From IMG/VR virus record IMGVR_UViG_3300021376_000030, positions 20,920 to 84,919 of that record: a stretch of 64,000 nt of DNA, one strand, 5' to 3'. This DNA comes from a virus. Shown one piece after another: positions 1 through 64,000 of the stretch (position 1 is the first letter of the stretch; every line of letters starts with the position of its first letter). The notes beneath the pieces were generated by a model. It saw only the letters and a program-made list of their open reading frames with translations. It searched no databases and was not told the DNA's origin. The position numbers and the translations under genes were made by a program.

Positions 1-148
1 TTTAAACCTGATGGATATAGAAAAGATGGACATTTAGTATACATTGACTATAGATGTGCAAAAGAGTTAATAAAAAAACTAAACTCTCAGATTAGAGAAA
101 TTGAAGCTACTTATTACCCTGCAGAATTATACAATAGAATAAATAAGA

Positions 149-391
149 TTGTATATGAAGGAGCAGGGCTCCAGCGGCAATAAAAAACCTTATTATTCCT
201 TGCAAGCATTTTTTGATTTGTTAGGAAAAATGGATGGAAGCGGTATTAATAGTATAGCATATGATAACTTTAAAACAAACCGTGAAGTTATAAATTTTAA
301 TATGGATCTTTATGACAACTTTCACGGACGAGATGGGTGGAATTATAATCTTTTAACTGGCAAACTCGAACGATTAGATAATAATAAGTAA
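149..391 (+). CDS. hypothetical protein
   Basis: 80 aa ORF with no recognised motif; overlaps the end of a partial frame-1 ORF (1..183). Confidence 0.4.
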   Translation: MYMKEQGSSGNKKPYYSLQAFFDLLGKMDGSGINSIAYDNFKTNREVINFNMDLYDNFHGRDGWNYNLLTGKLERLDNNK

Positions 392-424
392 TTGCACCTG
401 TAACACAGCTGAGAAGAGCAGGAC

Positions 425-501
425 GTGCCCGTAGCTCAATTGTCTAGAGCAGCGCTCTTCTAAAGCGCAGGTTGCAGGTTAGATTCCTGCCGGGCACGCC
501 A
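425..501 (+). tRNA. trnR: tRNA-Arg(TCT)
   Basis: Acceptor GTGCCCG/CGGGCAC, anticodon arm GCGCT-CTTCTAA-AGCGC, encoded CCA; T-loop slightly atypical (TTAGATT). Confidence 0.9.
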
Positions 502-543
502 ATTAGAACTAGTTCTAGTTGGTTCAATCCATCCCTATTCAAT

Positions 544-615
544 GCCAGAGTAGCACAACGGAAGTGCGCCTCATTTGTAATGAGGGGGTTATCGGTTCAA
601 ATCCGATCTCTGGCT
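544..615 (+). tRNA. trnT: tRNA-Thr(TGT)
   Basis: Acceptor GCCAGAG/CTCTGGC, anticodon arm CCTCA-TTTGTAA-TGAGG, T arm ATCGG-TTCAAAT-CCGAT. Confidence 0.92.
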
Positions 616-619
616 CGTT

Positions 620-692
620 TGCCAGGTGGTGCAATTGGTAGCACAGCAGACTTTGGATCTGCGTGTTCTAGGTTCGAGTCCTAGCCTGGCAG
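620..692 (+). tRNA. trnQ: tRNA-Gln(TTG)
   Basis: Acceptor TGCCAGG/CCTGGCA, anticodon arm GCAGA-CTTTGGA-TCTGC, T arm CTAGG-TTCGAGT-CCTAG. Confidence 0.92.
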
Positions 693-742
693 ATTACGCT
701 TTTTATTATGTATTATTTAATGTATAGAACATAAATAATTAT

Positions 743-961
743 ATGCCTGTGACTGTTACAAAAGTAGATACTTTTCAAGCCAAACTGAATAGTGCGTTAT
801 TCAATCTAACTCAAGCTGATTCAACGACATATCCTGCTATTACATCTGTGAGGATTGAAGGACCAGATACATCAAACGCATTTCCCAATTCAACTTTTGA
901 GCCTTTGACAGCTTACTATATCTTTGATCAGTACGCAATAAGAACTAAAGCTGCTGTATAA
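743..961 (+). CDS. hypothetical protein (late gene)
   Basis: 72 aa ORF directly preceded by a TAAATA late-promoter-like motif. Confidence 0.65.
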   Translation: MPVTVTKVDTFQAKLNSALFNLTQADSTTYPAITSVRIEGPDTSNAFPNSTFEPLTAYYIFDQYAIRTKAAV

Positions 962-991
962 GCTAGTACAATACCGACTAAATAATGTTAT

Positions 992-1663
992 ATGAATATA
1001 GATGAACTATGGGCAAATAAACAAGCCGCAGATGGTCTATTAGCATTGATAATAGCATTTGTTACTGGTGTTTTAAGCCCCATAGTAGCTTCATGGGCAA
1101 GAGCAAAATTTACCAAACAAGATGTTAAAATAGATGAAGAAGAAACCGATGAAATTTTAAAAATGTTACACGCAAATGAACGAATTGATAGTAGGTTAGA
1201 AAGTTTTCGAGCTGAACATAATTTTGATAGAGTATGGATTGCTCAATTTCATAATGGCGGGTCCTTCTATCCTTCAGAAAGAGTATTAAACAAATTTCAA
1301 AAATTAAGCTTAACTTATGAAGCTTGTAAAAATGGAATATCCTCTGAATTAAGCACAGTACAAAATATACCAGTATCACTATTCACGGGTGTTTTAAGAA
1401 AAGTAAAAGAAGAAGGACATTTTGGAATAGATGACATTGATAAAGCATCTGATACCGGCATGTCATTAAAATCGTTTTGGATTGAAAGAGGGGTGCGAGG
1501 TTTTCATATTGCCGCAATTAAATGCTTAAACAAAAAATTGTTGGGTTTATTAATTGTGGATTGTGTAACTGATCCTTGCGAATTTAGTAAAGAAATAATA
1601 GATACATTAATTATTGAATCAAAAATTTTAGGCGGCTATTTAATAAAACAAGAAGTTGATTAA
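992..1663 (+). CDS. membrane-anchored GAF-like protein, possible T4 holin T-like
   Basis: One N-terminal TM helix (LLALIIAFVTGVLSPIVA), then a GAF-like soluble domain (DRVWIAQFHNGG...LLGLLIVD); TAAATA upstream. Confidence 0.5.
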   Translation: MNIDELWANKQAADGLLALIIAFVTGVLSPIVASWARAKFTKQDVKIDEEETDEILKMLHANERIDSRLESFRAEHNFDRVWIAQFHNGGSFYPSERVLNKFQKLSLTYEACKNGISSELSTVQNIPVSLFTGVLRKVKEEGHFGIDDIDKASDTGMSLKSFWIERGVRGFHIAAIKCLNKKLLGLLIVDCVTDPCEFSKEIIDTLIIESKILGGYLIKQEVD

Positions 1664-1688
1664 GAGCAATATTATGTATAATAAATTT

Positions 1689-1853
1689 ATGACTGATGAT
1701 GAGTATAAATCATTAGAAGTAGATGCTGCATCATTATACCTATTGAGACGACAGAAAGAAACACTTCATCAACGAGTTTCAGATTTTTTAAGAATAATCA
1801 TAATTTCTGTTCCTATTTTAATAACATTTATAATTTATTTAATTTTTAATTAA
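1689..1853 (+). CDS. small membrane protein
   Basis: C-terminal TM helix; start moved to ATG 1689 behind a TTGATT..TATAAT promoter. Confidence 0.6.
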   Translation: MTDDEYKSLEVDAASLYLLRRQKETLHQRVSDFLRIIIISVPILITFIIYLIFN

Positions 1854-1854
1854 T

Positions 1855-2133
1855 GTGCGTGTTATATTGCGGCTTAAGATAGAGGAAAAGTATCATACCA
1901 GTAAATACCGGTCTGAGACTCAGCATTTAATTGTAGAGACTGTTATGATGGCCATCGATAAATTTAGTCTTGTGGATGATTTTTTTGAAATGATTGTTGT
2001 GACTAAAGATGATTATGTTACTAAATGTTATTTAAAAATGTCAGAAGAAATTTACGAGTATTTTTTGGATTCTTACGGGGGTAAAAAATATCTGGAAAGA
2101 GATTACCAAGTTATTTTTTTAAAAACCGCTTGA
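1855..2133 (+). CDS. hypothetical protein
   Basis: 92 aa ORF tightly packed after the previous gene. Confidence 0.6.
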   Translation: MRVILRLKIEEKYHTSKYRSETQHLIVETVMMAIDKFSLVDDFFEMIVVTKDDYVTKCYLKMSEEIYEYFLDSYGGKKYLERDYQVIFLKTA

Positions 2134-2163
2134 TATTTTATAATTTTCATTTATTTTAAATGT

Positions 2164-2319
2164 ATGCATAACTTTTTAATCAATGTATTTTTTGTTGGTT
2201 GGATTGTTATTCTAGTTGGCTATGTATATTACAATTTTGCTTTCTATCTTACTCGACGTAAGAAGAATGGTGGAGGTGGCCCACGTTCGCGTGGACGCCC
2301 TGCTACTATAAACAAGTGA
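2164..2319 (+). CDS. small membrane protein (51 aa, below ORF-track cutoff)
   Basis: MHNFLINVFFVGWIVILVGYVYYNFAFYLTRRKKNGGGG...: TM helix plus basic tail; promoter-like TTGATA upstream. Confidence 0.55.
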   Translation: MHNFLINVFFVGWIVILVGYVYYNFAFYLTRRKKNGGGGPRSRGRPATINK

Positions 2320-2381
2320 GGTTTAGGGTGACCCTCTTAAGTAAAAACCCTATATTTTTTCGAATACGATAGGGGGCTTTT

Positions 2382-2472
2382 GCCTCCGTCGTCTAACTGG
2401 TTAAGACCCACGACTTATACTCGTGAAGCTCTAGATTTGGGCGCAATGTAGGTTCGAATCCTACCGGAGGTA
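2382..2472 (+). tRNA. trnI: tRNA with TAT anticodon (nominal Ile) and long variable arm
   Basis: Acceptor GCCTCCG/CGGAGGT+A, D arm GTCT/AGAC, anticodon arm CACGA-CTTATAC-TCGTG, ~22-nt variable region, T arm GTAGG-TTCGAAT-CCTAC. Confidence 0.85.
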
Positions 2473-2514
2473 GAAAAACCTTGCAAATAACAATAATTCT
2501 ATTATTATAATTTT

Positions 2515-2664
2515 ATGGCTGGCAAAGGATCAAAACCGCGTAGTTGTTTTAGTAAGAAATTTAAAGATAATTTTGACGCAATTGAGAACTGGGCTTCCAA
2601 AGAAAATAAAGAGATCAGAAATTATACCGTTAAAAAAGGTAAAAAAATTTACAAATACCCCTGA
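2515..2664 (+). CDS. small basic phage protein (49 aa)
   Basis: MAGKGSKPRSCFSKKFKDNFDAI...; the GKGSxPR start resembles a common small phage protein family; TATAAT just upstream. Confidence 0.65.
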   Translation: MAGKGSKPRSCFSKKFKDNFDAIENWASKENKEIRNYTVKKGKKIYKYP

Positions 2665-2665
2665 T

Positions 2666-2738
2666 GGCCCAGTATTCCAATGGCAGAGAAAAACGACTTA
2701 AAATCGTTCAAGTGTCAGTTCGAGTCTGACTTGGGCCA
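2666..2738 (+). tRNA. trnL: tRNA-Leu(TAA) with short variable loop
   Basis: Acceptor GGCCCAG/TTGGGCC+A, anticodon arm AACGA-CTTAAAA-TCGTT, 5-nt variable loop CAAGT, T arm GTCAG-TTCGAGT-CTGAC. Confidence 0.88.
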
Positions 2739-2741
2739 CAT

Positions 2742-3032
2742 ATGAACTCAGATAAATTATTTGAGCAGTTGGAAATTTTGGATAATTATTATCGGTGGTC
2801 TGTAAAAGAATTAGATAAAATAATAAAGAAGTACATAAAGATAGAGGAAAACCCTGAGTTTGATATATCTAAAGAAGATAAGCTAGATGCATTGGTGAAT
2901 CAATTTAATGAACTAGACCGAAGACATAAAGCTAATGAAGCTGTTTTTAGGAAGCTTATATTAGAGTCTAGGCAATATTTTTTAGACAAATATAATTTAG
3001 ATATATTGAAAATAGTTAATAAACATTTATAA
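2742..3032 (+). CDS. hypothetical protein
   Basis: 96 aa helical ORF. Confidence 0.6.
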   Translation: MNSDKLFEQLEILDNYYRWSVKELDKIIKKYIKIEENPEFDISKEDKLDALVNQFNELDRRHKANEAVFRKLILESRQYFLDKYNLDILKIVNKHL

Positions 3033-3039
3033 TAAACAA

Positions 3040-3222
3040 ATGAGGAAGCTTACCAGGAAACAAATTCGGAAGCTTAAAAAAGAAGGCAGACTTCGTGATG
3101 AGATAGAAATTTGGGTTGACCGTCACAATCATAAGTTAGAGTTGCTTCGTACGTGCGCAAGCTTGATTGCGGCCATTAGTTCAGCATTAGTGTTGTTTAA
3201 AGTAGTATTGCATTGGTTTTAA
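3040..3222 (+). CDS. small membrane protein
   Basis: Basic N-terminus and hydrophobic C-terminal helix. Confidence 0.6.
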   Translation: MRKLTRKQIRKLKKEGRLRDEIEIWVDRHNHKLELLRTCASLIAAISSALVLFKVVLHWF

Positions 3223-3623
3223 TGAAAGTTTTTGATCGTATTAAAGAGGTGAGTCTGGCCCTCTTACAAGAGCACCCTGCCTGTCATAGATGCAGGCATT
3301 TTAGTTTTATTTTAGATGGATCACATATACTAAAAATTGGTTATAATAGAAGAAAAACCCACCCTAAAAATCTTTTATATGCATATAAAAATCGCAGGGG
3401 AGAGTTCATGGCCGATCAAATTGGTATTCACAGTGAAATGGACGCAGTAATTAAATTGGGCTATACTGATTGTTCGGGGCTAACATTGGTAAACACAAGA
3501 ATTAACAGAAACAATGTGTTTGATATGAGTAAGCCATGTAATGGTTGTTTAGATATGCTTAGAAAATTAAACTTTAGTAAAGTATTTTATATTGACAATA
3601 GCAAGCAGTTTAGACAGCTTTAA
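3222..3623 (+). CDS. cytidine/deoxycytidylate deaminase-fold protein
   Basis: Zn-deaminase motifs IHSE and KPCNGC; TAATG overlap with the upstream stop. Confidence 0.8.
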   Translation: MKVFDRIKEVSLALLQEHPACHRCRHFSFILDGSHILKIGYNRRKTHPKNLLYAYKNRRGEFMADQIGIHSEMDAVIKLGYTDCSGLTLVNTRINRNNVFDMSKPCNGCLDMLRKLNFSKVFYIDNSKQFRQL

Positions 3624-4282
3624 TCTTCTGGAAGCGGTAACCCTGGGGGAAGACTTGGTACATTTACCGGAAAAGGTATTTTCCAGTGATCTACATTTGC
3701 ATAGACTGTAGGTATCGTTTTTAACCAGTCACTATGTTTTTTGAGTTTAGTTGTTTCTTCCTCAGAAAAATATTCAGGAAACTTAGAAAGATATTTATCA
3801 ATAGTATTTGCGAAGCTTAAAAAACCGTTCAAGGTTGTTTCTCTAGTATTTGCATGTATTCTGTAGGGAAATGAAGCGCTTATCTTATTAGTTTCATGAT
3901 CAAATTTTATTCCAGGAAACGTAATTACAAGACCTATAACCCCTGTACCTTTACTATAAGTAAACGTATATTTTCCTCCCGGGACATCTTCTTCAAAATC
4001 CGGCACATCTTCATTTGTATAATCACCCGTTACAGATGCAGCACCTACAAGATTATCTAATGCATCAACAACTATAAATGCGTGCCCTGGTATTCTACAT
4101 TCTTTAGGTACTACAGGCTTTATATCCGTTTTGTCAACAACCCCGTTTATGGTACCGTCTTCTAATGTTACATCAAGTGTTAGAAATCTATTTCCTGTAT
4201 AAATACAATTTACAGTATTATTTTTTAAGGTAGTTGTCTTATAAGGTTCGTCTGGCAAAATAAATGTAAATGGCTTATTCAT
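3620..4282 (-). CDS. hypothetical protein, possible tail-fibre accessory/chaperone
   Basis: Last gene of the fibre operon; C-terminal W/P-rich HWKIPFP motif. Confidence 0.55.
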   Translation of the reverse strand: MNKPFTFILPDEPYKTTTLKNNTVNCIYTGNRFLTLDVTLEDGTINGVVDKTDIKPVVPKECRIPGHAFIVVDALDNLVGAASVTGDYTNEDVPDFEEDVPGGKYTFTYSKGTGVIGLVITFPGIKFDHETNKISASFPYRIHANTRETTLNGFLSFANTIDKYLSKFPEYFSEEETTKLKKHSDWLKTIPTVYANVDHWKIPFPVNVPSLPPGLPLPED

Positions 4283-4289
4283 ATTTTAT

Positions 4290-5327
4290 TTATTGTTGAA
4301 AAAAGCAAGAGTCACAACATATAAATTTTATTCTGACAGCACCTAACCCTCCTCTATAGCCGCCACTTCTTACATTTACACAACTACTATGTGCGGGGCC
4401 AGCAAATCCATAAGGAACGTAGGGTAAACAACCGTTTGTTTCATAACACCCACACATTGTTGCACCACTCCAACATTGAAACGGTGCCCAGCCATAAGTT
4501 GGAAATCTAGAAGCAGCTTGAATTGCATAAAGATAGTTATTAAGACCTTGACCTGACCAATTCGCACCCCCATCAGTGCCATTACCGTGTTTATAATGTA
4601 TAACTGCGGGATCTTCAGATATAGTACCTGCAGGAGCCCATACATGCATTTGTGAGTAACATGCAACAAAATATAACGCATCACAATGCATAAAGTTTGT
4701 ACAAGAGAAACACCCTATACAATTTACATCACCTCCATACGCACATGCAGGCGCCCTACATTGTGCACAAGGTCCTCCTACGTTGCCAGTATTACAAATA
4801 ACACCGCACCCCTCGCCATGTGAAGCAAATTGAGACCCAGGAAATCCTATGCTCAAAAAACAACAAAACGGAGTATAAGAAGCCGTGTTACACAGGCTTG
4901 TTCCTCCTATACCGCCTTCCGCACACATACACCCGTTTGTGTTTCCGCAACAATCGCATGCGCCGGTCCAGCATATTCCGGTTGGTTCTCCTCTTCCTCT
5001 TACATAAAAATCTCCAGAATCATTATTAGCGCATGATAGACCGGGTGAGCCGTTTACAAAAGAATTAGGATATACACAAATAGTTTTTTTAGAATACGCT
5101 CCAGGATTGCCTGGTATTCCACCTCCACAGCAACACATACGAGCACCAGATCCACCAGAACCCCATATTTCTATTAAAGCGTTCCCACACCCTGGAGACG
5201 GCCAATAAAATCCGCAAGTTAATCCAACCTGGGTTGAAGGGGCAAAAGTCCAAATTCTTCCTCTATCTAAATTGTCTTCTCTCGGAACAACCTGTCTACG
5301 TGTTAGTAATGTGGTTAATGATGCCAT
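4290..5327 (-). CDS. Cys/Gly-rich virion protein, paralog 3
   Basis: IEIWGSGGSG..CCCGGG..GNPGAY and terminal GGLGAVRIKF glycine-rich-domain motifs; 34 Cys in 345 aa. Confidence 0.75.
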   Translation of the reverse strand: MASLTTLLTRRQVVPREDNLDRGRIWTFAPSTQVGLTCGFYWPSPGCGNALIEIWGSGGSGARMCCCGGGIPGNPGAYSKKTICVYPNSFVNGSPGLSCANNDSGDFYVRGRGEPTGICWTGACDCCGNTNGCMCAEGGIGGTSLCNTASYTPFCCFLSIGFPGSQFASHGEGCGVICNTGNVGGPCAQCRAPACAYGGDVNCIGCFSCTNFMHCDALYFVACYSQMHVWAPAGTISEDPAVIHYKHGNGTDGGANWSGQGLNNYLYAIQAASRFPTYGWAPFQCWSGATMCGCYETNGCLPYVPYGFAGPAHSSCVNVRSGGYRGGLGAVRIKFICCDSCFFQQ

Positions 5328-6355
5328 TATGATAATAAATATGGGAAATAGGTAAATTTTGCTGCTCCCAATCCTCCTCTCACTGCATGATCTCTAACAC
5401 CGGCGCAAGGAAATCCAGAAAGACCGCCCCACGCTATAGGTAGAGTTTGCTGACATTGTGTTTCTTCTCTACAACCATAAAACAAACATGCCCAACAATA
5501 TGCATAAGGTATTCCTCTTCCGGGAAATCTTGTTAAACCATTTATTGCATGAATCATAGGTATAACTCCTTGACCGGACCAATATGAATGACCATTAGTA
5601 TTTTCAGATGTTACTGCAATAGTTCCGCCCGGCTTAGACGAATAAAGACCGGGCGGTATGCCCATATGATTGATGAAATAACATGTATTACATTCGGCTT
5701 GACATCCAAAAAAAGCAGTGCACGAAACAGAGCTTCTTATTCCTATATCATTTTCACAATTACACACGCTTACATATGCATTTCCATGATTTGATTCAGG
5801 ATAAGTAGAGCTAATATTACACACTATACCACAGTTTAACCAACAACAACAAAAACAACACGACGGTGTATTACACCAATCTGAGGCTCTAAAACAGCAA
5901 TAAACACTACCTCCAGTTAAACAAAATGCTGTACCTCCTAACCCCCCTTGTGCACAAGTACAGCCACAATATGTGCTTCCATCACAATTTAATGCACCAG
6001 ACCAATACCAGCAAGTTGCTTCACTACAGCCTTTAAAACAAACATTATCACAATGACAACCATGGCCTATATTACCACAAAATGTGGTTGATGGGTTAAC
6101 TCTTAAATGTACTTTTGCATATGCTCCTGAATTACCAGCAACTCCACCGCCACAACAACACATTTTTGCACCAGATCCGCCTGCACCCCACGATTCAAAT
6201 ATTACTGTACCGCAACCTGGTGGATTATAGCACCACGCATAAGGTATATCATAAAACTCTGTACCTGGGCAAAAAACTTGAACCTGACCTCTTTCTAGAT
6301 TATCCTCGTTAGGCACAACTTGTCTACGCGTTAATAATGTAGTTAAGGAAGCCAT
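5327..6355 (-). CDS. Cys/Gly-rich virion protein, paralog 2
   Basis: Same motifs (ESWGAGGSGAKMCCCGGG, RGGLGAAKF); N-terminus MASLTTLLTRRQVVP identical to paralog 3. Confidence 0.75.
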   Translation of the reverse strand: MASLTTLLTRRQVVPNEDNLERGQVQVFCPGTEFYDIPYAWCYNPPGCGTVIFESWGAGGSGAKMCCCGGGVAGNSGAYAKVHLRVNPSTTFCGNIGHGCHCDNVCFKGCSEATCWYWSGALNCDGSTYCGCTCAQGGLGGTAFCLTGGSVYCCFRASDWCNTPSCCFCCCWLNCGIVCNISSTYPESNHGNAYVSVCNCENDIGIRSSVSCTAFFGCQAECNTCYFINHMGIPPGLYSSKPGGTIAVTSENTNGHSYWSGQGVIPMIHAINGLTRFPGRGIPYAYCWACLFYGCREETQCQQTLPIAWGGLSGFPCAGVRDHAVRGGLGAAKFTYFPYLLS

Positions 6356-7368
6356 TATACACTTATTCTTTCTCTATCAACATAATCTAGATAGGTTATT
6401 TTTATATGACCCATTCCTCCCCGGTAGCCTACCCCCCGATAATTTACTACAGATGTATTATCAGGTATAGCGCCAACACCTGGGGGAAAATATTGTATAC
6501 AACCAGACATATCATAGCCGTTACAAACCCCGGTATAAGCACCCCAACAAGCTGCAGGAGGAAATCCAGTTGCAGGATTTCTTGATGCTACATTTAATGC
6601 ATTTATAAATTGATGATAGCCAATACCTTGAACATTTGCATAACATCCGCCGCACGATCCATTCCAGTCTCTTTGAAATGTAATTATAGCACCGTCTGTT
6701 GATATAATACCTGGAGGTACCGGTACATGGTGAAGTGCAAAACAGTATTCACAACACGGGTTACAACCTAACATAAACGTAGTACAGCCTACTATGCTGG
6801 GGCAATTTATATCACCTCCAAATGCGTTTCCAATCGCTACACTGCTAGAGGTATTGCAAATTATACCACATCCTGGGCCAGTAAAACATCCCTGCGATCC
6901 GCAATATCCAGCTGCAATAAAACAACAATATATACTACCAGTGTTTATACAAAGTGTATTACCGCCGAATCCACCCTGTGCACACATACACCCACATGTA
7001 TTATTTGCACCTGTCCAGCAAATACATGTAGATTCACTACAACCTCGAAAATTTAATGCGGGGTTATTACAAGAGTGACCGGGCCATCCGCATACATAAC
7101 TTCCTGCACAAACTTCTATAGTTTTCTTAGCATATGACCCGGAATTACCAGGGGTCGCACCTCCACAACAGCACATCCATGCCGAGGAGCCACCCGCGCC
7201 CCATATCTCTATAATTGCTGTACCATTTCCTGGTGCATTCCAACAAAAATAACACTGCGCATAGGTATATATATTACCATTTGTATAGCTATGCAGCTTA
7301 CCCTCTTCTTGATTATTTTCTAATGGTCTTAACTGTCTTTGTGTTAAGAGTTTATTTAACGAGGCCAT
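6355..7368 (-). CDS. Cys/Gly-rich virion protein, paralog 1
   Basis: IEIWGAGGSS..CCCGG..GNSGSY and RGGMGHIKITY motifs. Confidence 0.75.
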   Translation of the reverse strand: MASLNKLLTQRQLRPLENNQEEGKLHSYTNGNIYTYAQCYFCWNAPGNGTAIIEIWGAGGSSAWMCCCGGATPGNSGSYAKKTIEVCAGSYVCGWPGHSCNNPALNFRGCSESTCICWTGANNTCGCMCAQGGFGGNTLCINTGSIYCCFIAAGYCGSQGCFTGPGCGIICNTSSSVAIGNAFGGDINCPSIVGCTTFMLGCNPCCEYCFALHHVPVPPGIISTDGAIITFQRDWNGSCGGCYANVQGIGYHQFINALNVASRNPATGFPPAACWGAYTGVCNGYDMSGCIQYFPPGVGAIPDNTSVVNYRGVGYRGGMGHIKITYLDYVDRERISV

Positions 7369-7387
7369 AGCATTACCTTTCTGAGGG

Positions 7388-10066
7388 TTACGCTATACCC
7401 ACAAGCTTCCAATCTGGAATGCCTCCATCTGTAGGAACAGAATATACTAACATTACCATGGATCCATTTTTGTCTATTTTAAGAATATTATCTAAAACTC
7501 CATCTTGAATGCCGTTAATAGTTACTGTGGGGTGTGCGCTTACAGTAATATTGCGAGTAGCGGCTTGTCTGCCGCCGTCTAATATTCTAACTTCCATTCC
7601 GTCAGGCATTTCCAGGGGCAATACACAAGTAACTGTAGCTGTTCTGGTGCTAACATTCAATGAATGTCTCATTGCTGTAACAGCCAGTATAGTTGTGGTT
7701 CCAGATATATCAGGACCTATATTAACTCCGGAAACTGAAGCCCATCTGGCTCCTTGTTGTACAAAACTAAATCTAACCAATGTATCGCCAGACAATGGCC
7801 CAGTATCATTAGGATCTTTATTATAAATAGGTGGTTTTTCAAAACGAACAATGCCTGTACCGCTGGGTATAATATTTAAATCTGTATCAGGATTGGTTGT
7901 ATAGATTGTGTTGCTACTTAATCTTATTACATTAGTACCAATATAATTGGCAGCAGAAAGAGCTTCAGCAGTAACTGTGCCAATAACACCAACACCACCA
8001 GATACCACTAACGTACCAGTTTCTTTACTGGTTGAATCAATATTTTGAGTCAATCTTAAAAATCTAGCAGATAAAGATTCTGCAGATAAAGTTCCGGATA
8101 TATTTGTGACTCCTTTTATAAAATTAAATCCAGAAACTTCATTTGTTCCAACCAGGTAATTAGTACCAGATAAACCTATTGTACCAGATAGTTGAGTTAT
8201 GTTATTACTAGTAAATCTGGTTAAAACTTGAGAAGTATTAAATATTGAAGCGGTGCCTGTTAAATTAACCACACTTGTTTGTTGTGCAGAGAGTATATTA
8301 TTAATAGATAATGTACTAGTCCAAATTTTACCTGTATTATATTTTAAGGAAGAACTACCAATTATTAATTGATTATTTCCATCAACAGTAGCCCCTTTGC
8401 CTATTACCAAAACATTGCTTGGTGAACCCACAACATCTGCAGTACTACCAATAATAATATTATCACTTGAGCCTACTACACCCTGTCCTGCGTTGTAGCC
8501 AATTATAATATTATCATTTCCAGAAGCATTTTTACCAGCTTGATAGCCAAGTAATATGTTATTATTGCCTGTGCTAGAATCTCCTGCAGCATAACCTATA
8601 TGAATGTTTTGAGTACCAACAATATTGTTTTGACCTGCATTAGTACCAATAAAAATATTGTTGTTAGCATCAACATTAGAATAACCCGCATGGTAACCAA
8701 TGAAAATATTATCACTTCCAAATTGATTAGACTTTCCTGGATCAATACCTATGAATATATTCTGTAATCCTGCATTTGTGTTGTTTGTAGAACGACCCAA
8801 ATACATGGTTTGATTGTCGAAATCAATCTGTAAGTTGTTAATATAGCTAGAAGCACTAATTTCTCCGACAACAGTTAGCTCTCTATGAGGAAACTTTGTT
8901 TTAACTCCTACAACTCCTTTTGGTGATGTGCTCGGGGCTGTAAAAGCATTACCAACATATAGGACATCTACTCCGTCACCATCAACAAAGCTTGCAACAG
9001 TACCTGCTCCGGGGCCTTGAAATACATATAACGCAGGCCCGTCACCATAATTTACTACACTTAGTGCACTAGTAGTAGTAATAATAGTATTTGCAAAATA
9101 TGCGCTGCCTGCAGCGAAGAAATTACCAAGCACCCGCAAATCATTTGTAACTAATGCCGAACTTAAATATACTAAGTCGGAAGACAAATAGTCTTTAGTT
9201 GTATATCTTGCACTTGTGTCAAACCATGAACTATAAACTGATGACCAGCTAGCACTATTTGTATTAACTGTGGAGTAAGAAGTTTCCAATTTAGGAAGAT
9301 ATGCATTATCAAATAAATTTTGTATATTTTGTCCGCCGCTATAAAATCCTGTTTGAGTAAATATAACATCAGTAGCACTTATAGTCCCGACAACAGTTAA
9401 AGTTTCGTTAGGAGCAGTTGTCTTTATTCCAACAGCACCTGTATGAGGCCCAGGAGGTGAGGTGTTACCAATAACCATAACAATACCTCCCTCTTTATCC
9501 CAAAATTGTGCTACATCATAAAAACCATCTTGTTGAACATATAGTGCTGGTCCTATACCAACATTTACCACACTCAAGGAGCTTGTTGTGGTAGCATTAG
9601 TAGTAATATAATTAAGACCACTTAATGCAGATAATGCTCCAAAAATTAATACATCTCCTAAAACGTTTAGATTACCAGATAATTCACCTCCAGTTAATTT
9701 AAAATATAAACTACTTGCAGAGGTTTCCGTAAGCCATGTACCACTATTAGTAGCCAATGTTGTGTATGTGGAAACCCAGCTACTACTATTTAAATTGACT
9801 GAAGTATAATTTGACAAATAGCTTGAGCTATTTGAATTGAGAAAAGTATATGCTGAATCTATAGTACGAGTAGATAAAAGTCTTCTTGTACCGTTTAAAT
9901 CAACAGTAAGAATGAATGTTGCACTAATTGGTTTTGCTGAGGTAACTGGTACACCAAAATTAGGCTCTGCATTACGTAGATCTAAAAATTGATAGCGCTG
10001 GGGATCTGCTTGTAAAGGGGAATTAACCCTTTCCCTGTTGCTTAAGAGAAAAGGAAAATTGCTCAT
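7388..10066 (-). CDS. tail fibre / structural protein
   Basis: S/T/G/N-rich; two TTSxLSVVNxGxGPALYVxQ modules, NIFIGxxAG beta-roll repeats, GTLVVSGGVG motif, C-terminal LP-LEMPDG..ILD fibre-tip-like domain. Confidence 0.8.
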   Translation of the reverse strand: MSNFPFLLSNRERVNSPLQADPQRYQFLDLRNAEPNFGVPVTSAKPISATFILTVDLNGTRRLLSTRTIDSAYTFLNSNSSSYLSNYTSVNLNSSSWVSTYTTLATNSGTWLTETSASSLYFKLTGGELSGNLNVLGDVLIFGALSALSGLNYITTNATTTSSLSVVNVGIGPALYVQQDGFYDVAQFWDKEGGIVMVIGNTSPPGPHTGAVGIKTTAPNETLTVVGTISATDVIFTQTGFYSGGQNIQNLFDNAYLPKLETSYSTVNTNSASWSSVYSSWFDTSARYTTKDYLSSDLVYLSSALVTNDLRVLGNFFAAGSAYFANTIITTTSALSVVNYGDGPALYVFQGPGAGTVASFVDGDGVDVLYVGNAFTAPSTSPKGVVGVKTKFPHRELTVVGEISASSYINNLQIDFDNQTMYLGRSTNNTNAGLQNIFIGIDPGKSNQFGSDNIFIGYHAGYSNVDANNNIFIGTNAGQNNIVGTQNIHIGYAAGDSSTGNNNILLGYQAGKNASGNDNIIIGYNAGQGVVGSSDNIIIGSTADVVGSPSNVLVIGKGATVDGNNQLIIGSSSLKYNTGKIWTSTLSINNILSAQQTSVVNLTGTASIFNTSQVLTRFTSNNITQLSGTIGLSGTNYLVGTNEVSGFNFIKGVTNISGTLSAESLSARFLRLTQNIDSTSKETGTLVVSGGVGVIGTVTAEALSAANYIGTNVIRLSSNTIYTTNPDTDLNIIPSGTGIVRFEKPPIYNKDPNDTGPLSGDTLVRFSFVQQGARWASVSGVNIGPDISGTTTILAVTAMRHSLNVSTRTATVTCVLPLEMPDGMEVRILDGGRQAATRNITVSAHPTVTINGIQDGVLDNILKIDKNGSMVMLVYSVPTDGGIPDWKLVGIA

Positions 10067-10422
10067 TAGTTTGCATTAAACGCTTCTAATAAAGACAAAA
10101 CAATATTAACCGCGCTAGGAGCGCTGCAGTAAGCTACAACCCCATCACCTTCTGTGATTAATACCTTGCCTAATGCCATATTAGCAGCATCATTTTTTGG
10201 TATATTAAAACCGGAGACAAGATAATACAATGTTTTATCTGTAGCGCTAGAGATACCTATGGTAATAGTTTCAGTCGATGAGTTGGCAACATTAGCACAC
10301 TGTACACTCAAAATAATTGTAGCTCGTTGATCTGGACATATATATATAGGTATAATATTAGGGGTAAATGTATCAAGAGTTCCTATATAACGGGTAAATT
10401 TATTTAAGGGAATCTGAGCCAT
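10066..10422 (-). CDS. hypothetical virion-associated protein
   Basis: 118 aa beta-rich ORF (IYICP...IILSVQCANV), translationally coupled in the fibre operon. Confidence 0.65.
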   Translation of the reverse strand: MAQIPLNKFTRYIGTLDTFTPNIIPIYICPDQRATIILSVQCANVANSSTETITIGISSATDKTLYYLVSGFNIPKNDAANMALGKVLITEGDGVVAYCSAPSAVNIVLSLLEAFNAN

Positions 10423-10431
10423 ATAGTTTAT

Positions 10432-11877
10432 TTATTCTATTGATAGTACAAACGGGGTTATTAAAGAGAAAATAGATCTTTGGAACGTTCGACCTTCAAT
10501 GGTTCCTGTAGCCTGTCTTATAGTAAAGTCAGTACCTACTTTAAAATCACCTTGCTCATTAGTTAATGTTACAAATATCTTTCCGCCATCTCTTTCACAT
10601 ACTTCATTTTCAGGTTTTGCAACACCCCCTAATACCGGTAATGCTTTATTTAAGATAGTTCCAGATCCAACAAATTCCATTGTATATGCACTTGCAAGAA
10701 TAGAACTTCTTAAATAAAATTTAATTGAAGTACCTGCGGGTATATCATAAACTAAATTTTCATCTGTAGTAAATTGTACTCTCTTGAATACAGTGCTTGT
10801 CGAAAGAGCAGAAGTCACCGTATAATAAGTATTAGGATAATTAGGTTCATTAAATACCATTAAAGGTGCAGGTGTAGTAGCTATTTGTGTGGGAAGAACT
10901 TGATCAATTACAAGAATGTTATCTCCTGCAGAAACACTATTCACCAAAGTGCCTGTTATTACTGGAGTATTAGATCTTCCAAATGCTGCAAGACCAGACA
11001 ACCCAAACGATGCATTTGATGTATTAATATCACAACCTCCTCCAGCACTCACAATCACCGCAGTAGTACAAGCAACAGTAAAAATACTTACCAATTGTGC
11101 ATAACCATTATTTAAAATTACAATACCCTCGCCACCTTCATTAAATTGAGTGTAAGAATCTAATACCATACTTCTTATGTATCCCCCGACTCTACTTCCG
11201 TCTATTCTCATACCACAGCCTGCATCGTTTGCTCCATCTGATGATGATCTAGTAATCGAACTACACCCCTGAACATAAGGACTAGTAACAATATAGAGAG
11301 GATTTCCAAAAGTATGGATATTAGTAGAAGGTGGAGTAACTTGATACAAAGTTAAAGGAGCTGTATTAAAAGCAACTGCATACTCAGGATTACCAGAATT
11401 AAGGCTAGGAAATGCTACAGCCGCAGATGGTCTTTTATGCTGTCGAAATGTAAATCCCCACACGTAATCTGCATTTGTTACCCACAATATGTCATAGGTC
11501 GGATTCAACGGAATAATACTAGTTCGCCTTAAATTGTCACCGTGCAAAGTTGTATTAGGAGGCACATATATTGGATTTTTTTCGTAATAAGTTCCTGATT
11601 TAACAAAAATAGAATAATTGTTATAAGGGCGAGCTGCTGCGTAAGAGCAAGCTCTTTTAATAGTTTTAAAAGGATAATTTTCTGCTACACCAATATTGGT
11701 GTCAGCACCACTAACTGTAACATAAAGAACGTTTGGCGTTTCAAATAAACCGCCGCTTATAAGATTAGAAATAGTATAGAAATCTACCTTAAACTCTCCT
11801 TGATTTGGTCTAAACCCTACTAGAAAATCTGATGCCAATGGTTTAGTCTGTGCGAAATCACTAAAATTACGGTACAT
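10432..11877 (-). CDS. pectin-lyase-like (beta-helix) virion structural protein
   Basis: VLYV..GADTN.G....PFKTIKRA, IFVKSGTYYE, GDNLRRT, SPYVQGCS and SMVLDSYTQ motifs typical of T4-like phage fibre/baseplate proteins. Confidence 0.75.
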   Translation of the reverse strand: MYRNFSDFAQTKPLASDFLVGFRPNQGEFKVDFYTISNLISGGLFETPNVLYVTVSGADTNIGVAENYPFKTIKRACSYAAARPYNNYSIFVKSGTYYEKNPIYVPPNTTLHGDNLRRTSIIPLNPTYDILWVTNADYVWGFTFRQHKRPSAAVAFPSLNSGNPEYAVAFNTAPLTLYQVTPPSTNIHTFGNPLYIVTSPYVQGCSSITRSSSDGANDAGCGMRIDGSRVGGYIRSMVLDSYTQFNEGGEGIVILNNGYAQLVSIFTVACTTAVIVSAGGGCDINTSNASFGLSGLAAFGRSNTPVITGTLVNSVSAGDNILVIDQVLPTQIATTPAPLMVFNEPNYPNTYYTVTSALSTSTVFKRVQFTTDENLVYDIPAGTSIKFYLRSSILASAYTMEFVGSGTILNKALPVLGGVAKPENEVCERDGGKIFVTLTNEQGDFKVGTDFTIRQATGTIEGRTFQRSIFSLITPFVLSIE

Positions 11878-11922
11878 AGGTATATTATTTAGTTTTGTAC
11901 CGACTAAAATGAGTAATAGATA

Positions 11923-12117
11923 CTACGAATTATTTGCAGGAGAAGCGTCAGAATTAACCGTTTCCAGAGGAACGATATCTACACGACTCAGTACGCGTTG
12001 ACCACTAATAAGGGTAACAGGTACTAGAGCTGCATTGCCTTCCTTAAGAATAGCCTCAATTTTACTCTTAAGTTCAACTAATTCTTGCTCTCTTGACGAA
12101 AGTTCTTGTGTTGACAT
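11923..12117 (-). CDS. hypothetical protein
   Basis: 64 aa ORF. Confidence 0.6.
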   Translation of the reverse strand: MSTQELSSREQELVELKSKIEAILKEGNAALVPVTLISGQRVLSRVDIVPLETVNSDASPANNS

Positions 12118-12134
12118 ATCTTATATATATACTT

Positions 12135-12491
12135 TTAATTTGTTATTTCAATATATGAAAATCTTTTACTTGATGATGCTAGCGTATATCCTGCATCATT
12201 AGCAAAAATTATATCTAAATGTTGAGGATGATAATAAGCGGGAAGAGTAAACTGTAAGGTGTTATTTGTCCATGCAGTATAATCCGAAATAGGGTAAGCG
12301 CTAAAGGGTGGGTTATTAGCACTCACACTTTTAACCCCACTATATAAATTATAATATTGTTCTGTACCATCAAATTTATTAGAGCTTAAAAACAACCCAA
12401 CATTAGTTTTGTAATTAAACATATTACCTTGAAGAGTAATAATTTTGCCAGATACGCCTGTTTTAACGGTAAATGTAGGAAATGTCTTCAT
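12135..12491 (-). CDS. hypothetical protein (Ig/IPT-like)
   Basis: IITLQG..F and LQFTLP..DIIFANDAGY patterns; coupled to gp15. Confidence 0.55.
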   Translation of the reverse strand: MKTFPTFTVKTGVSGKIITLQGNMFNYKTNVGLFLSSNKFDGTEQYYNLYSGVKSVSANNPPFSAYPISDYTAWTNNTLQFTLPAYYHPQHLDIIFANDAGYTLASSSKRFSYIEITN

Positions 12492-13318
12492 TACGGTCCA
12501 AATGGAGTATATAATTCTACCGAAGAAATAACCGGGCGACCAGAAACTGTAACTGTTTCGGTATTAGCAACAGCAGAAAGAGAAATAGCATCATCTGTGG
12601 TTATTGCTTGAGTTTTTAGGGTAGTATAACTTCCATACTCTAATGTAGTGCCTGAACTTACTGCTGTAATATTAGTATCAATTTTAAAAATATTTTTTAC
12701 AGGAGCTTGAGGATCGGGAAATAACCAACCTTTAATCGTAAATCCGGTATCAGCAATTATTTGTGCTTTTTGTGAGCCGTTAATATCAGTGGGATAGGAA
12801 AGATTGACGCTACCGTTCCAAGACACTTCACTTCTAATCTCTTGTGTATATGGTAAATTAAATTCTTTTGGTATTGTCCAACTTAAAATAATATAGGGAT
12901 TGTTAAAAGGTATAAAATTGCTTAATATTTGATCCATATCTGATTGATAGCGAGTAATTATACTCATCTTAACATCAATATTAACTGGTACTGGGGCTTT
13001 ATAATAAAATGAAACACTCGAGGGTTGATCTTCAATAGGAGTACCGTGTGCATAAAAACCTGCATTTTTATTGAAAACTCTATTATTGTCCCTCATAATT
13101 GAGCCAATGGTTACACTAACAACAGGTAGAGTTAAATTTTGACCTGGGTTAATTAAATCAAACAAAACCCGCTGTTTTGGAGCATAGATATATCTTACTT
13201 GTTGTTTTGCACCAACATTACGATTTTTGTCATATCTATTAATAACAACATGATCAAATGCTGCTAAAAACTGTATTAACAGATCTTTTACTTCAAAGTA
13301 ATAGCTTTGTAATTTAAT
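12491..13318 (-). CDS. gp15: tail terminator / sheath stabiliser (T4 gp15-like), probable ATT start
   Basis: YIYAPKQR, LTLPVVS, PVPVNIDVKMSI, DMDQILSNFIPFNNP and FTIKGWLF motifs; the frame stays open 51 codons upstream of the TTG at 13165, up to ATT 13318, which has GAGGT 7 nt before it. Confidence 0.82.
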   Translation of the reverse strand: MKLQSYYFEVKDLLIQFLAAFDHVVINRYDKNRNVGAKQQVRYIYAPKQRVLFDLINPGQNLTLPVVSVTIGSIMRDNNRVFNKNAGFYAHGTPIEDQPSSVSFYYKAPVPVNIDVKMSIITRYQSDMDQILSNFIPFNNPYIILSWTIPKEFNLPYTQEIRSEVSWNGSVNLSYPTDINGSQKAQIIADTGFTIKGWLFPDPQAPVKNIFKIDTNITAVSSGTTLEYGSYTTLKTQAITTDDAISLSAVANTETVTVSGRPVISSVELYTPFGP

Positions 13319-13321
13319 ATA

Positions 13322-13352
13322 CTTTACCTCTCTTATATTTAAGAGGTTAAAG
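13322..13352 (-). promoter_or_regulatory. SD-sequestering hairpin with late promoter in the loop
   Basis: Minus strand CTTT(A)ACCTCT-taaatataag-AGAGGTAAAG; TAAATA at 13341-13336. Confidence 0.65.
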
Positions 13353-13356
13353 GGGC

Positions 13357-13560
13357 TTAATTATAGTATTTCCACTTGTTTGCAGATAACTTTACAGATA
13401 GCTTTCTCTTAACGGAAGGCTTCATAAAAGATCTACGGATTCTAACTTCTTCTAATATACCGCATCTCTTAACTGCATTTGTAAATTGTTTAAGTTTTTT
13501 ATCAAAATATAGTTTATTTGAACATTTATTTTTATCTAATTTTACTTCACAATTTATCAT
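13357..13560 (-). CDS. rpsU: ribosomal protein bS21 (phage-encoded)
   Basis: FDKKLKQF..AVKRCGILEEVR.RRSFMKPSVKRK matches the bS21 pattern; TAAATA 5 nt upstream of ATG. Confidence 0.82.
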   Translation of the reverse strand: MINCEVKLDKNKCSNKLYFDKKLKQFTNAVKRCGILEEVRIRRSFMKPSVKRKLSVKLSANKWKYYN

Positions 13561-13564
13561 TTGT

Positions 13565-13921
13565 TTATTTATCCTGAATTGTTACTTCTTCCATAATAGA
13601 AATTTCTGCAATAGTGTTAAAAAATTTGTTTGGTTTTTTAGAAATTAAATTTTTAGCTGAATCTTCTATGTGTCTTAAGTTATGGCTTAACTTGTCTATG
13701 GTATAGTCTAAAATAATTCTTTTATCTACAACATTATATCCATAAGGGTAAGGTATTTCAAAGATTTTTTTCGTATGATGAATGCCTAGAGTAAAAACAA
13801 GATAAAAGTCCTTTATACAAAAAAGTATCAATTTACCACTCTTGACCGTCTTACCATTAACAATAAAATTAACTTTTTGTTGAAGGAAGTTACTGATAGA
13901 TCTCTCTAATTTTGATGTCAT
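13565..13921 (-). CDS. hypothetical protein
   Basis: 118 aa ORF in a coupled operon. Confidence 0.7.
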   Translation of the reverse strand: MTSKLERSISNFLQQKVNFIVNGKTVKSGKLILFCIKDFYLVFTLGIHHTKKIFEIPYPYGYNVVDKRIILDYTIDKLSHNLRHIEDSAKNLISKKPNKFFNTIAEISIMEEVTIQDK

Positions 13922-13922
13922 A

Positions 13923-14300
13923 TTATGTATCCATGTAAGATATTTTTTGTGATGGTGTTAAGCCAACTAAATTTTCTTTGAAGTATTTCCAGAATGCTTC
14001 ACCTGCAGGTATAGATGTTATAAGATCACAACTATCACAGCCAACTGCTCGATAATCTTGCATAAAAATATCCCATACAATAACAAGATTTTTTTGTGTG
14101 GGGTTATATTTTAAAGGTCCTTTTGCTGGTCTATAATTTAATGTCATTCTCCCATCAACACTATTCAACAAAGATTGAGCATTAGTACAAAGCATTCTCC
14201 GGGTATTAGGCTTGCCCGGTTTAAGTCTGCGCCGGGCAAACTTTATTTCACAAACATTATTTTGTAGCACGGACCTTAAGCTTGTTAGTGATACTAACAT
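13923..14300 (-). CDS. SH3/WYL-like (DUF2693-like) phage protein
   Basis: LQNNVCEIKF.RR...RRMLCT...VWDI...YR pattern. Confidence 0.55.
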   Translation of the reverse strand: MLVSLTSLRSVLQNNVCEIKFARRRLKPGKPNTRRMLCTNAQSLLNSVDGRMTLNYRPAKGPLKYNPTQKNLVIVWDIFMQDYRAVGCDSCDLITSIPAGEAFWKYFKENLVGLTPSQKISYMDT

Positions 14301-14706
14301 CTTTTTCCCTCGGCTTAACTACACCGAATATTCGTTGTTCATTTAAAAAAATACCTGCGCGCAATGTCCCGTAATTAACTACATCAATATTTGCTATTGG
14401 CACCCCCATATTGTTAGGGAAGCAAACATGGTCTCCAACCTTGACCAATCTACAGTTAATACCTGTTAATATTACCTTACCAATACGCCATGCATTCGTA
14501 TCAGCATTTACAGGTACTAGAATACCGTTTCTAACTATTGTATTTGAACTGCCGCCATCATCAACAAATTCAACTAAAATTACATCATCTAAAAGATTTA
14601 CAAGATCATATCCCATAAACATACTATTAAATATATTTTTAGGCATTCCTCCTAAATCAATTAAACTTTTCTGTACAGGTAGTTGATCTACATTTGGTTT
14701 GCTCAT
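14257..14706 (-). CDS. groES: GroES-like co-chaperonin
   Basis: LLDDVILVE...NGILVP...GKVILTG...VKVGDHVCFP...FLNEQRIFG. Confidence 0.75.
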   Translation of the reverse strand: MSKPNVDQLPVQKSLIDLGGMPKNIFNSMFMGYDLVNLLDDVILVEFVDDGGSSNTIVRNGILVPVNADTNAWRIGKVILTGINCRLVKVGDHVCFPNNMGVPIANIDVVNYGTLRAGIFLNEQRIFGVVKPREKDVSITNKLKVRATK

Positions 14707-14736
14707 ATAGTCACTTATGAGTCAATTAGTTGAAAA

Positions 14737-15015
14737 TCAAGAGGTACTGCCTTTAGCAGGTTTTTTGATATAATGTATTCTTTGTTTGCGGTATTTTGGT
14801 AATAAATTAGACAGAAACCTATATTGATCAATATTATCAAAATTCTTTCCAAATCTATTAAGAGTATCGTTAATAATACGAGCGGCTAAGGGATCAAGCA
14901 TTGATAACCAACGATTAACCAGAAATGGTTGATATCCTTTTTCTTCTTCAAAATTAGTAAAGGGGTTTGTTTTTTTAGTAAAGGCAATACCCTCAATAAT
15001 GTCAAAAATGTTCAT
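14737..15015 (-). CDS. gp62: clamp loader small subunit (T4 gp62-like)
   Basis: YQPFLVNRWLSM...QYRFL..LLPK..RIHYIKK. Confidence 0.75.
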   Translation of the reverse strand: MNIFDIIEGIAFTKKTNPFTNFEEEKGYQPFLVNRWLSMLDPLAARIINDTLNRFGKNFDNIDQYRFLSNLLPKYRKQRIHYIKKPAKGSTS

Positions 15016-15566
15016 TTGATTAAAATACCTAGACCAAAATGTTCTCTTATATTATAAAAACTTGCATTATGTTTACCAGATAAATCTATACAAACTTGTT
15101 TAACTACTGGAAAACTCTCTGTATCGTGCAGAAGAACAATATCACTATGTAACAAAGACCATTCCGCACAATCAAAGGTAGGTTGATATTCATGCACTAT
15201 ATCAACATGAATTAGATTATAATGATTATTATTTTTTTTAATGAAATTATAAAAATTGTCTTTAATAAGCTCAACATTTGGGAAGTGTTGGAGATTATTC
15301 TTTGTCTGTTCGTACAAATTATTCATCTTATTATTTGCATGTTTATCACTTTCAAATGTATCTACCCCAATAACCCTTTTAAAAAAATTTGAAAACACAG
15401 ATGTAGAATACCCACGATCTACTCCAAACTCTAATGCTATATTATTTTGTATTTTAAAATCATGCATTATTTCAGCTATATATCTTTCTAATCCAAGCCA
15501 AGCTGATGGGCAGCTATAAACTTTTAAAATACCTGCGTATTCACCAGTAGGTGTATACGGAATCAT
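15012..15566 (-). CDS. class I SAM-dependent methyltransferase
   Basis: ALEFGVDRGYST, GVDTF, LIHVDIVHEY and LLHDT motifs (Methyltransf_24-like). Confidence 0.8.
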   Translation of the reverse strand: MIPYTPTGEYAGILKVYSCPSAWLGLERYIAEIMHDFKIQNNIALEFGVDRGYSTSVFSNFFKRVIGVDTFESDKHANNKMNNLYEQTKNNLQHFPNVELIKDNFYNFIKKNNNHYNLIHVDIVHEYQPTFDCAEWSLLHSDIVLLHDTESFPVVKQVCIDLSGKHNASFYNIREHFGLGILIK

Positions 15567-16156
15567 TAATGTGAAATAATCTTGGTTGATGCAATAAAGA
15601 TATTATCATTAATCTGATAAAAGGAAGAAATTACCTCAGACATAAATTGTGTGCATTGAGTATCGCTTAGTTCGGTACTAAATGCAAACGCCGGTGCTTG
15701 CTTACCAGCTCTTACATTGATACCTGTATGACCTAACGCGGCATTATCCTTTACATGTACAATACTTACACTACATTTACCCTTATGTTGTGTCACACCG
15801 CCCTGGGTAAACTCTTTTGTAACCATTAAATCATCACCATCTACTTCTATAGGTGCATTAATAAATTTAAAAAGTATATTGGCAATATTTGTATTAAACA
15901 TTCTTTGATAACTAATTGCACCAAACCCCTCGGTAATAAGAGGTATTTCATAAAGAAAATGAATCATATCCTCACTATATATAAAATCCTTGTTAAGTGA
16001 GTCCTCTTGATCGATCAAACCTTCTGTCTCCACTTTTGCAGGAGCACGAAAAGCAATAATGTTGCCTATGGGTAAAGTCTTATCACGAAAATAGCGATAT
16101 GCAAAACGTCTGTGAAGAGCTACACCGTCATAAACTTTAATATCTGTAACGATCAT
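15566..16156 (-). CDS. DUF366-like (biotin/lipoate-ligase fold) protein
   Basis: YDG..L...FAY, IIAFR, IDQED, IYSEDMIHF, GDDLMV, KCSVSI and GHTGINV motifs. Confidence 0.7.
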   Translation of the reverse strand: MIVTDIKVYDGVALHRRFAYRYFRDKTLPIGNIIAFRAPAKVETEGLIDQEDSLNKDFIYSEDMIHFLYEIPLITEGFGAISYQRMFNTNIANILFKFINAPIEVDGDDLMVTKEFTQGGVTQHKGKCSVSIVHVKDNAALGHTGINVRAGKQAPAFAFSTELSDTQCTQFMSEVISSFYQINDNIFIASTKIISH

Positions 16157-16327
16157 ATCTATAGATAATAACTACACTCGAGGATAATTCAACGAAAAAG
16201 ACTCGTCCCGCATTTTTTTCTCTCCTGTCCATTATAAATGGTTCTGATCCTAATACCCACATACTATTATAATCAAATTTTGTAAGAAATCAACTAACAT
16301 TTTTCAATTGAAACCAGGTTTTTTTAT

Positions 16328-16335
16328 TATAAATA
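16328..16335 (+). promoter_or_regulatory. T4-type late promoter TATAAATA
   Basis: Exact TATAAATA 4 nt before the portal ATG. Confidence 0.7.
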
Positions 16336-16339
16336 ACTA

Positions 16340-18166
16340 ATGCCTGAATACGGTAATACAGATACTGATCGATCGCAAACATTTGGACGATCTTTAATGA
16401 ATTATATTAACTCTAAGCTTCCATATCAAAGTTACTCTACTATTGATACCATTAGCAAGCTTAATCCAAAGTACAAGATATTTCAAGATACAGGCAGTAG
16501 GCGTACCGAGGCATTAGCAAGACAGAGTATTAGCAGTAACTCAGAAATTAATAATCTTGATCCCGCGGGAATTATTGGTCTGGATAATAATTTTACACAA
16601 TACATGTATGCAAATATACAGCATGATAAAATTTCAAGATTACGCGATTATCGTGTTATGGCATCATTTTCAGAGGTTGCAGATGCATTAGATGAGATAT
16701 GTGATGAAGCTGTTAATAGAGACAAAAATGGTAGAGTTATAAAATTAACTTTTCCTGACTTAGATATTGACGATAAAGATAAAGAGGTGTTGCAAGGTGA
16801 ATTTCAGAAATATGTAAATTATTTTGATTTACCCCACAAAGGGTGGGAGTATTTTCGTCAACTTCTTATAGATGGTGAAATTTATTTTGAGCACATTATA
16901 CACAAGAGTTACGAAGAAGAAGGTATTTTAGGTGTTGTTACTATTCCTACAGAATTTGTTGATCCTATTTTCGGTAACGTCCAGAATATGATGATTAAAG
17001 GATATCTTTTAAGAAAGCCAGTTTTTGATAAAACAAATCCAACTAAAATAGTTGACTATGAGATGGTGCCTATGGATAAAAACCAAGTCACTTATATTAA
17101 TTCTGGTATATGGAATGAAAACAGAACTATAAGACTCCCGTTCATAGAAAATGCGAGAAGAGCTTATAGACAGTTAAGCCTTACTGAGGATGCTATTGTA
17201 ATTTATCGCTTAGCTAGAGCACCAGAGCGTTTAGTTTTCAACGTTGATGTAGGTAATATGCCCCCGCCTAAGGCTGAGGCGTATTTAAAGAAACTAATGA
17301 ATCAATACTGGTCTTCAAAGACATACGATAGTAGTCAAAACTCAGGGGTTGCTGTTAAGAAGTTTAACCCACAATCTATATTAGATAATTTCTGGTTTGC
17401 TAAAAGGCAAGGCAGCGAGGGTACTAGCGTAACAAGATTAGAAGGCGGTCAAAATTTAGGAAAATTAGAAGACTTAGAATATTTTGTAAAAAAGCTTTAC
17501 AAAAGCTTAAAAGTGCCTGTATCTCGATTAAATGTGGATGATGCTTATAAAGACGATGCAAATATTTTAAGAGAAGAATTAAAATTTGCAAAGTTTGTAG
17601 TAAGAATGCAGCAGAATTTTGCTCAAGGGTTAAAAAATGGGTTCATTACACATTTAAGGTTGCGAGGATTGTGGAAAAAATATGAACTAAGAGAAGATCA
17701 TTTAGACTTGGAATTTAATGTACCTATTAATTTCTTTGAAATGCGGGAAGCACAGAAGCAAGAAATTAAGACAAATACATTTCAAAATATCTTACAAGCA
17801 TCTGATAATATTAGCAAAACATATGCTCTTAAAAAATACATGGATTGGACAGATGTTGAATTACAAGCTAACAGGGAGTTTATGCGTAAAGATATGGCTT
17901 TTGCGTGGGAGTTAGAGCAAATAAAGGCGGGTGGACCTAGTTGGAAGGAAAATGCAATTGCTGCGGCTGGAGAGGCTGAAGGTGAATTAGGCAGTGCAGC
18001 TGGCGGAGGTGTATCAGGTTCTACACCTCCTGCGTTCGGACCAGCGCCAGGAGGTGAGGCCGAGGCAGGGCCTGTAGCAGCACAAGCTGCAGCTGAGCCT
18101 GCACCTGTTGAGGGAGGCACTATTCCGGCTCCTACAGGGGCTGCACCGGCTACTCCAGCCGTTTAA
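16340..18166 (+). CDS. gp20: portal protein (T4 gp20-like)
   Basis: YRVMA..SEVADALDEI, EDAIVIYRLARAPERLVFNVDVGNMP..KAEAYL, DLEYFVKKLYKSLKVPVSRL and REELKFAKF. Confidence 0.97.
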   Translation: MPEYGNTDTDRSQTFGRSLMNYINSKLPYQSYSTIDTISKLNPKYKIFQDTGSRRTEALARQSISSNSEINNLDPAGIIGLDNNFTQYMYANIQHDKISRLRDYRVMASFSEVADALDEICDEAVNRDKNGRVIKLTFPDLDIDDKDKEVLQGEFQKYVNYFDLPHKGWEYFRQLLIDGEIYFEHIIHKSYEEEGILGVVTIPTEFVDPIFGNVQNMMIKGYLLRKPVFDKTNPTKIVDYEMVPMDKNQVTYINSGIWNENRTIRLPFIENARRAYRQLSLTEDAIVIYRLARAPERLVFNVDVGNMPPPKAEAYLKKLMNQYWSSKTYDSSQNSGVAVKKFNPQSILDNFWFAKRQGSEGTSVTRLEGGQNLGKLEDLEYFVKKLYKSLKVPVSRLNVDDAYKDDANILREELKFAKFVVRMQQNFAQGLKNGFITHLRLRGLWKKYELREDHLDLEFNVPINFFEMREAQKQEIKTNTFQNILQASDNISKTYALKKYMDWTDVELQANREFMRKDMAFAWELEQIKAGGPSWKENAIAAAGEAEGELGSAAGGGVSGSTPPAFGPAPGGEAEAGPVAAQAAAEPAPVEGGTIPAPTGAAPATPAV

Positions 18167-18596
18167 TTCGACGTAAAGCAAATTTTAATTTCTTAGTTTC
18201 GTATAGCCGAGCATCTACTTCTTCTGGAGCAAACCAGTACTTATCATTAACTAATAACATATCTTTTTGAGAATATGTAAACTGGGCTTGAAGACGTTGA
18301 ATTTTATATTGAATAAAATGTCTTAATTCATGTAGTAAATTTCTTACCATTCTTTTAACTTTTTGTTTTTTATTCTTAGTATATACATCTATACCTATAG
18401 AAATACGGTTATTAACAATATCATAATCGCTATGTATGCCATTTTTTTTAATGTGTATGTATAAAGTCTTATTGGAAGGATAGCCTTCCTTATAACATAG
18501 ATATTTTAAAACATTACACAGTGACTTAAAACACACCTCATGTTTTTTAAGCCAAATATGGGATGGTCTTGAGAATACTATATTCACTTTAACCAA
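18150..18596 (-). CDS. putative zinc metallopeptidase-like protein
   Basis: LLHELRHFIQ (HExxH) with downstream PEEVDAR. Confidence 0.65.
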   Translation of the reverse strand: MVKVNIVFSRPSHIWLKKHEVCFKSLCNVLKYLCYKEGYPSNKTLYIHIKKNGIHSDYDIVNNRISIGIDVYTKNKKQKVKRMVRNLLHELRHFIQYKIQRLQAQFTYSQKDMLLVNDKYWFAPEEVDARLYETKKLKFALRRIKRLE

Positions 18597-19186
18597 ACAG
18601 TTGTCGGGTCGAATGCTGTAGTATCAAGAAAATCCCATACTTCATATTGTGGCTTATTATCGACGCTCGCCGCTTTAATAAGATTATTTAGAAGAGTTTG
18701 TAAGTCTTGAATATGCCATACATCATCCAATAAACGTCTACCTGAAGTACGGGTTTTGTGTGCGACATGATCTGCATATGAATAAGCAAAACCAGCAAAT
18801 GGCGGTATCATACAACCAAGGCTTACTAGGTTACCTAAAATTCTAGAACACACTTCTTTACCTCCCACTGAATGCATTGTTACAACTGCACATGCAGGTT
18901 TACCAACCAAATATTTTGAACCTTCAAGCACTGTCATTTTTTCAAATAAAAGCTGCATAGGTGAACCCCAACTATCCCAATATGTTCCTGTAGCGAAAAT
19001 TAAACAATCTGCTTTTTTAATATTCCGCTTTACTCCATTCCAACAAAATGTAGGCTGCAAATGAATTGTTTTAACTCTCACATCATCGTGTGTCTTGAGA
19101 ATCATTTTCTTAATCTTTTTGAGTAGCATAAAAGTATTGCCAGAACGCCCTCCTATGGCTCCGTTAATAACAAGAATATTTTTCAC
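18584..19186 (-). CDS. NADPH-dependent FMN reductase / flavodoxin-like
   Basis: ILVINGA..GRSGNT, ADCLIFATGTYW and LVGKP motifs. Confidence 0.8.
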   Translation of the reverse strand: MKNILVINGAIGGRSGNTFMLLKKIKKMILKTHDDVRVKTIHLQPTFCWNGVKRNIKKADCLIFATGTYWDSWGSPMQLLFEKMTVLEGSKYLVGKPACAVVTMHSVGGKEVCSRILGNLVSLGCMIPPFAGFAYSYADHVAHKTRTSGRRLLDDVWHIQDLQTLLNNLIKAASVDNKPQYEVWDFLDTTAFDPTTVWLK

Positions 19187-19322
19187 CTATGTATATTATA
19201 AATGAAAATTACCATAAAATCAAATACAATCTATAACTATATATAAATCAATAATTTAACTATTTAAATTTAGAACGTTAAATTTTATTTGATTTCAGCC
19301 TATATATAAGTTATATTATGGT

Positions 19323-19523
19323 ATGGAAACATTCACAGTAGTTATTAAAAACGTGTACGCTACAGATAAAACCAGGTCTATTAAAATTAGAGCAGAAGAC
19401 CATTACTTAGCTCATAAGCAAGGATGTGACGAGAGTAACCAGCTGCGTGAAGATATTATTTCTATTAAAGATAGTCGAAAAACAGAAGTGTATAATATTG
19501 AAAAAGGCTTCCTTTTCGAATAA
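19323..19523 (+). CDS. hypothetical protein
   Basis: 66 aa ORF behind a TTGATT..TATATT promoter-like motif. Confidence 0.6.
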   Translation: METFTVVIKNVYATDKTRSIKIRAEDHYLAHKQGCDESNQLREDIISIKDSRKTEVYNIEKGFLFE

Positions 19524-19557
19524 ATAATAAAAAGACACCCGCAAAGATGAATAAAGA

Positions 19558-19791
19558 ATGAACAGCGTTCAGCTTGTTGTTACGGATCAGGGTACGAGCG
19601 GGGCATATCACACAAAGTTATTTATTGATGAACAAGAATCCGGCATCCTTTATTTGAATAGCGAGCAGTTTAACTCAATTTCTAAATTTTTAAAAGATGG
19701 ATGTAGTCAAAACGGTATTATTTTTTCTGTTGAAAACCCATATGACTTAAGCTATATGGATGATGTGGAAGAGGAAGATTATCTAGAATAA
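19558..19791 (+). CDS. hypothetical protein
   Basis: 77 aa ORF with acidic tail. Confidence 0.6.
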   Translation: MNSVQLVVTDQGTSGAYHTKLFIDEQESGILYLNSEQFNSISKFLKDGCSQNGIIFSVENPYDLSYMDDVEEEDYLE

Positions 19792-19799
19792 ATAATTGG

Positions 19800-20006
19800 G
19801 TGAAGAAAACCCAATTGGCAGGAAAAAGTTTCTGTGAAGAATTCTGCTCTCATGTTTATGAGGATAGAACTCATAGTAGTTTTCTCATCAATGTTGATCA
19901 TGAATGGTTTGCTACACTCAATAAAGGCATGGAGAAATTAAACTATAAGTTAGTACATTTTACAGAAATGCCGAAATCGTTGACTTGTGTATACGTAAAA
20001 GCTTGA
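19800..20006 (+). CDS. hypothetical protein
   Basis: 68 aa ORF, GTG start. Confidence 0.55.
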   Translation: MKKTQLAGKSFCEEFCSHVYEDRTHSSFLINVDHEWFATLNKGMEKLNYKLVHFTEMPKSLTCVYVKA

Positions 20007-20037
20007 CTTATCTTTTTTATCCTGTATCCTATAATAA

Positions 20038-20772
20038 GTGAAAGAAAATAATGTGATACCAGTATTTAATTCGGATCTTCACACTTACACAGATCCAAAT
20101 GATGGGTTTAGGTATACAAGCGTAACTAGATGGATTGACAAATTCAAACCGGTTTTTGATAAACAAGCAAAAGCTGCAAAATTGGCCGCAAAGGAAGGTG
20201 TATCAATAGATTTCATTCTGGAAGATTGGCAAAGAAAGAAAGAAGAAAGCATCAAATATGGCACTCGCCTTCATAAGGCATTAGAATTATTTCACAATAC
20301 CGGTAATATAGAAGATGAACAATGTAAGATTGTAGTAGATGAATTTAAAAAACTTAAATTAACATTTTCCGAACAAACTTTTCACGAAAAATTGGTTTAC
20401 AATAGACAGCTAGGCATTGCGGGAATGGCCGATATTATTACACATAATGATGATAATACTTTTAATGTTTTTGATTTTAAAACTAATAAAAGATTTAGAT
20501 TTCAAACCAAGTTTAGTGATGGTGAATTATTAGCACCTCTTGGTCATTATCCTAATACTGAATATTATCATTACTCTCTCCAGCTTAGTATGTATGGATA
20601 CTTGTATAAGAATATGACTGGCTTAGATGTAAAGAGATTAAAAATATATTGGTATGAAAGAAAAGAGCCTGAAAACTACGAAAACTTTGATGGCTGTTGG
20701 CGGGTATTTAATTTACCCTACCTTGAAGATGATATTTTATATTGTTTAAGCAATAATGAAAAAGCGGTATAG
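20038..20772 (+). CDS. PD-(D/E)XK exonuclease (Cas4/RecB-like)
   Basis: YTSVT, GTRLH, IAGMADII, VFDFKTN and YSLQLSMY motifs. Confidence 0.85.
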   Translation: MKENNVIPVFNSDLHTYTDPNDGFRYTSVTRWIDKFKPVFDKQAKAAKLAAKEGVSIDFILEDWQRKKEESIKYGTRLHKALELFHNTGNIEDEQCKIVVDEFKKLKLTFSEQTFHEKLVYNRQLGIAGMADIITHNDDNTFNVFDFKTNKRFRFQTKFSDGELLAPLGHYPNTEYYHYSLQLSMYGYLYKNMTGLDVKRLKIYWYERKEPENYENFDGCWRVFNLPYLEDDILYCLSNNEKAV

Positions 20773-21175
20773 TTGGGAAGAATACGCTTTACATATTGCA
20801 AAGGTAGCCTCACTAAGAAGTGAAGATCCTTATTGTAGAGTTGGAGCATGTGCACTGAGTCATAGCAATAGAGTGCTTGGTGTATCATATAATGGATTGG
20901 TAAGTAAAAAGCGAGTACCAGATACATTTTGGCAGGATAGAGATAAAAGAAGACCTTTTATTATTCATGCAGAGCAAAATCTATTGAGTTTATTTGGCAG
21001 AGGAGAAGCGCGGCTTTTGGCTGTAACTTTATTACCATGCTCAGATTGTGCTAGACTAATATGCAGCTGGAACATACCTGAAGTCGTTTATCTGCATGAT
21101 TACAATAGAGATTTAAAAGCAATTGATATTTTTAAATTTTACAACGTTAGACTCAAAAAAATTAGTATAAAATAG
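20756..21175 (+). CDS. cd: dCMP deaminase
   Basis: RSEDP..RVGAC, SYNG, IHAEQN and PCSDCA motifs. Confidence 0.9.
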   Translation: MKKRYSWEEYALHIAKVASLRSEDPYCRVGACALSHSNRVLGVSYNGLVSKKRVPDTFWQDRDKRRPFIIHAEQNLLSLFGRGEARLLAVTLLPCSDCARLICSWNIPEVVYLHDYNRDLKAIDIFKFYNVRLKKISIK

Positions 21176-21194
21176 TAGAAAACCTTGTTTGCTG

Positions 21195-21202
21195 TATAAA
21201 TA
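21195..21202 (+). promoter_or_regulatory. T4-type late promoter TATAAATA
   Basis: Exact TATAAATA 6 nt before ATG 21209. Confidence 0.65.
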
Positions 21203-21208
21203 ACGTAT

Positions 21209-21784
21209 ATGGCAATAGCTACTATTTCGGTAAATTTTGCTAGTACAGCTGATATTCAATCTGGTACTAGTTCTGTTGTAAGCGTTAATCCTGCTAATTT
21301 AAAGGCTGCACTGCAAAGTGGTTCAAGTCTTTTTGCATTAACAGTTGGTGCAGCAACTTTTCAAGGAGCGTTAACTGTAACTACTGGTGGGTTAACTGTA
21401 AATACAGGTGGCGCAACAATTACTGCTGGCGGTTTAACCATCTCAGCAGGCGGATATACAGTAACAGGGGATTCTTTTATAACAGGCAAATTACAGGTTA
21501 CTGATGACGTTGTAGCATTTTCATCTTCTGATGCACGATTAAAGGACAATGTACAAAAAATTGAAAATGCAGTAGAAAAGGTCAAAAAGCTATCTGGAGT
21601 AACATTTGATTGGAAGCCAGAGTCTGGATATTCTGGAAAAGATTATGGAGTTATTGCTCAAGAAGTTGAAAATATTTTACCTGAAATAGTTGTAACAAGG
21701 GATAATGGTTACAAAGCTGTTAATTACGATAAGTTAATTCCTTTACTTATTGAAGCCATAAAAGAACTTAGCAATAAGGTATAA
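21209..21784 (+). CDS. short fibre protein with peptidase S74 intramolecular chaperone domain
   Basis: GGLTV repeats, then SSDARLKDN...GVTFDW...GVIAQEVE..LPE...AVNYDKLIPLLIEAIKEL. Confidence 0.9.
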   Translation: MAIATISVNFASTADIQSGTSSVVSVNPANLKAALQSGSSLFALTVGAATFQGALTVTTGGLTVNTGGATITAGGLTISAGGYTVTGDSFITGKLQVTDDVVAFSSSDARLKDNVQKIENAVEKVKKLSGVTFDWKPESGYSGKDYGVIAQEVENILPEIVVTRDNGYKAVNYDKLIPLLIEAIKELSNKV

Positions 21785-21790
21785 TTTCCT

Positions 21791-22408
21791 ATGGCTTCTA
21801 GCGGCATACCAGTAACAGGAACCGTTAGTATAGGTTCTCAAGCAGGAATAACAAGAAGTGTTAACCTGCTCATGGGTCTTGCAGCAAGTACCTTAAATTC
21901 TAGTCTTAGTGGTCGGGAGCAGCAAGCTATGACTTATATTATCACCTATGGTGTATGTATGCCTGGTGAGCTAGAGAAGAGTACTATTACCTGGGCACCC
22001 ACCGGTAATGCTCCTTACGGTACTCCAGGCAATAGCTATCTTCCCGCAAGACTAAGTGAATTTAGAGGTAGTTATAGCTGGCCACAAATTATTTCAGGAA
22101 ATCCTATTATCGCATCTAATAATCCAAACCCTCCAGGTCCTGGAAATAGTATATTGACAGTAACCGGTAACGGTTCTCCCGCTTATATAGGTTCGGGCAC
22201 ACCCTACTTTTTCTATATCCTCGGACCTAGTGGGAGAATTCCAGCATCTGGGTGGAGACAAGCTAACATAAGCTCAGGATCTGCCACTACGTTTGGGGGT
22301 GATGGAACAGGGCTTGCAGTTGGCACATATAATGTTTGGGTTAAAGATTTTGAAGGTTGTGGAACACTAGAAAATATTAAGATTACAGCTACTGTATCTT
22401 ACCCATGA
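21791..22408 (+). CDS. hypothetical virion protein
   Basis: IPVTGTVSI..RLSEFRG, typical of genes following S74 fibres; C-terminal GLAVGTYNVWVKD..GC (SprB-like). Confidence 0.65.
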   Translation: MASSGIPVTGTVSIGSQAGITRSVNLLMGLAASTLNSSLSGREQQAMTYIITYGVCMPGELEKSTITWAPTGNAPYGTPGNSYLPARLSEFRGSYSWPQIISGNPIIASNNPNPPGPGNSILTVTGNGSPAYIGSGTPYFFYILGPSGRIPASGWRQANISSGSATTFGGDGTGLAVGTYNVWVKDFEGCGTLENIKITATVSYP

Positions 22409-23397
22409 ACAAACCATTATTATTAAAAGCATTATCTAAAGCTTACATTATTCTGAATGTTAAAGAGCTTGAAGGTTTTTCTATAATTCATGCGTCATTA
22501 AATCCTAAAATAGTAGAATTATTTTGCGGTAACCAAACCTATGAGATTAATAATAATAATGAGACAGATGATATTACTTTAATAGACCTTAAAAATGAAT
22601 TACCACTTACAATCAATACATGCAATATTTCAACATTAGATTACCCGGGGTTTCCATTTGAAATCCCCCCTGTTTATATTTTAAATGAAAGATACGAAGG
22701 GCGTATCACAGTTGACGATATTATAAGACTTCAAAAAGAGCCTATTCAAGATTTAAGATATTTGAAAGAAATACAGAAAAGTAAAAATTCTGAAAATAAC
22801 ATCATAACAAATACAGCTATATACAATCTAAGACTACTCTATCATTATTATAGCAAAGTAGAAAAACTAGACAAAAAACATATATTGTTTAATGATAAGG
22901 TCTTAAAGAAATTTAAGAAAAGATTGCCTAAAAAATTCATTTTAGACTCAGAGTTTATTAATCGATTACTAGAAGAAAACAAATCACTGTTTGATTTTGA
23001 TGATCAAGAAATACAAAAGCGAATAGGTTATTATAACAGTTTAAGCGACGAATTTTATAGCAAGCGTCTTGGATTTGATGTAGATAACCTTCTTTCTACT
23101 GATAAAGAGATACTTAATAAATGTATAAGCAGATGGAAGGAAATTATTACAGAGCATGCAACTGAGGCTTCTGATACACTACAAAAAGAAAAAGAAGTAT
23201 TTAAAGAAAATAATCCAGAAAACAAAACAGAATTAGAGGAAATAGAATTTGTACAAAATATTTTAAAAAATTGTGCTAATGATGTTGATTTTAGTAAATT
23301 TAAAACACCTAAAGAAGTTTTTTCGTTTTGGCCCCCTGTATTATATCCCCCGCCTCAGTTTGTACTGGACCCATATCATTGGGTTTTTAAGAAATAA
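22405..23397 (+). CDS. hypothetical protein with C-terminal KTP..WPxxLxP motif
   Basis: 330 aa ORF with ATGA overlap; motif shared with the N-terminal domain of 24907..26193. Confidence 0.65.
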   Translation: MNKPLLLKALSKAYIILNVKELEGFSIIHASLNPKIVELFCGNQTYEINNNNETDDITLIDLKNELPLTINTCNISTLDYPGFPFEIPPVYILNERYEGRITVDDIIRLQKEPIQDLRYLKEIQKSKNSENNIITNTAIYNLRLLYHYYSKVEKLDKKHILFNDKVLKKFKKRLPKKFILDSEFINRLLEENKSLFDFDDQEIQKRIGYYNSLSDEFYSKRLGFDVDNLLSTDKEILNKCISRWKEIITEHATEASDTLQKEKEVFKENNPENKTELEEIEFVQNILKNCANDVDFSKFKTPKEVFSFWPPVLYPPPQFVLDPYHWVFKK

Positions 23398-24124
23398 TAT
23401 AGTTATATAAATCTGAGCCAGGGTAAAAATTTTTAACAGTCAAATCCCAGTATATCGTTTTTACATCTTTATTCATATATTTCCCAAACAAACAAGGTAT
23501 TACACCAAATAAATTTTGCATATTTTTTACATCTTTTATAATATCTTGTGAACAATTACTCTCTATTATACGATTTACCCACAAGCCATAATTATCTGGA
23601 AATATCACTATGCATTTGTTAGGATCTAATGTAACTTCTAAATATTTTACATCAGACTCTAGTTGACTAATTTCTGTTTTTTTAAGAATTTTTTTTATGT
23701 CTTCTTTTTCAGTTACATAATAATATCTACGAATAGTATCTTCTACTGATATTCCTTGCTTATATTTTGATAGTGCTATGTCGTCTAATGAGTCACTGTC
23801 AACAAATTTATAATAGTCTTTAAACTTAATGTGAAAATAGCTCTTTATATGATTATTATATTTTTTTAACGCTAAACAATTGTTAAAGCATCTGTCAGGA
23901 TCTGCATGTTGAACTAGATTTATATATAAATTCTTGTTTTCTGCAAATGGAAAATCTTTATTTTGAATAGGAGTTTCAATATTAAAATATAATTTGGTCG
24001 CTACAGGGGTGTTATTTTTATACGTTACACCATAAAGACCAAGCCAGCCATTATCAGAAAAAGAATAATTATATACATTACTAATTTTCTGATACCAATT
24101 ATATAGATCTTTAAAACTATTCAT
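23387..24124 (-). CDS. hypothetical protein
   Basis: 245 aa ORF with repeated KxY(F/W) beta-strand motifs. Confidence 0.6.
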   Translation of the reverse strand: MNSFKDLYNWYQKISNVYNYSFSDNGWLGLYGVTYKNNTPVATKLYFNIETPIQNKDFPFAENKNLYINLVQHADPDRCFNNCLALKKYNNHIKSYFHIKFKDYYKFVDSDSLDDIALSKYKQGISVEDTIRRYYYVTEKEDIKKILKKTEISQLESDVKYLEVTLDPNKCIVIFPDNYGLWVNRIIESNCSQDIIKDVKNMQNLFGVIPCLFGKYMNKDVKTIYWDLTVKNFYPGSDLYNYIIS

Positions 24125-24903
24125 GTAGTCTTAACTAACTCTGCATATTTACTTGAATGCTTGTTCTTTCCATAACCACTACAAACATAGGAATCATTTA
24201 ATTCATTATCTAAATCATAAGCTACAAATGTATTAGGTAATTCTTTGAAATGAACAGAACTTCCGATCTGCCTATATGCATATGCCATCCAATAAGAATC
24301 ACCATACCATACTATTTTGCTTAAAATATTATCTTTTATTATCTTGAAGTATTCTTTTGATTTGTCTGTACTTCTTATAACCATGCAACCTTCTCTAAAA
24401 TGTACGTCTAAATTATTTAAGTCTATTATATTACAATCAAAATGTCTGAAATTAAATTTTCTTCTTTCCAAGTCCCTGCCTTCCATTTTTCCTTTTTTTG
24501 AATATTTCAGTAAAATATCAGCATTTGTATCTGTAGTTTCAAAAAAATTGTAGACATCTTTCAATATTAAATTATCTGCATCCATGTTTATAACATAATC
24601 ATATTTAAATAGTAGGTCGTATACATTATAAACCTTTTTTAAATTAGCATAAGCTCCTGCCATGCCTACAAATCTCTCTTTTAAAATTTCTGATGTTTTG
24701 TTTTTTATTAAGATATGTTCTTCAAAAAATACCTGATTAGTATGAGTTACCTCAATATTATTATTTTCTATAATAGCACCAGGAGAGTTTATAATATCTA
24801 TATTAGCAAAACATCTAGGTGCATTTTTATTAAGGGTATCTAAGCTTTTTTTAAGGTAGGGTAAGTATGCAGCATCACAGCTATAGGAAAAGCATATCTT
24901 CAT
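24121..24903 (-). CDS. GT-A fold glycosyltransferase-like
   Basis: SCDAAYL N-terminus, YDYVINMDAD (DxD) and WYGD motifs. Confidence 0.7.
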   Translation of the reverse strand: MKICFSYSCDAAYLPYLKKSLDTLNKNAPRCFANIDIINSPGAIIENNNIEVTHTNQVFFEEHILIKNKTSEILKERFVGMAGAYANLKKVYNVYDLLFKYDYVINMDADNLILKDVYNFFETTDTNADILLKYSKKGKMEGRDLERRKFNFRHFDCNIIDLNNLDVHFREGCMVIRSTDKSKEYFKIIKDNILSKIVWYGDSYWMAYAYRQIGSSVHFKELPNTFVAYDLDNELNDSYVCSGYGKNKHSSKYAELVKTT

Positions 24904-24906
24904 ATT

Positions 24907-26193
24907 CTATTTAACTTGTTTTCCGTAAATACAATTTCTACAAATTATCGATTCTGATTCATCATTAAACCCTCTCAAAAATTTACCATAATTTTCACTA
25001 TTATAAATATCATCATAGGTACCGGTAATTAAATTACCTAATACATGCTGCTTCTCCACATCCATACAACATAGTACCACATCACCATCTGGGGTTATCA
25101 TTTGACGCCTATATAGGCCCACAGAACAGTATATCTTGCCCGCTAGTCCTTTATTTTGTCTTGGAGCATCATATTTGATAGGGGCATTTATCCTAGTATG
25201 GGGAATACACACCTCAAATACATGATCTAATTCATTTTTGTTTATTAATTCCTTGATACGGCTATCAATGTTTTTACCTAAAAACGAAAATCTATTATCA
25301 ACTACTATATTATTAGTTTTATATTGTTTATTCATTTGTGAAAAAAATTTATCTATTATATTATAATAGTTGTCGCTGTTTGTCTTATATGACATAAATT
25401 CATCTCTTAGGTGTAAGCATCTTCCAGTCCAATATTTTTCATTTAAAAAAAGATCTATATTCTCAGGATAATCTTCTGGTATGGTAGTAGCGATGTTCAA
25501 TCTATGGCCTTTTTGATAGCTATACTCTATTACGTCTACCAACTTATCATATTGAAGAGGGTCGCAAAACCCTGCAAATACTAAACCAACCTCTTTTGGT
25601 ATTTTATCTAAAATTAATTTAAATCTATCCACGGACATATATTTTTCAGATGATGCCTTATGAAGTGTGGCATGGGGGCAATAGGAACAATTTACACTAC
25701 ACCCAGTAAATAGTGAAAATTCTAAAGTAATAAAAGGGTCTCGCCCCCATCTAGTAAGATTATCATCTTTGATATTGAAAACATAATACGGGTATGGAAT
25801 TTCTTTTCTACCAGCATAAACAAAAGGATTAGGTGAGAGCATTACAGGCCAGTCATTTAAAAGTTCAAAAGGAGTTTTTGCTTTAGTATTATAGTTTTTT
25901 ATTTGATAAAAAGTTTTCTCTAAAAAAGCATAATCATCATCAGAATCCACATTCGCTTTATAGTAATCTAATGTGCGGTGTATTACCTTGTCAATAACAC
26001 CATTAAAAATGGTTTTAGCATTATTAATGTATTCTTCTTTATGTAACATACTCTCTAAATTAAATCCAAATAACAACAAAGACAGAGCGACATTTACATC
26101 TTTTTGGACAGCTAAATTAGCCCAGGAATAAGGGTAATTAATATTAAATTCTTTGCTAATACCTTCAATATATTTGTATTCAGCAAGTTGCAT
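24907..26193 (-). CDS. radical SAM protein with SPASM/Twitch domain and N-terminal extension
   Basis: CSVNCSYC, then C..G....ITPDGDVVLCCMD...LGNL...CRNC. Confidence 0.88.
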   Translation of the reverse strand: MQLAEYKYIEGISKEFNINYPYSWANLAVQKDVNVALSLLLFGFNLESMLHKEEYINNAKTIFNGVIDKVIHRTLDYYKANVDSDDDYAFLEKTFYQIKNYNTKAKTPFELLNDWPVMLSPNPFVYAGRKEIPYPYYVFNIKDDNLTRWGRDPFITLEFSLFTGCSVNCSYCPHATLHKASSEKYMSVDRFKLILDKIPKEVGLVFAGFCDPLQYDKLVDVIEYSYQKGHRLNIATTIPEDYPENIDLFLNEKYWTGRCLHLRDEFMSYKTNSDNYYNIIDKFFSQMNKQYKTNNIVVDNRFSFLGKNIDSRIKELINKNELDHVFEVCIPHTRINAPIKYDAPRQNKGLAGKIYCSVGLYRRQMITPDGDVVLCCMDVEKQHVLGNLITGTYDDIYNSENYGKFLRGFNDESESIICRNCIYGKQVK

Positions 26194-26224
26194 AAAATAT
26201 TTAAAAACAATAAGTACTTATTCA

Positions 26225-26896
26225 ATGGCCAAGATTAACGAATACATTTATAATTTTTTGTCAGACTTTAAAAACAATTATAGCCTATTAAAGAATGATG
26301 TATATAACATACAGAATAACTACGGCTTGGCAGATATGCACTATAACAGTTATTCGCCTGAAAGTGATTTACTCTATCCTTGTAATAGAATAAGCGATTT
26401 TGTTGCTGATGAAGAAAATTGCCCCGAAAACACCTTTAAAGGTATTCCACTTTACGAACAGGAAACACAAGCAACCAAATTTTTTGATGTTATTAATCAA
26501 AATCCTCTTCTTAATTTATTATACCCAGAGCGGGATAATATGAGATATGATTTCCCTGAACCCCCTGACAGTATGAAAGAATTTTGTAAGCAATACAAGG
26601 CAATGACCACGTTTATGTATAGTTCTATGAAAACACATAAGAGCATACGACCCGAATATAAACATATTATTCTTTTAATATATGATAAGGGCGACGGGCC
26701 TATCACTATCCGATCAAACGGAATTGATGCAACATTAAATGAAAATTTTAATAGTTTTTACTTTTTGCATGATACTCCATGCGAAATTATTAATCCATTC
26801 TATGAAAAAAACTTTATATTTTTAGGTGTATTTGAATTTGAAAATTATGCTGAATTTTCATCTCGTAATACCGTAAACTCTATACCAGGTTTTTGA
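26225..26896 (+). CDS. hypothetical protein (possible cupin/2OG-oxygenase-like)
   Basis: ORF with a beta-rich C-terminus (H...LLIYD..GPI...HDTPCEIIN); fold assignment weak. Confidence 0.5.
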   Translation: MAKINEYIYNFLSDFKNNYSLLKNDVYNIQNNYGLADMHYNSYSPESDLLYPCNRISDFVADEENCPENTFKGIPLYEQETQATKFFDVINQNPLLNLLYPERDNMRYDFPEPPDSMKEFCKQYKAMTTFMYSSMKTHKSIRPEYKHIILLIYDKGDGPITIRSNGIDATLNENFNSFYFLHDTPCEIINPFYEKNFIFLGVFEFENYAEFSSRNTVNSIPGF

Positions 26897-27171
26897 AATC
26901 GAGGATCCCGTTCCATTACTAACTTTTTTTTATGCTCTATAGAAAAATCTGTAAGTTTTTGAAGTTGATGCTGCTGCACCTTTCTGAAAGGATGGTATCC
27001 TATAATTATATCCTTATCAGTTTCCACTATTCGTAAAAACCCTTGCTTTGAGAGCATTGTAAAATATGCTTCTGGTGTGTATTTAGCTTTAAGCTTATTC
27101 TCTAACATAGCAAAATGATCTAACACCTCTACCAAATCGCCATTAGATCGCATCCAATAATTTTTAATCAT
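26845..27171 (-). CDS. hypothetical protein
   Basis: YWMRSNG...H...GFLRI pattern seen in phage proteins. Confidence 0.55.
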   Translation of the reverse strand: MIKNYWMRSNGDLVEVLDHFAMLENKLKAKYTPEAYFTMLSKQGFLRIVETDKDIIIGYHPFRKVQQHQLQKLTDFSIEHKKKLVMERDPRFQKPGIEFTVLRDENSA

Positions 27172-27979
27172 TTATTTTATTTAATATCTGCTTGTATTTT
27201 GTAAGTATCTTTAGCAAAAGCACTCTTTCCTTAATAGAAGACACTATACCGCTATCAAAATTATCTTCAATATTATTGCTTGTTGTTAGCCAGGGCTTAT
27301 TCTCACCAGCGTAATGAAAAATTAAACCATTCTTGAGCTTAGAATCAGTAATAAAAGGTGTGGATATAAAGTATTCTGCTGGTAGAAGCGTAACTAAATT
27401 ATTAAAATATAAATTCAAAGGACCTTGATTGCCAAGCCAATTTGCCGATTTATATATTTTAAATAATCCTAATCTTACTTCTTCACACAGGAATTGTTTA
27501 TTTATTACCATTACCCCGGCATTAAAACATTTGTCAAAATTAAAATTTTTATTCTTTAAAAACTTACTTCCAGAGCAAAGTAATTTACTATGCAGGCCGT
27601 CAGGGTTTGGATGATAAACTGCACCAAAAGCAACAGGATTGGAGAACAGGTGTTCAATATTACCACAAACAATCATATCAGCATCAAAGAATACTATACT
27701 ATCATATTGCAAAGTAAAAATTTCAAATCTTTTAGCAGGGTTAATTCTCCATTTTCTTCGTTTGAATGTACGATCAAAACTATAATTGTTGCATACTGTT
27801 TTGAAAATTACATTTGGATAAATTTTCTTTATCTCACTCTTGTTATACTGTGTTATATTTTCTTCTTCAATAATCACACACGGGGGAGTTAATTTATTGT
27901 ATTGTAAGTAGCTATATAAAAATACTCTGAGAGCATCTACATAGTCATTAGTAATTGTAAATACCATGGCGCTATTCAC
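27164..27979 (-). CDS. glycosyltransferase family 8
   Basis: IVFFDADM, FNAGVMVI, NQGPLN and IFHYAGENKPW. Confidence 0.9.
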   Translation of the reverse strand: MNSAMVFTITNDYVDALRVFLYSYLQYNKLTPPCVIIEEENITQYNKSEIKKIYPNVIFKTVCNNYSFDRTFKRRKWRINPAKRFEIFTLQYDSIVFFDADMIVCGNIEHLFSNPVAFGAVYHPNPDGLHSKLLCSGSKFLKNKNFNFDKCFNAGVMVINKQFLCEEVRLGLFKIYKSANWLGNQGPLNLYFNNLVTLLPAEYFISTPFITDSKLKNGLIFHYAGENKPWLTTSNNIEDNFDSGIVSSIKERVLLLKILTKYKQILNKIND

Positions 27980-29069
27980 TAAAGTAATCCTCCAGCTCGC
28001 TTTCCCTGTTAATGTCCAAAGTTAGACAATGATGACCCCCTCCAAATAGTCTACTGTATCTTATTTTATTAGGTATTGCTTCTATATTGTATTTTCTAAG
28101 CTTAGAGCTCAAGATATCATAATATTCAGGCATACAAATAATTGTTTCTGGTGATAGTGAAAGTATATTGCAATATATTTTTTCAGAAGCTAGCGGTATG
28201 TAGCCTGTTGATGTAGTAGGGGATAATTCAGTTGGCACGTGAATAAACTCCCATTGTTGCAAAGGCTTAGGTAATTTATTAACAATATCTAATGTTATTA
28301 GCGCAAGCCCAGGGCGAAGAGGTAAAAAAACGGAATCAATATGATGATCAGCAATATCAACTACCCACACTCTGTAGTCTTTACCTAAGATTTGTTGTAA
28401 CCATTTAGCACCAAGTCTCTCATGTTCTGTTGATGCATTCATTAATATGGTATTACCTAACCGCAAACAGTTTGCTGCATCAAACATGATTTCAACCCCA
28501 CAATCTAACTCTTGACTATATTTTGATTTTAACGACTCATAATATTTCTTAGCATCTAAAGATTTATAGACTCTGGACATATCATAAGAATTGTCTGTTA
28601 CTAGAGGTCTAGGTGCACATATCCATGATGCACCATGCTTGAAATATTCTAAAAACAAATGCTTTAAATAATCGTTTTCAAATTGTCGCCATCTTGCAGC
28701 CACTGGGGTTTCTATTATTTTGTCTCCTATTACCATGGTCAAATCACGTACATTAAGAGCTGGGTAGTTGGTACTAGACCAGCACAATGTTTTTGTAGCC
28801 TTTAAACATGCAGGTACTTTTGGTCTTAATACCTTAACACCATTATTTTCAAGTAAAGATACAAATGAATTTAAATCTTCAGTATGCTCTTCAATTATTT
28901 TAGAATTTAAAACCCATCTGTCGGCATAATATGAATTACGAGTATCGTATATATTATCATGAAAAAACAATTTGAACGTTATATCATTGTGTGGTAATTC
29001 TGCGGGAAATCCATTTCCTACAATTACCTCCTTCAGCTTACCCCACTCATTATGACTGTTTACTTGCAT
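27972..29069 (-). CDS. amidinotransferase (glycine/inosamine-phosphate amidinotransferase family)
   Basis: NSHNEWGKLKEVIVG, RDL, FDAAN, HIDS..PLRPG and GGGHHCLTLD..RE (catalytic D/H/C). Confidence 0.92.
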   Translation of the reverse strand: MQVNSHNEWGKLKEVIVGNGFPAELPHNDITFKLFFHDNIYDTRNSYYADRWVLNSKIIEEHTEDLNSFVSLLENNGVKVLRPKVPACLKATKTLCWSSTNYPALNVRDLTMVIGDKIIETPVAARWRQFENDYLKHLFLEYFKHGASWICAPRPLVTDNSYDMSRVYKSLDAKKYYESLKSKYSQELDCGVEIMFDAANCLRLGNTILMNASTEHERLGAKWLQQILGKDYRVWVVDIADHHIDSVFLPLRPGLALITLDIVNKLPKPLQQWEFIHVPTELSPTTSTGYIPLASEKIYCNILSLSPETIICMPEYYDILSSKLRKYNIEAIPNKIRYSRLFGGGHHCLTLDINRESELEDYFSE

Positions 29070-29965
29070 ATTTGTTTAAACATTTCATGGTACTGCTGTA
29101 CAATAATTTTGTGGCAATTTTCATTTGCGCGCTTTTTGCACCTACCAATCATTCTCAAAAAAGTTTTCTTATCTTTTTTTAAGAACATCATTTTTGCAAA
29201 AAGCTCTTTTGGTGTTTCGGCAAAAATTGTATCATATTTCGATTTAACTACTCCTGATATGGTGGTTTCTCTATTAAGAATACTCGGTATACCCATATAC
29301 CAAGCTTGATATAGCCTATTTGCGTGACGGTGCGTTTTGCCAGTAATAGGAGACCATATGGATGAAGGATGAAGAAATTCACCGTTGTCTTTCTTATATA
29401 ATGGTAATTTTTTGTCTCTCAAAAATACAAACACATCCGTAGGTATATCGCAATAATTTTTGTTGTTTATTATCTTAAAATTTATTCCATAGTAGGCACA
29501 ATTCTGGATAAATCTCTTACCAGATAACTCTTTGTCAAAACTGTGCGCTGCGCCTACACCAGTAAAATTTACGGGGGGAAACTTAGGGTTAAATTTAATA
29601 ATATTAACAGGAAGAGGAAAATGTATGAAAAACGTGCGCTTATTAATCATCTGCTTGTTATGAGTGACTATAAAATCAACACCCTGAACTTCCGGAAAAT
29701 CACCTATAACCTGTACAGTTTTATATTTACCAATTTTAATTTTATCTTTAGTATCATAATGAAATATTACAACATCATTTTTTTGTATATTTTTTGGAAC
29801 GTCTGTAACTAAAAATAAATTATATTGTTTATTTTTTAAATTATTTTTTAGAATCCAATAATTATAAACTATATGGTGAAAGTTACCGTTACAAAGATTT
29901 GAATATTCATCTTTGCATTCTAAATAGTTATTACCCAATTTGTGAGCCAAAAAGTATATATTCAT
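29060..29965 (-). CDS. glycosyltransferase-like protein
   Basis: DVFVFLR...ANRLYQAWYMGIPSI, resembling a GT-B C-terminal motif. Confidence 0.6.
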   Translation of the reverse strand: MNIYFLAHKLGNNYLECKDEYSNLCNGNFHHIVYNYWILKNNLKNKQYNLFLVTDVPKNIQKNDVVIFHYDTKDKIKIGKYKTVQVIGDFPEVQGVDFIVTHNKQMINKRTFFIHFPLPVNIIKFNPKFPPVNFTGVGAAHSFDKELSGKRFIQNCAYYGINFKIINNKNYCDIPTDVFVFLRDKKLPLYKKDNGEFLHPSSIWSPITGKTHRHANRLYQAWYMGIPSILNRETTISGVVKSKYDTIFAETPKELFAKMMFLKKDKKTFLRMIGRCKKRANENCHKIIVQQYHEMFKQICK

Positions 29966-30818
29966 GAGTGTAGCTATATTATTGCCTGTATTTAATTGTG
30001 AGGATACTATAAATCAAACAGTTCAAAGCTTGCTTCTTCAATCATATTCCGATTTCATACTATATGTGATTAATAACAATTGTAGTGATAAAACAATTGA
30101 TATAGTTAAGGGTATCCCTGATTTTAGAATAAAAGTTTTTAACTATAATGCTATACAAAAATGTAGCGCGGCTTTAAATTACGGGCTCGACATAATTAAA
30201 GAAAATATTATTTGTCGTGCTGATGGAGATGACATATACCATCCAAATTATATACAATATTATGTTGATGAGCTTAGCAAAAATAAGCATAAGATAGTTT
30301 ATGGGAGCTATAAGTTTAATTATCATGATGGGCGAGTAGAAAATACTACCCGGTTAACTGATCTAGATTTATTAGTATGGCGATTAATGTTTTTTAATAC
30401 TGTGGATCATAATGTTGGGTATGATAGAAAATATATTAATCTATTAGGTCAATATAACACGCTATTACACTCAGAAGACTACGATCTATGGTTAAGAAGT
30501 GTAATATACAATCCAGACAGTATAAGCGGTATACAATCCACCGATATATTGTGTGAATGCTACAAATCAAAAACTTGCATGACGGAAAAGTATAAGCATA
30601 GCAACGACATTAACGTGCGATTATCTTGTGATTTTATTAGAAAATATCTTAATATTCCTGTAGACAGCAAAATTATTTCTAAAATAAAAAAGAACGAAAC
30701 GCTTGATCAGCAAGAAAAATTAATGATTAACTGCATACTAGATGCTTTTTGTAAGAAGCGAGGGATAACAACAAACAAACTTAACAAATTTATTAAGGAG
30801 TTTCAATTTTATGTGTAG
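29964..30818 (+). CDS. glycosyltransferase family 2
   Basis: ILLPVFN.E..I..TVQSLL.QSY, ALNYGL, RADGDDI and SEDYDLWLR. Confidence 0.92.
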   Translation: MSVAILLPVFNCEDTINQTVQSLLLQSYSDFILYVINNNCSDKTIDIVKGIPDFRIKVFNYNAIQKCSAALNYGLDIIKENIICRADGDDIYHPNYIQYYVDELSKNKHKIVYGSYKFNYHDGRVENTTRLTDLDLLVWRLMFFNTVDHNVGYDRKYINLLGQYNTLLHSEDYDLWLRSVIYNPDSISGIQSTDILCECYKSKTCMTEKYKHSNDINVRLSCDFIRKYLNIPVDSKIISKIKKNETLDQQEKLMINCILDAFCKKRGITTNKLNKFIKEFQFYV

Positions 30819-32088
30819 CATTCTATTCACTACAAAGCAGCTTTCTGCAGAAAGTATATCTAATGCTAATAAATTACTGCAATATAGAGGGCCAGATAAT
30901 TTTAATACTTATCAAACCGGGGTGGGTACATTTTTACACAATAGATTAGATATTGCTGGCAACTGCTTACAGCCTTTCTCTGAACATGACATAGATATAA
31001 TTTTTAATGGCGAAATATATAATTATACCGAAGATAATGAAGCCCTCTATATTCTTAATCTTTATAGGAAATATGGAATAAAATTTGCACAATATTTGGA
31101 TGGTGAATACGCTATACTGTTAGTTGACAATAAAAGGCAGAAAATACTCTCTGCAACAGACCCGTTTAAAACAAAACCATTATGGGTTTCTATAGATAAT
31201 GGGTTTCACGTTTCTACATATAAAAGCGCATTGTTGGAGTGTGGTATATCTAATGTTGAGCCTCATAAGCCAAATACAGTAATGGTTTATGATATTAATA
31301 AAAACAAGATAAGAAATTATACAAATATTACGTTTGATTTAAGGCAACATAAGCAAACTTATGAAGACTGGATTGCCGCTTTTAAGCTATCTATATTAAA
31401 TAGATCTAAAACAGATAAAAAAATATTTATAGGGTTAAGCAGCGGCTATGATAGCGGCTGTATTGCTTGTGAATTAAACAATATTAAAAAGCCTTTTAAC
31501 GCATATAGCATTGTAAACAATGAAAATTATAATATTATTCAGGAAAGATGTAATATATTAAACAATGTTGAAATGATTGATTATAATGAAAAAAACAACC
31601 TTTATGTATTGTCACACTTTCAAAAGTATTGTGAGCTAGATACGAATACAGAATATGGGTATTTGGAAGATAGATCATCTATACCCTTGATGCATATTGG
31701 AATTCGCGCAAAAAATAGTGGTTGTAAGATATTCTTTTCTGGTACTGGGTGTGACGAGATTATAGGCGATTACTATGTAAAAGGTAATTATGATCAAGAC
31801 AAAGCGTCCTGCTTTCAAGGAAAATTTCCTAACGATCTTAATTCTATCTTTCCATGGAAAAACGTCTTTAACGGGACAATGCGAAAATATCTTACGAAAG
31901 ATGAATATATTATCGGTTGTCTAGGAATTGAAGCCCGGTATCCGTTTTTGGACAAACACCTCGTTCAAGAATTTTTGTGGCTATTACCAGAATTAAAAAA
32001 TGCTTTTTATAAAGCACCTCTTAGGGATTACCTAATACAAAATAATTTTCCGTATAAAGAAAATGAAAAGAAAGGCTTTCGTGTCTAA
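30811..32088 (+). CDS. asparagine synthetase-like glutamine amidotransferase
   Basis: N-terminal MCSI (Cys2), RGPD, HNRL, FNGEIYN, LSSGYDS, SGTGCDE and EARYPFLD. Confidence 0.92.
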   Translation: MCSILFTTKQLSAESISNANKLLQYRGPDNFNTYQTGVGTFLHNRLDIAGNCLQPFSEHDIDIIFNGEIYNYTEDNEALYILNLYRKYGIKFAQYLDGEYAILLVDNKRQKILSATDPFKTKPLWVSIDNGFHVSTYKSALLECGISNVEPHKPNTVMVYDINKNKIRNYTNITFDLRQHKQTYEDWIAAFKLSILNRSKTDKKIFIGLSSGYDSGCIACELNNIKKPFNAYSIVNNENYNIIQERCNILNNVEMIDYNEKNNLYVLSHFQKYCELDTNTEYGYLEDRSSIPLMHIGIRAKNSGCKIFFSGTGCDEIIGDYYVKGNYDQDKASCFQGKFPNDLNSIFPWKNVFNGTMRKYLTKDEYIIGCLGIEARYPFLDKHLVQEFLWLLPELKNAFYKAPLRDYLIQNNFPYKENEKKGFRV

Positions 32089-32866
32089 AGCAATTGTTTA
32101 TATTTTAAACAAAGAGTTTTTAACTGCATTTAAAGTATCTTTGTATTCGTTATACAAGTATAATAGTTTAAAAAACATTAAATTAGTTATTTTTTATTAC
32201 GAAGACTGTCTATTACCGGAACTAAGTACTATTTTTAGTAAATTAAAATTATCTGTAGATTTTAAACCAATAAATAGAGGCCTCTATAACAATTGTATAT
32301 TTGATGGTGCATACAGAAAGTGGCAATTTAATCCTGGATATAGATTTGAACTGTTTGATTTAAAGTTTGATGAGATACTGTATATAGATTGCGATACTTT
32401 AATTAATGGCGATATAACTTCATTCTTTAGTCAACAGGGTAATTTTTGTGCATGCCCGTTAAATCCGAGAATCGCTATTTACTATGCAAGAGGCAACGGG
32501 TTTAACGCCGGTATTTTTTTAGTAAGAAAGAAATATATTTCTAAATCATTTAAAAGGAAATTAATTAAGTTTTGCGAAGAGTCAAATAATTTATCTGGTA
32601 ATCAAGTTGTTCTAAATCATTTTTTTAAAAACAAGACAACTTTTTTGCCGCAAAAATATAATGTCACAACAGATGTATTGTCGTCTGAGCTATTGGCCGA
32701 AGGTCTTATATTTCATTTTGTTGGTGAACTCAAGCCCTGGAATAATAAACTGCAGGAAAGTTATAATGAATATGTGTTAAGTAATACAGGATTGTTTTTA
32801 TTGTCAAAATTATTTTTAAGATACAAACAATTAGAAAAAGAGTCTAGTTTATTTTTTAATAACTAA
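32081..32866 (+). CDS. glycosyltransferase family 8
   Basis: ILYIDCD, FNAGIF, NQVVLN and IFHFVGELKPW; paralog of 27164..27979; GTG start preferred over ATG 32063. Confidence 0.88.
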   Translation: MSKAIVYILNKEFLTAFKVSLYSLYKYNSLKNIKLVIFYYEDCLLPELSTIFSKLKLSVDFKPINRGLYNNCIFDGAYRKWQFNPGYRFELFDLKFDEILYIDCDTLINGDITSFFSQQGNFCACPLNPRIAIYYARGNGFNAGIFLVRKKYISKSFKRKLIKFCEESNNLSGNQVVLNHFFKNKTTFLPQKYNVTTDVLSSELLAEGLIFHFVGELKPWNNKLQESYNEYVLSNTGLFLLSKLFLRYKQLEKESSLFFNN

Positions 32867-32880
32867 ATATAAATATCCTT

Positions 32881-33126
32881 ATGTCAGATATTGATCCAAA
32901 AATTTACGGGGCAAAAATTTACGAAGCAGAGATTAAACAATTTTTTAATTTGGAAAAACCTGTACCTAAAATATTCAAAAACGGTAAAAAATTAAGAGAA
33001 GATTATGTTGCAAGAGAAGAATTTCTAAAAAAAATTAGCCTGTGCAATGGTTGTGAATTAGTTCAGTTTAGGGCTTATTTTATTACTCAGTTGCTTGATA
33101 ATATTAAAGACCCTGCAGTTAATTGA
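32881..33126 (+). CDS. hypothetical protein (late)
   Basis: 81 aa ORF with CNGC; TATAAATA at 32868-32875. Confidence 0.6.
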   Translation: MSDIDPKIYGAKIYEAEIKQFFNLEKPVPKIFKNGKKLREDYVAREEFLKKISLCNGCELVQFRAYFITQLLDNIKDPAVN

Positions 33127-33156
33127 GTTTAATTAAATAGTATATATAATAAAGCT

Positions 33157-33810
33157 ATGAATGTCCTGTGTTTAGTACCGCACGGTGATGATGAAATTTT
33201 GTCTGCAGGCGGTTCATTGATCAAACATAAAAGGCAAGGCGATACACTAACAATATGCATTCTCAAAGGAGATAAGGACCCTCGTAATGCTCAACAACTA
33301 GAGAATAGTAAAGAGGTTGCGCGTTTTCTTAATGTAGACAAACTACAACATTTAGATATTTCAGAATCTCTTCTTAGCTCGGATATAAAGTATGTGGCAG
33401 GTGCAATAGAAAGTTTTTTATTAAATGAGCCGTTTTTTGATATTTTGTATACTGTTTCTCCTTACGATAATCATCAAGATCATCGGGGAGTCTTTTCTGC
33501 AATTAATGTTGCTTTAAGAGCAACAGGGCCTTTTGTTATTCCTCGCATTTTATGTGGTGAAACACTATCTTCATCTGATCAAACTTTTGGAATTACAAAA
33601 AAGTTTACTCCCACCTATTACAATATTTTATCCGAAGATGATATTAATAAAAAAGTTGAAGCTCTTTTATTCTATCCTGGTGAGCTTAGACAGCCTCCCC
33701 ATCCCCGGTCAATACAATTAATAAAAACACTAGCAGCGTTAAGAGGGTCTGAATGTAATAGCAATTATGCAGAAGCGTTTATGGTGGCCCGGTGGCATAT
33801 CAATGAGTAG
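33157..33810 (+). CDS. PIG-L/LmbE family N-acetylsugar deacetylase
   Basis: PHGDDE, D.HQDH, PHPRS and AEAF motifs. Confidence 0.9.
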   Translation: MNVLCLVPHGDDEILSAGGSLIKHKRQGDTLTICILKGDKDPRNAQQLENSKEVARFLNVDKLQHLDISESLLSSDIKYVAGAIESFLLNEPFFDILYTVSPYDNHQDHRGVFSAINVALRATGPFVIPRILCGETLSSSDQTFGITKKFTPTYYNILSEDDINKKVEALLFYPGELRQPPHPRSIQLIKTLAALRGSECNSNYAEAFMVARWHINE

Positions 33811-34705
33811 CATACTTGTGACAGGGGGGAGTGGGTTTATAGGTAAAGAAATTATTAAGCATTTAGAATGGGTAAAATATAGACCTGTTAATTTTGATAT
33901 TAGCGATAGAAACAATCTTTTATGCATAAATCAACTTGAGCGATATATTAAAAATACTGATATGGTAATTCATATTGCCGCTCAGGCTAATTTTATGGAA
34001 ATGGAAAATTTATTAGGAGCACAAAGCGGTGTAATGATAAATGTTGTAGGGACTCATAATATAGCCTATCTTTGTGCAAAGTATAAAAAGCCTCTAATAT
34101 ATGGATCCACAGTATGCACTTACGGTAATATTGAAACAATAGGCAAAGAGAATTCAGCGCTAAATCCATCTGACCTGTATGCTTATTCAAAGCTAGCCGG
34201 TGAAAATATAATATTAGGGTATGCAAAAACGTTTGGGCTTGAATATATTATTTTACGTTTTGCAACTACATATGGGCCAGGTATAAGACCTGCATTAGGT
34301 GTTCATAAATTCATTACTGCCGCTAAAAAAAATCTTCCATTAAAGATACATGGAAACGGAAAACAAACACGCACCCAAACTCATGTATATGACATTGCTT
34401 CGGGTGTCGTTAAAGCTGTTCAACGATTTAATAAAGCTAAAAATAATATAATAAATCTATCTGCATCCGAACAAATTACAGCAAAAAAAATGGCTAAAGA
34501 TATAATTAAAAAGCTAAATAGTAAGTCAAAAATTATTAATATAGATCAACGAAAAAACCAAACGTTTTATGAGAGGTTTTCTACAGATAAAGCAAAAAAG
34601 CTATTAAAATGGAGCCCGGTTTATAGCTGGGAAAAAGGTATAAAAAATACTATTGAATGGTTTATTAGCGCAAAAGATGGGCGTCATCAACTGCCATCCC
34701 GGTAA
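33803..34705 (+). CDS. NAD-dependent epimerase/dehydratase
   Basis: ILVTGGSGFIG, HIAA, YAYSK (YxxxK), YGPG and GNGKQTR. Confidence 0.93.
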   Translation: MSSILVTGGSGFIGKEIIKHLEWVKYRPVNFDISDRNNLLCINQLERYIKNTDMVIHIAAQANFMEMENLLGAQSGVMINVVGTHNIAYLCAKYKKPLIYGSTVCTYGNIETIGKENSALNPSDLYAYSKLAGENIILGYAKTFGLEYIILRFATTYGPGIRPALGVHKFITAAKKNLPLKIHGNGKQTRTQTHVYDIASGVVKAVQRFNKAKNNIINLSASEQITAKKMAKDIIKKLNSKSKIINIDQRKNQTFYERFSTDKAKKLLKWSPVYSWEKGIKNTIEWFISAKDGRHQLPSR

Positions 34706-36023
34706 TAGTTCGTACAAAAGTATCCATTGGCTCATCTCTAAACAGCTCTATACAATATTTTTCGTTTATAGTATAAAGCTTGTGCACCTTTTTTTCGTCT
34801 AAATTATACTCTTGGATAATTTTTTGAGCTAAATTATATCTTTCAGTAAAATTTACCCGCAGATAATCTACTAAGTATATTGCACTAGGATTATTTGTTT
34901 CATGATTTACTACACAATATTTTATATATTTTAATGCATCTAGAAATGCATTAAAGTTATAACCAGAATTACCATCAGAATATTCCTGAGCATCAATAGA
35001 GTAATAATGGTCAAGCGCTTGCTGCAGCGAAAGCTTGTCGGTGTATCTCAAGTTTAACATCAGAGGAAATTCTAAATGATGAAAATAAAGCTTTGCCCGA
35101 TATTTATTTGCTAAATCTAAGATATTCTTTAAGTCAAAAAGGTTTTCAGTACATACCACTGGAGATAAAAAAAACTGTTTATTATTTTTATCTAATGCTT
35201 CTTTAAATTTTTCTATATTTGAAATTACTCTATCATATTGTGCATTTTTTCTTATTCGTTCATATACCTCTTTTGTAGCTGCATCAAGTGAAACGCTTAA
35301 GTTTATATTAAGATTTTCCAGATAACGTTTAATTTTATCATTATATATAGTACCGTTTGTTTGTATATAGCAAAGTGTTTGAGATTTTTGCTCTAAAAGA
35401 AAATCAAATATCTTGTAATATGCCCCTATTAAAAACGGCTCACCTCCAAAAAAATTAATTCGTTTTGCGTTTAAAAGAAAAGGCTTTAATTCTTCAAAAA
35501 ACTCTTCAGTTTCGTAAACTTCAAGTAAAGGTTCTCGTTTTTCTCTATTTTTTCTAATAGAAGAGGAATAAACACCATTACACATTATACATTCTAAATT
35601 GCACTTATTACTGAGCTCAAAGTCCAATCTATATGGGTATTTCAATTTTCTAAAACTATCATCATACCTCTCAGATAACGCTGAGTCTTCTGTATCATAA
35701 TGTTTTATTTTTAATGTTTTGTAGTTGGCTGAATCAAGCATTAATTCGCACTGCTGACACCCTAGCTTGAAGCTAAAACTATCCATTTCCTCTCTTAGCT
35801 TCTTTAACTCTTCTCCATTCCAAATTTCCATCAAACTTCTTTGCGGATAAAAGCCAACCGCATAGTCCCTGTTTGCACAACATACAGTTATTCGTCCTCC
35901 CTGATTAAAATTCATAGTAGTAAATGGTGCTTGGCAAAGCGTGCCAAATTTGTCTTTTCTATTTTGCAAGAACTGAGTTTTGGTTAGATGCTTTTGACTA
36001 CTAAGTAGCTCTTGTATAATCAC
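34665..36023 (-). CDS. radical SAM protein with N-terminal Twitch/SPASM-like domain
   Basis: CQAPF..VCC..CQQC, then NKCNLECIMC, GGEPF, TNGT and SLDA. Confidence 0.88.
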   Translation of the reverse strand: MIIQELLSSQKHLTKTQFLQNRKDKFGTLCQAPFTTMNFNQGGRITVCCANRDYAVGFYPQRSLMEIWNGEELKKLREEMDSFSFKLGCQQCELMLDSANYKTLKIKHYDTEDSALSERYDDSFRKLKYPYRLDFELSNKCNLECIMCNGVYSSSIRKNREKREPLLEVYETEEFFEELKPFLLNAKRINFFGGEPFLIGAYYKIFDFLLEQKSQTLCYIQTNGTIYNDKIKRYLENLNINLSVSLDAATKEVYERIRKNAQYDRVISNIEKFKEALDKNNKQFFLSPVVCTENLFDLKNILDLANKYRAKLYFHHLEFPLMLNLRYTDKLSLQQALDHYYSIDAQEYSDGNSGYNFNAFLDALKYIKYCVVNHETNNPSAIYLVDYLRVNFTERYNLAQKIIQEYNLDEKKVHKLYTINEKYCIELFRDEPMDTFVRTITGMAVDDAHLLR

Positions 36024-36044
36024 GTCTTATTTACTATATATGAT

Positions 36045-36374
36045 ATGATAGTACAGTATATAATTGGTTTAGGTATTCTGACAACATCTTTATTGATATG
36101 GTTTTATAGCCCGCTACGGACTTCTTTAGGTCAAATATTTTTTGATAGAAATATATTTTCTAATGATCAATTTGAGACCGCGCTACTTATTAAGTCTCCA
36201 TTTTTAGGAAAATTATTGGGGTGTTATATCTGCCTTTCATTCTGGTTATCTTTATTAATCGGTATCGCTAGTCATTTTTACTTTAATACGCCTTTAACCT
36301 TTATTCCTTTGGTGTGGTTTACCTACCCCGGCCTTGCTTATATATACAAAGCAATAATTGATAGATGCAACTAA
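36045..36374 (+). CDS. DUF1360-like membrane protein
   Basis: TM helices with GKLLGCYICLSFW motif. Confidence 0.65.
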   Translation: MIVQYIIGLGILTTSLLIWFYSPLRTSLGQIFFDRNIFSNDQFETALLIKSPFLGKLLGCYICLSFWLSLLIGIASHFYFNTPLTFIPLVWFTYPGLAYIYKAIIDRCN

Positions 36375-37195
36375 AGCTTCCTACCTACACTGTAGAAATT
36401 AGTCTCTATGTTGGATGTAGTGTAAACTGTAATTACTGTCCCCATTTAAGCCTACTTAAAAAAAGCTCAGCAAAGTCTTTAACAGTATCAGATTATAAAC
36501 TCATACTCTCTAAAATACCAAAGTTTGTTGGAATAGCTTTTATTGGTATGAGCGAGCCTTTGTTACATAAAGATTTTAAGGAAATCTTATTACATACAAT
36601 TAATGAAGGGTACGAGGTGGTTTGCTTTACTACTCTACCAGACAAATACCCAGAACATGTAGATTTATTTTTAGATTCAAATCTATGGTTAGTTAGATCT
36701 CTCCACATACGAGATGATCAAATGTCATATAAGAATAATAGCGATTATTATTACAGTAATATAGAAAAGTATTTTTCTCAAATTAATAAAAATTGTAGCG
36801 GCATAAAAAAGGATAGAATCTCTATTTTATCAAAAAATATAGATTTAAAAATACAGACACTTCTACAAAAGTATGATTTATTAGACTATGCTCACAGGAG
36901 TGAGCCCTTTACCAGGATAAATGCACCTATGAAGTATAAAGCCAAGCCTAATAAGAAACTAAAAGGTAAGATTTATTGCTCTGAGCATCACGATAAAATA
37001 CAGCATTTATTACCAGATGGTGATGTGGTCCTATGTTGTATGGATGTAGAAAAAAATCATGTATTGGGCAATCTCTATAAAGATAACTACGAATCATTGT
37101 TTAGAAGCAAAGAATATAATAAAATTCTTAATGGCTTTAATGATCACAAGGTAAACACTATATGCAGATCATGCGCATTTGCCAGAAAAGCATAA
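36365..37195 (+). CDS. radical SAM protein with SPASM/Twitch domain
   Basis: CSVNCNYC, GMSEP, PDGDVVLCCMD and CRSC; paralog of the C-terminal part of 24907..26193. Confidence 0.88.
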   Translation: MQLKLPTYTVEISLYVGCSVNCNYCPHLSLLKKSSAKSLTVSDYKLILSKIPKFVGIAFIGMSEPLLHKDFKEILLHTINEGYEVVCFTTLPDKYPEHVDLFLDSNLWLVRSLHIRDDQMSYKNNSDYYYSNIEKYFSQINKNCSGIKKDRISILSKNIDLKIQTLLQKYDLLDYAHRSEPFTRINAPMKYKAKPNKKLKGKIYCSEHHDKIQHLLPDGDVVLCCMDVEKNHVLGNLYKDNYESLFRSKEYNKILNGFNDHKVNTICRSCAFARKA

Positions 37196-37202
37196 ATATA
37201 AT

Positions 37203-37553
37203 ATGGCAAATTACTGGCAGCCCAAAATAGATAATTGGATTACAGAAAATATTAATGTCAACAACACGGGGGCATTTCCTATAAGCTACCAATATGCACC
37301 TAACGAGGGGGAAGAAAAATTTAAAATACATGTTGCAAACTATGGTCCAATGTCATTAAAAGAAATGAAAGAAAAAGTATGTGAAATACTAGAAGATTTG
37401 CATAATGCTGCAAACACTGATGATCATTCTGGCATTGAAAGAATACATCATCAATTATATGGTTCTCCTGAATTTAATAATCTGCTTGCAAAATTTGTGG
37501 ATACAGTAAAGCATATAAGGGCTAGTAATTCACCAGATCAAACCGAACGTTGA
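37203..37553 (+). CDS. hypothetical protein (late)
   Basis: ORF with TAAATA just upstream of ATG 37203. Confidence 0.6.
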   Translation: MANYWQPKIDNWITENINVNNTGAFPISYQYAPNEGEEKFKIHVANYGPMSLKEMKEKVCEILEDLHNAANTDDHSGIERIHHQLYGSPEFNNLLAKFVDTVKHIRASNSPDQTER

Positions 37554-37581
37554 ATTTGTAGAATTATGCGTAATTACTACA

Positions 37582-37761
37582 ATGACAACTGGTAAGACAA
37601 AAACTAAGATAACTGCTGATTTTGTCCTGGATGTATACGAACAGAGTAAAAAGAAAAAGGGTAAAGAAGCTCAAGACTTACTACAAACGGCTATCACTCT
37701 TAGCAAACATTTAAATGAGTGGCTGGTGGTGCCAGATAATGTTACAAAAAAGAAGTCTTGA
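37582..37761 (+). CDS. small hypothetical protein (59 aa)
   Basis: MTTGKTKTKITADFVLDVYE... fills the gap behind a TTGAAT promoter-like motif. Confidence 0.55.
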   Translation: MTTGKTKTKITADFVLDVYEQSKKKKGKEAQDLLQTAITLSKHLNEWLVVPDNVTKKKS

Positions 37762-37789
37762 TATTTAATAAAATACTTTAAAATTAAGA

Positions 37790-38236
37790 ATGGAAAAGCT
37801 TTTCTTGTCGTGGAGCGATATTTATAACTCCTTAAACTGCATTGTTAATGAAACAAGTAATTATAGTAATAATGCTGCTATTGTAGGGTTGTCTCGTGGA
37901 GGGTTGGTACCAGCAGTAATCTTTTCACATTTAAAAAATATTAACACTTTTTATACTTGCGGAATAAAAAGTTACAATGAAACTAATAAAAGCACAGAAG
38001 TTATGTTTCAGTATCCAGATAAAAAGATTCTAAGCGATAAAGATGTTGTATATGTTATAGATGATATATGTGATTCAGGCGGTACCTTAAAATTTATGGA
38101 AAATTATTTGTTGCCTTTAAAGATGGTTTCTATTACTCTTGTATATAGAACAAATGAAGTCTACAAACCAAATTATTTTGGCACTCAGCTTTCGGACAAC
38201 AGGTGGGTTGTTTTTCCGTGGGAAGAGACTAAATAA
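37790..38236 (+). CDS. type I phosphoribosyltransferase (xanthine/guanine PRT-like)
   Basis: IVGLSRGGLVPA, VIDDICDSGGT and WVVFPWE. Confidence 0.9.
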   Translation: MEKLFLSWSDIYNSLNCIVNETSNYSNNAAIVGLSRGGLVPAVIFSHLKNINTFYTCGIKSYNETNKSTEVMFQYPDKKILSDKDVVYVIDDICDSGGTLKFMENYLLPLKMVSITLVYRTNEVYKPNYFGTQLSDNRWVVFPWEETK

Positions 38237-38293
38237 TAAACTAATATAGAGACATAGTTTTCTCCGGCCTATAGCCGTCATATATTTCATTTT

Positions 38294-38860
38294 ATGAAAA
38301 CAACAAATAAAATACATAAGCTAAGCACACTGATCATAATTCTAATGCTGTCGACAGCATCTTTTTGTTTCACTGATTATCCAGAAAGACAAAAAAATAT
38401 TAAAGATGTTAGGGCAGAATTAAAATCTATGAACCCAGCAGAAGAAAAGAAAGTTGCTAAACAAATTGAAGTCAAGCAAAATGGTGTAAAGTATGATGGT
38501 GTTTTTATTCCAAAAACTGATAGAGGAGATTTTAATGTATTGACTGTGCGCTTAACTGTATATTGGGCTCGCGGTAGCGGCACAGATCGTTATAGTGCTA
38601 AAAAGAAAAGCTCAACCGGCTATACATTAAAACAGGGTGAATCAATTGCGGTTGATCCTCGTATTATTCCTTATACTAAAGAAGTTATTATACCAAACAT
38701 TGGATTAGTTAAAGCGGTTGACACCGGTACCGCTGTTAAAGAAAAGCGCGCATCTCGGGGCAAACTACCTGTAATAGATGTCTTCTTTGAACATAAAAGG
38801 GATGCTATATTATTTGCTAATAGATATCCAAAAATAGTAAAAGTAGCTGTATTAAATTAA
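38294..38860 (+). CDS. secreted 3D-domain (MltA-like) lytic transglycosylase
   Basis: Signal peptide; TVYW, IAVDP..IPY, AVDTG.AVK and IDVFF (3D-domain Asp motifs). Confidence 0.82.
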   Translation: MKTTNKIHKLSTLIIILMLSTASFCFTDYPERQKNIKDVRAELKSMNPAEEKKVAKQIEVKQNGVKYDGVFIPKTDRGDFNVLTVRLTVYWARGSGTDRYSAKKKSSTGYTLKQGESIAVDPRIIPYTKEVIIPNIGLVKAVDTGTAVKEKRASRGKLPVIDVFFEHKRDAILFANRYPKIVKVAVLN

Positions 38861-38867
38861 ATAATAC

Positions 38868-39401
38868 ATGCGGTTCAATTTACTAGTAAAACAATTATTA
38901 GAGGCAGCAGATGTGCCTCCTCAGCCCCCAGGCATTGTTCAGTCTGCTCCTAAGCAAGCTATAAGAAATATGGATATAATAGCAGCAGCATTAATAGGAG
39001 AAGCCGGCGGGGAGGGTGAAAAGGGAATGCACGCTGTTATGAATGTAATTTCCAACAGAGCTCAAACATCGTCTGATTTTGTCAAAGGAACAGTACAAGT
39101 TGTATTGAAACCAAAACAATTTAGCTTTTTTAATAAGTACACATCAGGGCAGGAGAGCATGGCGTCAATTGTAGATAAGGCAAAACAACACCCTAATTGG
39201 CCTAAAGCTTTAGAACTAGCTTTGGCGGGGTTATCAAAAAAACTACCAGATATTACAGATGGTGCAACCCACTATCATGTATCAAGCGGGCCGAGCAAAG
39301 TACAACCAAAATGGTCACACCCTCAGGTTGGCGGGAAAAACCCTCAAGCAGTCGTCACTAATACTATAGGCAGACACACGTTCTTAAAAAATATTCGTTA
39401 A
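38868..39401 (+). CDS. cell wall hydrolase (SleB/Hydrolase_2)
   Basis: GEAGGEG..GM.AV.NVI.NR, QFS, DITDGATHY and IGRHTF. Confidence 0.88.
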   Translation: MRFNLLVKQLLEAADVPPQPPGIVQSAPKQAIRNMDIIAAALIGEAGGEGEKGMHAVMNVISNRAQTSSDFVKGTVQVVLKPKQFSFFNKYTSGQESMASIVDKAKQHPNWPKALELALAGLSKKLPDITDGATHYHVSSGPSKVQPKWSHPQVGGKNPQAVVTNTIGRHTFLKNIR

Positions 39402-39622
39402 CGCTTTCTCTTTTTTTTCTTGGTGACCATCTTTATCACTACCTGATCCTGCTGACCGGGTGCTATACCCTGGGGGCCTGCGCCCTTGAAACCTGATGGT
39501 AGCGGTCCTCTAAAATTTATATTTGGACCTGGGGATGGGGCAGGCCTGCCTTGAATATTTCTTGTTTGAGGGTAGACATTAAAATCTTCTAGTAATTTAG
39601 CAACCAAACTATTAAATTTCAT
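39398..39622 (-). CDS. hypothetical protein
   Basis: MKFNSLVAKLLE start shared with 38868 (MRFNLLVKQLLE). Confidence 0.6.
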   Translation of the reverse strand: MKFNSLVAKLLEDFNVYPQTRNIQGRPAPSPGPNINFRGPLPSGFKGAGPQGIAPGQQDQVVIKMVTKKKKRKR

Positions 39623-40776
39623 TAATATTTTATAATCTTAGTCACAACTGCTGACGGTTGTAAATTATTATGTGCTACTAGTGCATTAGATGCAGCATTG
39701 TTTTGGGTTGTAAGACCGCTTGGTGTTGTGCCACCGCCTTGGGCGCTTCTATTACTCGATTCGCAGCCTCCCGCAGATTTAAAACATCCCCCATATGACT
39801 GCTGGTGTGCGTGCGCTCTTAACCCACTTTCGTTTGCAGTTAATAGATGTGCCTCTGCTCCGCCGATATTTCCTACAGTATTTCCCAATGTAGATGTAGC
39901 ACTACCTCCAGCGCCGACAGATGTTCGTCTTCTTAAATCAGGTACATTGAAAGTAGTGGAACCGTCACCAACACCCCAGGTTGTACCAATTGCAGTAAAC
40001 AAGGTTGCATAGGTTGATCTACTCACCGCAGATCCATCACAAAGCAAATAACCCACAGGGGCTGATGTACCGGCAAAATCTAAAACTGTCCCCGTAGGTA
40101 TACCAGCAATATCAAGAGCACTTGCAAGAGAAGTTTTGATTGCCGCTGCAAAATCAGTAAAAGGAACATCTTGCGGTAACCCTGCAGTGGCAAGTCGGGC
40201 TTTAACTGTATTCGGCTGCATTACTGCTAATTTTTCGTTTGCTACACCTGCTGGTGTAATGTAAAGAGTATCTCCACTAAATGTTAGTTCAGGACCTGGA
40301 TCAGCTATACGTATTGTTTGATTACTAGAGATACGCTCTAATCCCCTTCCTATAGCAACACTTTGAAGGTAAGTCGCGTCTAGTGAATTTGTTTTTACAG
40401 CTAAATTGCCACCACTATTTGTTATAGTTGTTTCATCTGGCAATGCTGCGGCGCCATATTTTGTATAGCTAGATACAAGAGTAGAGTCGCTGGCGGTTAA
40501 TGCATATATAAAACTAGATGTAGTATCATATACAATATCACCAATGACTGGTGCAAAGGCGAGTTGTGATACTGATAAATTTGAAGCTACCGGGCCAAAT
40601 GCTGTAATACCAAGATTTTTTATACCTACAGGGACCCCGCCAGCCGTAGATCCGTCACCCACATATAGTCTTTTTGAATCTGTAGTATAGCCTGGCTCAC
40701 CTTGCAATAAAATAAGGCCTGAGCGCTCTGACTCTAAGCCTCTTCTAAAAACAATTCGTGTAATAGGGTCTGGCAT
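39622..40776 (-). CDS. tail fibre protein with tail collar domain
   Basis: N-terminal RRG...GEPGYTTDSKRLYVGDG; C-terminal collar PTGTV..FAG..APVGYLLCDG.AVSR..YATLF.AIGTTWG.GDGSTTFNVPDLR and HNNLQP..IIKY. Confidence 0.9.
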   Translation of the reverse strand: MPDPITRIVFRRGLESERSGLILLQGEPGYTTDSKRLYVGDGSTAGGVPVGIKNLGITAFGPVASNLSVSQLAFAPVIGDIVYDTTSSFIYALTASDSTLVSSYTKYGAAALPDETTITNSGGNLAVKTNSLDATYLQSVAIGRGLERISSNQTIRIADPGPELTFSGDTLYITPAGVANEKLAVMQPNTVKARLATAGLPQDVPFTDFAAAIKTSLASALDIAGIPTGTVLDFAGTSAPVGYLLCDGSAVSRSTYATLFTAIGTTWGVGDGSTTFNVPDLRRRTSVGAGGSATSTLGNTVGNIGGAEAHLLTANESGLRAHAHQQSYGGCFKSAGGCESSNRSAQGGGTTPSGLTTQNNAASNALVAHNNLQPSAVVTKIIKY

Positions 40777-40797
40777 AATATTATATATTTAGTATAA

Positions 40798-40825
40798 TTG
40801 ATTTATTTACAAAGGTAATTATAAT
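40798..40825 (+). promoter_or_regulatory. sigma70-like early/middle promoter
   Basis: TTGATT-N16-TATAAT, 7 nt before ATG 40833. Confidence 0.55.
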
Positions 40826-40832
40826 AGGTGTA

Positions 40833-41363
40833 ATGAAAGGCACGACAATTACCTGTATAATAACTGAAGAAGAGAAGTATTTCAATAGCACTGTTTTAAA
40901 GAATAAATTAGCTAAATTCGGTACTATTGAGAATTTGCAAAGATATTACGTCTCTCGGTCTGCAGCAAAATTACTTAAGTCTGGTCTATCAGTACAGCAA
41001 GTCAGGGATAAACTCAATAGCAAGTCAATAAAACAGGTAGACTTCGAGGTACTATATAAATTAAAATTATTAAAGACTGCTAAAAAAAGAAAAAAATTTG
41101 TTAGTCCAGAAGAAGCAAAACTACAACGCGAACAAACCGAAAAAAATGAAAAAGACTGGTATAGTTTACAGGAAAAAATAAAAACATGTACTCGGACATG
41201 GGTTGAGGAAATGACAGGCGGTCCAAATAGATGTCAAGTACCTTATGGAGGCACATGTATAAGACCGGACATATATTATGATAATGAACATAGCCGTGAA
41301 GGCCGCTGCAAGCCATGCCCATATCATGTACATTGCTTGTGTGGTAGTAAAGAGGTTTCTTGA
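40833..41363 (+). CDS. hypothetical protein with Cys-rich C-terminus
   Basis: ITCIIT N-terminal motif shared with the next gene; C..C..CxxCxxHxxCxC tail. Confidence 0.65.
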   Translation: MKGTTITCIITEEEKYFNSTVLKNKLAKFGTIENLQRYYVSRSAAKLLKSGLSVQQVRDKLNSKSIKQVDFEVLYKLKLLKTAKKRKKFVSPEEAKLQREQTEKNEKDWYSLQEKIKTCTRTWVEEMTGGPNRCQVPYGGTCIRPDIYYDNEHSREGRCKPCPYHVHCLCGSKEVS

Positions 41364-41710
41364 AGTCTAGAAAGCTCAAGTGTATTGTTACAGGTAAGAC
41401 GCTAACAGCGGCACCTGATTATTATAAAAAAAAGCTAGAAAAAGCGGGCTCTGAAGAGGAATTACATAGAACATATATCTGTAAAGAAGCTAAAGATCTA
41501 CTTTTAAAGGGGGTTACTGTAGAGCAAATTAGACAACAATTTGAAACTACTGAACAGTTACCGGCTGTACCTAGTGATGTAATATTAGCTATTACCACCA
41601 ATGAATATGGTGTAAAGCGTAATACAATGTTTTCAGAATTAACATCTTTTACTCACCAATCCACAGATTCTGATGTCAAGGATTTTATAAATATGTTATA
41701 TGGAGAGTAG
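41360..41710 (+). CDS. hypothetical protein (paralog of 40833..41363)
   Basis: LKCIVTGK...KKLEKAG..E.L...YIC..AK.LL.KG..V.QIR. Confidence 0.65.
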   Translation: MKSRKLKCIVTGKTLTAAPDYYKKKLEKAGSEEELHRTYICKEAKDLLLKGVTVEQIRQQFETTEQLPAVPSDVILAITTNEYGVKRNTMFSELTSFTHQSTDSDVKDFINMLYGE

Positions 41711-41924
41711 GGTATTTACAGTAACAAGTGATGGAACAACCTTAAGGTGTATTGATGCAAAAACAGGTAATCAATTTAATACACTAAGACTTAGTGGTAC
41801 CCTTGTGTCAGGCCCAATTGTAACTGGTGATCGGGTCACCGTAGTCATTCGACAAGGTAATACAAATTTTGGTAAAGTCTTTAAACTTCCATCTTTCTTA
41901 CTTACATCTACGTTTCGCGGATAA
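41700..41924 (+). CDS. hypothetical protein
   Basis: 74 aa all-beta ORF (PQQ-repeat-like LRCIDAKTG). Confidence 0.55.
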   Translation: MESRVFTVTSDGTTLRCIDAKTGNQFNTLRLSGTLVSGPIVTGDRVTVVIRQGNTNFGKVFKLPSFLLTSTFRG

Positions 41925-41973
41925 TTAGTTTTTTTCCTCTTGAATTCTAACTATCTACAGTTACTATCTGTAT

Positions 41974-42465
41974 ATGGAGATTGCATTAGATTACGAACTT
42001 GCAGAACAAGAACCATCGCTAGAATATTCCCTGCTCCCCGAAGACTTTTCGCATTATTTTTTTGCAGGTTATATTGTTAAAAATAGATATGACGAAGAGC
42101 GGCTGTCTATTCATAGTAAATTCAATCCTAAAAGATTTTCATTTACTACAAATAATAGCAAATATAATCTTTACGGCATACTTAGCGAGGCTTCGCCAAA
42201 TCATAAATTAATATCTGCTCTAACAAAAAATAATTTTATCAATATAGGCGAGTATAGTTCAATATTAACACTTAACGGATTATCGTGTCTTACGTGTTTT
42301 CTACATTTTTCTCCTGGGCTCTATCCTATTGATTCCAACTATTTAAATAGATTTTTTCCTTCTATAGATGAATCCATCTTTAATAATAAAAAAATCATTC
42401 CTCATTTTCAAAAAATTAATAATATTTATTTGTTTGCGCTAATTAATCACAAAAAAAGTAACTAA
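41974..42465 (+). CDS. hypothetical protein
   Basis: 163 aa ORF. Confidence 0.6.
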   Translation: MEIALDYELAEQEPSLEYSLLPEDFSHYFFAGYIVKNRYDEERLSIHSKFNPKRFSFTTNNSKYNLYGILSEASPNHKLISALTKNNFINIGEYSSILTLNGLSCLTCFLHFSPGLYPIDSNYLNRFFPSIDESIFNNKKIIPHFQKINNIYLFALINHKKSN

Positions 42466-42532
42466 AAAAACTTTTTTTAAAAAAAAAAATTACTGCAAAA
42501 CTTTAGTATAAATATAAAATATTTTTTCTTGT

Positions 42533-44791
42533 ATGAGCACACAATTTTATGTAAAAAAACGATGCGGCAAAACAGAAAAGTTTAATATAGAAAAAATTAA
42601 TAAAGTTATAAGTTGGGCTATTGAAGGCATTTCAGGGGTTAGTTTGTCAGATATTGAGATTAATGCAAAGCTAAACATAACCGATAATGTTTCAACAAGA
42701 GACATTCATCAAAGCATTATAGAGGCTGCTGCTAATTTAATTTCTGTCGATACACCTAATTATCAATATGTCGCGGCTCGGCTACTAAACTATCAACTTA
42801 GAAAAGATGTATGGGGCGGCAAGCACCCACCTAGGTTGGTCGATATGGTATATGGAGGTGTTCGACGCAAGATATATGATGAGCTAATTTTAAAGAAATA
42901 TACAGAAGATGAACTAAATAAAATTGGTGAGTGGATTGACCACGATAGGGACTTTTTGTTTACTTATGCGGGTATCAAACAGCTTTGTGACAAATATCTA
43001 ATTAAAAATAGAGTTACAAATATTATACACGAAACACCGCAGTTTGCATATATTCTAATTGCTACTTATGCATTCGCAAATTATCCACACGAAACAAGAA
43101 TGACATATATTAAAAGATTTTATGATGCAATATCCAAGCATAAGATTAATTTACCTACTCCCATTATGGCAGGAGTCAGAACTACGGCACGGGGATACGC
43201 GAGTTGTTGTTTGATTGGTATAGATGATACCAAAGAATCTATTACAGCCTCAGGTACAGCTGTATCTTTAGCAACTGCTTCCAGATGTGGCATAGGTATA
43301 GATGTTTCTAAAATACGCGCGCTAGGCGCTTCTGTAAATGGAGGTCATGTCGTTCATACAGGCTTAATACCGTTTTTAAAAATTTATGAAGCTTCTGTGA
43401 AGGCGTGGCAGCAAAATTCTATGCGAGGCGGTAGTGCTACAGTAAACTTAATGTGGTGGCATTATGAAATAGAAGATGTAGTTGTGTTAAAAAATAACGC
43501 CGGTACAGATGATAATAGAGTTCGCAAATTAGATTATACAGTTGGAATTTCTAGGTTGTTTTATGATAGAGTTCTTAAAAATGAATCTATAACATTATTC
43601 AGCCCACACGAAGTACCGGAACTTTGGGAAGCATGGGGCACCCCAGCATTTGATAAGATATACGAAGATTGTGAATCAAATAAGAAAATTAAACTTAAAA
43701 AGAAGGTATCAGCTAGAAAGTTATTTTCACTTATTATTAAAGAACGAGTTGAAACAGGTAGAATATATGTTTTGAATGTAGACACAGCTAACGAACATAG
43801 TTCTTGGGCAGACAAAATAACAATGTCTAATCTTTGTACAGAAGTTATTCAACCTTATATACCGCTCAAAGATTATCACGACTCAGAAGCAGAAATAGGT
43901 ATGTGTATTCTTTCCGCTATTAATATGTTAGAAATTAAAAATTGGCAAGACTTAGAAAAGACTTGCGATTTGGTTGTACGGTTTTTAGATGAAATAATAG
44001 ATATTCAAGACTATTTTAATACTGCAGCTTCTAATTTTGCAAAAAAACGCAGGAGCCTAGGAATAGGCATAACCAATCTTGCTGCGTTTCTAGCTAAAAA
44101 CGAATGTAAATACACTTCAAAAGATTCCCTTATTTTAGTAGATGAATGGATGGAGCATTTTCAGTTTTATCTTCTTAAGTCAAGCCTTGTTTTGGCAAAG
44201 GAAAAAGGCAAGTGCGAGAAGTTCGATAGAACGAAATATGCCAAAGGTATCTTGCCTATAGATACATATAAAAAGAAGGTCAACGATATAGTAAAGCGCA
44301 AATTAAGTTTGCCTTGGTCTGAATTGAAGGAAGAAATTAAAAAACATGGGCTAAGACACAGCACGCTATCTGCTGTAATGCCTTGTGAGTCTAGCTCAGT
44401 TATACAGAGTTCTACCAATGGCATAGAACCAGTCCGTTCACTTATAACGTATAAAATGTCTAAAATGGGCAAATTACCAGTCCTAGTGCCTGGTATAGGT
44501 AAATTTGATAAGAATTATGAACTCGCCTATTCAATGCAGGACAACACCGGGTTAATAAATATTAATGCTGTAATTCAAAAATATATTGATATGGCAATAT
44601 CAACAAACATTTATTACAATTACAGTCATTATGACAATCATGTTTTACCAGATAGTAAGGTTATGAAGGAGATAATGTACGCATATAGTATGGGTCTAAT
44701 ATCTTTGTATTATAACAATACTGATGATGGGGACAAGGAACAATCAATGGAACGAGACGCTGACTGCTCGAGTGGAGCTTGTAAGCTCTAA
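42533..44791 (+). CDS. nrdA: ribonucleoside-diphosphate reductase class Ia alpha subunit
   Basis: ATP-cone (VKKRCG), ETPQ, PTPIMAGVRT, SCC, SNLCTE, MPCESSS, TNGIEP and C-terminal CSSGACKL. Confidence 0.97.
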   Translation: MSTQFYVKKRCGKTEKFNIEKINKVISWAIEGISGVSLSDIEINAKLNITDNVSTRDIHQSIIEAAANLISVDTPNYQYVAARLLNYQLRKDVWGGKHPPRLVDMVYGGVRRKIYDELILKKYTEDELNKIGEWIDHDRDFLFTYAGIKQLCDKYLIKNRVTNIIHETPQFAYILIATYAFANYPHETRMTYIKRFYDAISKHKINLPTPIMAGVRTTARGYASCCLIGIDDTKESITASGTAVSLATASRCGIGIDVSKIRALGASVNGGHVVHTGLIPFLKIYEASVKAWQQNSMRGGSATVNLMWWHYEIEDVVVLKNNAGTDDNRVRKLDYTVGISRLFYDRVLKNESITLFSPHEVPELWEAWGTPAFDKIYEDCESNKKIKLKKKVSARKLFSLIIKERVETGRIYVLNVDTANEHSSWADKITMSNLCTEVIQPYIPLKDYHDSEAEIGMCILSAINMLEIKNWQDLEKTCDLVVRFLDEIIDIQDYFNTAASNFAKKRRSLGIGITNLAAFLAKNECKYTSKDSLILVDEWMEHFQFYLLKSSLVLAKEKGKCEKFDRTKYAKGILPIDTYKKKVNDIVKRKLSLPWSELKEEIKKHGLRHSTLSAVMPCESSSVIQSSTNGIEPVRSLITYKMSKMGKLPVLVPGIGKFDKNYELAYSMQDNTGLININAVIQKYIDMAISTNIYYNYSHYDNHVLPDSKVMKEIMYAYSMGLISLYYNNTDDGDKEQSMERDADCSSGACKL

Positions 44792-44806
44792 TTATATAAT
44801 TGCTCA

Positions 44807-45871
44807 ATGAAAAGTGTCCTTAATCTCAAGAATATAGATCATACCAAACAGCTGTTATTTTTTGGTGAAGATTTAAATTTGCAACGATATGATAAATTTA
44901 AATATCCTATATTTTTTGAATTGTTTAAGAAGCAAGAAGAATTTTTCTGGTGGCCCCATGAAATATCTTTACAAAAAGATAGAAATGATTATAGAGAGTT
45001 AAAAGGTGAACAAAGATTTGTATTTGATAATAATTTAAAATTTCAAACATTAGGTGATAGTATGCTATCCCGATCTATACATTCACTTAAAGATTATGTT
45101 TCTAATCCTGAGCTAGAGATATGTATGAATACCTGGCAGCGATTTGAAGGTATTCATAGCTATAGTTATTCATATCTACTCAACAACGTACACCCTGATG
45201 CCTCAGCATTTTTTGATAGTATAATGGAAGACAAAGAGATAGTTTCCCGGGCGGAATTAATAAGAAGCAATTTTGATAAAATTTTAGGAGATGATGATAA
45301 GAAAGATATAAAACAGAAGATATTTGATTGTATCTTATCTATTAATGTCATGGAAGGTTTAGTATTTTACGTTAGCTTTGCTTGTTCGTTTTATTTTGGG
45401 TATCGCGGTATTATGGAAGGCAACGCGAAGATTATTAAGTTTATTCAGCGAGACGAAGCTTTACATTTTGCGACCACTCAAAACCTACTTAAAATACTTA
45501 AAGAAGAGGATAAGGAAGGATTTACCTCTATTGCAAAAAAAAGCGAGGATAAAATATATGCATATTATGAGCAGGCAGCTAAAAACGAAATTGAATGGGC
45601 ACAATATTTGTTTAGCAAAGGATCATTACTTGGGTTAAACGCTGATGTGCTTGGCGGTTATGCAAAATGGTTGTGTGATAGTAGACTACGTTCGTTGGGT
45701 TATAAGAAACTTTTTAACCAGAAAGACAATCCAATAGCAGGATGGCTAGATAGCTACTTGGATAGCAGCAAAGTCCAGGTTGCTCCTCAAGAAACTGAAA
45801 TAAGCGCTTATAAAATAGGGGCAAGGAACACTAGTATTGAAGATACATCTTTCGAAGATATCGAATTATAA
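44807..45871 (+). CDS. nrdB: ribonucleoside-diphosphate reductase class Ia beta subunit
   Basis: FFWWPHEI, EGIHSYSY, EGLVFYVSFACS, RDEALH and QVAPQETEI.AY. Confidence 0.97.
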   Translation: MKSVLNLKNIDHTKQLLFFGEDLNLQRYDKFKYPIFFELFKKQEEFFWWPHEISLQKDRNDYRELKGEQRFVFDNNLKFQTLGDSMLSRSIHSLKDYVSNPELEICMNTWQRFEGIHSYSYSYLLNNVHPDASAFFDSIMEDKEIVSRAELIRSNFDKILGDDDKKDIKQKIFDCILSINVMEGLVFYVSFACSFYFGYRGIMEGNAKIIKFIQRDEALHFATTQNLLKILKEEDKEGFTSIAKKSEDKIYAYYEQAAKNEIEWAQYLFSKGSLLGLNADVLGGYAKWLCDSRLRSLGYKKLFNQKDNPIAGWLDSYLDSSKVQVAPQETEISAYKIGARNTSIEDTSFEDIEL

Positions 45872-45891
45872 TTTTAATAAATAATATACAA

Positions 45892-47145
45892 ATGATTCCT
45901 ATTCTAGATTCAAAACGTTTGATCTCCAATCATTTATATCCAACATTATTTGGTTTTTCAACTAAAAATAAGCTAGCTAGCCAGCTTTTAAATTATGTCT
46001 ATGGTATAGTAATGTTAGTGGCGACAGCTTTTGCTTATCATGCGTTAGGATTAATATTACCAGATTGGAATAAGTTATTTGTTTTACTTGCAAGTCTTTC
46101 AGTAGTAGGTCTACCCTATTGTATAAAAATAGTTTTATTTGGTAATGAGAGGTTTGAGTTGAAACATGCATTGCTTTGTTTAGGAATAAGTATATTGCCA
46201 GCGATTTTTGATTTTGTAGGTTTTTATAGTGAAACTAGCATAAGACAAGCATTAATATCAACTAAATTTGAGCTAGTTGAAAAAGTAAACTATTTCAATA
46301 CAGCTGCAAGAAGTAAGATAGAAGAAGACAAAGTAGATCTGCAAAAAGAAAAAGAAAAGGCAACCACTTCTACAAACAATAAATTTAATCAAGACATAAT
46401 ATCATTAGATAATGACCTTCTTAACATAAAGCAAACTGTAATAGATGAAAAAGAGGGTGTTAGAAGTAGTCAGACATCAGGAAAACCTGGTGAGGGTCCT
46501 CGCACAAGGGAAATAGAAGCAGAGGTAAGAAGGGTAAAAGCTAAAAATGATTTAGAAAGTCGCAGACTATCTGATCAAAAAGATCTCGAACTGCAAGCAT
46601 TAGATAAAACTTTTGCAATAAAAGAAGACCAATTAAATGAAGGGATTAAAGAAATAGAAAAACTTGTTTCCTCTGATGCAAAGACTAAAGGTATTTTATA
46701 TCAGATTAATAATATAGATAATTTTAATGATTTAGCTAAAACAACTATACAGGTAAATAATAGTATTTCTACTATTAGCTCTAAAATGGGTATAGAGCCA
46801 CAGTTTATATCTTTTAAGACAGACGATGTTATAGAGCTATCGTTTGGAGCATTGTTTAGAGGGGAAACAACTGCACTAATATGCTTTTTACTAGCTTTTT
46901 TATTAGAAATGGTTGATACAATTATAGTGTATATGATTAGAGGTACTCGCAAAGTAGAGGCAGAAGTTGAAGAAGAAAAAAAAACTAAACTTTTTCATAA
47001 GACTTATACAAATGTACCTGAGGAAAAAAAGCGTACAAATAAAAATACTGCTGACGATTTAGCTAATATTGAAACATCAGCAGGGTCTGAATCAAAAATT
47101 ACTACTTCCGCTAAATATTTTTATTTAGATCCTCCTGAGCAATAA
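45892..47145 (+). CDS. membrane coiled-coil protein (DUF4407-like)
   Basis: Three N-terminal TM helices, coiled coil with E..G..SGKPGEGP, C-terminal TM. Confidence 0.7.
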   Translation: MIPILDSKRLISNHLYPTLFGFSTKNKLASQLLNYVYGIVMLVATAFAYHALGLILPDWNKLFVLLASLSVVGLPYCIKIVLFGNERFELKHALLCLGISILPAIFDFVGFYSETSIRQALISTKFELVEKVNYFNTAARSKIEEDKVDLQKEKEKATTSTNNKFNQDIISLDNDLLNIKQTVIDEKEGVRSSQTSGKPGEGPRTREIEAEVRRVKAKNDLESRRLSDQKDLELQALDKTFAIKEDQLNEGIKEIEKLVSSDAKTKGILYQINNIDNFNDLAKTTIQVNNSISTISSKMGIEPQFISFKTDDVIELSFGALFRGETTALICFLLAFLLEMVDTIIVYMIRGTRKVEAEVEEEKKTKLFHKTYTNVPEEKKRTNKNTADDLANIETSAGSESKITTSAKYFYLDPPEQ

Positions 47146-47240
47146 AATTAGCCTTAAAAATATAAGTAATATTGAAGGTGCATTCAAATAGGGGCGGGAG
47201 GTGGGCTCGAAATTCGAGACTATTTGAATAAATACATAAA

Positions 47241-47438
47241 ATGAGCTCAACTCAAGCACCTTTATTGTCCGCTACAAAGGCTTATGAGTTTTTTGCAGCA
47301 ATGAGAAATGAAATATTAAAACACAAATGGATTGAAAGTCAAAAAGCTAATCGCGATGTAGGTTTTGAATTTGCTCTGCTAGATTGGATAATAAAATACA
47401 AGCAGATTTGGCAATCTAGATTTAAGGACCTTTCATAG
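47241..47438 (+). CDS. DUF4032-like small protein
   Basis: EILKHKWIESQKANRDVGFEFALLDW. Confidence 0.7.
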   Translation: MSSTQAPLLSATKAYEFFAAMRNEILKHKWIESQKANRDVGFEFALLDWIIKYKQIWQSRFKDLS

Positions 47439-49749
47439 AATCATTTTGCGGGGATGCGGCAGCTCTAGTTGTAGTATTATTATTTTGAGCCGCTTGACGT
47501 ACCTCCTCATTATTTGCCTTTAGCGTTAGCGGCAGGTTTTTAAAATGATGAGAGTGAGCATATGTATATAGGCAATTTGGTGAAGATGTACCCGCTTTAT
47601 TAATTGTTCTTGCATACACTCTTGTCCAGTTCTGACCTCCATCAGTAACATAATCGTTTGCTATGGGCGATACATATCCAATAACTGGATAGCTTCCTGT
47701 GGTCCAGTTAGCATCATTAGTCTGACCGTAAGCTAGAGTATCTTGTGTTTCTTGTATTTCTACCGGTGCTGTCACATGTTGTAATGAAAGCTCGCCTTCT
47801 ATATGGGCACCTCCGCCCACAATTAAGTTACCGTTTATTCCTAAACAGCTATCTATCAAAATTTGTCCACTTTGCCGTTGTTTTAATACCATAATATCTG
47901 ATGTTATCGTTAACCTCTTACCCCCATCAATATTAACTTCATTACTGCTCGCTAAGTTTAACTGCTCTCCACTTATATTAACAATAGTGCCACCCAATTG
48001 TATAGGTCCAAATGTTTTCATACTAATACCACCAGCACCTACCTGAGTTGTATATCTATTACATACGTTTAAGGTGTAATTACCGCCAGGTAAGTCATCC
48101 ACATGAACGTATTCTATTAACGGGCTCGGCTTTTGATTTTGAAAAACACCATAACTTCCAATATAAAGTTCAGAATTATACATTTTACCAATAGTATCAA
48201 CTCTTATACTTCCAAAATCATTCATAACTGTTCCTATAGTTTCAATTTTATGTTTTGTAACATCTACAACCTCATGCCCACCTAAACCTAAGCTGGCCTC
48301 ATGCTTAGAAAACTCTATTATCTTGCTATTAATAAGCGCTTGTAACTGCTGCTTTGCTGGATCTGCATCAAAAGTACCTCCCATAGAGCTCTTACTATAC
48401 CCGGTGCCTCCACAGCTGGGACATTCTGTAGTTGCAGGAAACGCTAGACTCTGAGCATTACCAGGAGAAAAAATACCTATAGGACTAACAGTGTCATACA
48501 AAGCCACACCATCTCGTGCAGTATACCCACCACCACTCGCAAGCACGCTAGGCACTCCAACAGAACTGAAAGATACATTTCTCAATGTGTTATACTTTCT
48601 GTTTTGCCTACAAACTGGACACTCAATATAATTACCCGCAAAACCTTGTTCTAAGCTATTAAAGAGGGTTTTCTCAGCCACACGCTGAGTCTCAAAACGT
48701 TGTTTTATATCTGCAATTACTTGTGCAACATCTTTCCATCTCTGGGTTGATCCAGCGTCTAATGAACCTATTTTTCTATAAACATCACCCCTGACCGTAG
48801 TGTCTCTATCACCATCGGTATACAAATTATCTGTTCCTCTAATAGTTTCAAATTTATCTCCTAATATTAAATGTTGTTCGTTAGCAGACGATAGATATAT
48901 AGACGTGGGATTTGTAAGGCTTATAAAGCTACCGCTATAATGTGTTATGTTTATAGATTCTCTATTGTCTGTATTAACTATCTCAATTGTACCACCTTTT
49001 TGATTAAAAATATATTTGTTTCTATATATTTCTACATTATGGTCGGGTGATTCCGTATTAGGGGTTTTATTTTCATAGGAACCTGGATAATCATTAAACT
49101 CGTACAAACCTTGCCAGTCCGAAGCCCCGTGACTAGTAGCAAAATAAACCGGGTACATAGGATTACCATCAACAAAGAATGTCCATAAATGTGAACCTAC
49201 AGGGGGTATTGAAAAAGATCCCTTAGCTTTATTAGAATAAGAAGAAGGTCTGTAATTCTGACCATACAAGTTAGCTTTGTTAGTACCAGTAGTAGGGGGA
49301 CTAACAAATGCATCTTTTAATGCACATTTATATTTCTCAAAAATATTAGCAGGTTTTTCACCGGTACCATCTGTATTTTGACTGAATTCTGTTGGTTTAA
49401 AATCTTTTACTGGGGTTGATGATGAATAATCATTGCTATCGCTTATGGTTCCTGACCTATTAAAACTATTATATCTTCCCGATGCAACTTCTCCTACAAC
49501 CGGGGCTGCACATTCTGCCCAGGGTAATATATCTTTTAAATCTTCTACAATTTCGGTTAAATCGCTATTTATATTTTTACCTAGAAATTTAAATTTTTTA
49601 TCTGTTAAGGTCTGATTCCAGTTATTATAAACAGTCGGTGATATACTAGGTATATAAACCTTGACCCGACCTTTTTTTTGTGGATCGTTATTAGCAACTA
49701 CTATACCCAGGTAATTACCATAAAATTTACCGTCAGTAAATATATTCAT
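47422..49749 (-). CDS. gp5: baseplate hub / spike (T4 gp5-like)
   Basis: OB-fold YLGIVVANNDPQKKGRVKV...LPWAE...PPVGSHLW.FF.DGNP..PVYF, beta-helix repeats, tip HSHH; CPVC/CPSCGGTG insert. Confidence 0.85.
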   Translation of the reverse strand: MNIFTDGKFYGNYLGIVVANNDPQKKGRVKVYIPSISPTVYNNWNQTLTDKKFKFLGKNINSDLTEIVEDLKDILPWAECAAPVVGEVASGRYNSFNRSGTISDSNDYSSSTPVKDFKPTEFSQNTDGTGEKPANIFEKYKCALKDAFVSPPTTGTNKANLYGQNYRPSSYSNKAKGSFSIPPVGSHLWTFFVDGNPMYPVYFATSHGASDWQGLYEFNDYPGSYENKTPNTESPDHNVEIYRNKYIFNQKGGTIEIVNTDNRESINITHYSGSFISLTNPTSIYLSSANEQHLILGDKFETIRGTDNLYTDGDRDTTVRGDVYRKIGSLDAGSTQRWKDVAQVIADIKQRFETQRVAEKTLFNSLEQGFAGNYIECPVCRQNRKYNTLRNVSFSSVGVPSVLASGGGYTARDGVALYDTVSPIGIFSPGNAQSLAFPATTECPSCGGTGYSKSSMGGTFDADPAKQQLQALINSKIIEFSKHEASLGLGGHEVVDVTKHKIETIGTVMNDFGSIRVDTIGKMYNSELYIGSYGVFQNQKPSPLIEYVHVDDLPGGNYTLNVCNRYTTQVGAGGISMKTFGPIQLGGTIVNISGEQLNLASSNEVNIDGGKRLTITSDIMVLKQRQSGQILIDSCLGINGNLIVGGGAHIEGELSLQHVTAPVEIQETQDTLAYGQTNDANWTTGSYPVIGYVSPIANDYVTDGGQNWTRVYARTINKAGTSSPNCLYTYAHSHHFKNLPLTLKANNEEVRQAAQNNNTTTRAAASPQNDSMKGP

Positions 49750-50822
49750 GCTACTCCATAGTTAGGTGAGCTATTAGCTGCATATTTATAAGGCGATTTC
49801 GGAGGATATACCTTTACTGTAATATAATCTTTATTTTTATTGGCAAAGATTAACGCATCATTTTTGTTAAAGAAGAATACATCTATTACGGGAGCAGTTC
49901 CGCCGCTGGCCGTTCTTGCCTTAACAGCGCCTCCAGTATCCGTAGCATAACGGGTGCCAATATCAGGAAATACAACCCTGCTTAAATACGGAATAAATGC
50001 AGGGTCAACAGCTACGCTTATACCTTCTTCTAATCGTCTACCGGTTGAACTTCTTAATGCTGCTGAATCATAATCGGTTCCAGGACCGTACGCCCAGTAT
50101 ACGGTTCGTCTAACATATACGTCATAACCTTCTTCATTTGATCCGCTGAATTGAGGAGAGCTTATTTGTTGTAAATTGTTTTGAGATGATTTACTAAATG
50201 TAGGACTATTAACACTATTAGCAGTCATTTGATAAGAAGCATTATAAGTATTAGTCTGAGCATCAGAAACAGTTTTTAATATTTTATTTTCAAAAAAGGT
50301 TGAATCATTTAAATCTCTAATTGCCTTAGGCGATAACTTTGCGTTTTGTTGAAATGCGGATTCAACTGCATTATTAATAGTACCATATTGATATGACTTG
50401 GTATTGATGTTAAATAAATTTATTACTTGTGAAGATGTTATTTTTGAAAACTGTTGGGAAATGGTTGCTAGAGTATTAATGGTATTATCAAACCCTATTT
50501 GCGTTACCACACCTTGAGGATTTACAACGGTCTTGCCCGCTACAGAATTAAAAAGCGCTGTGGCATTACGATCAATAGAAGATTTTATACCTGCAATACC
50601 TTCACGCAAAGCATTATCTACCAATGTTGGGTTTGGTAAAAACTCTAAACCATCTGGTTTAACTTGTATTATATTTTGTGGTAGTAAGCTGGAAGATGCT
50701 TCGCTAAAGCCATCAAAACTTGGTATATTTAACATTGAATTTAATAAAGGAGCGCTGCTGGCAGCGGTTTTAGCCTGAAGGTTCGCTGCCAAATTTGTTA
50801 ATTCGGAAATATTGTAATACAC
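49746..50822 (-). CDS. virion protein with C-terminal 3D (MltA-like) lytic domain
   Basis: TVYW, VAVDP.FIPY, ATDTGGAVK and VIDVFF; ATGA-coupled to gp5. Confidence 0.8.
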   Translation of the reverse strand: MYYNISELTNLAANLQAKTAASSAPLLNSMLNIPSFDGFSEASSSLLPQNIIQVKPDGLEFLPNPTLVDNALREGIAGIKSSIDRNATALFNSVAGKTVVNPQGVVTQIGFDNTINTLATISQQFSKITSSQVINLFNINTKSYQYGTINNAVESAFQQNAKLSPKAIRDLNDSTFFENKILKTVSDAQTNTYNASYQMTANSVNSPTFSKSSQNNLQQISSPQFSGSNEEGYDVYVRRTVYWAYGPGTDYDSAALRSSTGRRLEEGISVAVDPAFIPYLSRVVFPDIGTRYATDTGGAVKARTASGGTAPVIDVFFFNKNDALIFANKNKDYITVKVYPPKSPYKYAANSSPNYGVA

Positions 50823-50967
50823 ATATTATTTAAATTGATAATACTGTTTTTACATGTATTATTATGGTGTGAATACATTTTTAGTAAACGTAGATTTCAT
50901 AAAAAGCGGAAATATTAGTTATTAAAAGAATCGGTCAACAAAGAGTTTAGAGTATGTTTTGGCCTAT

Positions 50968-50995
50968 TTGATTTTAATGTTACATCTTTTATAAT
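50968..50995 (+). promoter_or_regulatory. sigma70-like promoter of the deazaguanine operon
   Basis: TTGATT-N16-TATAAT, 5 nt before ATG 51001. Confidence 0.55.
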
Positions 50996-51000
50996 ATTTT

Positions 51001-51831
51001 ATGATAATGAAAGTATCTCACGAAATTCCCATCTCTCTACTTGAAGAGTCAAAAAATTTTAATGATTTTGATTACTGCCTGGTACATTTATTGTATCAAA
51101 ATGCCGGTTCACCAGAACAGTTAGATTATTATACATATTATAAGTTTGCCAGATCTTTATATAATAGAGAGGTTTTACTAGATAATTCCATTTTTGAGCT
51201 TGGAAAGGCGTTTGATCCAGAAAAATTTTATGATTCGATAATTTCCTTACAGCCTAATATGTTTATTGTACCAGATGTATTAGAAGATTCACAAGCAACA
51301 ATGGTAAGCTTTAAGGGTTTTAGGGAAAATATAAAATCTATTAAAAATGAATTTACTACTAGATCTATAGGAGCTGTTCAAGGTAAGACCTGGCAGGATT
51401 TAAAAACATGTTATAAGTTTCTAAGCTATGAGGCAGATATGATTGCTATTAGCTTTGATTTTAGTTACTACCATATTATTGGTGAGGGCAAAACACCATT
51501 GGAGCGCTTTTGCTCAGGGCGCCAGCGGTTTATTACAGATTTAATAAATAATGGTGTATGGGATTGGAACAAACCCCATCATTTGCTTGGGTGCTCGCTA
51601 GCAAAGGAGTTTAGATATTATATCGATAACAACATTCACAACATTGTTTCTTGTGATACTAGTAATCCAATTGTTGCTGCAATTCATGGATTAAAATATG
51701 ATGCTGATTACGGGCTGCAAACCAAGCCATCAACTAAGCTAGCTGATTTAATAACACATCAATTCACTCAAGATCAACTCGAACTAGTAAAATACAATAC
51801 TAGTATGTTTAAAAAAATCATTCGTAGATGA
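51001..51831 (+). CDS. TGT-fold protein, DpdA3-like 7-deazaguanine insertion enzyme
   Basis: LLDNSIFELG, IVPDV, GAVQG, HHLLG and SCDTS.P motifs of the TGT barrel; in an operon with queF. Confidence 0.7.
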   Translation: MIMKVSHEIPISLLEESKNFNDFDYCLVHLLYQNAGSPEQLDYYTYYKFARSLYNREVLLDNSIFELGKAFDPEKFYDSIISLQPNMFIVPDVLEDSQATMVSFKGFRENIKSIKNEFTTRSIGAVQGKTWQDLKTCYKFLSYEADMIAISFDFSYYHIIGEGKTPLERFCSGRQRFITDLINNGVWDWNKPHHLLGCSLAKEFRYYIDNNIHNIVSCDTSNPIVAAIHGLKYDADYGLQTKPSTKLADLITHQFTQDQLELVKYNTSMFKKIIRR

Positions 51832-52400
51832 GACCCTGGATTGCTTTTTTTAGTCAAACTGGAACAGAGATTCACAATCTTTCTAATGCACTAGGCATAT
51901 ATCCAGATTGCATTGTAACCAACAAGCAAGATCATACCACAACAAATGAATGCTTAATCAAAACTACAGAGTTTAGACAACATAAACTTAATTTACCTAA
52001 CCTGTGGTGCCAGCTACCCAAGACTCCTACAGTAAAAGAATACAACGATGTGTTAGGGCTTTTTAATAACCCAGTCATTACACTGCATGGTTATTTGAGA
52101 ATCATTCCAAAAGAAATCTGTGAAAAGTATGAAATATACAATTTACATCCAGGTTTAATAGACAAATATCCTGAACTGAAAGGGTTTAATCCACAGGAAA
52201 AAGCATTTGCAGAGGGGTATAGACTTGCCGGGTGCGTTATTCATAGAGTAGTACCAGATGTGGACGAAGGTGAAATACTAATGAGTCAGGGCACATGCAT
52301 AGAGGGGTTAGATTTACCAGGTGTATACGATAAATTGCATAGCGTGGCATTTGATTTGTGGAAAAGCTTTTTTGCTGCATATAAAATGTTAGAAGAATAA
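51828..52400 (+). CDS. PurN-like formyltransferase (DpdN-like preQ1 formyltransferase candidate)
   Basis: FFSQTG, LHGYLRIIP, YNLHPG and GCVIHRV...VDEGEI. Confidence 0.85.
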   Translation: MRPWIAFFSQTGTEIHNLSNALGIYPDCIVTNKQDHTTTNECLIKTTEFRQHKLNLPNLWCQLPKTPTVKEYNDVLGLFNNPVITLHGYLRIIPKEICEKYEIYNLHPGLIDKYPELKGFNPQEKAFAEGYRLAGCVIHRVVPDVDEGEILMSQGTCIEGLDLPGVYDKLHSVAFDLWKSFFAAYKMLEE

Positions 52401-52401
52401 A

Positions 52402-53355
52402 ATGGATATTTCTCTACACTACGAGAATGTGTTTCTCAAACCTAATCATAATTCTGTTAAATCGAGAGCAGAAATAGATACAGATATAAATTTTCTCGGC
52501 AAAGTTTTTAGATTGCCCATTATACCAGCTAATATGAAATGTTGTGTTGATCAAGATACATGTGAAATGTTAGATAAAAACAATTACTTCTATATAATGC
52601 ACAGGTTTGATGAAGATATTTTAAATTTTGTTAGATATGCAAATGGACAGAATTTTAATACAGTTTCAATCAGTGTGGGTATACAACAAAAAGATAAAAA
52701 TTTAATTGATGCATTGGCAAATAGCTTAATGCGAGTTGATTATATTACCATAGATGTGGCACATGGTCACCATACCAAAGTATCAGACCAAATTAAACAT
52801 ATTAAAAACACTATTCCAAATGTAAAGGTTATTGCTGGTAATGTTGCGACACTTAGAGGTGTAGAATATCTTCGTGATGCAGGCGCAGATGCAGTTAAGG
52901 TCGGTATAGGTGGTGGATATGCTTGTACAACTAAAGACAAGACTGGGTTTACGTATCCAATGTTTAGCTGTGTAATGGAATGTGCCGCAGACATACCAGT
53001 TATTGCGGATGGTGGGATCCGGTGCAATGGAGATATAGCAAAAGCGCTAGTGGCTGGAGCAAGCATGGTTATGTGCGGTTCAATATTTGCAGCTTGTTCT
53101 GATAGCCCTGCTCCAGTTGTTAAAGACTCTAATGGTAGGAGGTTTAAGCAATATTATGGTTCAGCGAGTATTCATAACAAACTTGATAAAAAGAATATAG
53201 AGGGTACAATGAAGCTTATGGAAACTGATTCTTTTACCTATAGAGAGAAATTATTAGAAATAGCTCAGGATTTGCAGAGTGCTATCAGCTACGCAGGTGG
53301 CTATAATCTCAAGTCGTTAAACTTATTTAACGTAAAATACGGGGTAAAATTATGA
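52402..53355 (+). CDS. guaC: GMP reductase
   Basis: PIIPANM, YIMHRF, ITIDVAHGH, KVGIGGGYACTTKDKTGF, IADGGIR and QSAISYAGG (Bacillus-type GuaC). Confidence 0.92.
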   Translation: MDISLHYENVFLKPNHNSVKSRAEIDTDINFLGKVFRLPIIPANMKCCVDQDTCEMLDKNNYFYIMHRFDEDILNFVRYANGQNFNTVSISVGIQQKDKNLIDALANSLMRVDYITIDVAHGHHTKVSDQIKHIKNTIPNVKVIAGNVATLRGVEYLRDAGADAVKVGIGGGYACTTKDKTGFTYPMFSCVMECAADIPVIADGGIRCNGDIAKALVAGASMVMCGSIFAACSDSPAPVVKDSNGRRFKQYYGSASIHNKLDKKNIEGTMKLMETDSFTYREKLLEIAQDLQSAISYAGGYNLKSLNLFNVKYGVKL

Positions 53356-53708
53356 GCCCGGTTAATAGCGATGAAGTTGTAAAGGTTGTTGAAAGTACAT
53401 ATCCAGAAACCTGCGAGGAGTTTAAAAAGATTCAGCAAGAACAATATGAGGTGTTTTGCAAGAAGCAGTTTGATTACGGGCCACATAACATTTCATTAGG
53501 ATCTGATTTACATAAAAAGGAAGATATTACTGCTTCTATCTCTGCTATTGTAGTACGACTAAATGATAAAATTCAAAGATTAATTAATTTAGTTTTGCGT
53601 AAAAAAACCTTTGAATCCGCAAACGAACCTATATTTGACGCATTTAGTGACACGTCTGTTTATTGTATTATTGCAGAAATTGTCAAGCGTAAGAAATGGT
53701 GTAAATAA
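53352..53708 (+). CDS. nucleotide-modification-associated domain protein (DUF1599/Nmad1-like)
   Basis: KQFDYG, RLNDKIQRL and E...DAFSD.SVY.II. Confidence 0.75.
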   Translation: MSPVNSDEVVKVVESTYPETCEEFKKIQQEQYEVFCKKQFDYGPHNISLGSDLHKKEDITASISAIVVRLNDKIQRLINLVLRKKTFESANEPIFDAFSDTSVYCIIAEIVKRKKWCK

Positions 53709-53839
53709 TGTCGGCAGTAAATATTTTTAAAAATAAGCATAATGAATTGCGCAAGCTAAAAAAAGAAAACAGAATACTTAAAGCTGAAATTATTTTCTTG
53801 AAGAAGTTGTTATATGGTATAAAATTAGGTAAAGAATGA
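53708..53839 (+). CDS. small basic protein (43 aa)
   Basis: Coupled by TAATG and ATGA overlaps to both neighbours. Confidence 0.5.
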   Translation: MSAVNIFKNKHNELRKLKKENRILKAEIIFLKKLLYGIKLGKE

Positions 53840-54420
53840 ACATTACTTTTACTGGTCCGCAGTGTTCAGGTAAGACTACATTGCTTAAGCAAATGAGGCA
53901 AACTAGAGGCATTATGGATCAATTTTTTTATATAGATGAAGTTACTAGACTAGTTAAAAGAGAGTTTAATGTAGGTATTAATGAAGAAGGTGCAAATGAT
54001 GTAACACAATTGTTAATCATAAATAAGGAACTAGAAAATTTATTTAAATACAATTATGAGATGTGGCCTGGATATAGAGGAGCGGTGCATGATAGGTGTT
54101 TATTAGATGGTTTGGTCTTTACAGAATATTTTTACGAAAAGAAATTAGTTAGTCTGCAAATTTGGTCTCAGGCTTTGAGTTATTGGAATAGGTTTCATAG
54201 TAAATATGATATTATTTTTTATCCTGATCCGCATGAAATTAAATTAGAAGATGATGGTGAGAGAAGTAATAATGCTGAGTTTAGAAATGCTATTATAGAA
54301 AAATATGAAACGTACTATCTAAATCAATTTCAGTGGAAAGACAGAATAGTAAGATTAAAAGGTACAGTACAAGAGAGATTAGATAAAATTAAGAGTATTC
54401 TTGATTTTTATACAAAATAA
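53836..54420 (+). CDS. P-loop nucleotide kinase (NadR/AAA_28, dNMP kinase-like)
   Basis: GPQCSGKTT, HDRCLLD and DDGER. Confidence 0.82.
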   Translation: MNITFTGPQCSGKTTLLKQMRQTRGIMDQFFYIDEVTRLVKREFNVGINEEGANDVTQLLIINKELENLFKYNYEMWPGYRGAVHDRCLLDGLVFTEYFYEKKLVSLQIWSQALSYWNRFHSKYDIIFYPDPHEIKLEDDGERSNNAEFRNAIIEKYETYYLNQFQWKDRIVRLKGTVQERLDKIKSILDFYTK

Positions 54421-54434
54421 TATATAATATACTA

Positions 54435-55352
54435 ATGAGTAATACAGTTTTAGATAATAGCAATATTTCCAAACATTTAGGTAGAATTACTGGCTACAAG
54501 TCAACATATGATCCTTCACTTCTAGTACGTGAGCCAAGAATTAATAACCGTAAACATTTGAACATTAATGATGATGATGCACCTTTTAGTGGCTTTGATA
54601 TTTGGAATGCGTATGAGGTATCATGCCTTACGAACGAGGGCATGCCAATTGCTGCCATTGCTAAGATTGTATATCCTTGCAAAAACCATTATATTGTAGA
54701 GAGTAAATCAATTAAGCTATACATGAATTCCTTTAACATGCAAGTATTCAAGGGAAATATTATTCAGATTCTTAATGAGTTGCAAAGCACTATTGCGCGT
54801 GACCTATCCACATTGTTAGAAACCGATGTCAAGGTTTGTGTTCGTCTAGCTAAGGATGTTAGTGATGATGTTTTCTATCAACCAGTATTTTGCAATAAAG
54901 ATTATCCTACTTTAGAAAATGGTATAGATGTTACGTATATTAAACCAATATCGTATACTGAAAATCCAGATATTCTTAGTGGTATAGAAGCATTAGAGCC
55001 TAAAGTTCAAAGATTCCATTCTGCTCTTCTTAAGTCAAACTGCAGAGTCACTTCCCAACCAGATTGGGGTGATGTTTATATTCACTATAAGGGGAAATAC
55101 GAAATTAATCCTACCTCGTTGCTTCAGTATATTGTTTCTTTTAGAGACGAATGTCATTTTCATGAAGAGATTTGTGAGACCATTTATATGAGACTATTTA
55201 ATAAGTTTAATCCAGAAGAGTTAGTTGTAAGTTGTCTATATGTTAGACGCGGTGGTATAGATATTAATCCGACGAGAGCGAGTAGATACGATCTACTAGA
55301 CAAGGCTCTTATTGACGAGTTTAAGTACTTTACAAAAACCGCAAGACAGTAA
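54435..55352 (+). CDS. queF: NADPH-dependent 7-cyano-7-deazaguanine reductase (two-domain type)
   Basis: DIWNAYEVS, IVESKSIKLYMNSFN, LLKSNCRVTSQPDWG, FHEEICE and RRGGIDINP. Confidence 0.95.
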   Translation: MSNTVLDNSNISKHLGRITGYKSTYDPSLLVREPRINNRKHLNINDDDAPFSGFDIWNAYEVSCLTNEGMPIAAIAKIVYPCKNHYIVESKSIKLYMNSFNMQVFKGNIIQILNELQSTIARDLSTLLETDVKVCVRLAKDVSDDVFYQPVFCNKDYPTLENGIDVTYIKPISYTENPDILSGIEALEPKVQRFHSALLKSNCRVTSQPDWGDVYIHYKGKYEINPTSLLQYIVSFRDECHFHEEICETIYMRLFNKFNPEELVVSCLYVRRGGIDINPTRASRYDLLDKALIDEFKYFTKTARQ

Positions 55353-55353
55353 G

Positions 55354-55719
55354 TTATTTTAACTTAAGCAGATAGTTCGTGTGGTTTATAACACCTAGAA
55401 TTTCATCCCTTATATTCAATAAATCAGAATCAGTTTGTGGGTTTAGCTTATTGGTTATTTCTTGAAGATAACTTCTGTATGTGTCTAATATTGTTGTCAG
55501 ATCAATTTCTTTTATATCAAATAGCTTTATATCCAGACTCCCATTACTAAAATCAGCATCATTTCTTCCGAGAGCCGTCTCAACAAAATTGTCAATTAAA
55601 CCGTCCAAGGCTTTATATGCCTTACCAAACGCTTTATGAGCAGCATAACTTTTTGTCTGCCAATGAAGTACGCGAAACTGGTTCTGCATTTGAAGCAAAT
55701 CTTGAATAGCTGCATGCAT
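55354..55719 (-). CDS. ferritin/Dps-like protein (DUF5856-like)
   Basis: HWQTKSYAAHKAFG..Y..L..LID.FVE...LLNIRDEI...YLL; TATAAATA 5 nt upstream. Confidence 0.8.
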   Translation of the reverse strand: MHAAIQDLLQMQNQFRVLHWQTKSYAAHKAFGKAYKALDGLIDNFVETALGRNDADFSNGSLDIKLFDIKEIDLTTILDTYRSYLQEITNKLNPQTDSDLLNIRDEILGVINHTNYLLKLK

Positions 55720-55783
55720 GTAAATATTTATATATTACTACACTATAATACCTAGATCCTATATTATATTCGTTAAATAACAT

Positions 55784-58474
55784 GTGAGCTTACAGACAGT
55801 TACATTTAATGACAGAATTTCGTTCGCGTTACTTGTAGATAGTAAAAAAGAAAATGTTATCTATTGCAAATCAGTTACCGAACATTTTTTTAACGTAGGG
55901 CTTTTTAGCACAGATAATAGTGATTTACTTTTAGAGTATTATGAAGAAAATGGTGAAAAATTTACTAAAGTAAATGTACAGTTAGGAGATACTCTTTATA
56001 AAGAAGTGGAATTTAAAATCGTTGTTTCTGATAGCAATATTAGTTCTACATTTAATCCATCTTATACTAAACCTATAAAAAATAAAATATTACCTAAAAT
56101 TGTAGAGGAAAAATTACCAGTAGAGGTTTTAGAGAGAGAGATAATTGAAGAGCCAGCTCCTCTGCCACCAATAGAATATCCCAAGGTATACAGACCACTT
56201 AAAGTAGGTGAACTATATGATGTAGCGATAAACAGCTCTGTTCCCATGACATTAATGGAGAGCGATGAAGTAGAAAATATCTTTTTTTGTAGCTCATTCG
56301 AAGATAAACTTTTTAATGTAGGTATTTTTAAAACCGCTGATGCAGAACTTATAAGCGAGTATTCAGTTGAGCAAAACGACAAATATATCTATGTTGATCT
56401 ACTATTTGAAAATGGTGATCTATATCACAAGATACAATTTAAAATTATTGTAGTTGAAAATGAAGATACTCCTATATCAATGTTTAATTTAAAAACCTTA
56501 GATAATGAAACAAAAACATATGTAAAATTTACAGGTACCCCATACATTCCGGCAGACATTACAGAAGAGGAAAAGACTGTAGATTCAATAATAACAGAAG
56601 ATACAGAATTAATAGAAAAAAAACAACAATACGCTAAGGCAATACAAAAGGCGCGGTTATTAGAAACACAATTAAAAGAGCAACAAAAAATATTATACCA
56701 AAAACAAGAAGAACTTCAAAAGCAGTCAGTTGTTATAGAAGCTGCAACCGAAGTAGAAAAATTAATATGGGAAAATATACAGTTAAAGCTAGAAACATTC
56801 AAAAGAGACTTTTCTACAGAGTTCAAAAAGAATTCTAAAAAGAGTTTAGATGAATACATAGTAGAGAAGCTTAAGCAAGATTTTGAAAAGACTACCGAAA
56901 TAGATGAAAAAATTGCTCAATTAGTCGAGCAAGCAGAAAATACTAATAAAATCAGAGATGGTATAAAAAAATATGTAGATAAAGCAGTTGAAGTGGCGTT
57001 AAGAGAGGCAAAAAAATTTGCAGCAAGCATAGGTGGTGGTGGCGGGTCAGTAGCTGTTCAATATGCTAACGGCGGCACAATGAACGGTGATTTAACAGTC
57101 AACGGAGAGTTACAAGTAAACGGGTCATTTAATATATGTGGAGATTTATTACCTTGCACCACAGATATATATAGTTTAGGTTCTCCAACAAAACGATGGA
57201 AAGATTTATATGTGAGCGACAGCTCTATTTATCTAGGTAATGTTACACTGTCAGCTGTTGGTAATACGCTTATTATACCAGAAGATACTCTTTTTATAGG
57301 CAATGCTGTACAAGACGGTGATTTGAATGTCACAACAAGCATTTTATCTGCAGGGGTAGATCTACTAGATGTGTTTGGCTCTAACACCTATATTCAATAT
57401 CTTTCTTGGGCACCATTAACATATGATTTATCTATAACTGGTGGCAATACTGTTTCACTTTTATCTATTAAAAATGATTATCAAGCCTATACACAAAATT
57501 ATACAAAAACTAATTTTCTTCCTTTAACTGGGGGAGTCATTACCGGTAATCTATCAGTAAACAACAATTTGACAGTATTCGGCAATTTGACCGCGTTAGG
57601 AGATGCTTATTTTGTTAATACGGTATTTTCCACTACAAGTGCTCTTTCAGTTATTAATATTGGTCAAGGCCCTGCACTGTACGTATACCAAGCAGCGGGA
57701 CCCCACCCTGTAGCATCATTTGTAGACGGGGATGGTATTGAGGTATTACATGTTGGAAATGCACAACCTGGCAGTGGCGGTAAAATTGGTATTAATACAA
57801 GTAATCCAATAACAGAACTAACAGTAAGTGGGTCTATAAGTGCAAACGGCTCGATAACAGTTGCCAATGGAAATAGCAATAATTGGAATTCTGTATACAC
57901 TTCGGTAGAAAATAATTCCAGCAACTGGAATAGTGTATACACCTCATCTTCTCAAAATAGTGGAAGCTGGAATAGCGTTTATACTTCATGGAATACAACG
58001 AGCAGCATTTATGTAACAACTCACTTCCTTTCAACAAATAATGTACTTTTAAGTGCGGTTACAGTAACGGATGATATTAATGTAGGTGGTACAGGTTATT
58101 TTAGCCATATAGCTGCCGCAACGAAATCATTTTATATTATACATCCCGAAGATACAAACAAACACCTACAATACGGCTCACTTGAGTCACCTTATCACGG
58201 TGTTCGCCTTACAGGAAAGGCGGTCATAGGTATAGAATGTTGTATTGAACTTCCACCCTATATTAAAAGTTTAGTAAAATTAGAAGGAGTAAACGTACAA
58301 ATTACCAACATTAATCATACCCAGCAGCTATATGTGAAGAATATAGATATCGACAAAAACTGCGTGGTTATAGGCAGAAAACACAACATTTTGAATAAAA
58401 ACAAGTTATACGAATTCTTTTGGTCATTTACCGCTATTAGAAAAGATATTCCTGACCTAAAAACGGAAGTATAA
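55784..58474 (+). CDS. large structural/fibre protein
   Basis: Duplicated N-terminal domain, coiled coil, GGGGGS hinge, LGSPTKRWKDLY, TTSALSVIN..GPALYV module and C-terminal TKSF.I.HP...LQYGSLESPYHG domain. Confidence 0.8.
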   Translation: MSLQTVTFNDRISFALLVDSKKENVIYCKSVTEHFFNVGLFSTDNSDLLLEYYEENGEKFTKVNVQLGDTLYKEVEFKIVVSDSNISSTFNPSYTKPIKNKILPKIVEEKLPVEVLEREIIEEPAPLPPIEYPKVYRPLKVGELYDVAINSSVPMTLMESDEVENIFFCSSFEDKLFNVGIFKTADAELISEYSVEQNDKYIYVDLLFENGDLYHKIQFKIIVVENEDTPISMFNLKTLDNETKTYVKFTGTPYIPADITEEEKTVDSIITEDTELIEKKQQYAKAIQKARLLETQLKEQQKILYQKQEELQKQSVVIEAATEVEKLIWENIQLKLETFKRDFSTEFKKNSKKSLDEYIVEKLKQDFEKTTEIDEKIAQLVEQAENTNKIRDGIKKYVDKAVEVALREAKKFAASIGGGGGSVAVQYANGGTMNGDLTVNGELQVNGSFNICGDLLPCTTDIYSLGSPTKRWKDLYVSDSSIYLGNVTLSAVGNTLIIPEDTLFIGNAVQDGDLNVTTSILSAGVDLLDVFGSNTYIQYLSWAPLTYDLSITGGNTVSLLSIKNDYQAYTQNYTKTNFLPLTGGVITGNLSVNNNLTVFGNLTALGDAYFVNTVFSTTSALSVINIGQGPALYVYQAAGPHPVASFVDGDGIEVLHVGNAQPGSGGKIGINTSNPITELTVSGSISANGSITVANGNSNNWNSVYTSVENNSSNWNSVYTSSSQNSGSWNSVYTSWNTTSSIYVTTHFLSTNNVLLSAVTVTDDINVGGTGYFSHIAAATKSFYIIHPEDTNKHLQYGSLESPYHGVRLTGKAVIGIECCIELPPYIKSLVKLEGVNVQITNINHTQQLYVKNIDIDKNCVVIGRKHNILNKNKLYEFFWSFTAIRKDIPDLKTEV

Positions 58475-58487
58475 TCATAAATAAATA

Positions 58488-61400
58488 GTGAGTCAGAACA
58501 TACTTATAACTCCTGGCAAGGGATCTATATTTTTTGATAAAAGTGTTGCTGGTGCCTCGACAAAAACTAATACTGGGTCTGCAATAGAAATCTTATACGA
58601 TAGTAATGGGGGATTAGGATTTCATACTCCGATTTATCCAACTGCAACCGTTTTCGTTAGTGCAGGAAATGTTATAGCTACAAACTCTTTAAGTGCAAAA
58701 ATAATTTATTCTAATTATCCAGGTCTTGCACCAGATTATCCCGGTCAAAATAGTAATTACTGGGGGTCAGTTTACACAACAACTAATGCAGAATCTGCTT
58801 CCTGGGGTTCTGGTGGAAGTGCAAGCACGGTATTAGCAGCTAACAGTGCTAATTGGGATAGTACTTATTCCTCGGTAAAAACTAACTCAGCTAATTGGGA
58901 TTCAACATATACATCTTCCAAGAATAATAGTGCCAATTGGGATTCAACCTACACCTCGGCTTCACAAAATAGCGCTAATTGGGACTCTACATATACTTCA
59001 GTAACCAACAACTCAGCTAACTGGGATAGTGTATACACATCTTCCAAGAATAATAGTGCTAACTGGGATAGTGTTTATACATCTTCTAAAAATAATAGTG
59101 CCAATTGGGATAGTGTCTATACATCTTCTAAGAATAATAGTGCCAATTGGGATAGTGTATACACATCTTCCAAGAATAATAGTGCCAATTGGGATTCAAC
59201 CTACACCTCGGCTTCACAAAATAGCGCTAATTGGGACTCTACATATACTTCAGTAACCAACAACTCAGCTGATTGGGATTCAACCTACACCTCATCTTCA
59301 CAAAATAGCGCCAATTGGGATTCAACATATACATCTTCTAAGAATAATAGTGCCAATTGGGATAGTGTCTATACATCTTCTAAGAATAATAGCGCTAACT
59401 GGGATAGTGTCTATACATCTTCCAAGAATAATAGTGCCAATTGGGATAGTGTATACACATCTTCCAAGAATAATAGTGCCAATTGGGATAGTGTATACAC
59501 ATCTTCCAAGAATAATAGTGCCAATTGGGACTCTACATATACTTCAGTAACCAACAACTCAGCTAACTGGGATAGTGTCTATACATCTTCCAAAAATAAC
59601 TCAGCTAATTGGGATAGTGTTTATACATCTTCCAAGAATAATAGTGCTAATTGGGATTCAACATATACATCTTCCAAAAATAACTCAGCTAACTGGAATA
59701 GTGTATATACATCTTCCAAAAATAACTCAGCTAATTGGGACTCTGTTTATACATCTTCCATTAATAACTCAGCTAATTGGGACTCTGTTTATACATCTTC
59801 CATTAATAACTCAGCTAATTGGGATTCAACATATACATCTTCCAAGAATAATAGTGCCAATTGGGACTCTGTTTACACATCTTCTAAGAATAATAGTGCC
59901 AATTGGGACTCTGTTTACACATCCTCCAAGAATAATAGTGCCAGTTGGGATAGTGTATATACAAGCTCTTCACAGACAAGCAGTAGCTGGAATTCAGTAT
60001 ATACTCAAATGCAATATAGTAGCGCGGCATGGTTAGATGAGTTTGAGGCTAATACCTTATATTTTAAAGTTTCCGGTGGTACTATTTACGGTGATGTTAA
60101 TATTCAACACGATTTAGTGGTTGGTAATAATTTATTTGTAACAGGAAGTGCCACCTTTGCAAGCACTATTTTTACGTCTACAAGCGCTTTGTCCGTTATT
60201 AATACTGGTCAAGGGCCTGCACTATTTGTTAAGCAGGGTCCAGGCCCGGGCGATATAGCCTCTTTTTATGATGCAGATGGTATAGAAGCTCTTCATATTG
60301 GAGATGCAAAATATACGCTAGGTCAAGATCCTGATGGTGTTATCGGTATTAAAACCTCATTCCCTAACAAAACATTATCTGTTGTAGGAGAAATTAGTGC
60401 AACCGGTAGTATCTACACTACTGGTAAATTCTTATCATCAGTGCCCCCGGGCGGTGTTAATGGTTCAAGCACTGATTTATGGGATTTATTCTTCGATAAA
60501 ATAACAGGTAATGATATATATACAAATGTTTATATAAACTCTGCTTCCTGGGGTTCTGGTGGAAGTGCAAGCACGGTATTAGCAACTAATAGTGCTAATT
60601 GGGATAGTACTTATTCCTCAGTAAAAACTAACTCAGCTAATTGGGATAGTACATACACTTCAGTAAAAAATAATTCAGCTAATTGGGATAGTGTATATAC
60701 ATCTTCTAAGAATAACAGCGCCAATTGGGATTCAACATATACCTCTACCAAAAATAATAGCGCTAACTGGGATAGTGTTTATACATCTTCTAAAAATAAT
60801 AGTGCCAATTGGGACTCTACATATACTTCAGTAACCAACAACTCAGCTAACTGGGATAGTGTATATACATCTTCTAAGAATAATAGTGCCAATTGGGACT
60901 CTGTTTATACATCTTCCAAGAATAATAGTGCCAATTGGGACTCTGTTTATACATCTTCCAAGAATAACTCAGCTAACTGGAATAGTGTATATACATCTTC
61001 CAAAAATAACTCAGCTAATTGGGACTCTGTTTATACATCTTCCAAAAATAACTCAGCTAATTGGGATTCCACTTATACTAGTTCTTCTCAAAATAGTGCT
61101 AATTGGGATTCCACTTATACTAGTTCTTCTCAAAATAGTGCTAATTGGGATTCCACTTATACTAGTTCTTCTCAAAATAGTGCTAATTGGGATTCTACTT
61201 ATACTAGTTCTTCTCAAAATAGTGCTAATTGGGACTCTGTTTATACATCTTCCAAAAATAACTCAGCTAATTGGGATTCCACTTATACTAGTTCTTCTCA
61301 AAATAGTGCTAATTGGGATTCAGTATACACATCTTCCAAAAATAACTCAGCTAATTGGGATTCCACTTATACTAGTTCTTCTCAAAATAGTGCTAATTGG

Positions 61401-62318
61401 GATAGCGTATATAGTTCTAGCAAAACAAATAGTGCCAACTGGAATTCAGTATATACTAGTTCTTCACAAAATAGCGCCAACTGGAATAGTACGTATACTT
61501 CAGTAACCAATAATTCAGCTAATTGGGATAGTACGTATACTTCAGTAACCAACAACTCAGCTGATTGGGATAGTGTTTATACATCGTCTTCACAAAATAG
61601 CGCCAACTGGGATAGTGTATACACTTCAATGTACCAAAATAGCTCAGGTTGGCTAGATCAAGACGAGGCTAGTGCAATATTCTTAAAGGTATCAGGTGGT
61701 ATTATTGCAATTGATCCTGCAGACCCGAACAATGGCGACGGCGGTACACTGACTGTCAATAAAGGATTGAGCGCTGCTGTTAGCAGTGGTAACTTTGTAG
61801 TTAAACCTAACTTTAATTTAGGTAATAACTCTTTAATATTTGCTGACGGTGCTAACGAGAGGGTTGGTATTCGTACAAATACACCATATTATACCCTGCA
61901 TGTTAATGGTGATATAAGTGGTACAACTGGCTATTATAATCATATTGCAGCCGAAACCAAGTCATTCTATATTAAGCATCCATCTAAACCTGGTATGCAT
62001 TTGCAATATGGGTCTCTAGAGTCACCCTATCATGGAATTCGTTTGACTGGAAGCGGTATTATAGAAAACGATAGCGTAGTGATTGAATTACCCAATTATG
62101 TACCTCATTTAGTTAGAACAGATGATTTTAATGTACAGCTAACAGGTTATAAACATAGTAAAAAACTATGGGTTGATAGTATAAATGTATCTCAAGATCC
62201 ATATGCAAGTAATTTTGTAGTAAAAAAACACTTTACTTTATTTAAAAAACCATACAAGTTTTTCTGGTCATTTAGTGCTATAAGAAAAGATATTCCTCCG
62301 TTGCAAGTGGAGGTATAA
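58488..62318 (+). CDS. long fibre protein with NSANWDSxYTSxxN repeats
   Basis: Two arrays of 14-aa repeats; same GPALFV module and C-terminal TKSF..HP..LESPYHG domain as the upstream gene. Confidence 0.85.
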   Translation: MSQNILITPGKGSIFFDKSVAGASTKTNTGSAIEILYDSNGGLGFHTPIYPTATVFVSAGNVIATNSLSAKIIYSNYPGLAPDYPGQNSNYWGSVYTTTNAESASWGSGGSASTVLAANSANWDSTYSSVKTNSANWDSTYTSSKNNSANWDSTYTSASQNSANWDSTYTSVTNNSANWDSVYTSSKNNSANWDSVYTSSKNNSANWDSVYTSSKNNSANWDSVYTSSKNNSANWDSTYTSASQNSANWDSTYTSVTNNSADWDSTYTSSSQNSANWDSTYTSSKNNSANWDSVYTSSKNNSANWDSVYTSSKNNSANWDSVYTSSKNNSANWDSVYTSSKNNSANWDSTYTSVTNNSANWDSVYTSSKNNSANWDSVYTSSKNNSANWDSTYTSSKNNSANWNSVYTSSKNNSANWDSVYTSSINNSANWDSVYTSSINNSANWDSTYTSSKNNSANWDSVYTSSKNNSANWDSVYTSSKNNSASWDSVYTSSSQTSSSWNSVYTQMQYSSAAWLDEFEANTLYFKVSGGTIYGDVNIQHDLVVGNNLFVTGSATFASTIFTSTSALSVINTGQGPALFVKQGPGPGDIASFYDADGIEALHIGDAKYTLGQDPDGVIGIKTSFPNKTLSVVGEISATGSIYTTGKFLSSVPPGGVNGSSTDLWDLFFDKITGNDIYTNVYINSASWGSGGSASTVLATNSANWDSTYSSVKTNSANWDSTYTSVKNNSANWDSVYTSSKNNSANWDSTYTSTKNNSANWDSVYTSSKNNSANWDSTYTSVTNNSANWDSVYTSSKNNSANWDSVYTSSKNNSANWDSVYTSSKNNSANWNSVYTSSKNNSANWDSVYTSSKNNSANWDSTYTSSSQNSANWDSTYTSSSQNSANWDSTYTSSSQNSANWDSTYTSSSQNSANWDSVYTSSKNNSANWDSTYTSSSQNSANWDSVYTSSKNNSANWDSTYTSSSQNSANWDSVYSSSKTNSANWNSVYTSSSQNSANWNSTYTSVTNNSANWDSTYTSVTNNSADWDSVYTSSSQNSANWDSVYTSMYQNSSGWLDQDEASAIFLKVSGGIIAIDPADPNNGDGGTLTVNKGLSAAVSSGNFVVKPNFNLGNNSLIFADGANERVGIRTNTPYYTLHVNGDISGTTGYYNHIAAETKSFYIKHPSKPGMHLQYGSLESPYHGIRLTGSGIIENDSVVIELPNYVPHLVRTDDFNVQLTGYKHSKKLWVDSINVSQDPYASNFVVKKHFTLFKKPYKFFWSFSAIRKDIPPLQVEV
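58842..60005 (+). repeat. 42-nt coding tandem repeat, array 1 (~28 units)
   Basis: Unit approximately AATAGTGCCAATTGGGATAGTGTATACACATCTTCCAAGAAT. Confidence 0.95.
60588..61640 (+). repeat. 42-nt coding tandem repeat, array 2 (~25 units)
   Basis: Same unit; preceded by a near-exact copy of the segment that precedes array 1. Confidence 0.95.
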
Positions 62319-63023
62319 ATGGCTATTAATATAAATTCGACTGTATTAAGCAACGGTCTAATTGGGTATTATGATGTTCTTAATATAAAAAGTATAGGGC
62401 CAAATTTTAATAACAATTTAAGATGGAAAGATTTGCTTTCTTTATCAGATAATAGTACAGATTTGGTTGGTTCAGTAAGTTTTGGTGCTACTGCTCCTCA
62501 GTTAAGTTTTACACGGGGCGATAATACAATTATAAAAAGTATCGAAACTACATCAACATCAAGTCTTGCTAGCTATTTAAAAACATCTTATACAACCAAT
62601 AAGACTATACGTACAATTTCTTTTTGGATTAAAAAAAATAATACTGCAGGCACAGAAGGGTCAAATCCATACTTTTTTGACTCAAATTCAAATATTGCTG
62701 ACACATATATTAATAGCAACGGTTATGGACCAGGTTTAGATGGTACTGATAGTTATTATAATGGCATTTGGATAGGAAATAATGACTTTTTTGCCCAGGA
62801 ATTATTATTTTCCGGGCCTTTAGTTAATACATGGAAAAACGTAACACTAGTATTTCCTATACCGTTGACAATAAGCTACTGGACATTATTTGCTAATGTG
62901 AACGGAACTAATACAACAGGTATGAGCTATAATGTAGCTCAAGTTTTAGCGTTTAATACAGCTTTATCCATAGACGATATTGCGACCAATTATTTTGCAT
63001 TTAAGGGAAGATACGGTATATAA
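62319..63023 (+). CDS. LamG/concanavalin-A-like lectin domain protein
   Basis: NGLIGYYD, WKDL, TISFWIK, WKNVT and FNTALS..DI..NY...KGRYGI. Confidence 0.8.
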   Translation: MAININSTVLSNGLIGYYDVLNIKSIGPNFNNNLRWKDLLSLSDNSTDLVGSVSFGATAPQLSFTRGDNTIIKSIETTSTSSLASYLKTSYTTNKTIRTISFWIKKNNTAGTEGSNPYFFDSNSNIADTYINSNGYGPGLDGTDSYYNGIWIGNNDFFAQELLFSGPLVNTWKNVTLVFPIPLTISYWTLFANVNGTNTTGMSYNVAQVLAFNTALSIDDIATNYFAFKGRYGI

Positions 63024-63043
63024 TTTAAATATATTATAATTAA

Positions 63044-64000
63044 ATGAATACATTAATTACACCAGGGTCTGGAAATATATCATTTAGTAGGCTAGTCTCT
63101 AAAGGTAGTGATTATTTACCGCCTCTTTCTAGTTCTGCTCGAATATCTTATACTAAAGATGGTGGGTTAACTATCGTTAGTACTGCTTCAAGTTCAGAAC
63201 GCTTTAATGTAGAAGGTAATTACGGCAATCTTTTAACTATTAATGATATTGTTTCAGGTACACTTTTTTCTGTTAATGATATTTCAGGATTTACGCTATT
63301 AACAGTTTCAGATACCGGGTCTCTTAGTACTAATAGTGTAATATTTGCATCTGGCGGTTATAGTGATCAATGGAATGTTGCCTATACCAACTTAGTAACA
63401 AATAGCGCTAATTATCTTTCCGGGGCAAGTTTAAACTTTGTAAATACCAATTTTGTTCATATTTCTGGTGATACAATGACTGGCCCTCTCAGTACACCAG
63501 TACTAAGCGCAATAGACATTTATGTAGACGGAAAATATCTTATTACCTCTCGCGGTGGATCAAATCTATTCATGGGTAATAGCGGTATTGATGCATTTAA
63601 AACAAGCGGGGTAAGCAATATAGCTATTGGGTTAAGTGCTGGTCATAATATTACTACTGGTAATAACAATTTTTTTGGTGGAAGTTGCGCCGGTAGAATT
63701 AACACCACAGGCAGTAGCAACAATTTCTTGGGATACAATGCTGGCTTTTTCAACACCACAGGCGGTAACAACAATTTCTTTGGGAGAGAAGCTGGCCGTT
63801 GCAACACCACAGGTAACTACAACAATTTCTTGGGATATGGAGCTGGCCGTCGCAACACCACAGGCAGTAACAACAATTTCTTTGGAACAGCAGCTGGCCT
63901 TTGCAACACCACAGGCAGTAACAACAATTTCTTGGGATACAATGCTGGCCTTTGCAACACTGCAGGCGGTTTCAACAATTTCTTGGGCTTCCAGGCTGGT
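63044..64000 (+). CDS. tail fibre protein (partial, runs off the window)
   Basis: MNTLITPGSGNISF (cf. 58488 MSQNILITPGKG), LFSVNDISG, SGDTMTG and NNFLGYNAG repeats. Confidence 0.8.
   Translation, partial: MNTLITPGSGNISFSRLVSKGSDYLPPLSSSARISYTKDGGLTIVSTASSSERFNVEGNYGNLLTINDIVSGTLFSVNDISGFTLLTVSDTGSLSTNSVIFASGGYSDQWNVAYTNLVTNSANYLSGASLNFVNTNFVHISGDTMTGPLSTPVLSAIDIYVDGKYLITSRGGSNLFMGNSGIDAFKTSGVSNIAIGLSAGHNITTGNNNFFGGSCAGRINTTGSSNNFLGYNAGFFNTTGGNNNFFGREAGRCNTTGNYNNFLGYGAGRRNTTGSNNNFFGTAAGLCNTTGSNNNFLGYNAGLCNTAGGFNNFLGFQAG
63660..64000 (+). repeat. 51-nt (17-aa) coding tandem repeat NNFLGxxAGxxNTTGxN
   Basis: CAATTTCTT recurs every 51 nt (63721, 63772, 63823...). Confidence 0.9.

Follow-up and report, generated by a model that had tools for sequence, protein, structure and literature searches.

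The closest described counterpart of the locus analysed here is the gene cluster of Flavobacterium phage immuto, in whose DNA all G is replaced by 7-(formylamino)methyl-7-deazaguanine (fdPreQ1) according to Cui et al. 2023 (PMC10516641), a base so far shown in this one cultured phage only. The same paper distinguishes the DpdA enzymes by the share of G that is modified, namely less than 0.1% for bDpdA and DpdA2, 0.1-30% for DpdA1, and complete modification for DpdA3, and it sets DpdN apart from other phage PurN-like groups. For Campylobacter phage CP220, where G replacement is also complete, and other Firehammervirus phages with DpdA3, the end product is given there as dADG (Cui et al., PMC10516641).

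A related gene series is present in an uncultured T4-like phage, whose 84,919-base contig is rated 40% complete and of which a stretch of 64,000 nucleotides, termed the window, was analysed. According to the ORF list, positions 51001-55352 hold seven ORFs in one direction on the + strand; an eighth gene of possible relevance lies upstream:

51001..51831, + strand: DpdA3-type transglycosylase for 7-deazaguanine, 276 aa, reduced to a minimal TGT barrel (ORF1; phrog_19058, modelled TGT fold)
51828..52400, + strand: DpdN, PurN-like formyltransferase, 190 aa (ORF2; PF00551, 53.6 bits)
52402..53355, + strand: GuaC, GMP reductase, 317 aa, optional component (PF00478, 191.7 bits; NF003966, 341.3 bits)
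53352..53708, + strand: Nmad1/DUF1599-like four-helix protein, 118 aa (ORF4; phrog_1485, language-model features, predicted-structure matches)
53708..53839, + strand: ORF of 43 aa where the spacer varies between loci, questionable as a component (tblastn relatives in 4 of 67 loci)
53836..54420, + strand: putative P-loop kinase of nucleosides or nucleotides, 194 aa, core partner of DpdA3 (Pfam AAA_28, 48.7 bits; phrog_2107)
54435..55352, + strand: QueF, bimodular preQ0 reductase, 305 aa (ORF7; QueF_N and QueF)
37790..38236, + strand: small phosphoribosyltransferase, possible distant accessory (PF00156, 42.1 bits)

Since neighbouring ORFs overlap by 4 nt or, at one junction, by 1 nt, or are separated by gaps of 1 nt and 14 nt, the genes are tightly coupled, and they match the coupled series of TGT-like, PurN-like, guaC, DUF1599-like, small ORF, kinase and queF genes reported in a preliminary description of this DNA. 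Moreover, the same gene order was found again in dozens of independent viral contigs and is thus not a chance run of ORFs. Identities, synteny and co-occurrence of the genes are direct observations; most of the loci compared are close relatives, and 48 of them were retrieved with GuaC as bait, so that the locus counts given below do not represent independent events. We put the probability that the seven genes form a single operon for DNA modification with a 7-deazaguanine, of the DpdA3 type and working as proposed below, at roughly 80%. Not every position within the series is constant. Relatives of the 43-aa ORF were detected by tblastn in only four of the 67 fetched loci (L005, L044, L072 and L073), the Nmad1-like gene directly abuts the kinase gene in loci such as L034, and other loci carry an unrelated ORF at this site. 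Unrelated ORFs of 349 aa (L058) and 441 aa (L003) have also entered the operon elsewhere; because such insertions are tolerated, a place inside the operon says little about function.

The order DpdA3, DpdN, kinase and QueF is that of immuto, and the earlier assignment to an fdPreQ1-type operon holds, with identities to the immuto proteins of 42% for DpdA3, 46.7% for DpdN and 45.4% for QueF. ORF1 matches phrog_19058 at 5.9e-49 and shares 42-44% identity with the DpdA3 proteins of immuto and the CP220-like phages of Campylobacter, all 18 records of which were matched, while the Pfam profile search returned no hit, TGT included, and the search of solved structures no chain with detectable sequence similarity. 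ORF7 scores 117.7 bits on QueF_N and 77.1 bits on QueF, and 258.2 bits on TIGR03138, under the cut-off of 293.45. The kinases of both phages belong to phrog_2107 but are too diverged for a tblastn match at 1e-3. The window differs from immuto in that GuaC, the Nmad1-like gene and the 43-aa ORF separate DpdN from the kinase, whereas immuto, which lacks GuaC and the Nmad1-like gene, has a gene for a PRA-PH/MazG-like pyrophosphohydrolase, situated two genes upstream of DpdA3.

In the proposed pathway, FolE, QueD, QueE and QueC, whose genes would lie in the part of the genome not covered by the contig, would make preQ0, QueF would convert it to preQ1, DpdN would formylate the aminomethyl group, and DpdA3 would exchange guanine for the resulting deazapurine. 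With such a pathway fdPreQ1 very probably stands in place of G in the virion DNA. As the preliminary description had stated, folE, queC, queD and queE are missing from the window, and a search of the whole 84,919-base contig did not find them either, which we attribute to its fragmentary state, since the close relatives G002 and G003 carry FolE, QueD and QueC. The proposed check for these genes elsewhere in the genome was thus negative for the contig itself and, for these three, positive in its relatives: their distance from dpdA3 is 24-45 kb in G002 and 32-53 kb in G003, whereas immuto keeps its preQ0 genes within 5 kb. A further link to immuto is the phosphoribosyltransferase at 37790..38236, which belongs to phrog_8995 together with immuto gp211 (30% identity), a gene situated between queE and folE; a role in guanine or deazapurine salvage, tied to the operon, is possible.

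The preliminary description had regarded the kinase as an extension of the operon, but it proved to be a core partner of DpdA3 and the sole gene that accompanies it in every lineage examined. Among unique viral contigs in which the locus extends as far as QueF, all 48 have the kinase between DpdA3 and QueF, and it adjoins DpdA3 in immuto and, directly downstream, in CP220. Even in G006, where DpdA3 resides in the replication module, a kinase homolog is encoded unlinked, about 31 kb away (E 3.4e-25), and a search of G007 (93% complete), which has GuaC, found neither DpdA3 nor the kinase. The window kinase matches 17 of 50,697 phage records, all of them Campylobacter phages, and adjoins DpdA3 in 14 of these. 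The kinases of the window (3e-26), immuto (4.3e-25) and CP220 (1.2e-51) all match phrog_2107, annotated 'thymidylate kinase', and in a profile search against solved structures the matches to thymidylate kinases were weak, reaching E 0.013 at best.

T4 and the Z-genome phages replace one base completely by combining a maker of the modified dNMP, a kinase and a remover of the canonical competitor: the T4 hmC pathway comprises dCTPase gp56, dCMP hydroxymethylase gp42 and dNMP kinase gp1, the Z-genome set MazZ, DatZ and PurZ. The likeness of the window operon to these systems would be one of logic only, and its modifying enzyme differs in having a predicted TGT fold, exchanging the base instead of altering it chemically. 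On this model, a pre-replicative route at the nucleotide level, as suggested in the preliminary description, is plausible from gene content, at just short of even odds, although every substrate in it, as well as its timing relative to replication, is predicted. DpdA3 would swap the base while the deoxynucleoside or deoxynucleotide is still free, DpdN would act, like its relative PurN, on a phosphoribosyl-type small molecule, and the kinase would carry the product towards the triphosphate, so that the phage polymerase would write the modified base directly. GuaC might lower the GMP and hence the dGTP pool and pass surplus or expelled guanine to IMP, and the Nmad1-like protein might serve as a nucleotide-handling helper for the formyl step, e.g. 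by clearing dGTP or unformylated dPreQ1 nucleotides.

Hints of small-molecule substrates come from the PurN-like character of DpdN and from the bare, acidic barrel of DpdA3. Among solved structures, the top 13 relatives of DpdN are GAR transformylases without exception (best 3.3e-17), none being a tRNA or sugar-nucleotide formyltransferase; its Asn-His-Asp triad (N105, H107, D146) is invariant across 11 sequences, and its N-terminal SQTG[TS]E loop aligns with the SGGGSN loop of PurN. An acidic DpdA3 (pI 5.07-6.40) was found in each of 12 relatives, and the window protein, with 276 aa, covers 233 residues of the 413-aa bacterial DpdA 7ui4. Its AlphaFold model (pLDDT 89.9; Foldseek to TGT 4.6e-9) has the TIM-barrel TGT/DpdA fold common to bacterial DpdA and phage DpdA1/DpdA2: VIA-align gave Z 18.2 with 233 aligned residues for the DNA preQ0 insertase 7ui4, Z 18.2 with 238 for the archaeosine TGT 1iq8, and Z 15.8 for the tRNA enzyme 3unt. 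Being equally close to the DNA insertase and to tRNA enzymes, the modelled fold lends no weight to a nucleotide substrate.

The nucleotide-level route conflicts with the published proposal of Cui et al. (PMC10516641) that DpdA3 swaps guanine for preQ1 or fpreQ1 in finished phage DNA. The kinase, GuaC, the Nmad1-like protein and the phosphoribosyltransferase would then merely aid base supply and purine salvage, for instance by re-using expelled guanine or providing GTP to FolE. We consider this post-replicative reading quite conceivable, if somewhat below even odds: the DpdA3 model matches the DNA insertase 7ui4, one guanine freed per exchanged site would give salvage enzymes work, and GuaC lies behind nrdAB, among general nucleotide genes, in four loci. 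However, it leaves the constant company of the kinase with DpdA3 unexplained, and the resemblance of DpdN to a small-molecule enzyme also speaks against it. To our knowledge, moreover, complete base replacement otherwise proceeds via the dNTP pool, as in T4 and Z-genome phages. Finally, DpdA3 activity could not be demonstrated in the E. coli DNA assay of Cui et al. (PMC10516641).

GuaC is an optional, lineage-specific accessory. From its sequence it looks catalytically intact: it scores 2.7 bits short of the cut-off of 344 on the GMP reductase model NF003966 but only 163 bits on the IMP dehydrogenase model TIGR01302, and its best solved relative, 1ypf (entry titled GMP reductase, 1.3e-75), has an aligned Cys-Thr-Thr loop. 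The preliminary description had assigned GuaC, together with the Nmad1-like protein, the task of draining canonical G for replacement. Neither can be required for complete replacement, because neither was found in the whole records of immuto and CP220, and since GTP is the precursor of preQ0, draining GMP could even counter base supply. The suggested check of guaC and dpdA3 co-occurrence came out unevenly: DpdA3 lies within 6 kb in 39 of the 48 GuaC loci fetched, and two more (L073, L078) hold downstream operon genes, but only five of 19 loci retrieved with DpdA3 as query contain GuaC, and G007 has GuaC without DpdA3.

Hence GuaC might instead be a general purine-balance auxiliary metabolic gene (GMP to IMP to AMP) of an AT-rich phage that landed in an insertion-tolerant operon, with no specific role in guanine replacement. 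This possibility, which we hold only tentatively and below even odds, agrees with the 30-41% G+C of the window, with the absence of GuaC from 14 of 19 DpdA3-query loci, immuto and CP220, with homologs in phages without DpdA3, such as G007 and Staphylococcus phage 42E (a DNA-level match annotated 'dehydrogenase'), and with the variable location of the gene, which may lie within the operon, follow nrdAB or be far removed. On the other hand, the association in the 39 plus two GuaC loci, albeit from related lake phages, the translational coupling of GuaC on both sides in the window, and the presence of DpdA3 in G001 and G006, which were searched whole and carry GuaC unlinked to the operon, speak against it.

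The Nmad1-like gene is likewise optional and tracks DpdN rather than DpdA3: all 42 complete loci that have DpdN carry it, but none of the six that lack DpdN, a distribution that does not fit a general drain of canonical G. ORF4 has no hit in the Pfam profile search but matches phrog_1485 at 8.6e-13, and PF07659 marks 28 of its 30 neighbour clusters in the ESM Atlas that bear a name. In BFVD, most matches of its four-helix model (pLDDT 86.5) are annotated 'Nucleotide modification associated domain 1' (best 2.1e-7), so that the labels DUF1599-like and, given NF003966 and 1ypf, guaC were both apt; its best solved match, 2p06 (Z 7.4, 82 aligned), lies inside the noise range for helical bundles, as does its likeness to all-alpha NTP pyrophosphatase folds. 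A nucleotide phosphohydrolase-type gene occurs near DpdA3 in three lineages, the Nmad1-like gene in the window, PRA-PH/MazG-like gp208 in immuto and an HD domain fused to a kinase in CP220, in whose 18.7-kb viewed locus neither DpdN nor QueF was seen. Removal of dGTP by the window operon would parallel competitor removal in T4 and Z-genome phages; as a dedicated clearing enzyme it is not a general feature, since the complete genome G001, with DpdA3, kinase and QueF, has no recognisable MazG, HD, PRA-PH or Nmad1-like gene.

It is highly improbable that the TGT-like protein instead places preQ1 in host or phage tRNA, that the formyltransferase acts in purine synthesis like any GAR transformylase and that the DNA is unmodified, since, despite the fold matches to 1iq8 and 3unt and PurN being the nearest solved relative of ORF2, ORF1 is 42-44% identical to DpdA3 from phages in which full DNA modification was measured and has no Pfam TGT match, ORF2 scores 46.8 bits against the PurN equivalog cut-off of 150.1 and is 47% identical to DpdN, and no further purine-synthesis gene was seen in the annotated parts of the window. 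Judged by sequence comparison, the operon belongs to a known kind of guanine-replacement gene set and appears here as a diverged, enlarged version of the immuto fdPreQ1 cluster.

The operon at 51001-55352 on the plus strand comprises seven ORFs (ORF1 to ORF7), whose products resemble, in this order, the transglycosylase DpdA3, the PurN-like formyltransferase DpdN, GMP reductase (GuaC), Nmad1-type proteins, no named family (a 43-aa ORF), P-loop kinases and QueF, the enzyme that reduces preQ0 to preQ1. According to the ORF listing, neighbouring ORFs overlap by 4 nt or, in one case, by 1 nt, or are set apart by gaps of 1 nt and 14 nt, which bears out the tight coupling of the series put forward in the preliminary description. 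A 178-nt gap upstream of the operon separates it from divergent baseplate-type genes, and its 3' end abuts a convergent DUF5856 gene.

Between the Nmad1-like gene and the kinase gene, plus strand: 43-aa ORF (ORF5), no credible family
55354-55719, minus strand: DUF5856 / phrog_858 'starvation-inducible regulator' type gene, converging on queF

A promoter and terminator scan of 50600-55900 returned 28 promoter-like sites as compared with 28.8 expected. Since this number lies at chance level, the two 10/12 promoter matches inside the 178-nt gap (50835-50862 and 50968-50995) are no proof of early expression. As just four of 67 fetched loci contain a relative of it, the 43-aa ORF was rejected as a conserved component. 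The two spacers that flank the kinase gene, towards the Nmad1-like gene and towards queF, are hot spots of insertion, which harbour, for instance, a 349-aa ORF in locus L058 (7325-8374) and a Cys-rich 441-aa ORF in L003 (12566-13891). The DUF5856 / phrog_858 gene keeps the same position in L040, L051-L053, L067 and L068; in L003, L004 and L021 it is found some 6.7 kb upstream of DpdA3. The annotation of the window further places nrdA, nrdB, tail-collar and cell-wall hydrolase genes in the neighbourhood. Two very large tail-fibre-like ORFs follow on the plus strand, at 55784-58474 (896 aa) and 58488-62318 (1276 aa); the latter consists mostly of dozens of tandem units of about 13 residues of the form NSANWDS[VT]YTSSK, and the two proteins share a similar module at their C termini.

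The first gene is predicted to encode a transglycosylase of the DpdA3 subfamily. ORF1 belongs to phrog_19058 in the PHROG search, lacks any Pfam or NCBIfam match, and shares 42-44% identity over 91-94% of its length with the DpdA3 proteins of the Flavobacterium phage immuto and of phages like the Campylobacter phage CP220. It matches a single gene in each of the 18 matching phage records (14 Campylobacter, 4 Flavobacterium immuto), the immuto counterpart being annotated as DpdA. The AlphaFold model (pLDDT 89.9) adopts the TGT barrel, as reflected by a Foldseek match to Zymomonas mobilis TGT (4.6e-9) and by VIA-align scores of Z 18.2 for both the archaeosine TGT 1iq8 (238 aligned) and the bacterial DNA preQ0 insertase DpdA 7ui4 (233 aligned), and of Z 15.8 for 3unt; a DpdA3 sequence profile yielded nothing usable among solved structures (best E 1). 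At 276 aa, DpdA3 consists of the barrel alone. The 12 relatives examined have acidic pI values throughout (5.07-6.40), a weak hint, given that the comparison set is devoid of DNA-acting DpdA sequences.

ORF2, which adjoins DpdA3, matches PF00551 with 53.6 bits and is 46.7% identical to immuto DpdN, while its score of 46.8 bits against the PurN equivalog falls far short of the cut-off of 150.1; it can thus be assigned by sequence to DpdN, the paralog of PurN that accompanies this pathway. All aligned relatives share the Asn-His-Asp triad. The best 13 solved relatives are all GAR transformylases, with tRNA and sugar-nucleotide formyltransferases ranking lower, and no extra domain is present. Moreover, the N-terminal loop SQTG[TS]E is invariant and aligns with the SGGGSN loop of PurN, presumably the binder of the 5'-phosphate of GAR. 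These features favour a phospho(deoxy)ribosyl small molecule over DNA or a free base as the putative substrate.

ORF7 comprises both the QueF_N and the QueF Pfam domains over their cut-offs, is 45.4% identical to immuto QueF and reaches 258.2 in the NCBIfam equivalog search (cut-off 293.45); by these matches it is a two-domain QueF, predicted to make preQ1. The genes for preQ0 itself are absent, as the preliminary description had stated for the window, and this extends to the entire 84,919-base contig, of which the window makes up the final 64 kb: QueC, FolE and QueD were not found by Pfam models, nor FolE, QueD and QueE by tblastn with the immuto proteins, the QueE search being a tblastn on the window's own contig only. 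CheckV estimates the completeness of this contig at 40%, and only about 13 kb of sequence follow DpdA3, so that truncation suffices to explain the missing genes. In G002, a viral record of window-like architecture, QueD, FolE and QueC follow DpdA3 at distances of about 24, 26 and 45 kb, and in G003 they are found at about 32-53 kb from it; the complete genome G001 encodes QueD and QueC and has no PF01227 FolE.

The closest described system is that of immuto, in which DpdA3 is followed by a 50-aa ORF, DpdN, a 'thymidylate kinase' and QueF; the 5 kb upstream contain QueD, QueE, a small phosphoribosyltransferase and FolE. When 17 immuto proteins were compared with the contig by tblastn, four matched (the phosphoribosyltransferase, DpdA3, DpdN and QueF); the immuto kinase, FolE, QueD and QueE gave no match. 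The phosphoribosyltransferase of the window (37790-38236, plus strand; PF00156, phrog_8995) belongs to the same PHROG as immuto gp211, which is located between queE and folE, and has homologs in L015, L016 and L018, some 6 kb upstream of DpdA3; it could serve the salvage of expelled guanine or the ribosylation of a deazapurine. In CP220, an HD-plus-kinase fusion precedes DpdA3 and a phrog_2107 kinase follows it. The fusion protein, gp055 (L002 7868-8899), combines an HD phosphohydrolase with an AAA_33/polynucleotide-kinase-like domain directly upstream of DpdA3 and is a candidate nucleotide-clearing or processing enzyme of the dADG system.

As stated in the main text of Cui et al. (2023, PMC10516641), which introduced the names DpdA3 and DpdN, immuto DNA contains neither dG nor dPreQ1 and solely 7-(formylamino)methyl-7-deazaguanine (fdPreQ1), and replacement is likewise complete in CP220 (by dADG) and in phiST. 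The same text proposes that all these modifications are post-replicative and reports that DpdA3 activity could not be demonstrated in E. coli. The words 'kinase' and 'GMP reductase' are absent from it, though the supplementary tables may list the kinase, or the present phage lineage among the carriers of DpdN. Our literature search retrieved no paper linking GMP reductase, kinase or DUF1599 to DpdA3. The core DpdA3/DpdN system is already published; the literature searched discusses neither GuaC and the Nmad1-like gene nor the constant presence of the kinase. It is highly probable that the DNA of the present phage carries fdPreQ1 in place of guanine, made from preQ0 by QueF, DpdN and DpdA3.

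For a comparative survey, 19 loci were fetched by a DpdA3 query and 48 by a GuaC query, which, owing to five shared contigs, correspond to 62 unique ones. DpdA3 is in view in 53 of the 62, and 48 of these 53 reach QueF. Among the 48, DpdN, GuaC and the Nmad1-like gene occur together in 34, a share of GuaC that is inflated by the GuaC bait; eight comprise DpdN and the Nmad1-like gene without GuaC, and six only DpdA3, kinase and QueF. Because the loci are related (their DpdA3 proteins share 50-75% identity with that of the window), these counts do not represent independent events. By tblastn, neither of two DpdA3 queries retrieved the Cellulophaga phages phiST and phiSM, which the text of Cui et al. 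(2023, PMC10516641) lists among DpdA3 phages.

ORF6 matches AAA_28 with 48.7 bits (cut-off 27) and phrog_2107 'thymidylate kinase' (3e-26), and its P-loop GxQxxGK[ST]T and DRC motif are invariant in 12 sequences, which identifies it at the sequence level as a P-loop kinase. Its profile matches solved thymidylate kinases weakly (best E 0.013) and the ribosylnicotinamide kinase NadR once (E 0.078). The preliminary description had treated this kinase as an extension of the operon, a view that had to be abandoned: the gene stands between DpdA3 and QueF in all 48 loci that reach QueF, and its profile finds a match next to DpdA3 in immuto (1.9e-30), CP220 (1.6e-36) and G001 (4.7e-83) as well. The kinase is hence a constant partner of DpdA3. 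In the viral record G006 the homolog (3.4e-25) lies about 31 kb from a DpdA3 of 33% identity, and in G007, which has a GuaC homolog and no DpdA3, the kinase profile finds none. A search of 50,697 phage records with the window kinase matched 17, all of them Campylobacter phages, 14 of which carry it beside DpdA3; this search was insensitive, as immuto was missed. Prediction of a complex between DpdA3 and the kinase scored 0.00, which speaks neither for nor against binding. The more distant DpdA3 of G006 resides within a replication module, flanked by a family B DNA polymerase on one side and by RtcB, UvsX and QueD on the other; in L081 (G006:C1:41000-58000) this module falls within 3940-14499 and comprises family B polymerase, DpdA3, RtcB, UvsX-like RecA, QueD, a pyrimidine-dimer glycosylase of the DenV type and a helicase resembling DnaB.

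ORF4 is modelled as a four-helix protein (pLDDT 86.5). It has no Pfam match even up to E 10, the contig has no PF07659 match up to E 0.1, and a DUF1599 Pfam search of five records returned solely the G003 ortholog (15 bits, E 0.003, cut-off 25); since the Pfam model is unmatched, the protein is termed Nmad1-like and is not counted as a PF07659 member. The earlier label 'DUF1599-like' nevertheless holds, as 28 of its 30 named language-model neighbours among ESM Atlas clusters are PF07659 (score 0.96), and the best Foldseek match in BFVD reaches 2.1e-7 at TM 0.86, the named rows being mostly Nmad1 or DUF1599. PF07659 is designated 'nucleotide modification associated domain 1' in the preprint text (bioRxiv 10.1101/2021.07.29.453957). 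The family is large: of 8,000 proteins scored, 7,564 reach E <= 0.001, and none of the 120 listed is named. Against the PDB, Foldseek found nothing at E <= 0.001, with 2p06, 2a3q, 4qgp and 2oie among the weak rows. Upon re-ranking, 2p06, which we take to be an all-alpha NTP pyrophosphatase-type protein of the MazG-like superfamily, came first with Z 7.4 and 82 of 84 residues aligned, a value in the noise range for helical bundles. The sequence profile gave nothing usable against solved structures (best E 0.74), and VIA-align of the model with 48,161 chains retrieved generic helical hairpins at Z of about 7, MazG-like proteins being absent among the best 50 rows.

The distribution of this gene is strict: it is present in all 42 loci with DpdN and in none of the six without DpdN, among the 48 reaching QueF. 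This pairing argues against a general drain of canonical guanine nucleotides, as had been supposed, and for a task tied to the formyl step. The gene is absent from G001, G006, immuto and CP220, and G001 also lacks DpdN as well as any MazG, HD or PRA-PH gene. Immuto differs in that it encodes DpdN without an Nmad1-like gene and instead possesses, at the second gene upstream of DpdA3, the PRA-PH/MazG-like pyrophosphohydrolase gp208; hhalign of the ORF4 profile with gp208 gave a probability of 0.2. The idea of a recognisable phosphohydrolase in every DpdA3 phage was dropped, given that searches for MazG, HD and PRA-PH in G000, G001, G002, G003 and G006 each found none in the five genomes.

ORF3 looks like a working GMP reductase. 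It matches PF00478 (191.7 bits), and the guaC label given earlier stands, since the protein scores 341.3 bits against the GMP reductase model NF003966, 2.7 bits below the curated cut-off, versus 163 bits against the IMP dehydrogenase model TIGR01302. The best solved chain is 1ypf, titled GMP reductase (257.6 bits, 1.3e-75), and the next-best, titled IMP dehydrogenase, reaches 160.5 bits. In the alignment, the loop GIGGGYACTTKDKTGF of ORF3 corresponds to GIGPGKVCITKIKTGF of 1ypf, and its cysteine is presumably the catalytic one.

The location of GuaC is variable. Its commonest site is between DpdN and the Nmad1-like gene; in L062, L063, L066 and L072 it comes immediately after nrdA, nrdB and a small ORF, separated from DpdA3 by a baseplate gene, and in G001 (a 344-aa homolog) and G006 it is far from DpdA3. 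The nrdA-nrdB-small ORF-guaC run, with guaC last, spans 2113-6963 in L063 and 993-6951 in L072, and the equivalent site of the window is occupied by a 417-aa ORF (45892-47145) with only a weak DUF4407 match. In G001, a complete 209-kb genome whose operon has just DpdA3, kinase and QueF, the gene (L080 867-1901, corresponding to G001:C1:21867-22901, minus strand) matches Pfam in two separate pieces, suggestive of a barrel with an insertion. When the pairing of guaC with dpdA3 was checked, GuaC was present in 5 of the 19 DpdA3-baited loci and also in G007, a genome without DpdA3. Neither immuto nor CP220 encodes it; as both replace all guanine, GuaC is not required for complete replacement. A strong GMP drain would be costly, because GTP is the precursor of preQ0. 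GuaC behaves like a nucleotide-pool gene that the lake phages of this group tend to keep close to their operons for nucleotide enzymes. That it lowers GMP and dGTP, or disposes of expelled guanine, is plausible at somewhat under even odds, and a general function in purine balance has about the same likelihood; substitution for QueF was rejected, as QueF is intact.

Every functional statement made here is based on homology and gene neighbourhood, and the loci are related and partly bait-selected. Within this frame, the most far-reaching interpretation, to which we assign a probability of roughly 0.4, is that DpdA3 acts as a base-exchange enzyme on free deoxyguanosine or its phosphates rather than on DNA. 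Together with the dedicated kinase it would generate a pool of 7-deaza-dGTP, from which the polymerase would write complete guanine replacement during replication in this lineage, immuto and CP220. DpdN would formylate the nucleotide, as PurN does GAR, and the Nmad1-like protein may be a new nucleotide-clearing enzyme that bars dGTP or unformylated dPreQ1 nucleotides from DNA, while GuaC would shut off guanine nucleotide supply. Taken by itself, the proposal of a pre-replicative route of the T4 hydroxymethylcytosine type, in which free nucleosides or nucleotides undergo exchange and formylation and the kinase takes them on towards the triphosphate, comes close to even odds, and the indirect pointers toward it are the co-occurrence of the kinase and the PurN-like nature of DpdN. 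A serious rival, somewhat below even odds, is that the published insertion at the DNA level is correct and that the additional genes of the operon provide supply and salvage. The remaining probability falls to mixed or other schemes.

It is rare for a canonical base to be replaced completely, and for 7-deazaguanines the swap may take place either in finished DNA or in the nucleotide pool. The operon and more than 50 related loci place a kinase, a GMP reductase and an Nmad1-like protein beside the swapping enzyme; owing to these three nucleotide-type enzymes, the question of DNA versus pool becomes directly testable with four purified proteins and with the cultured phages immuto and CP220 as stand-ins. 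If the pool route is false, the locus is one more DpdA3/DpdN system as described in 2023. If DpdA3 does act on free nucleotides, this would constitute the first small-molecule substrate for the TGT superfamily, and the pool route would thereby establish a new base-exchange reaction at the dNMP level, an enzymatic path to 7-deaza-dGTP analogues for sequencing and synthetic biology, and a first function for the widespread Nmad1/DUF1599 family.
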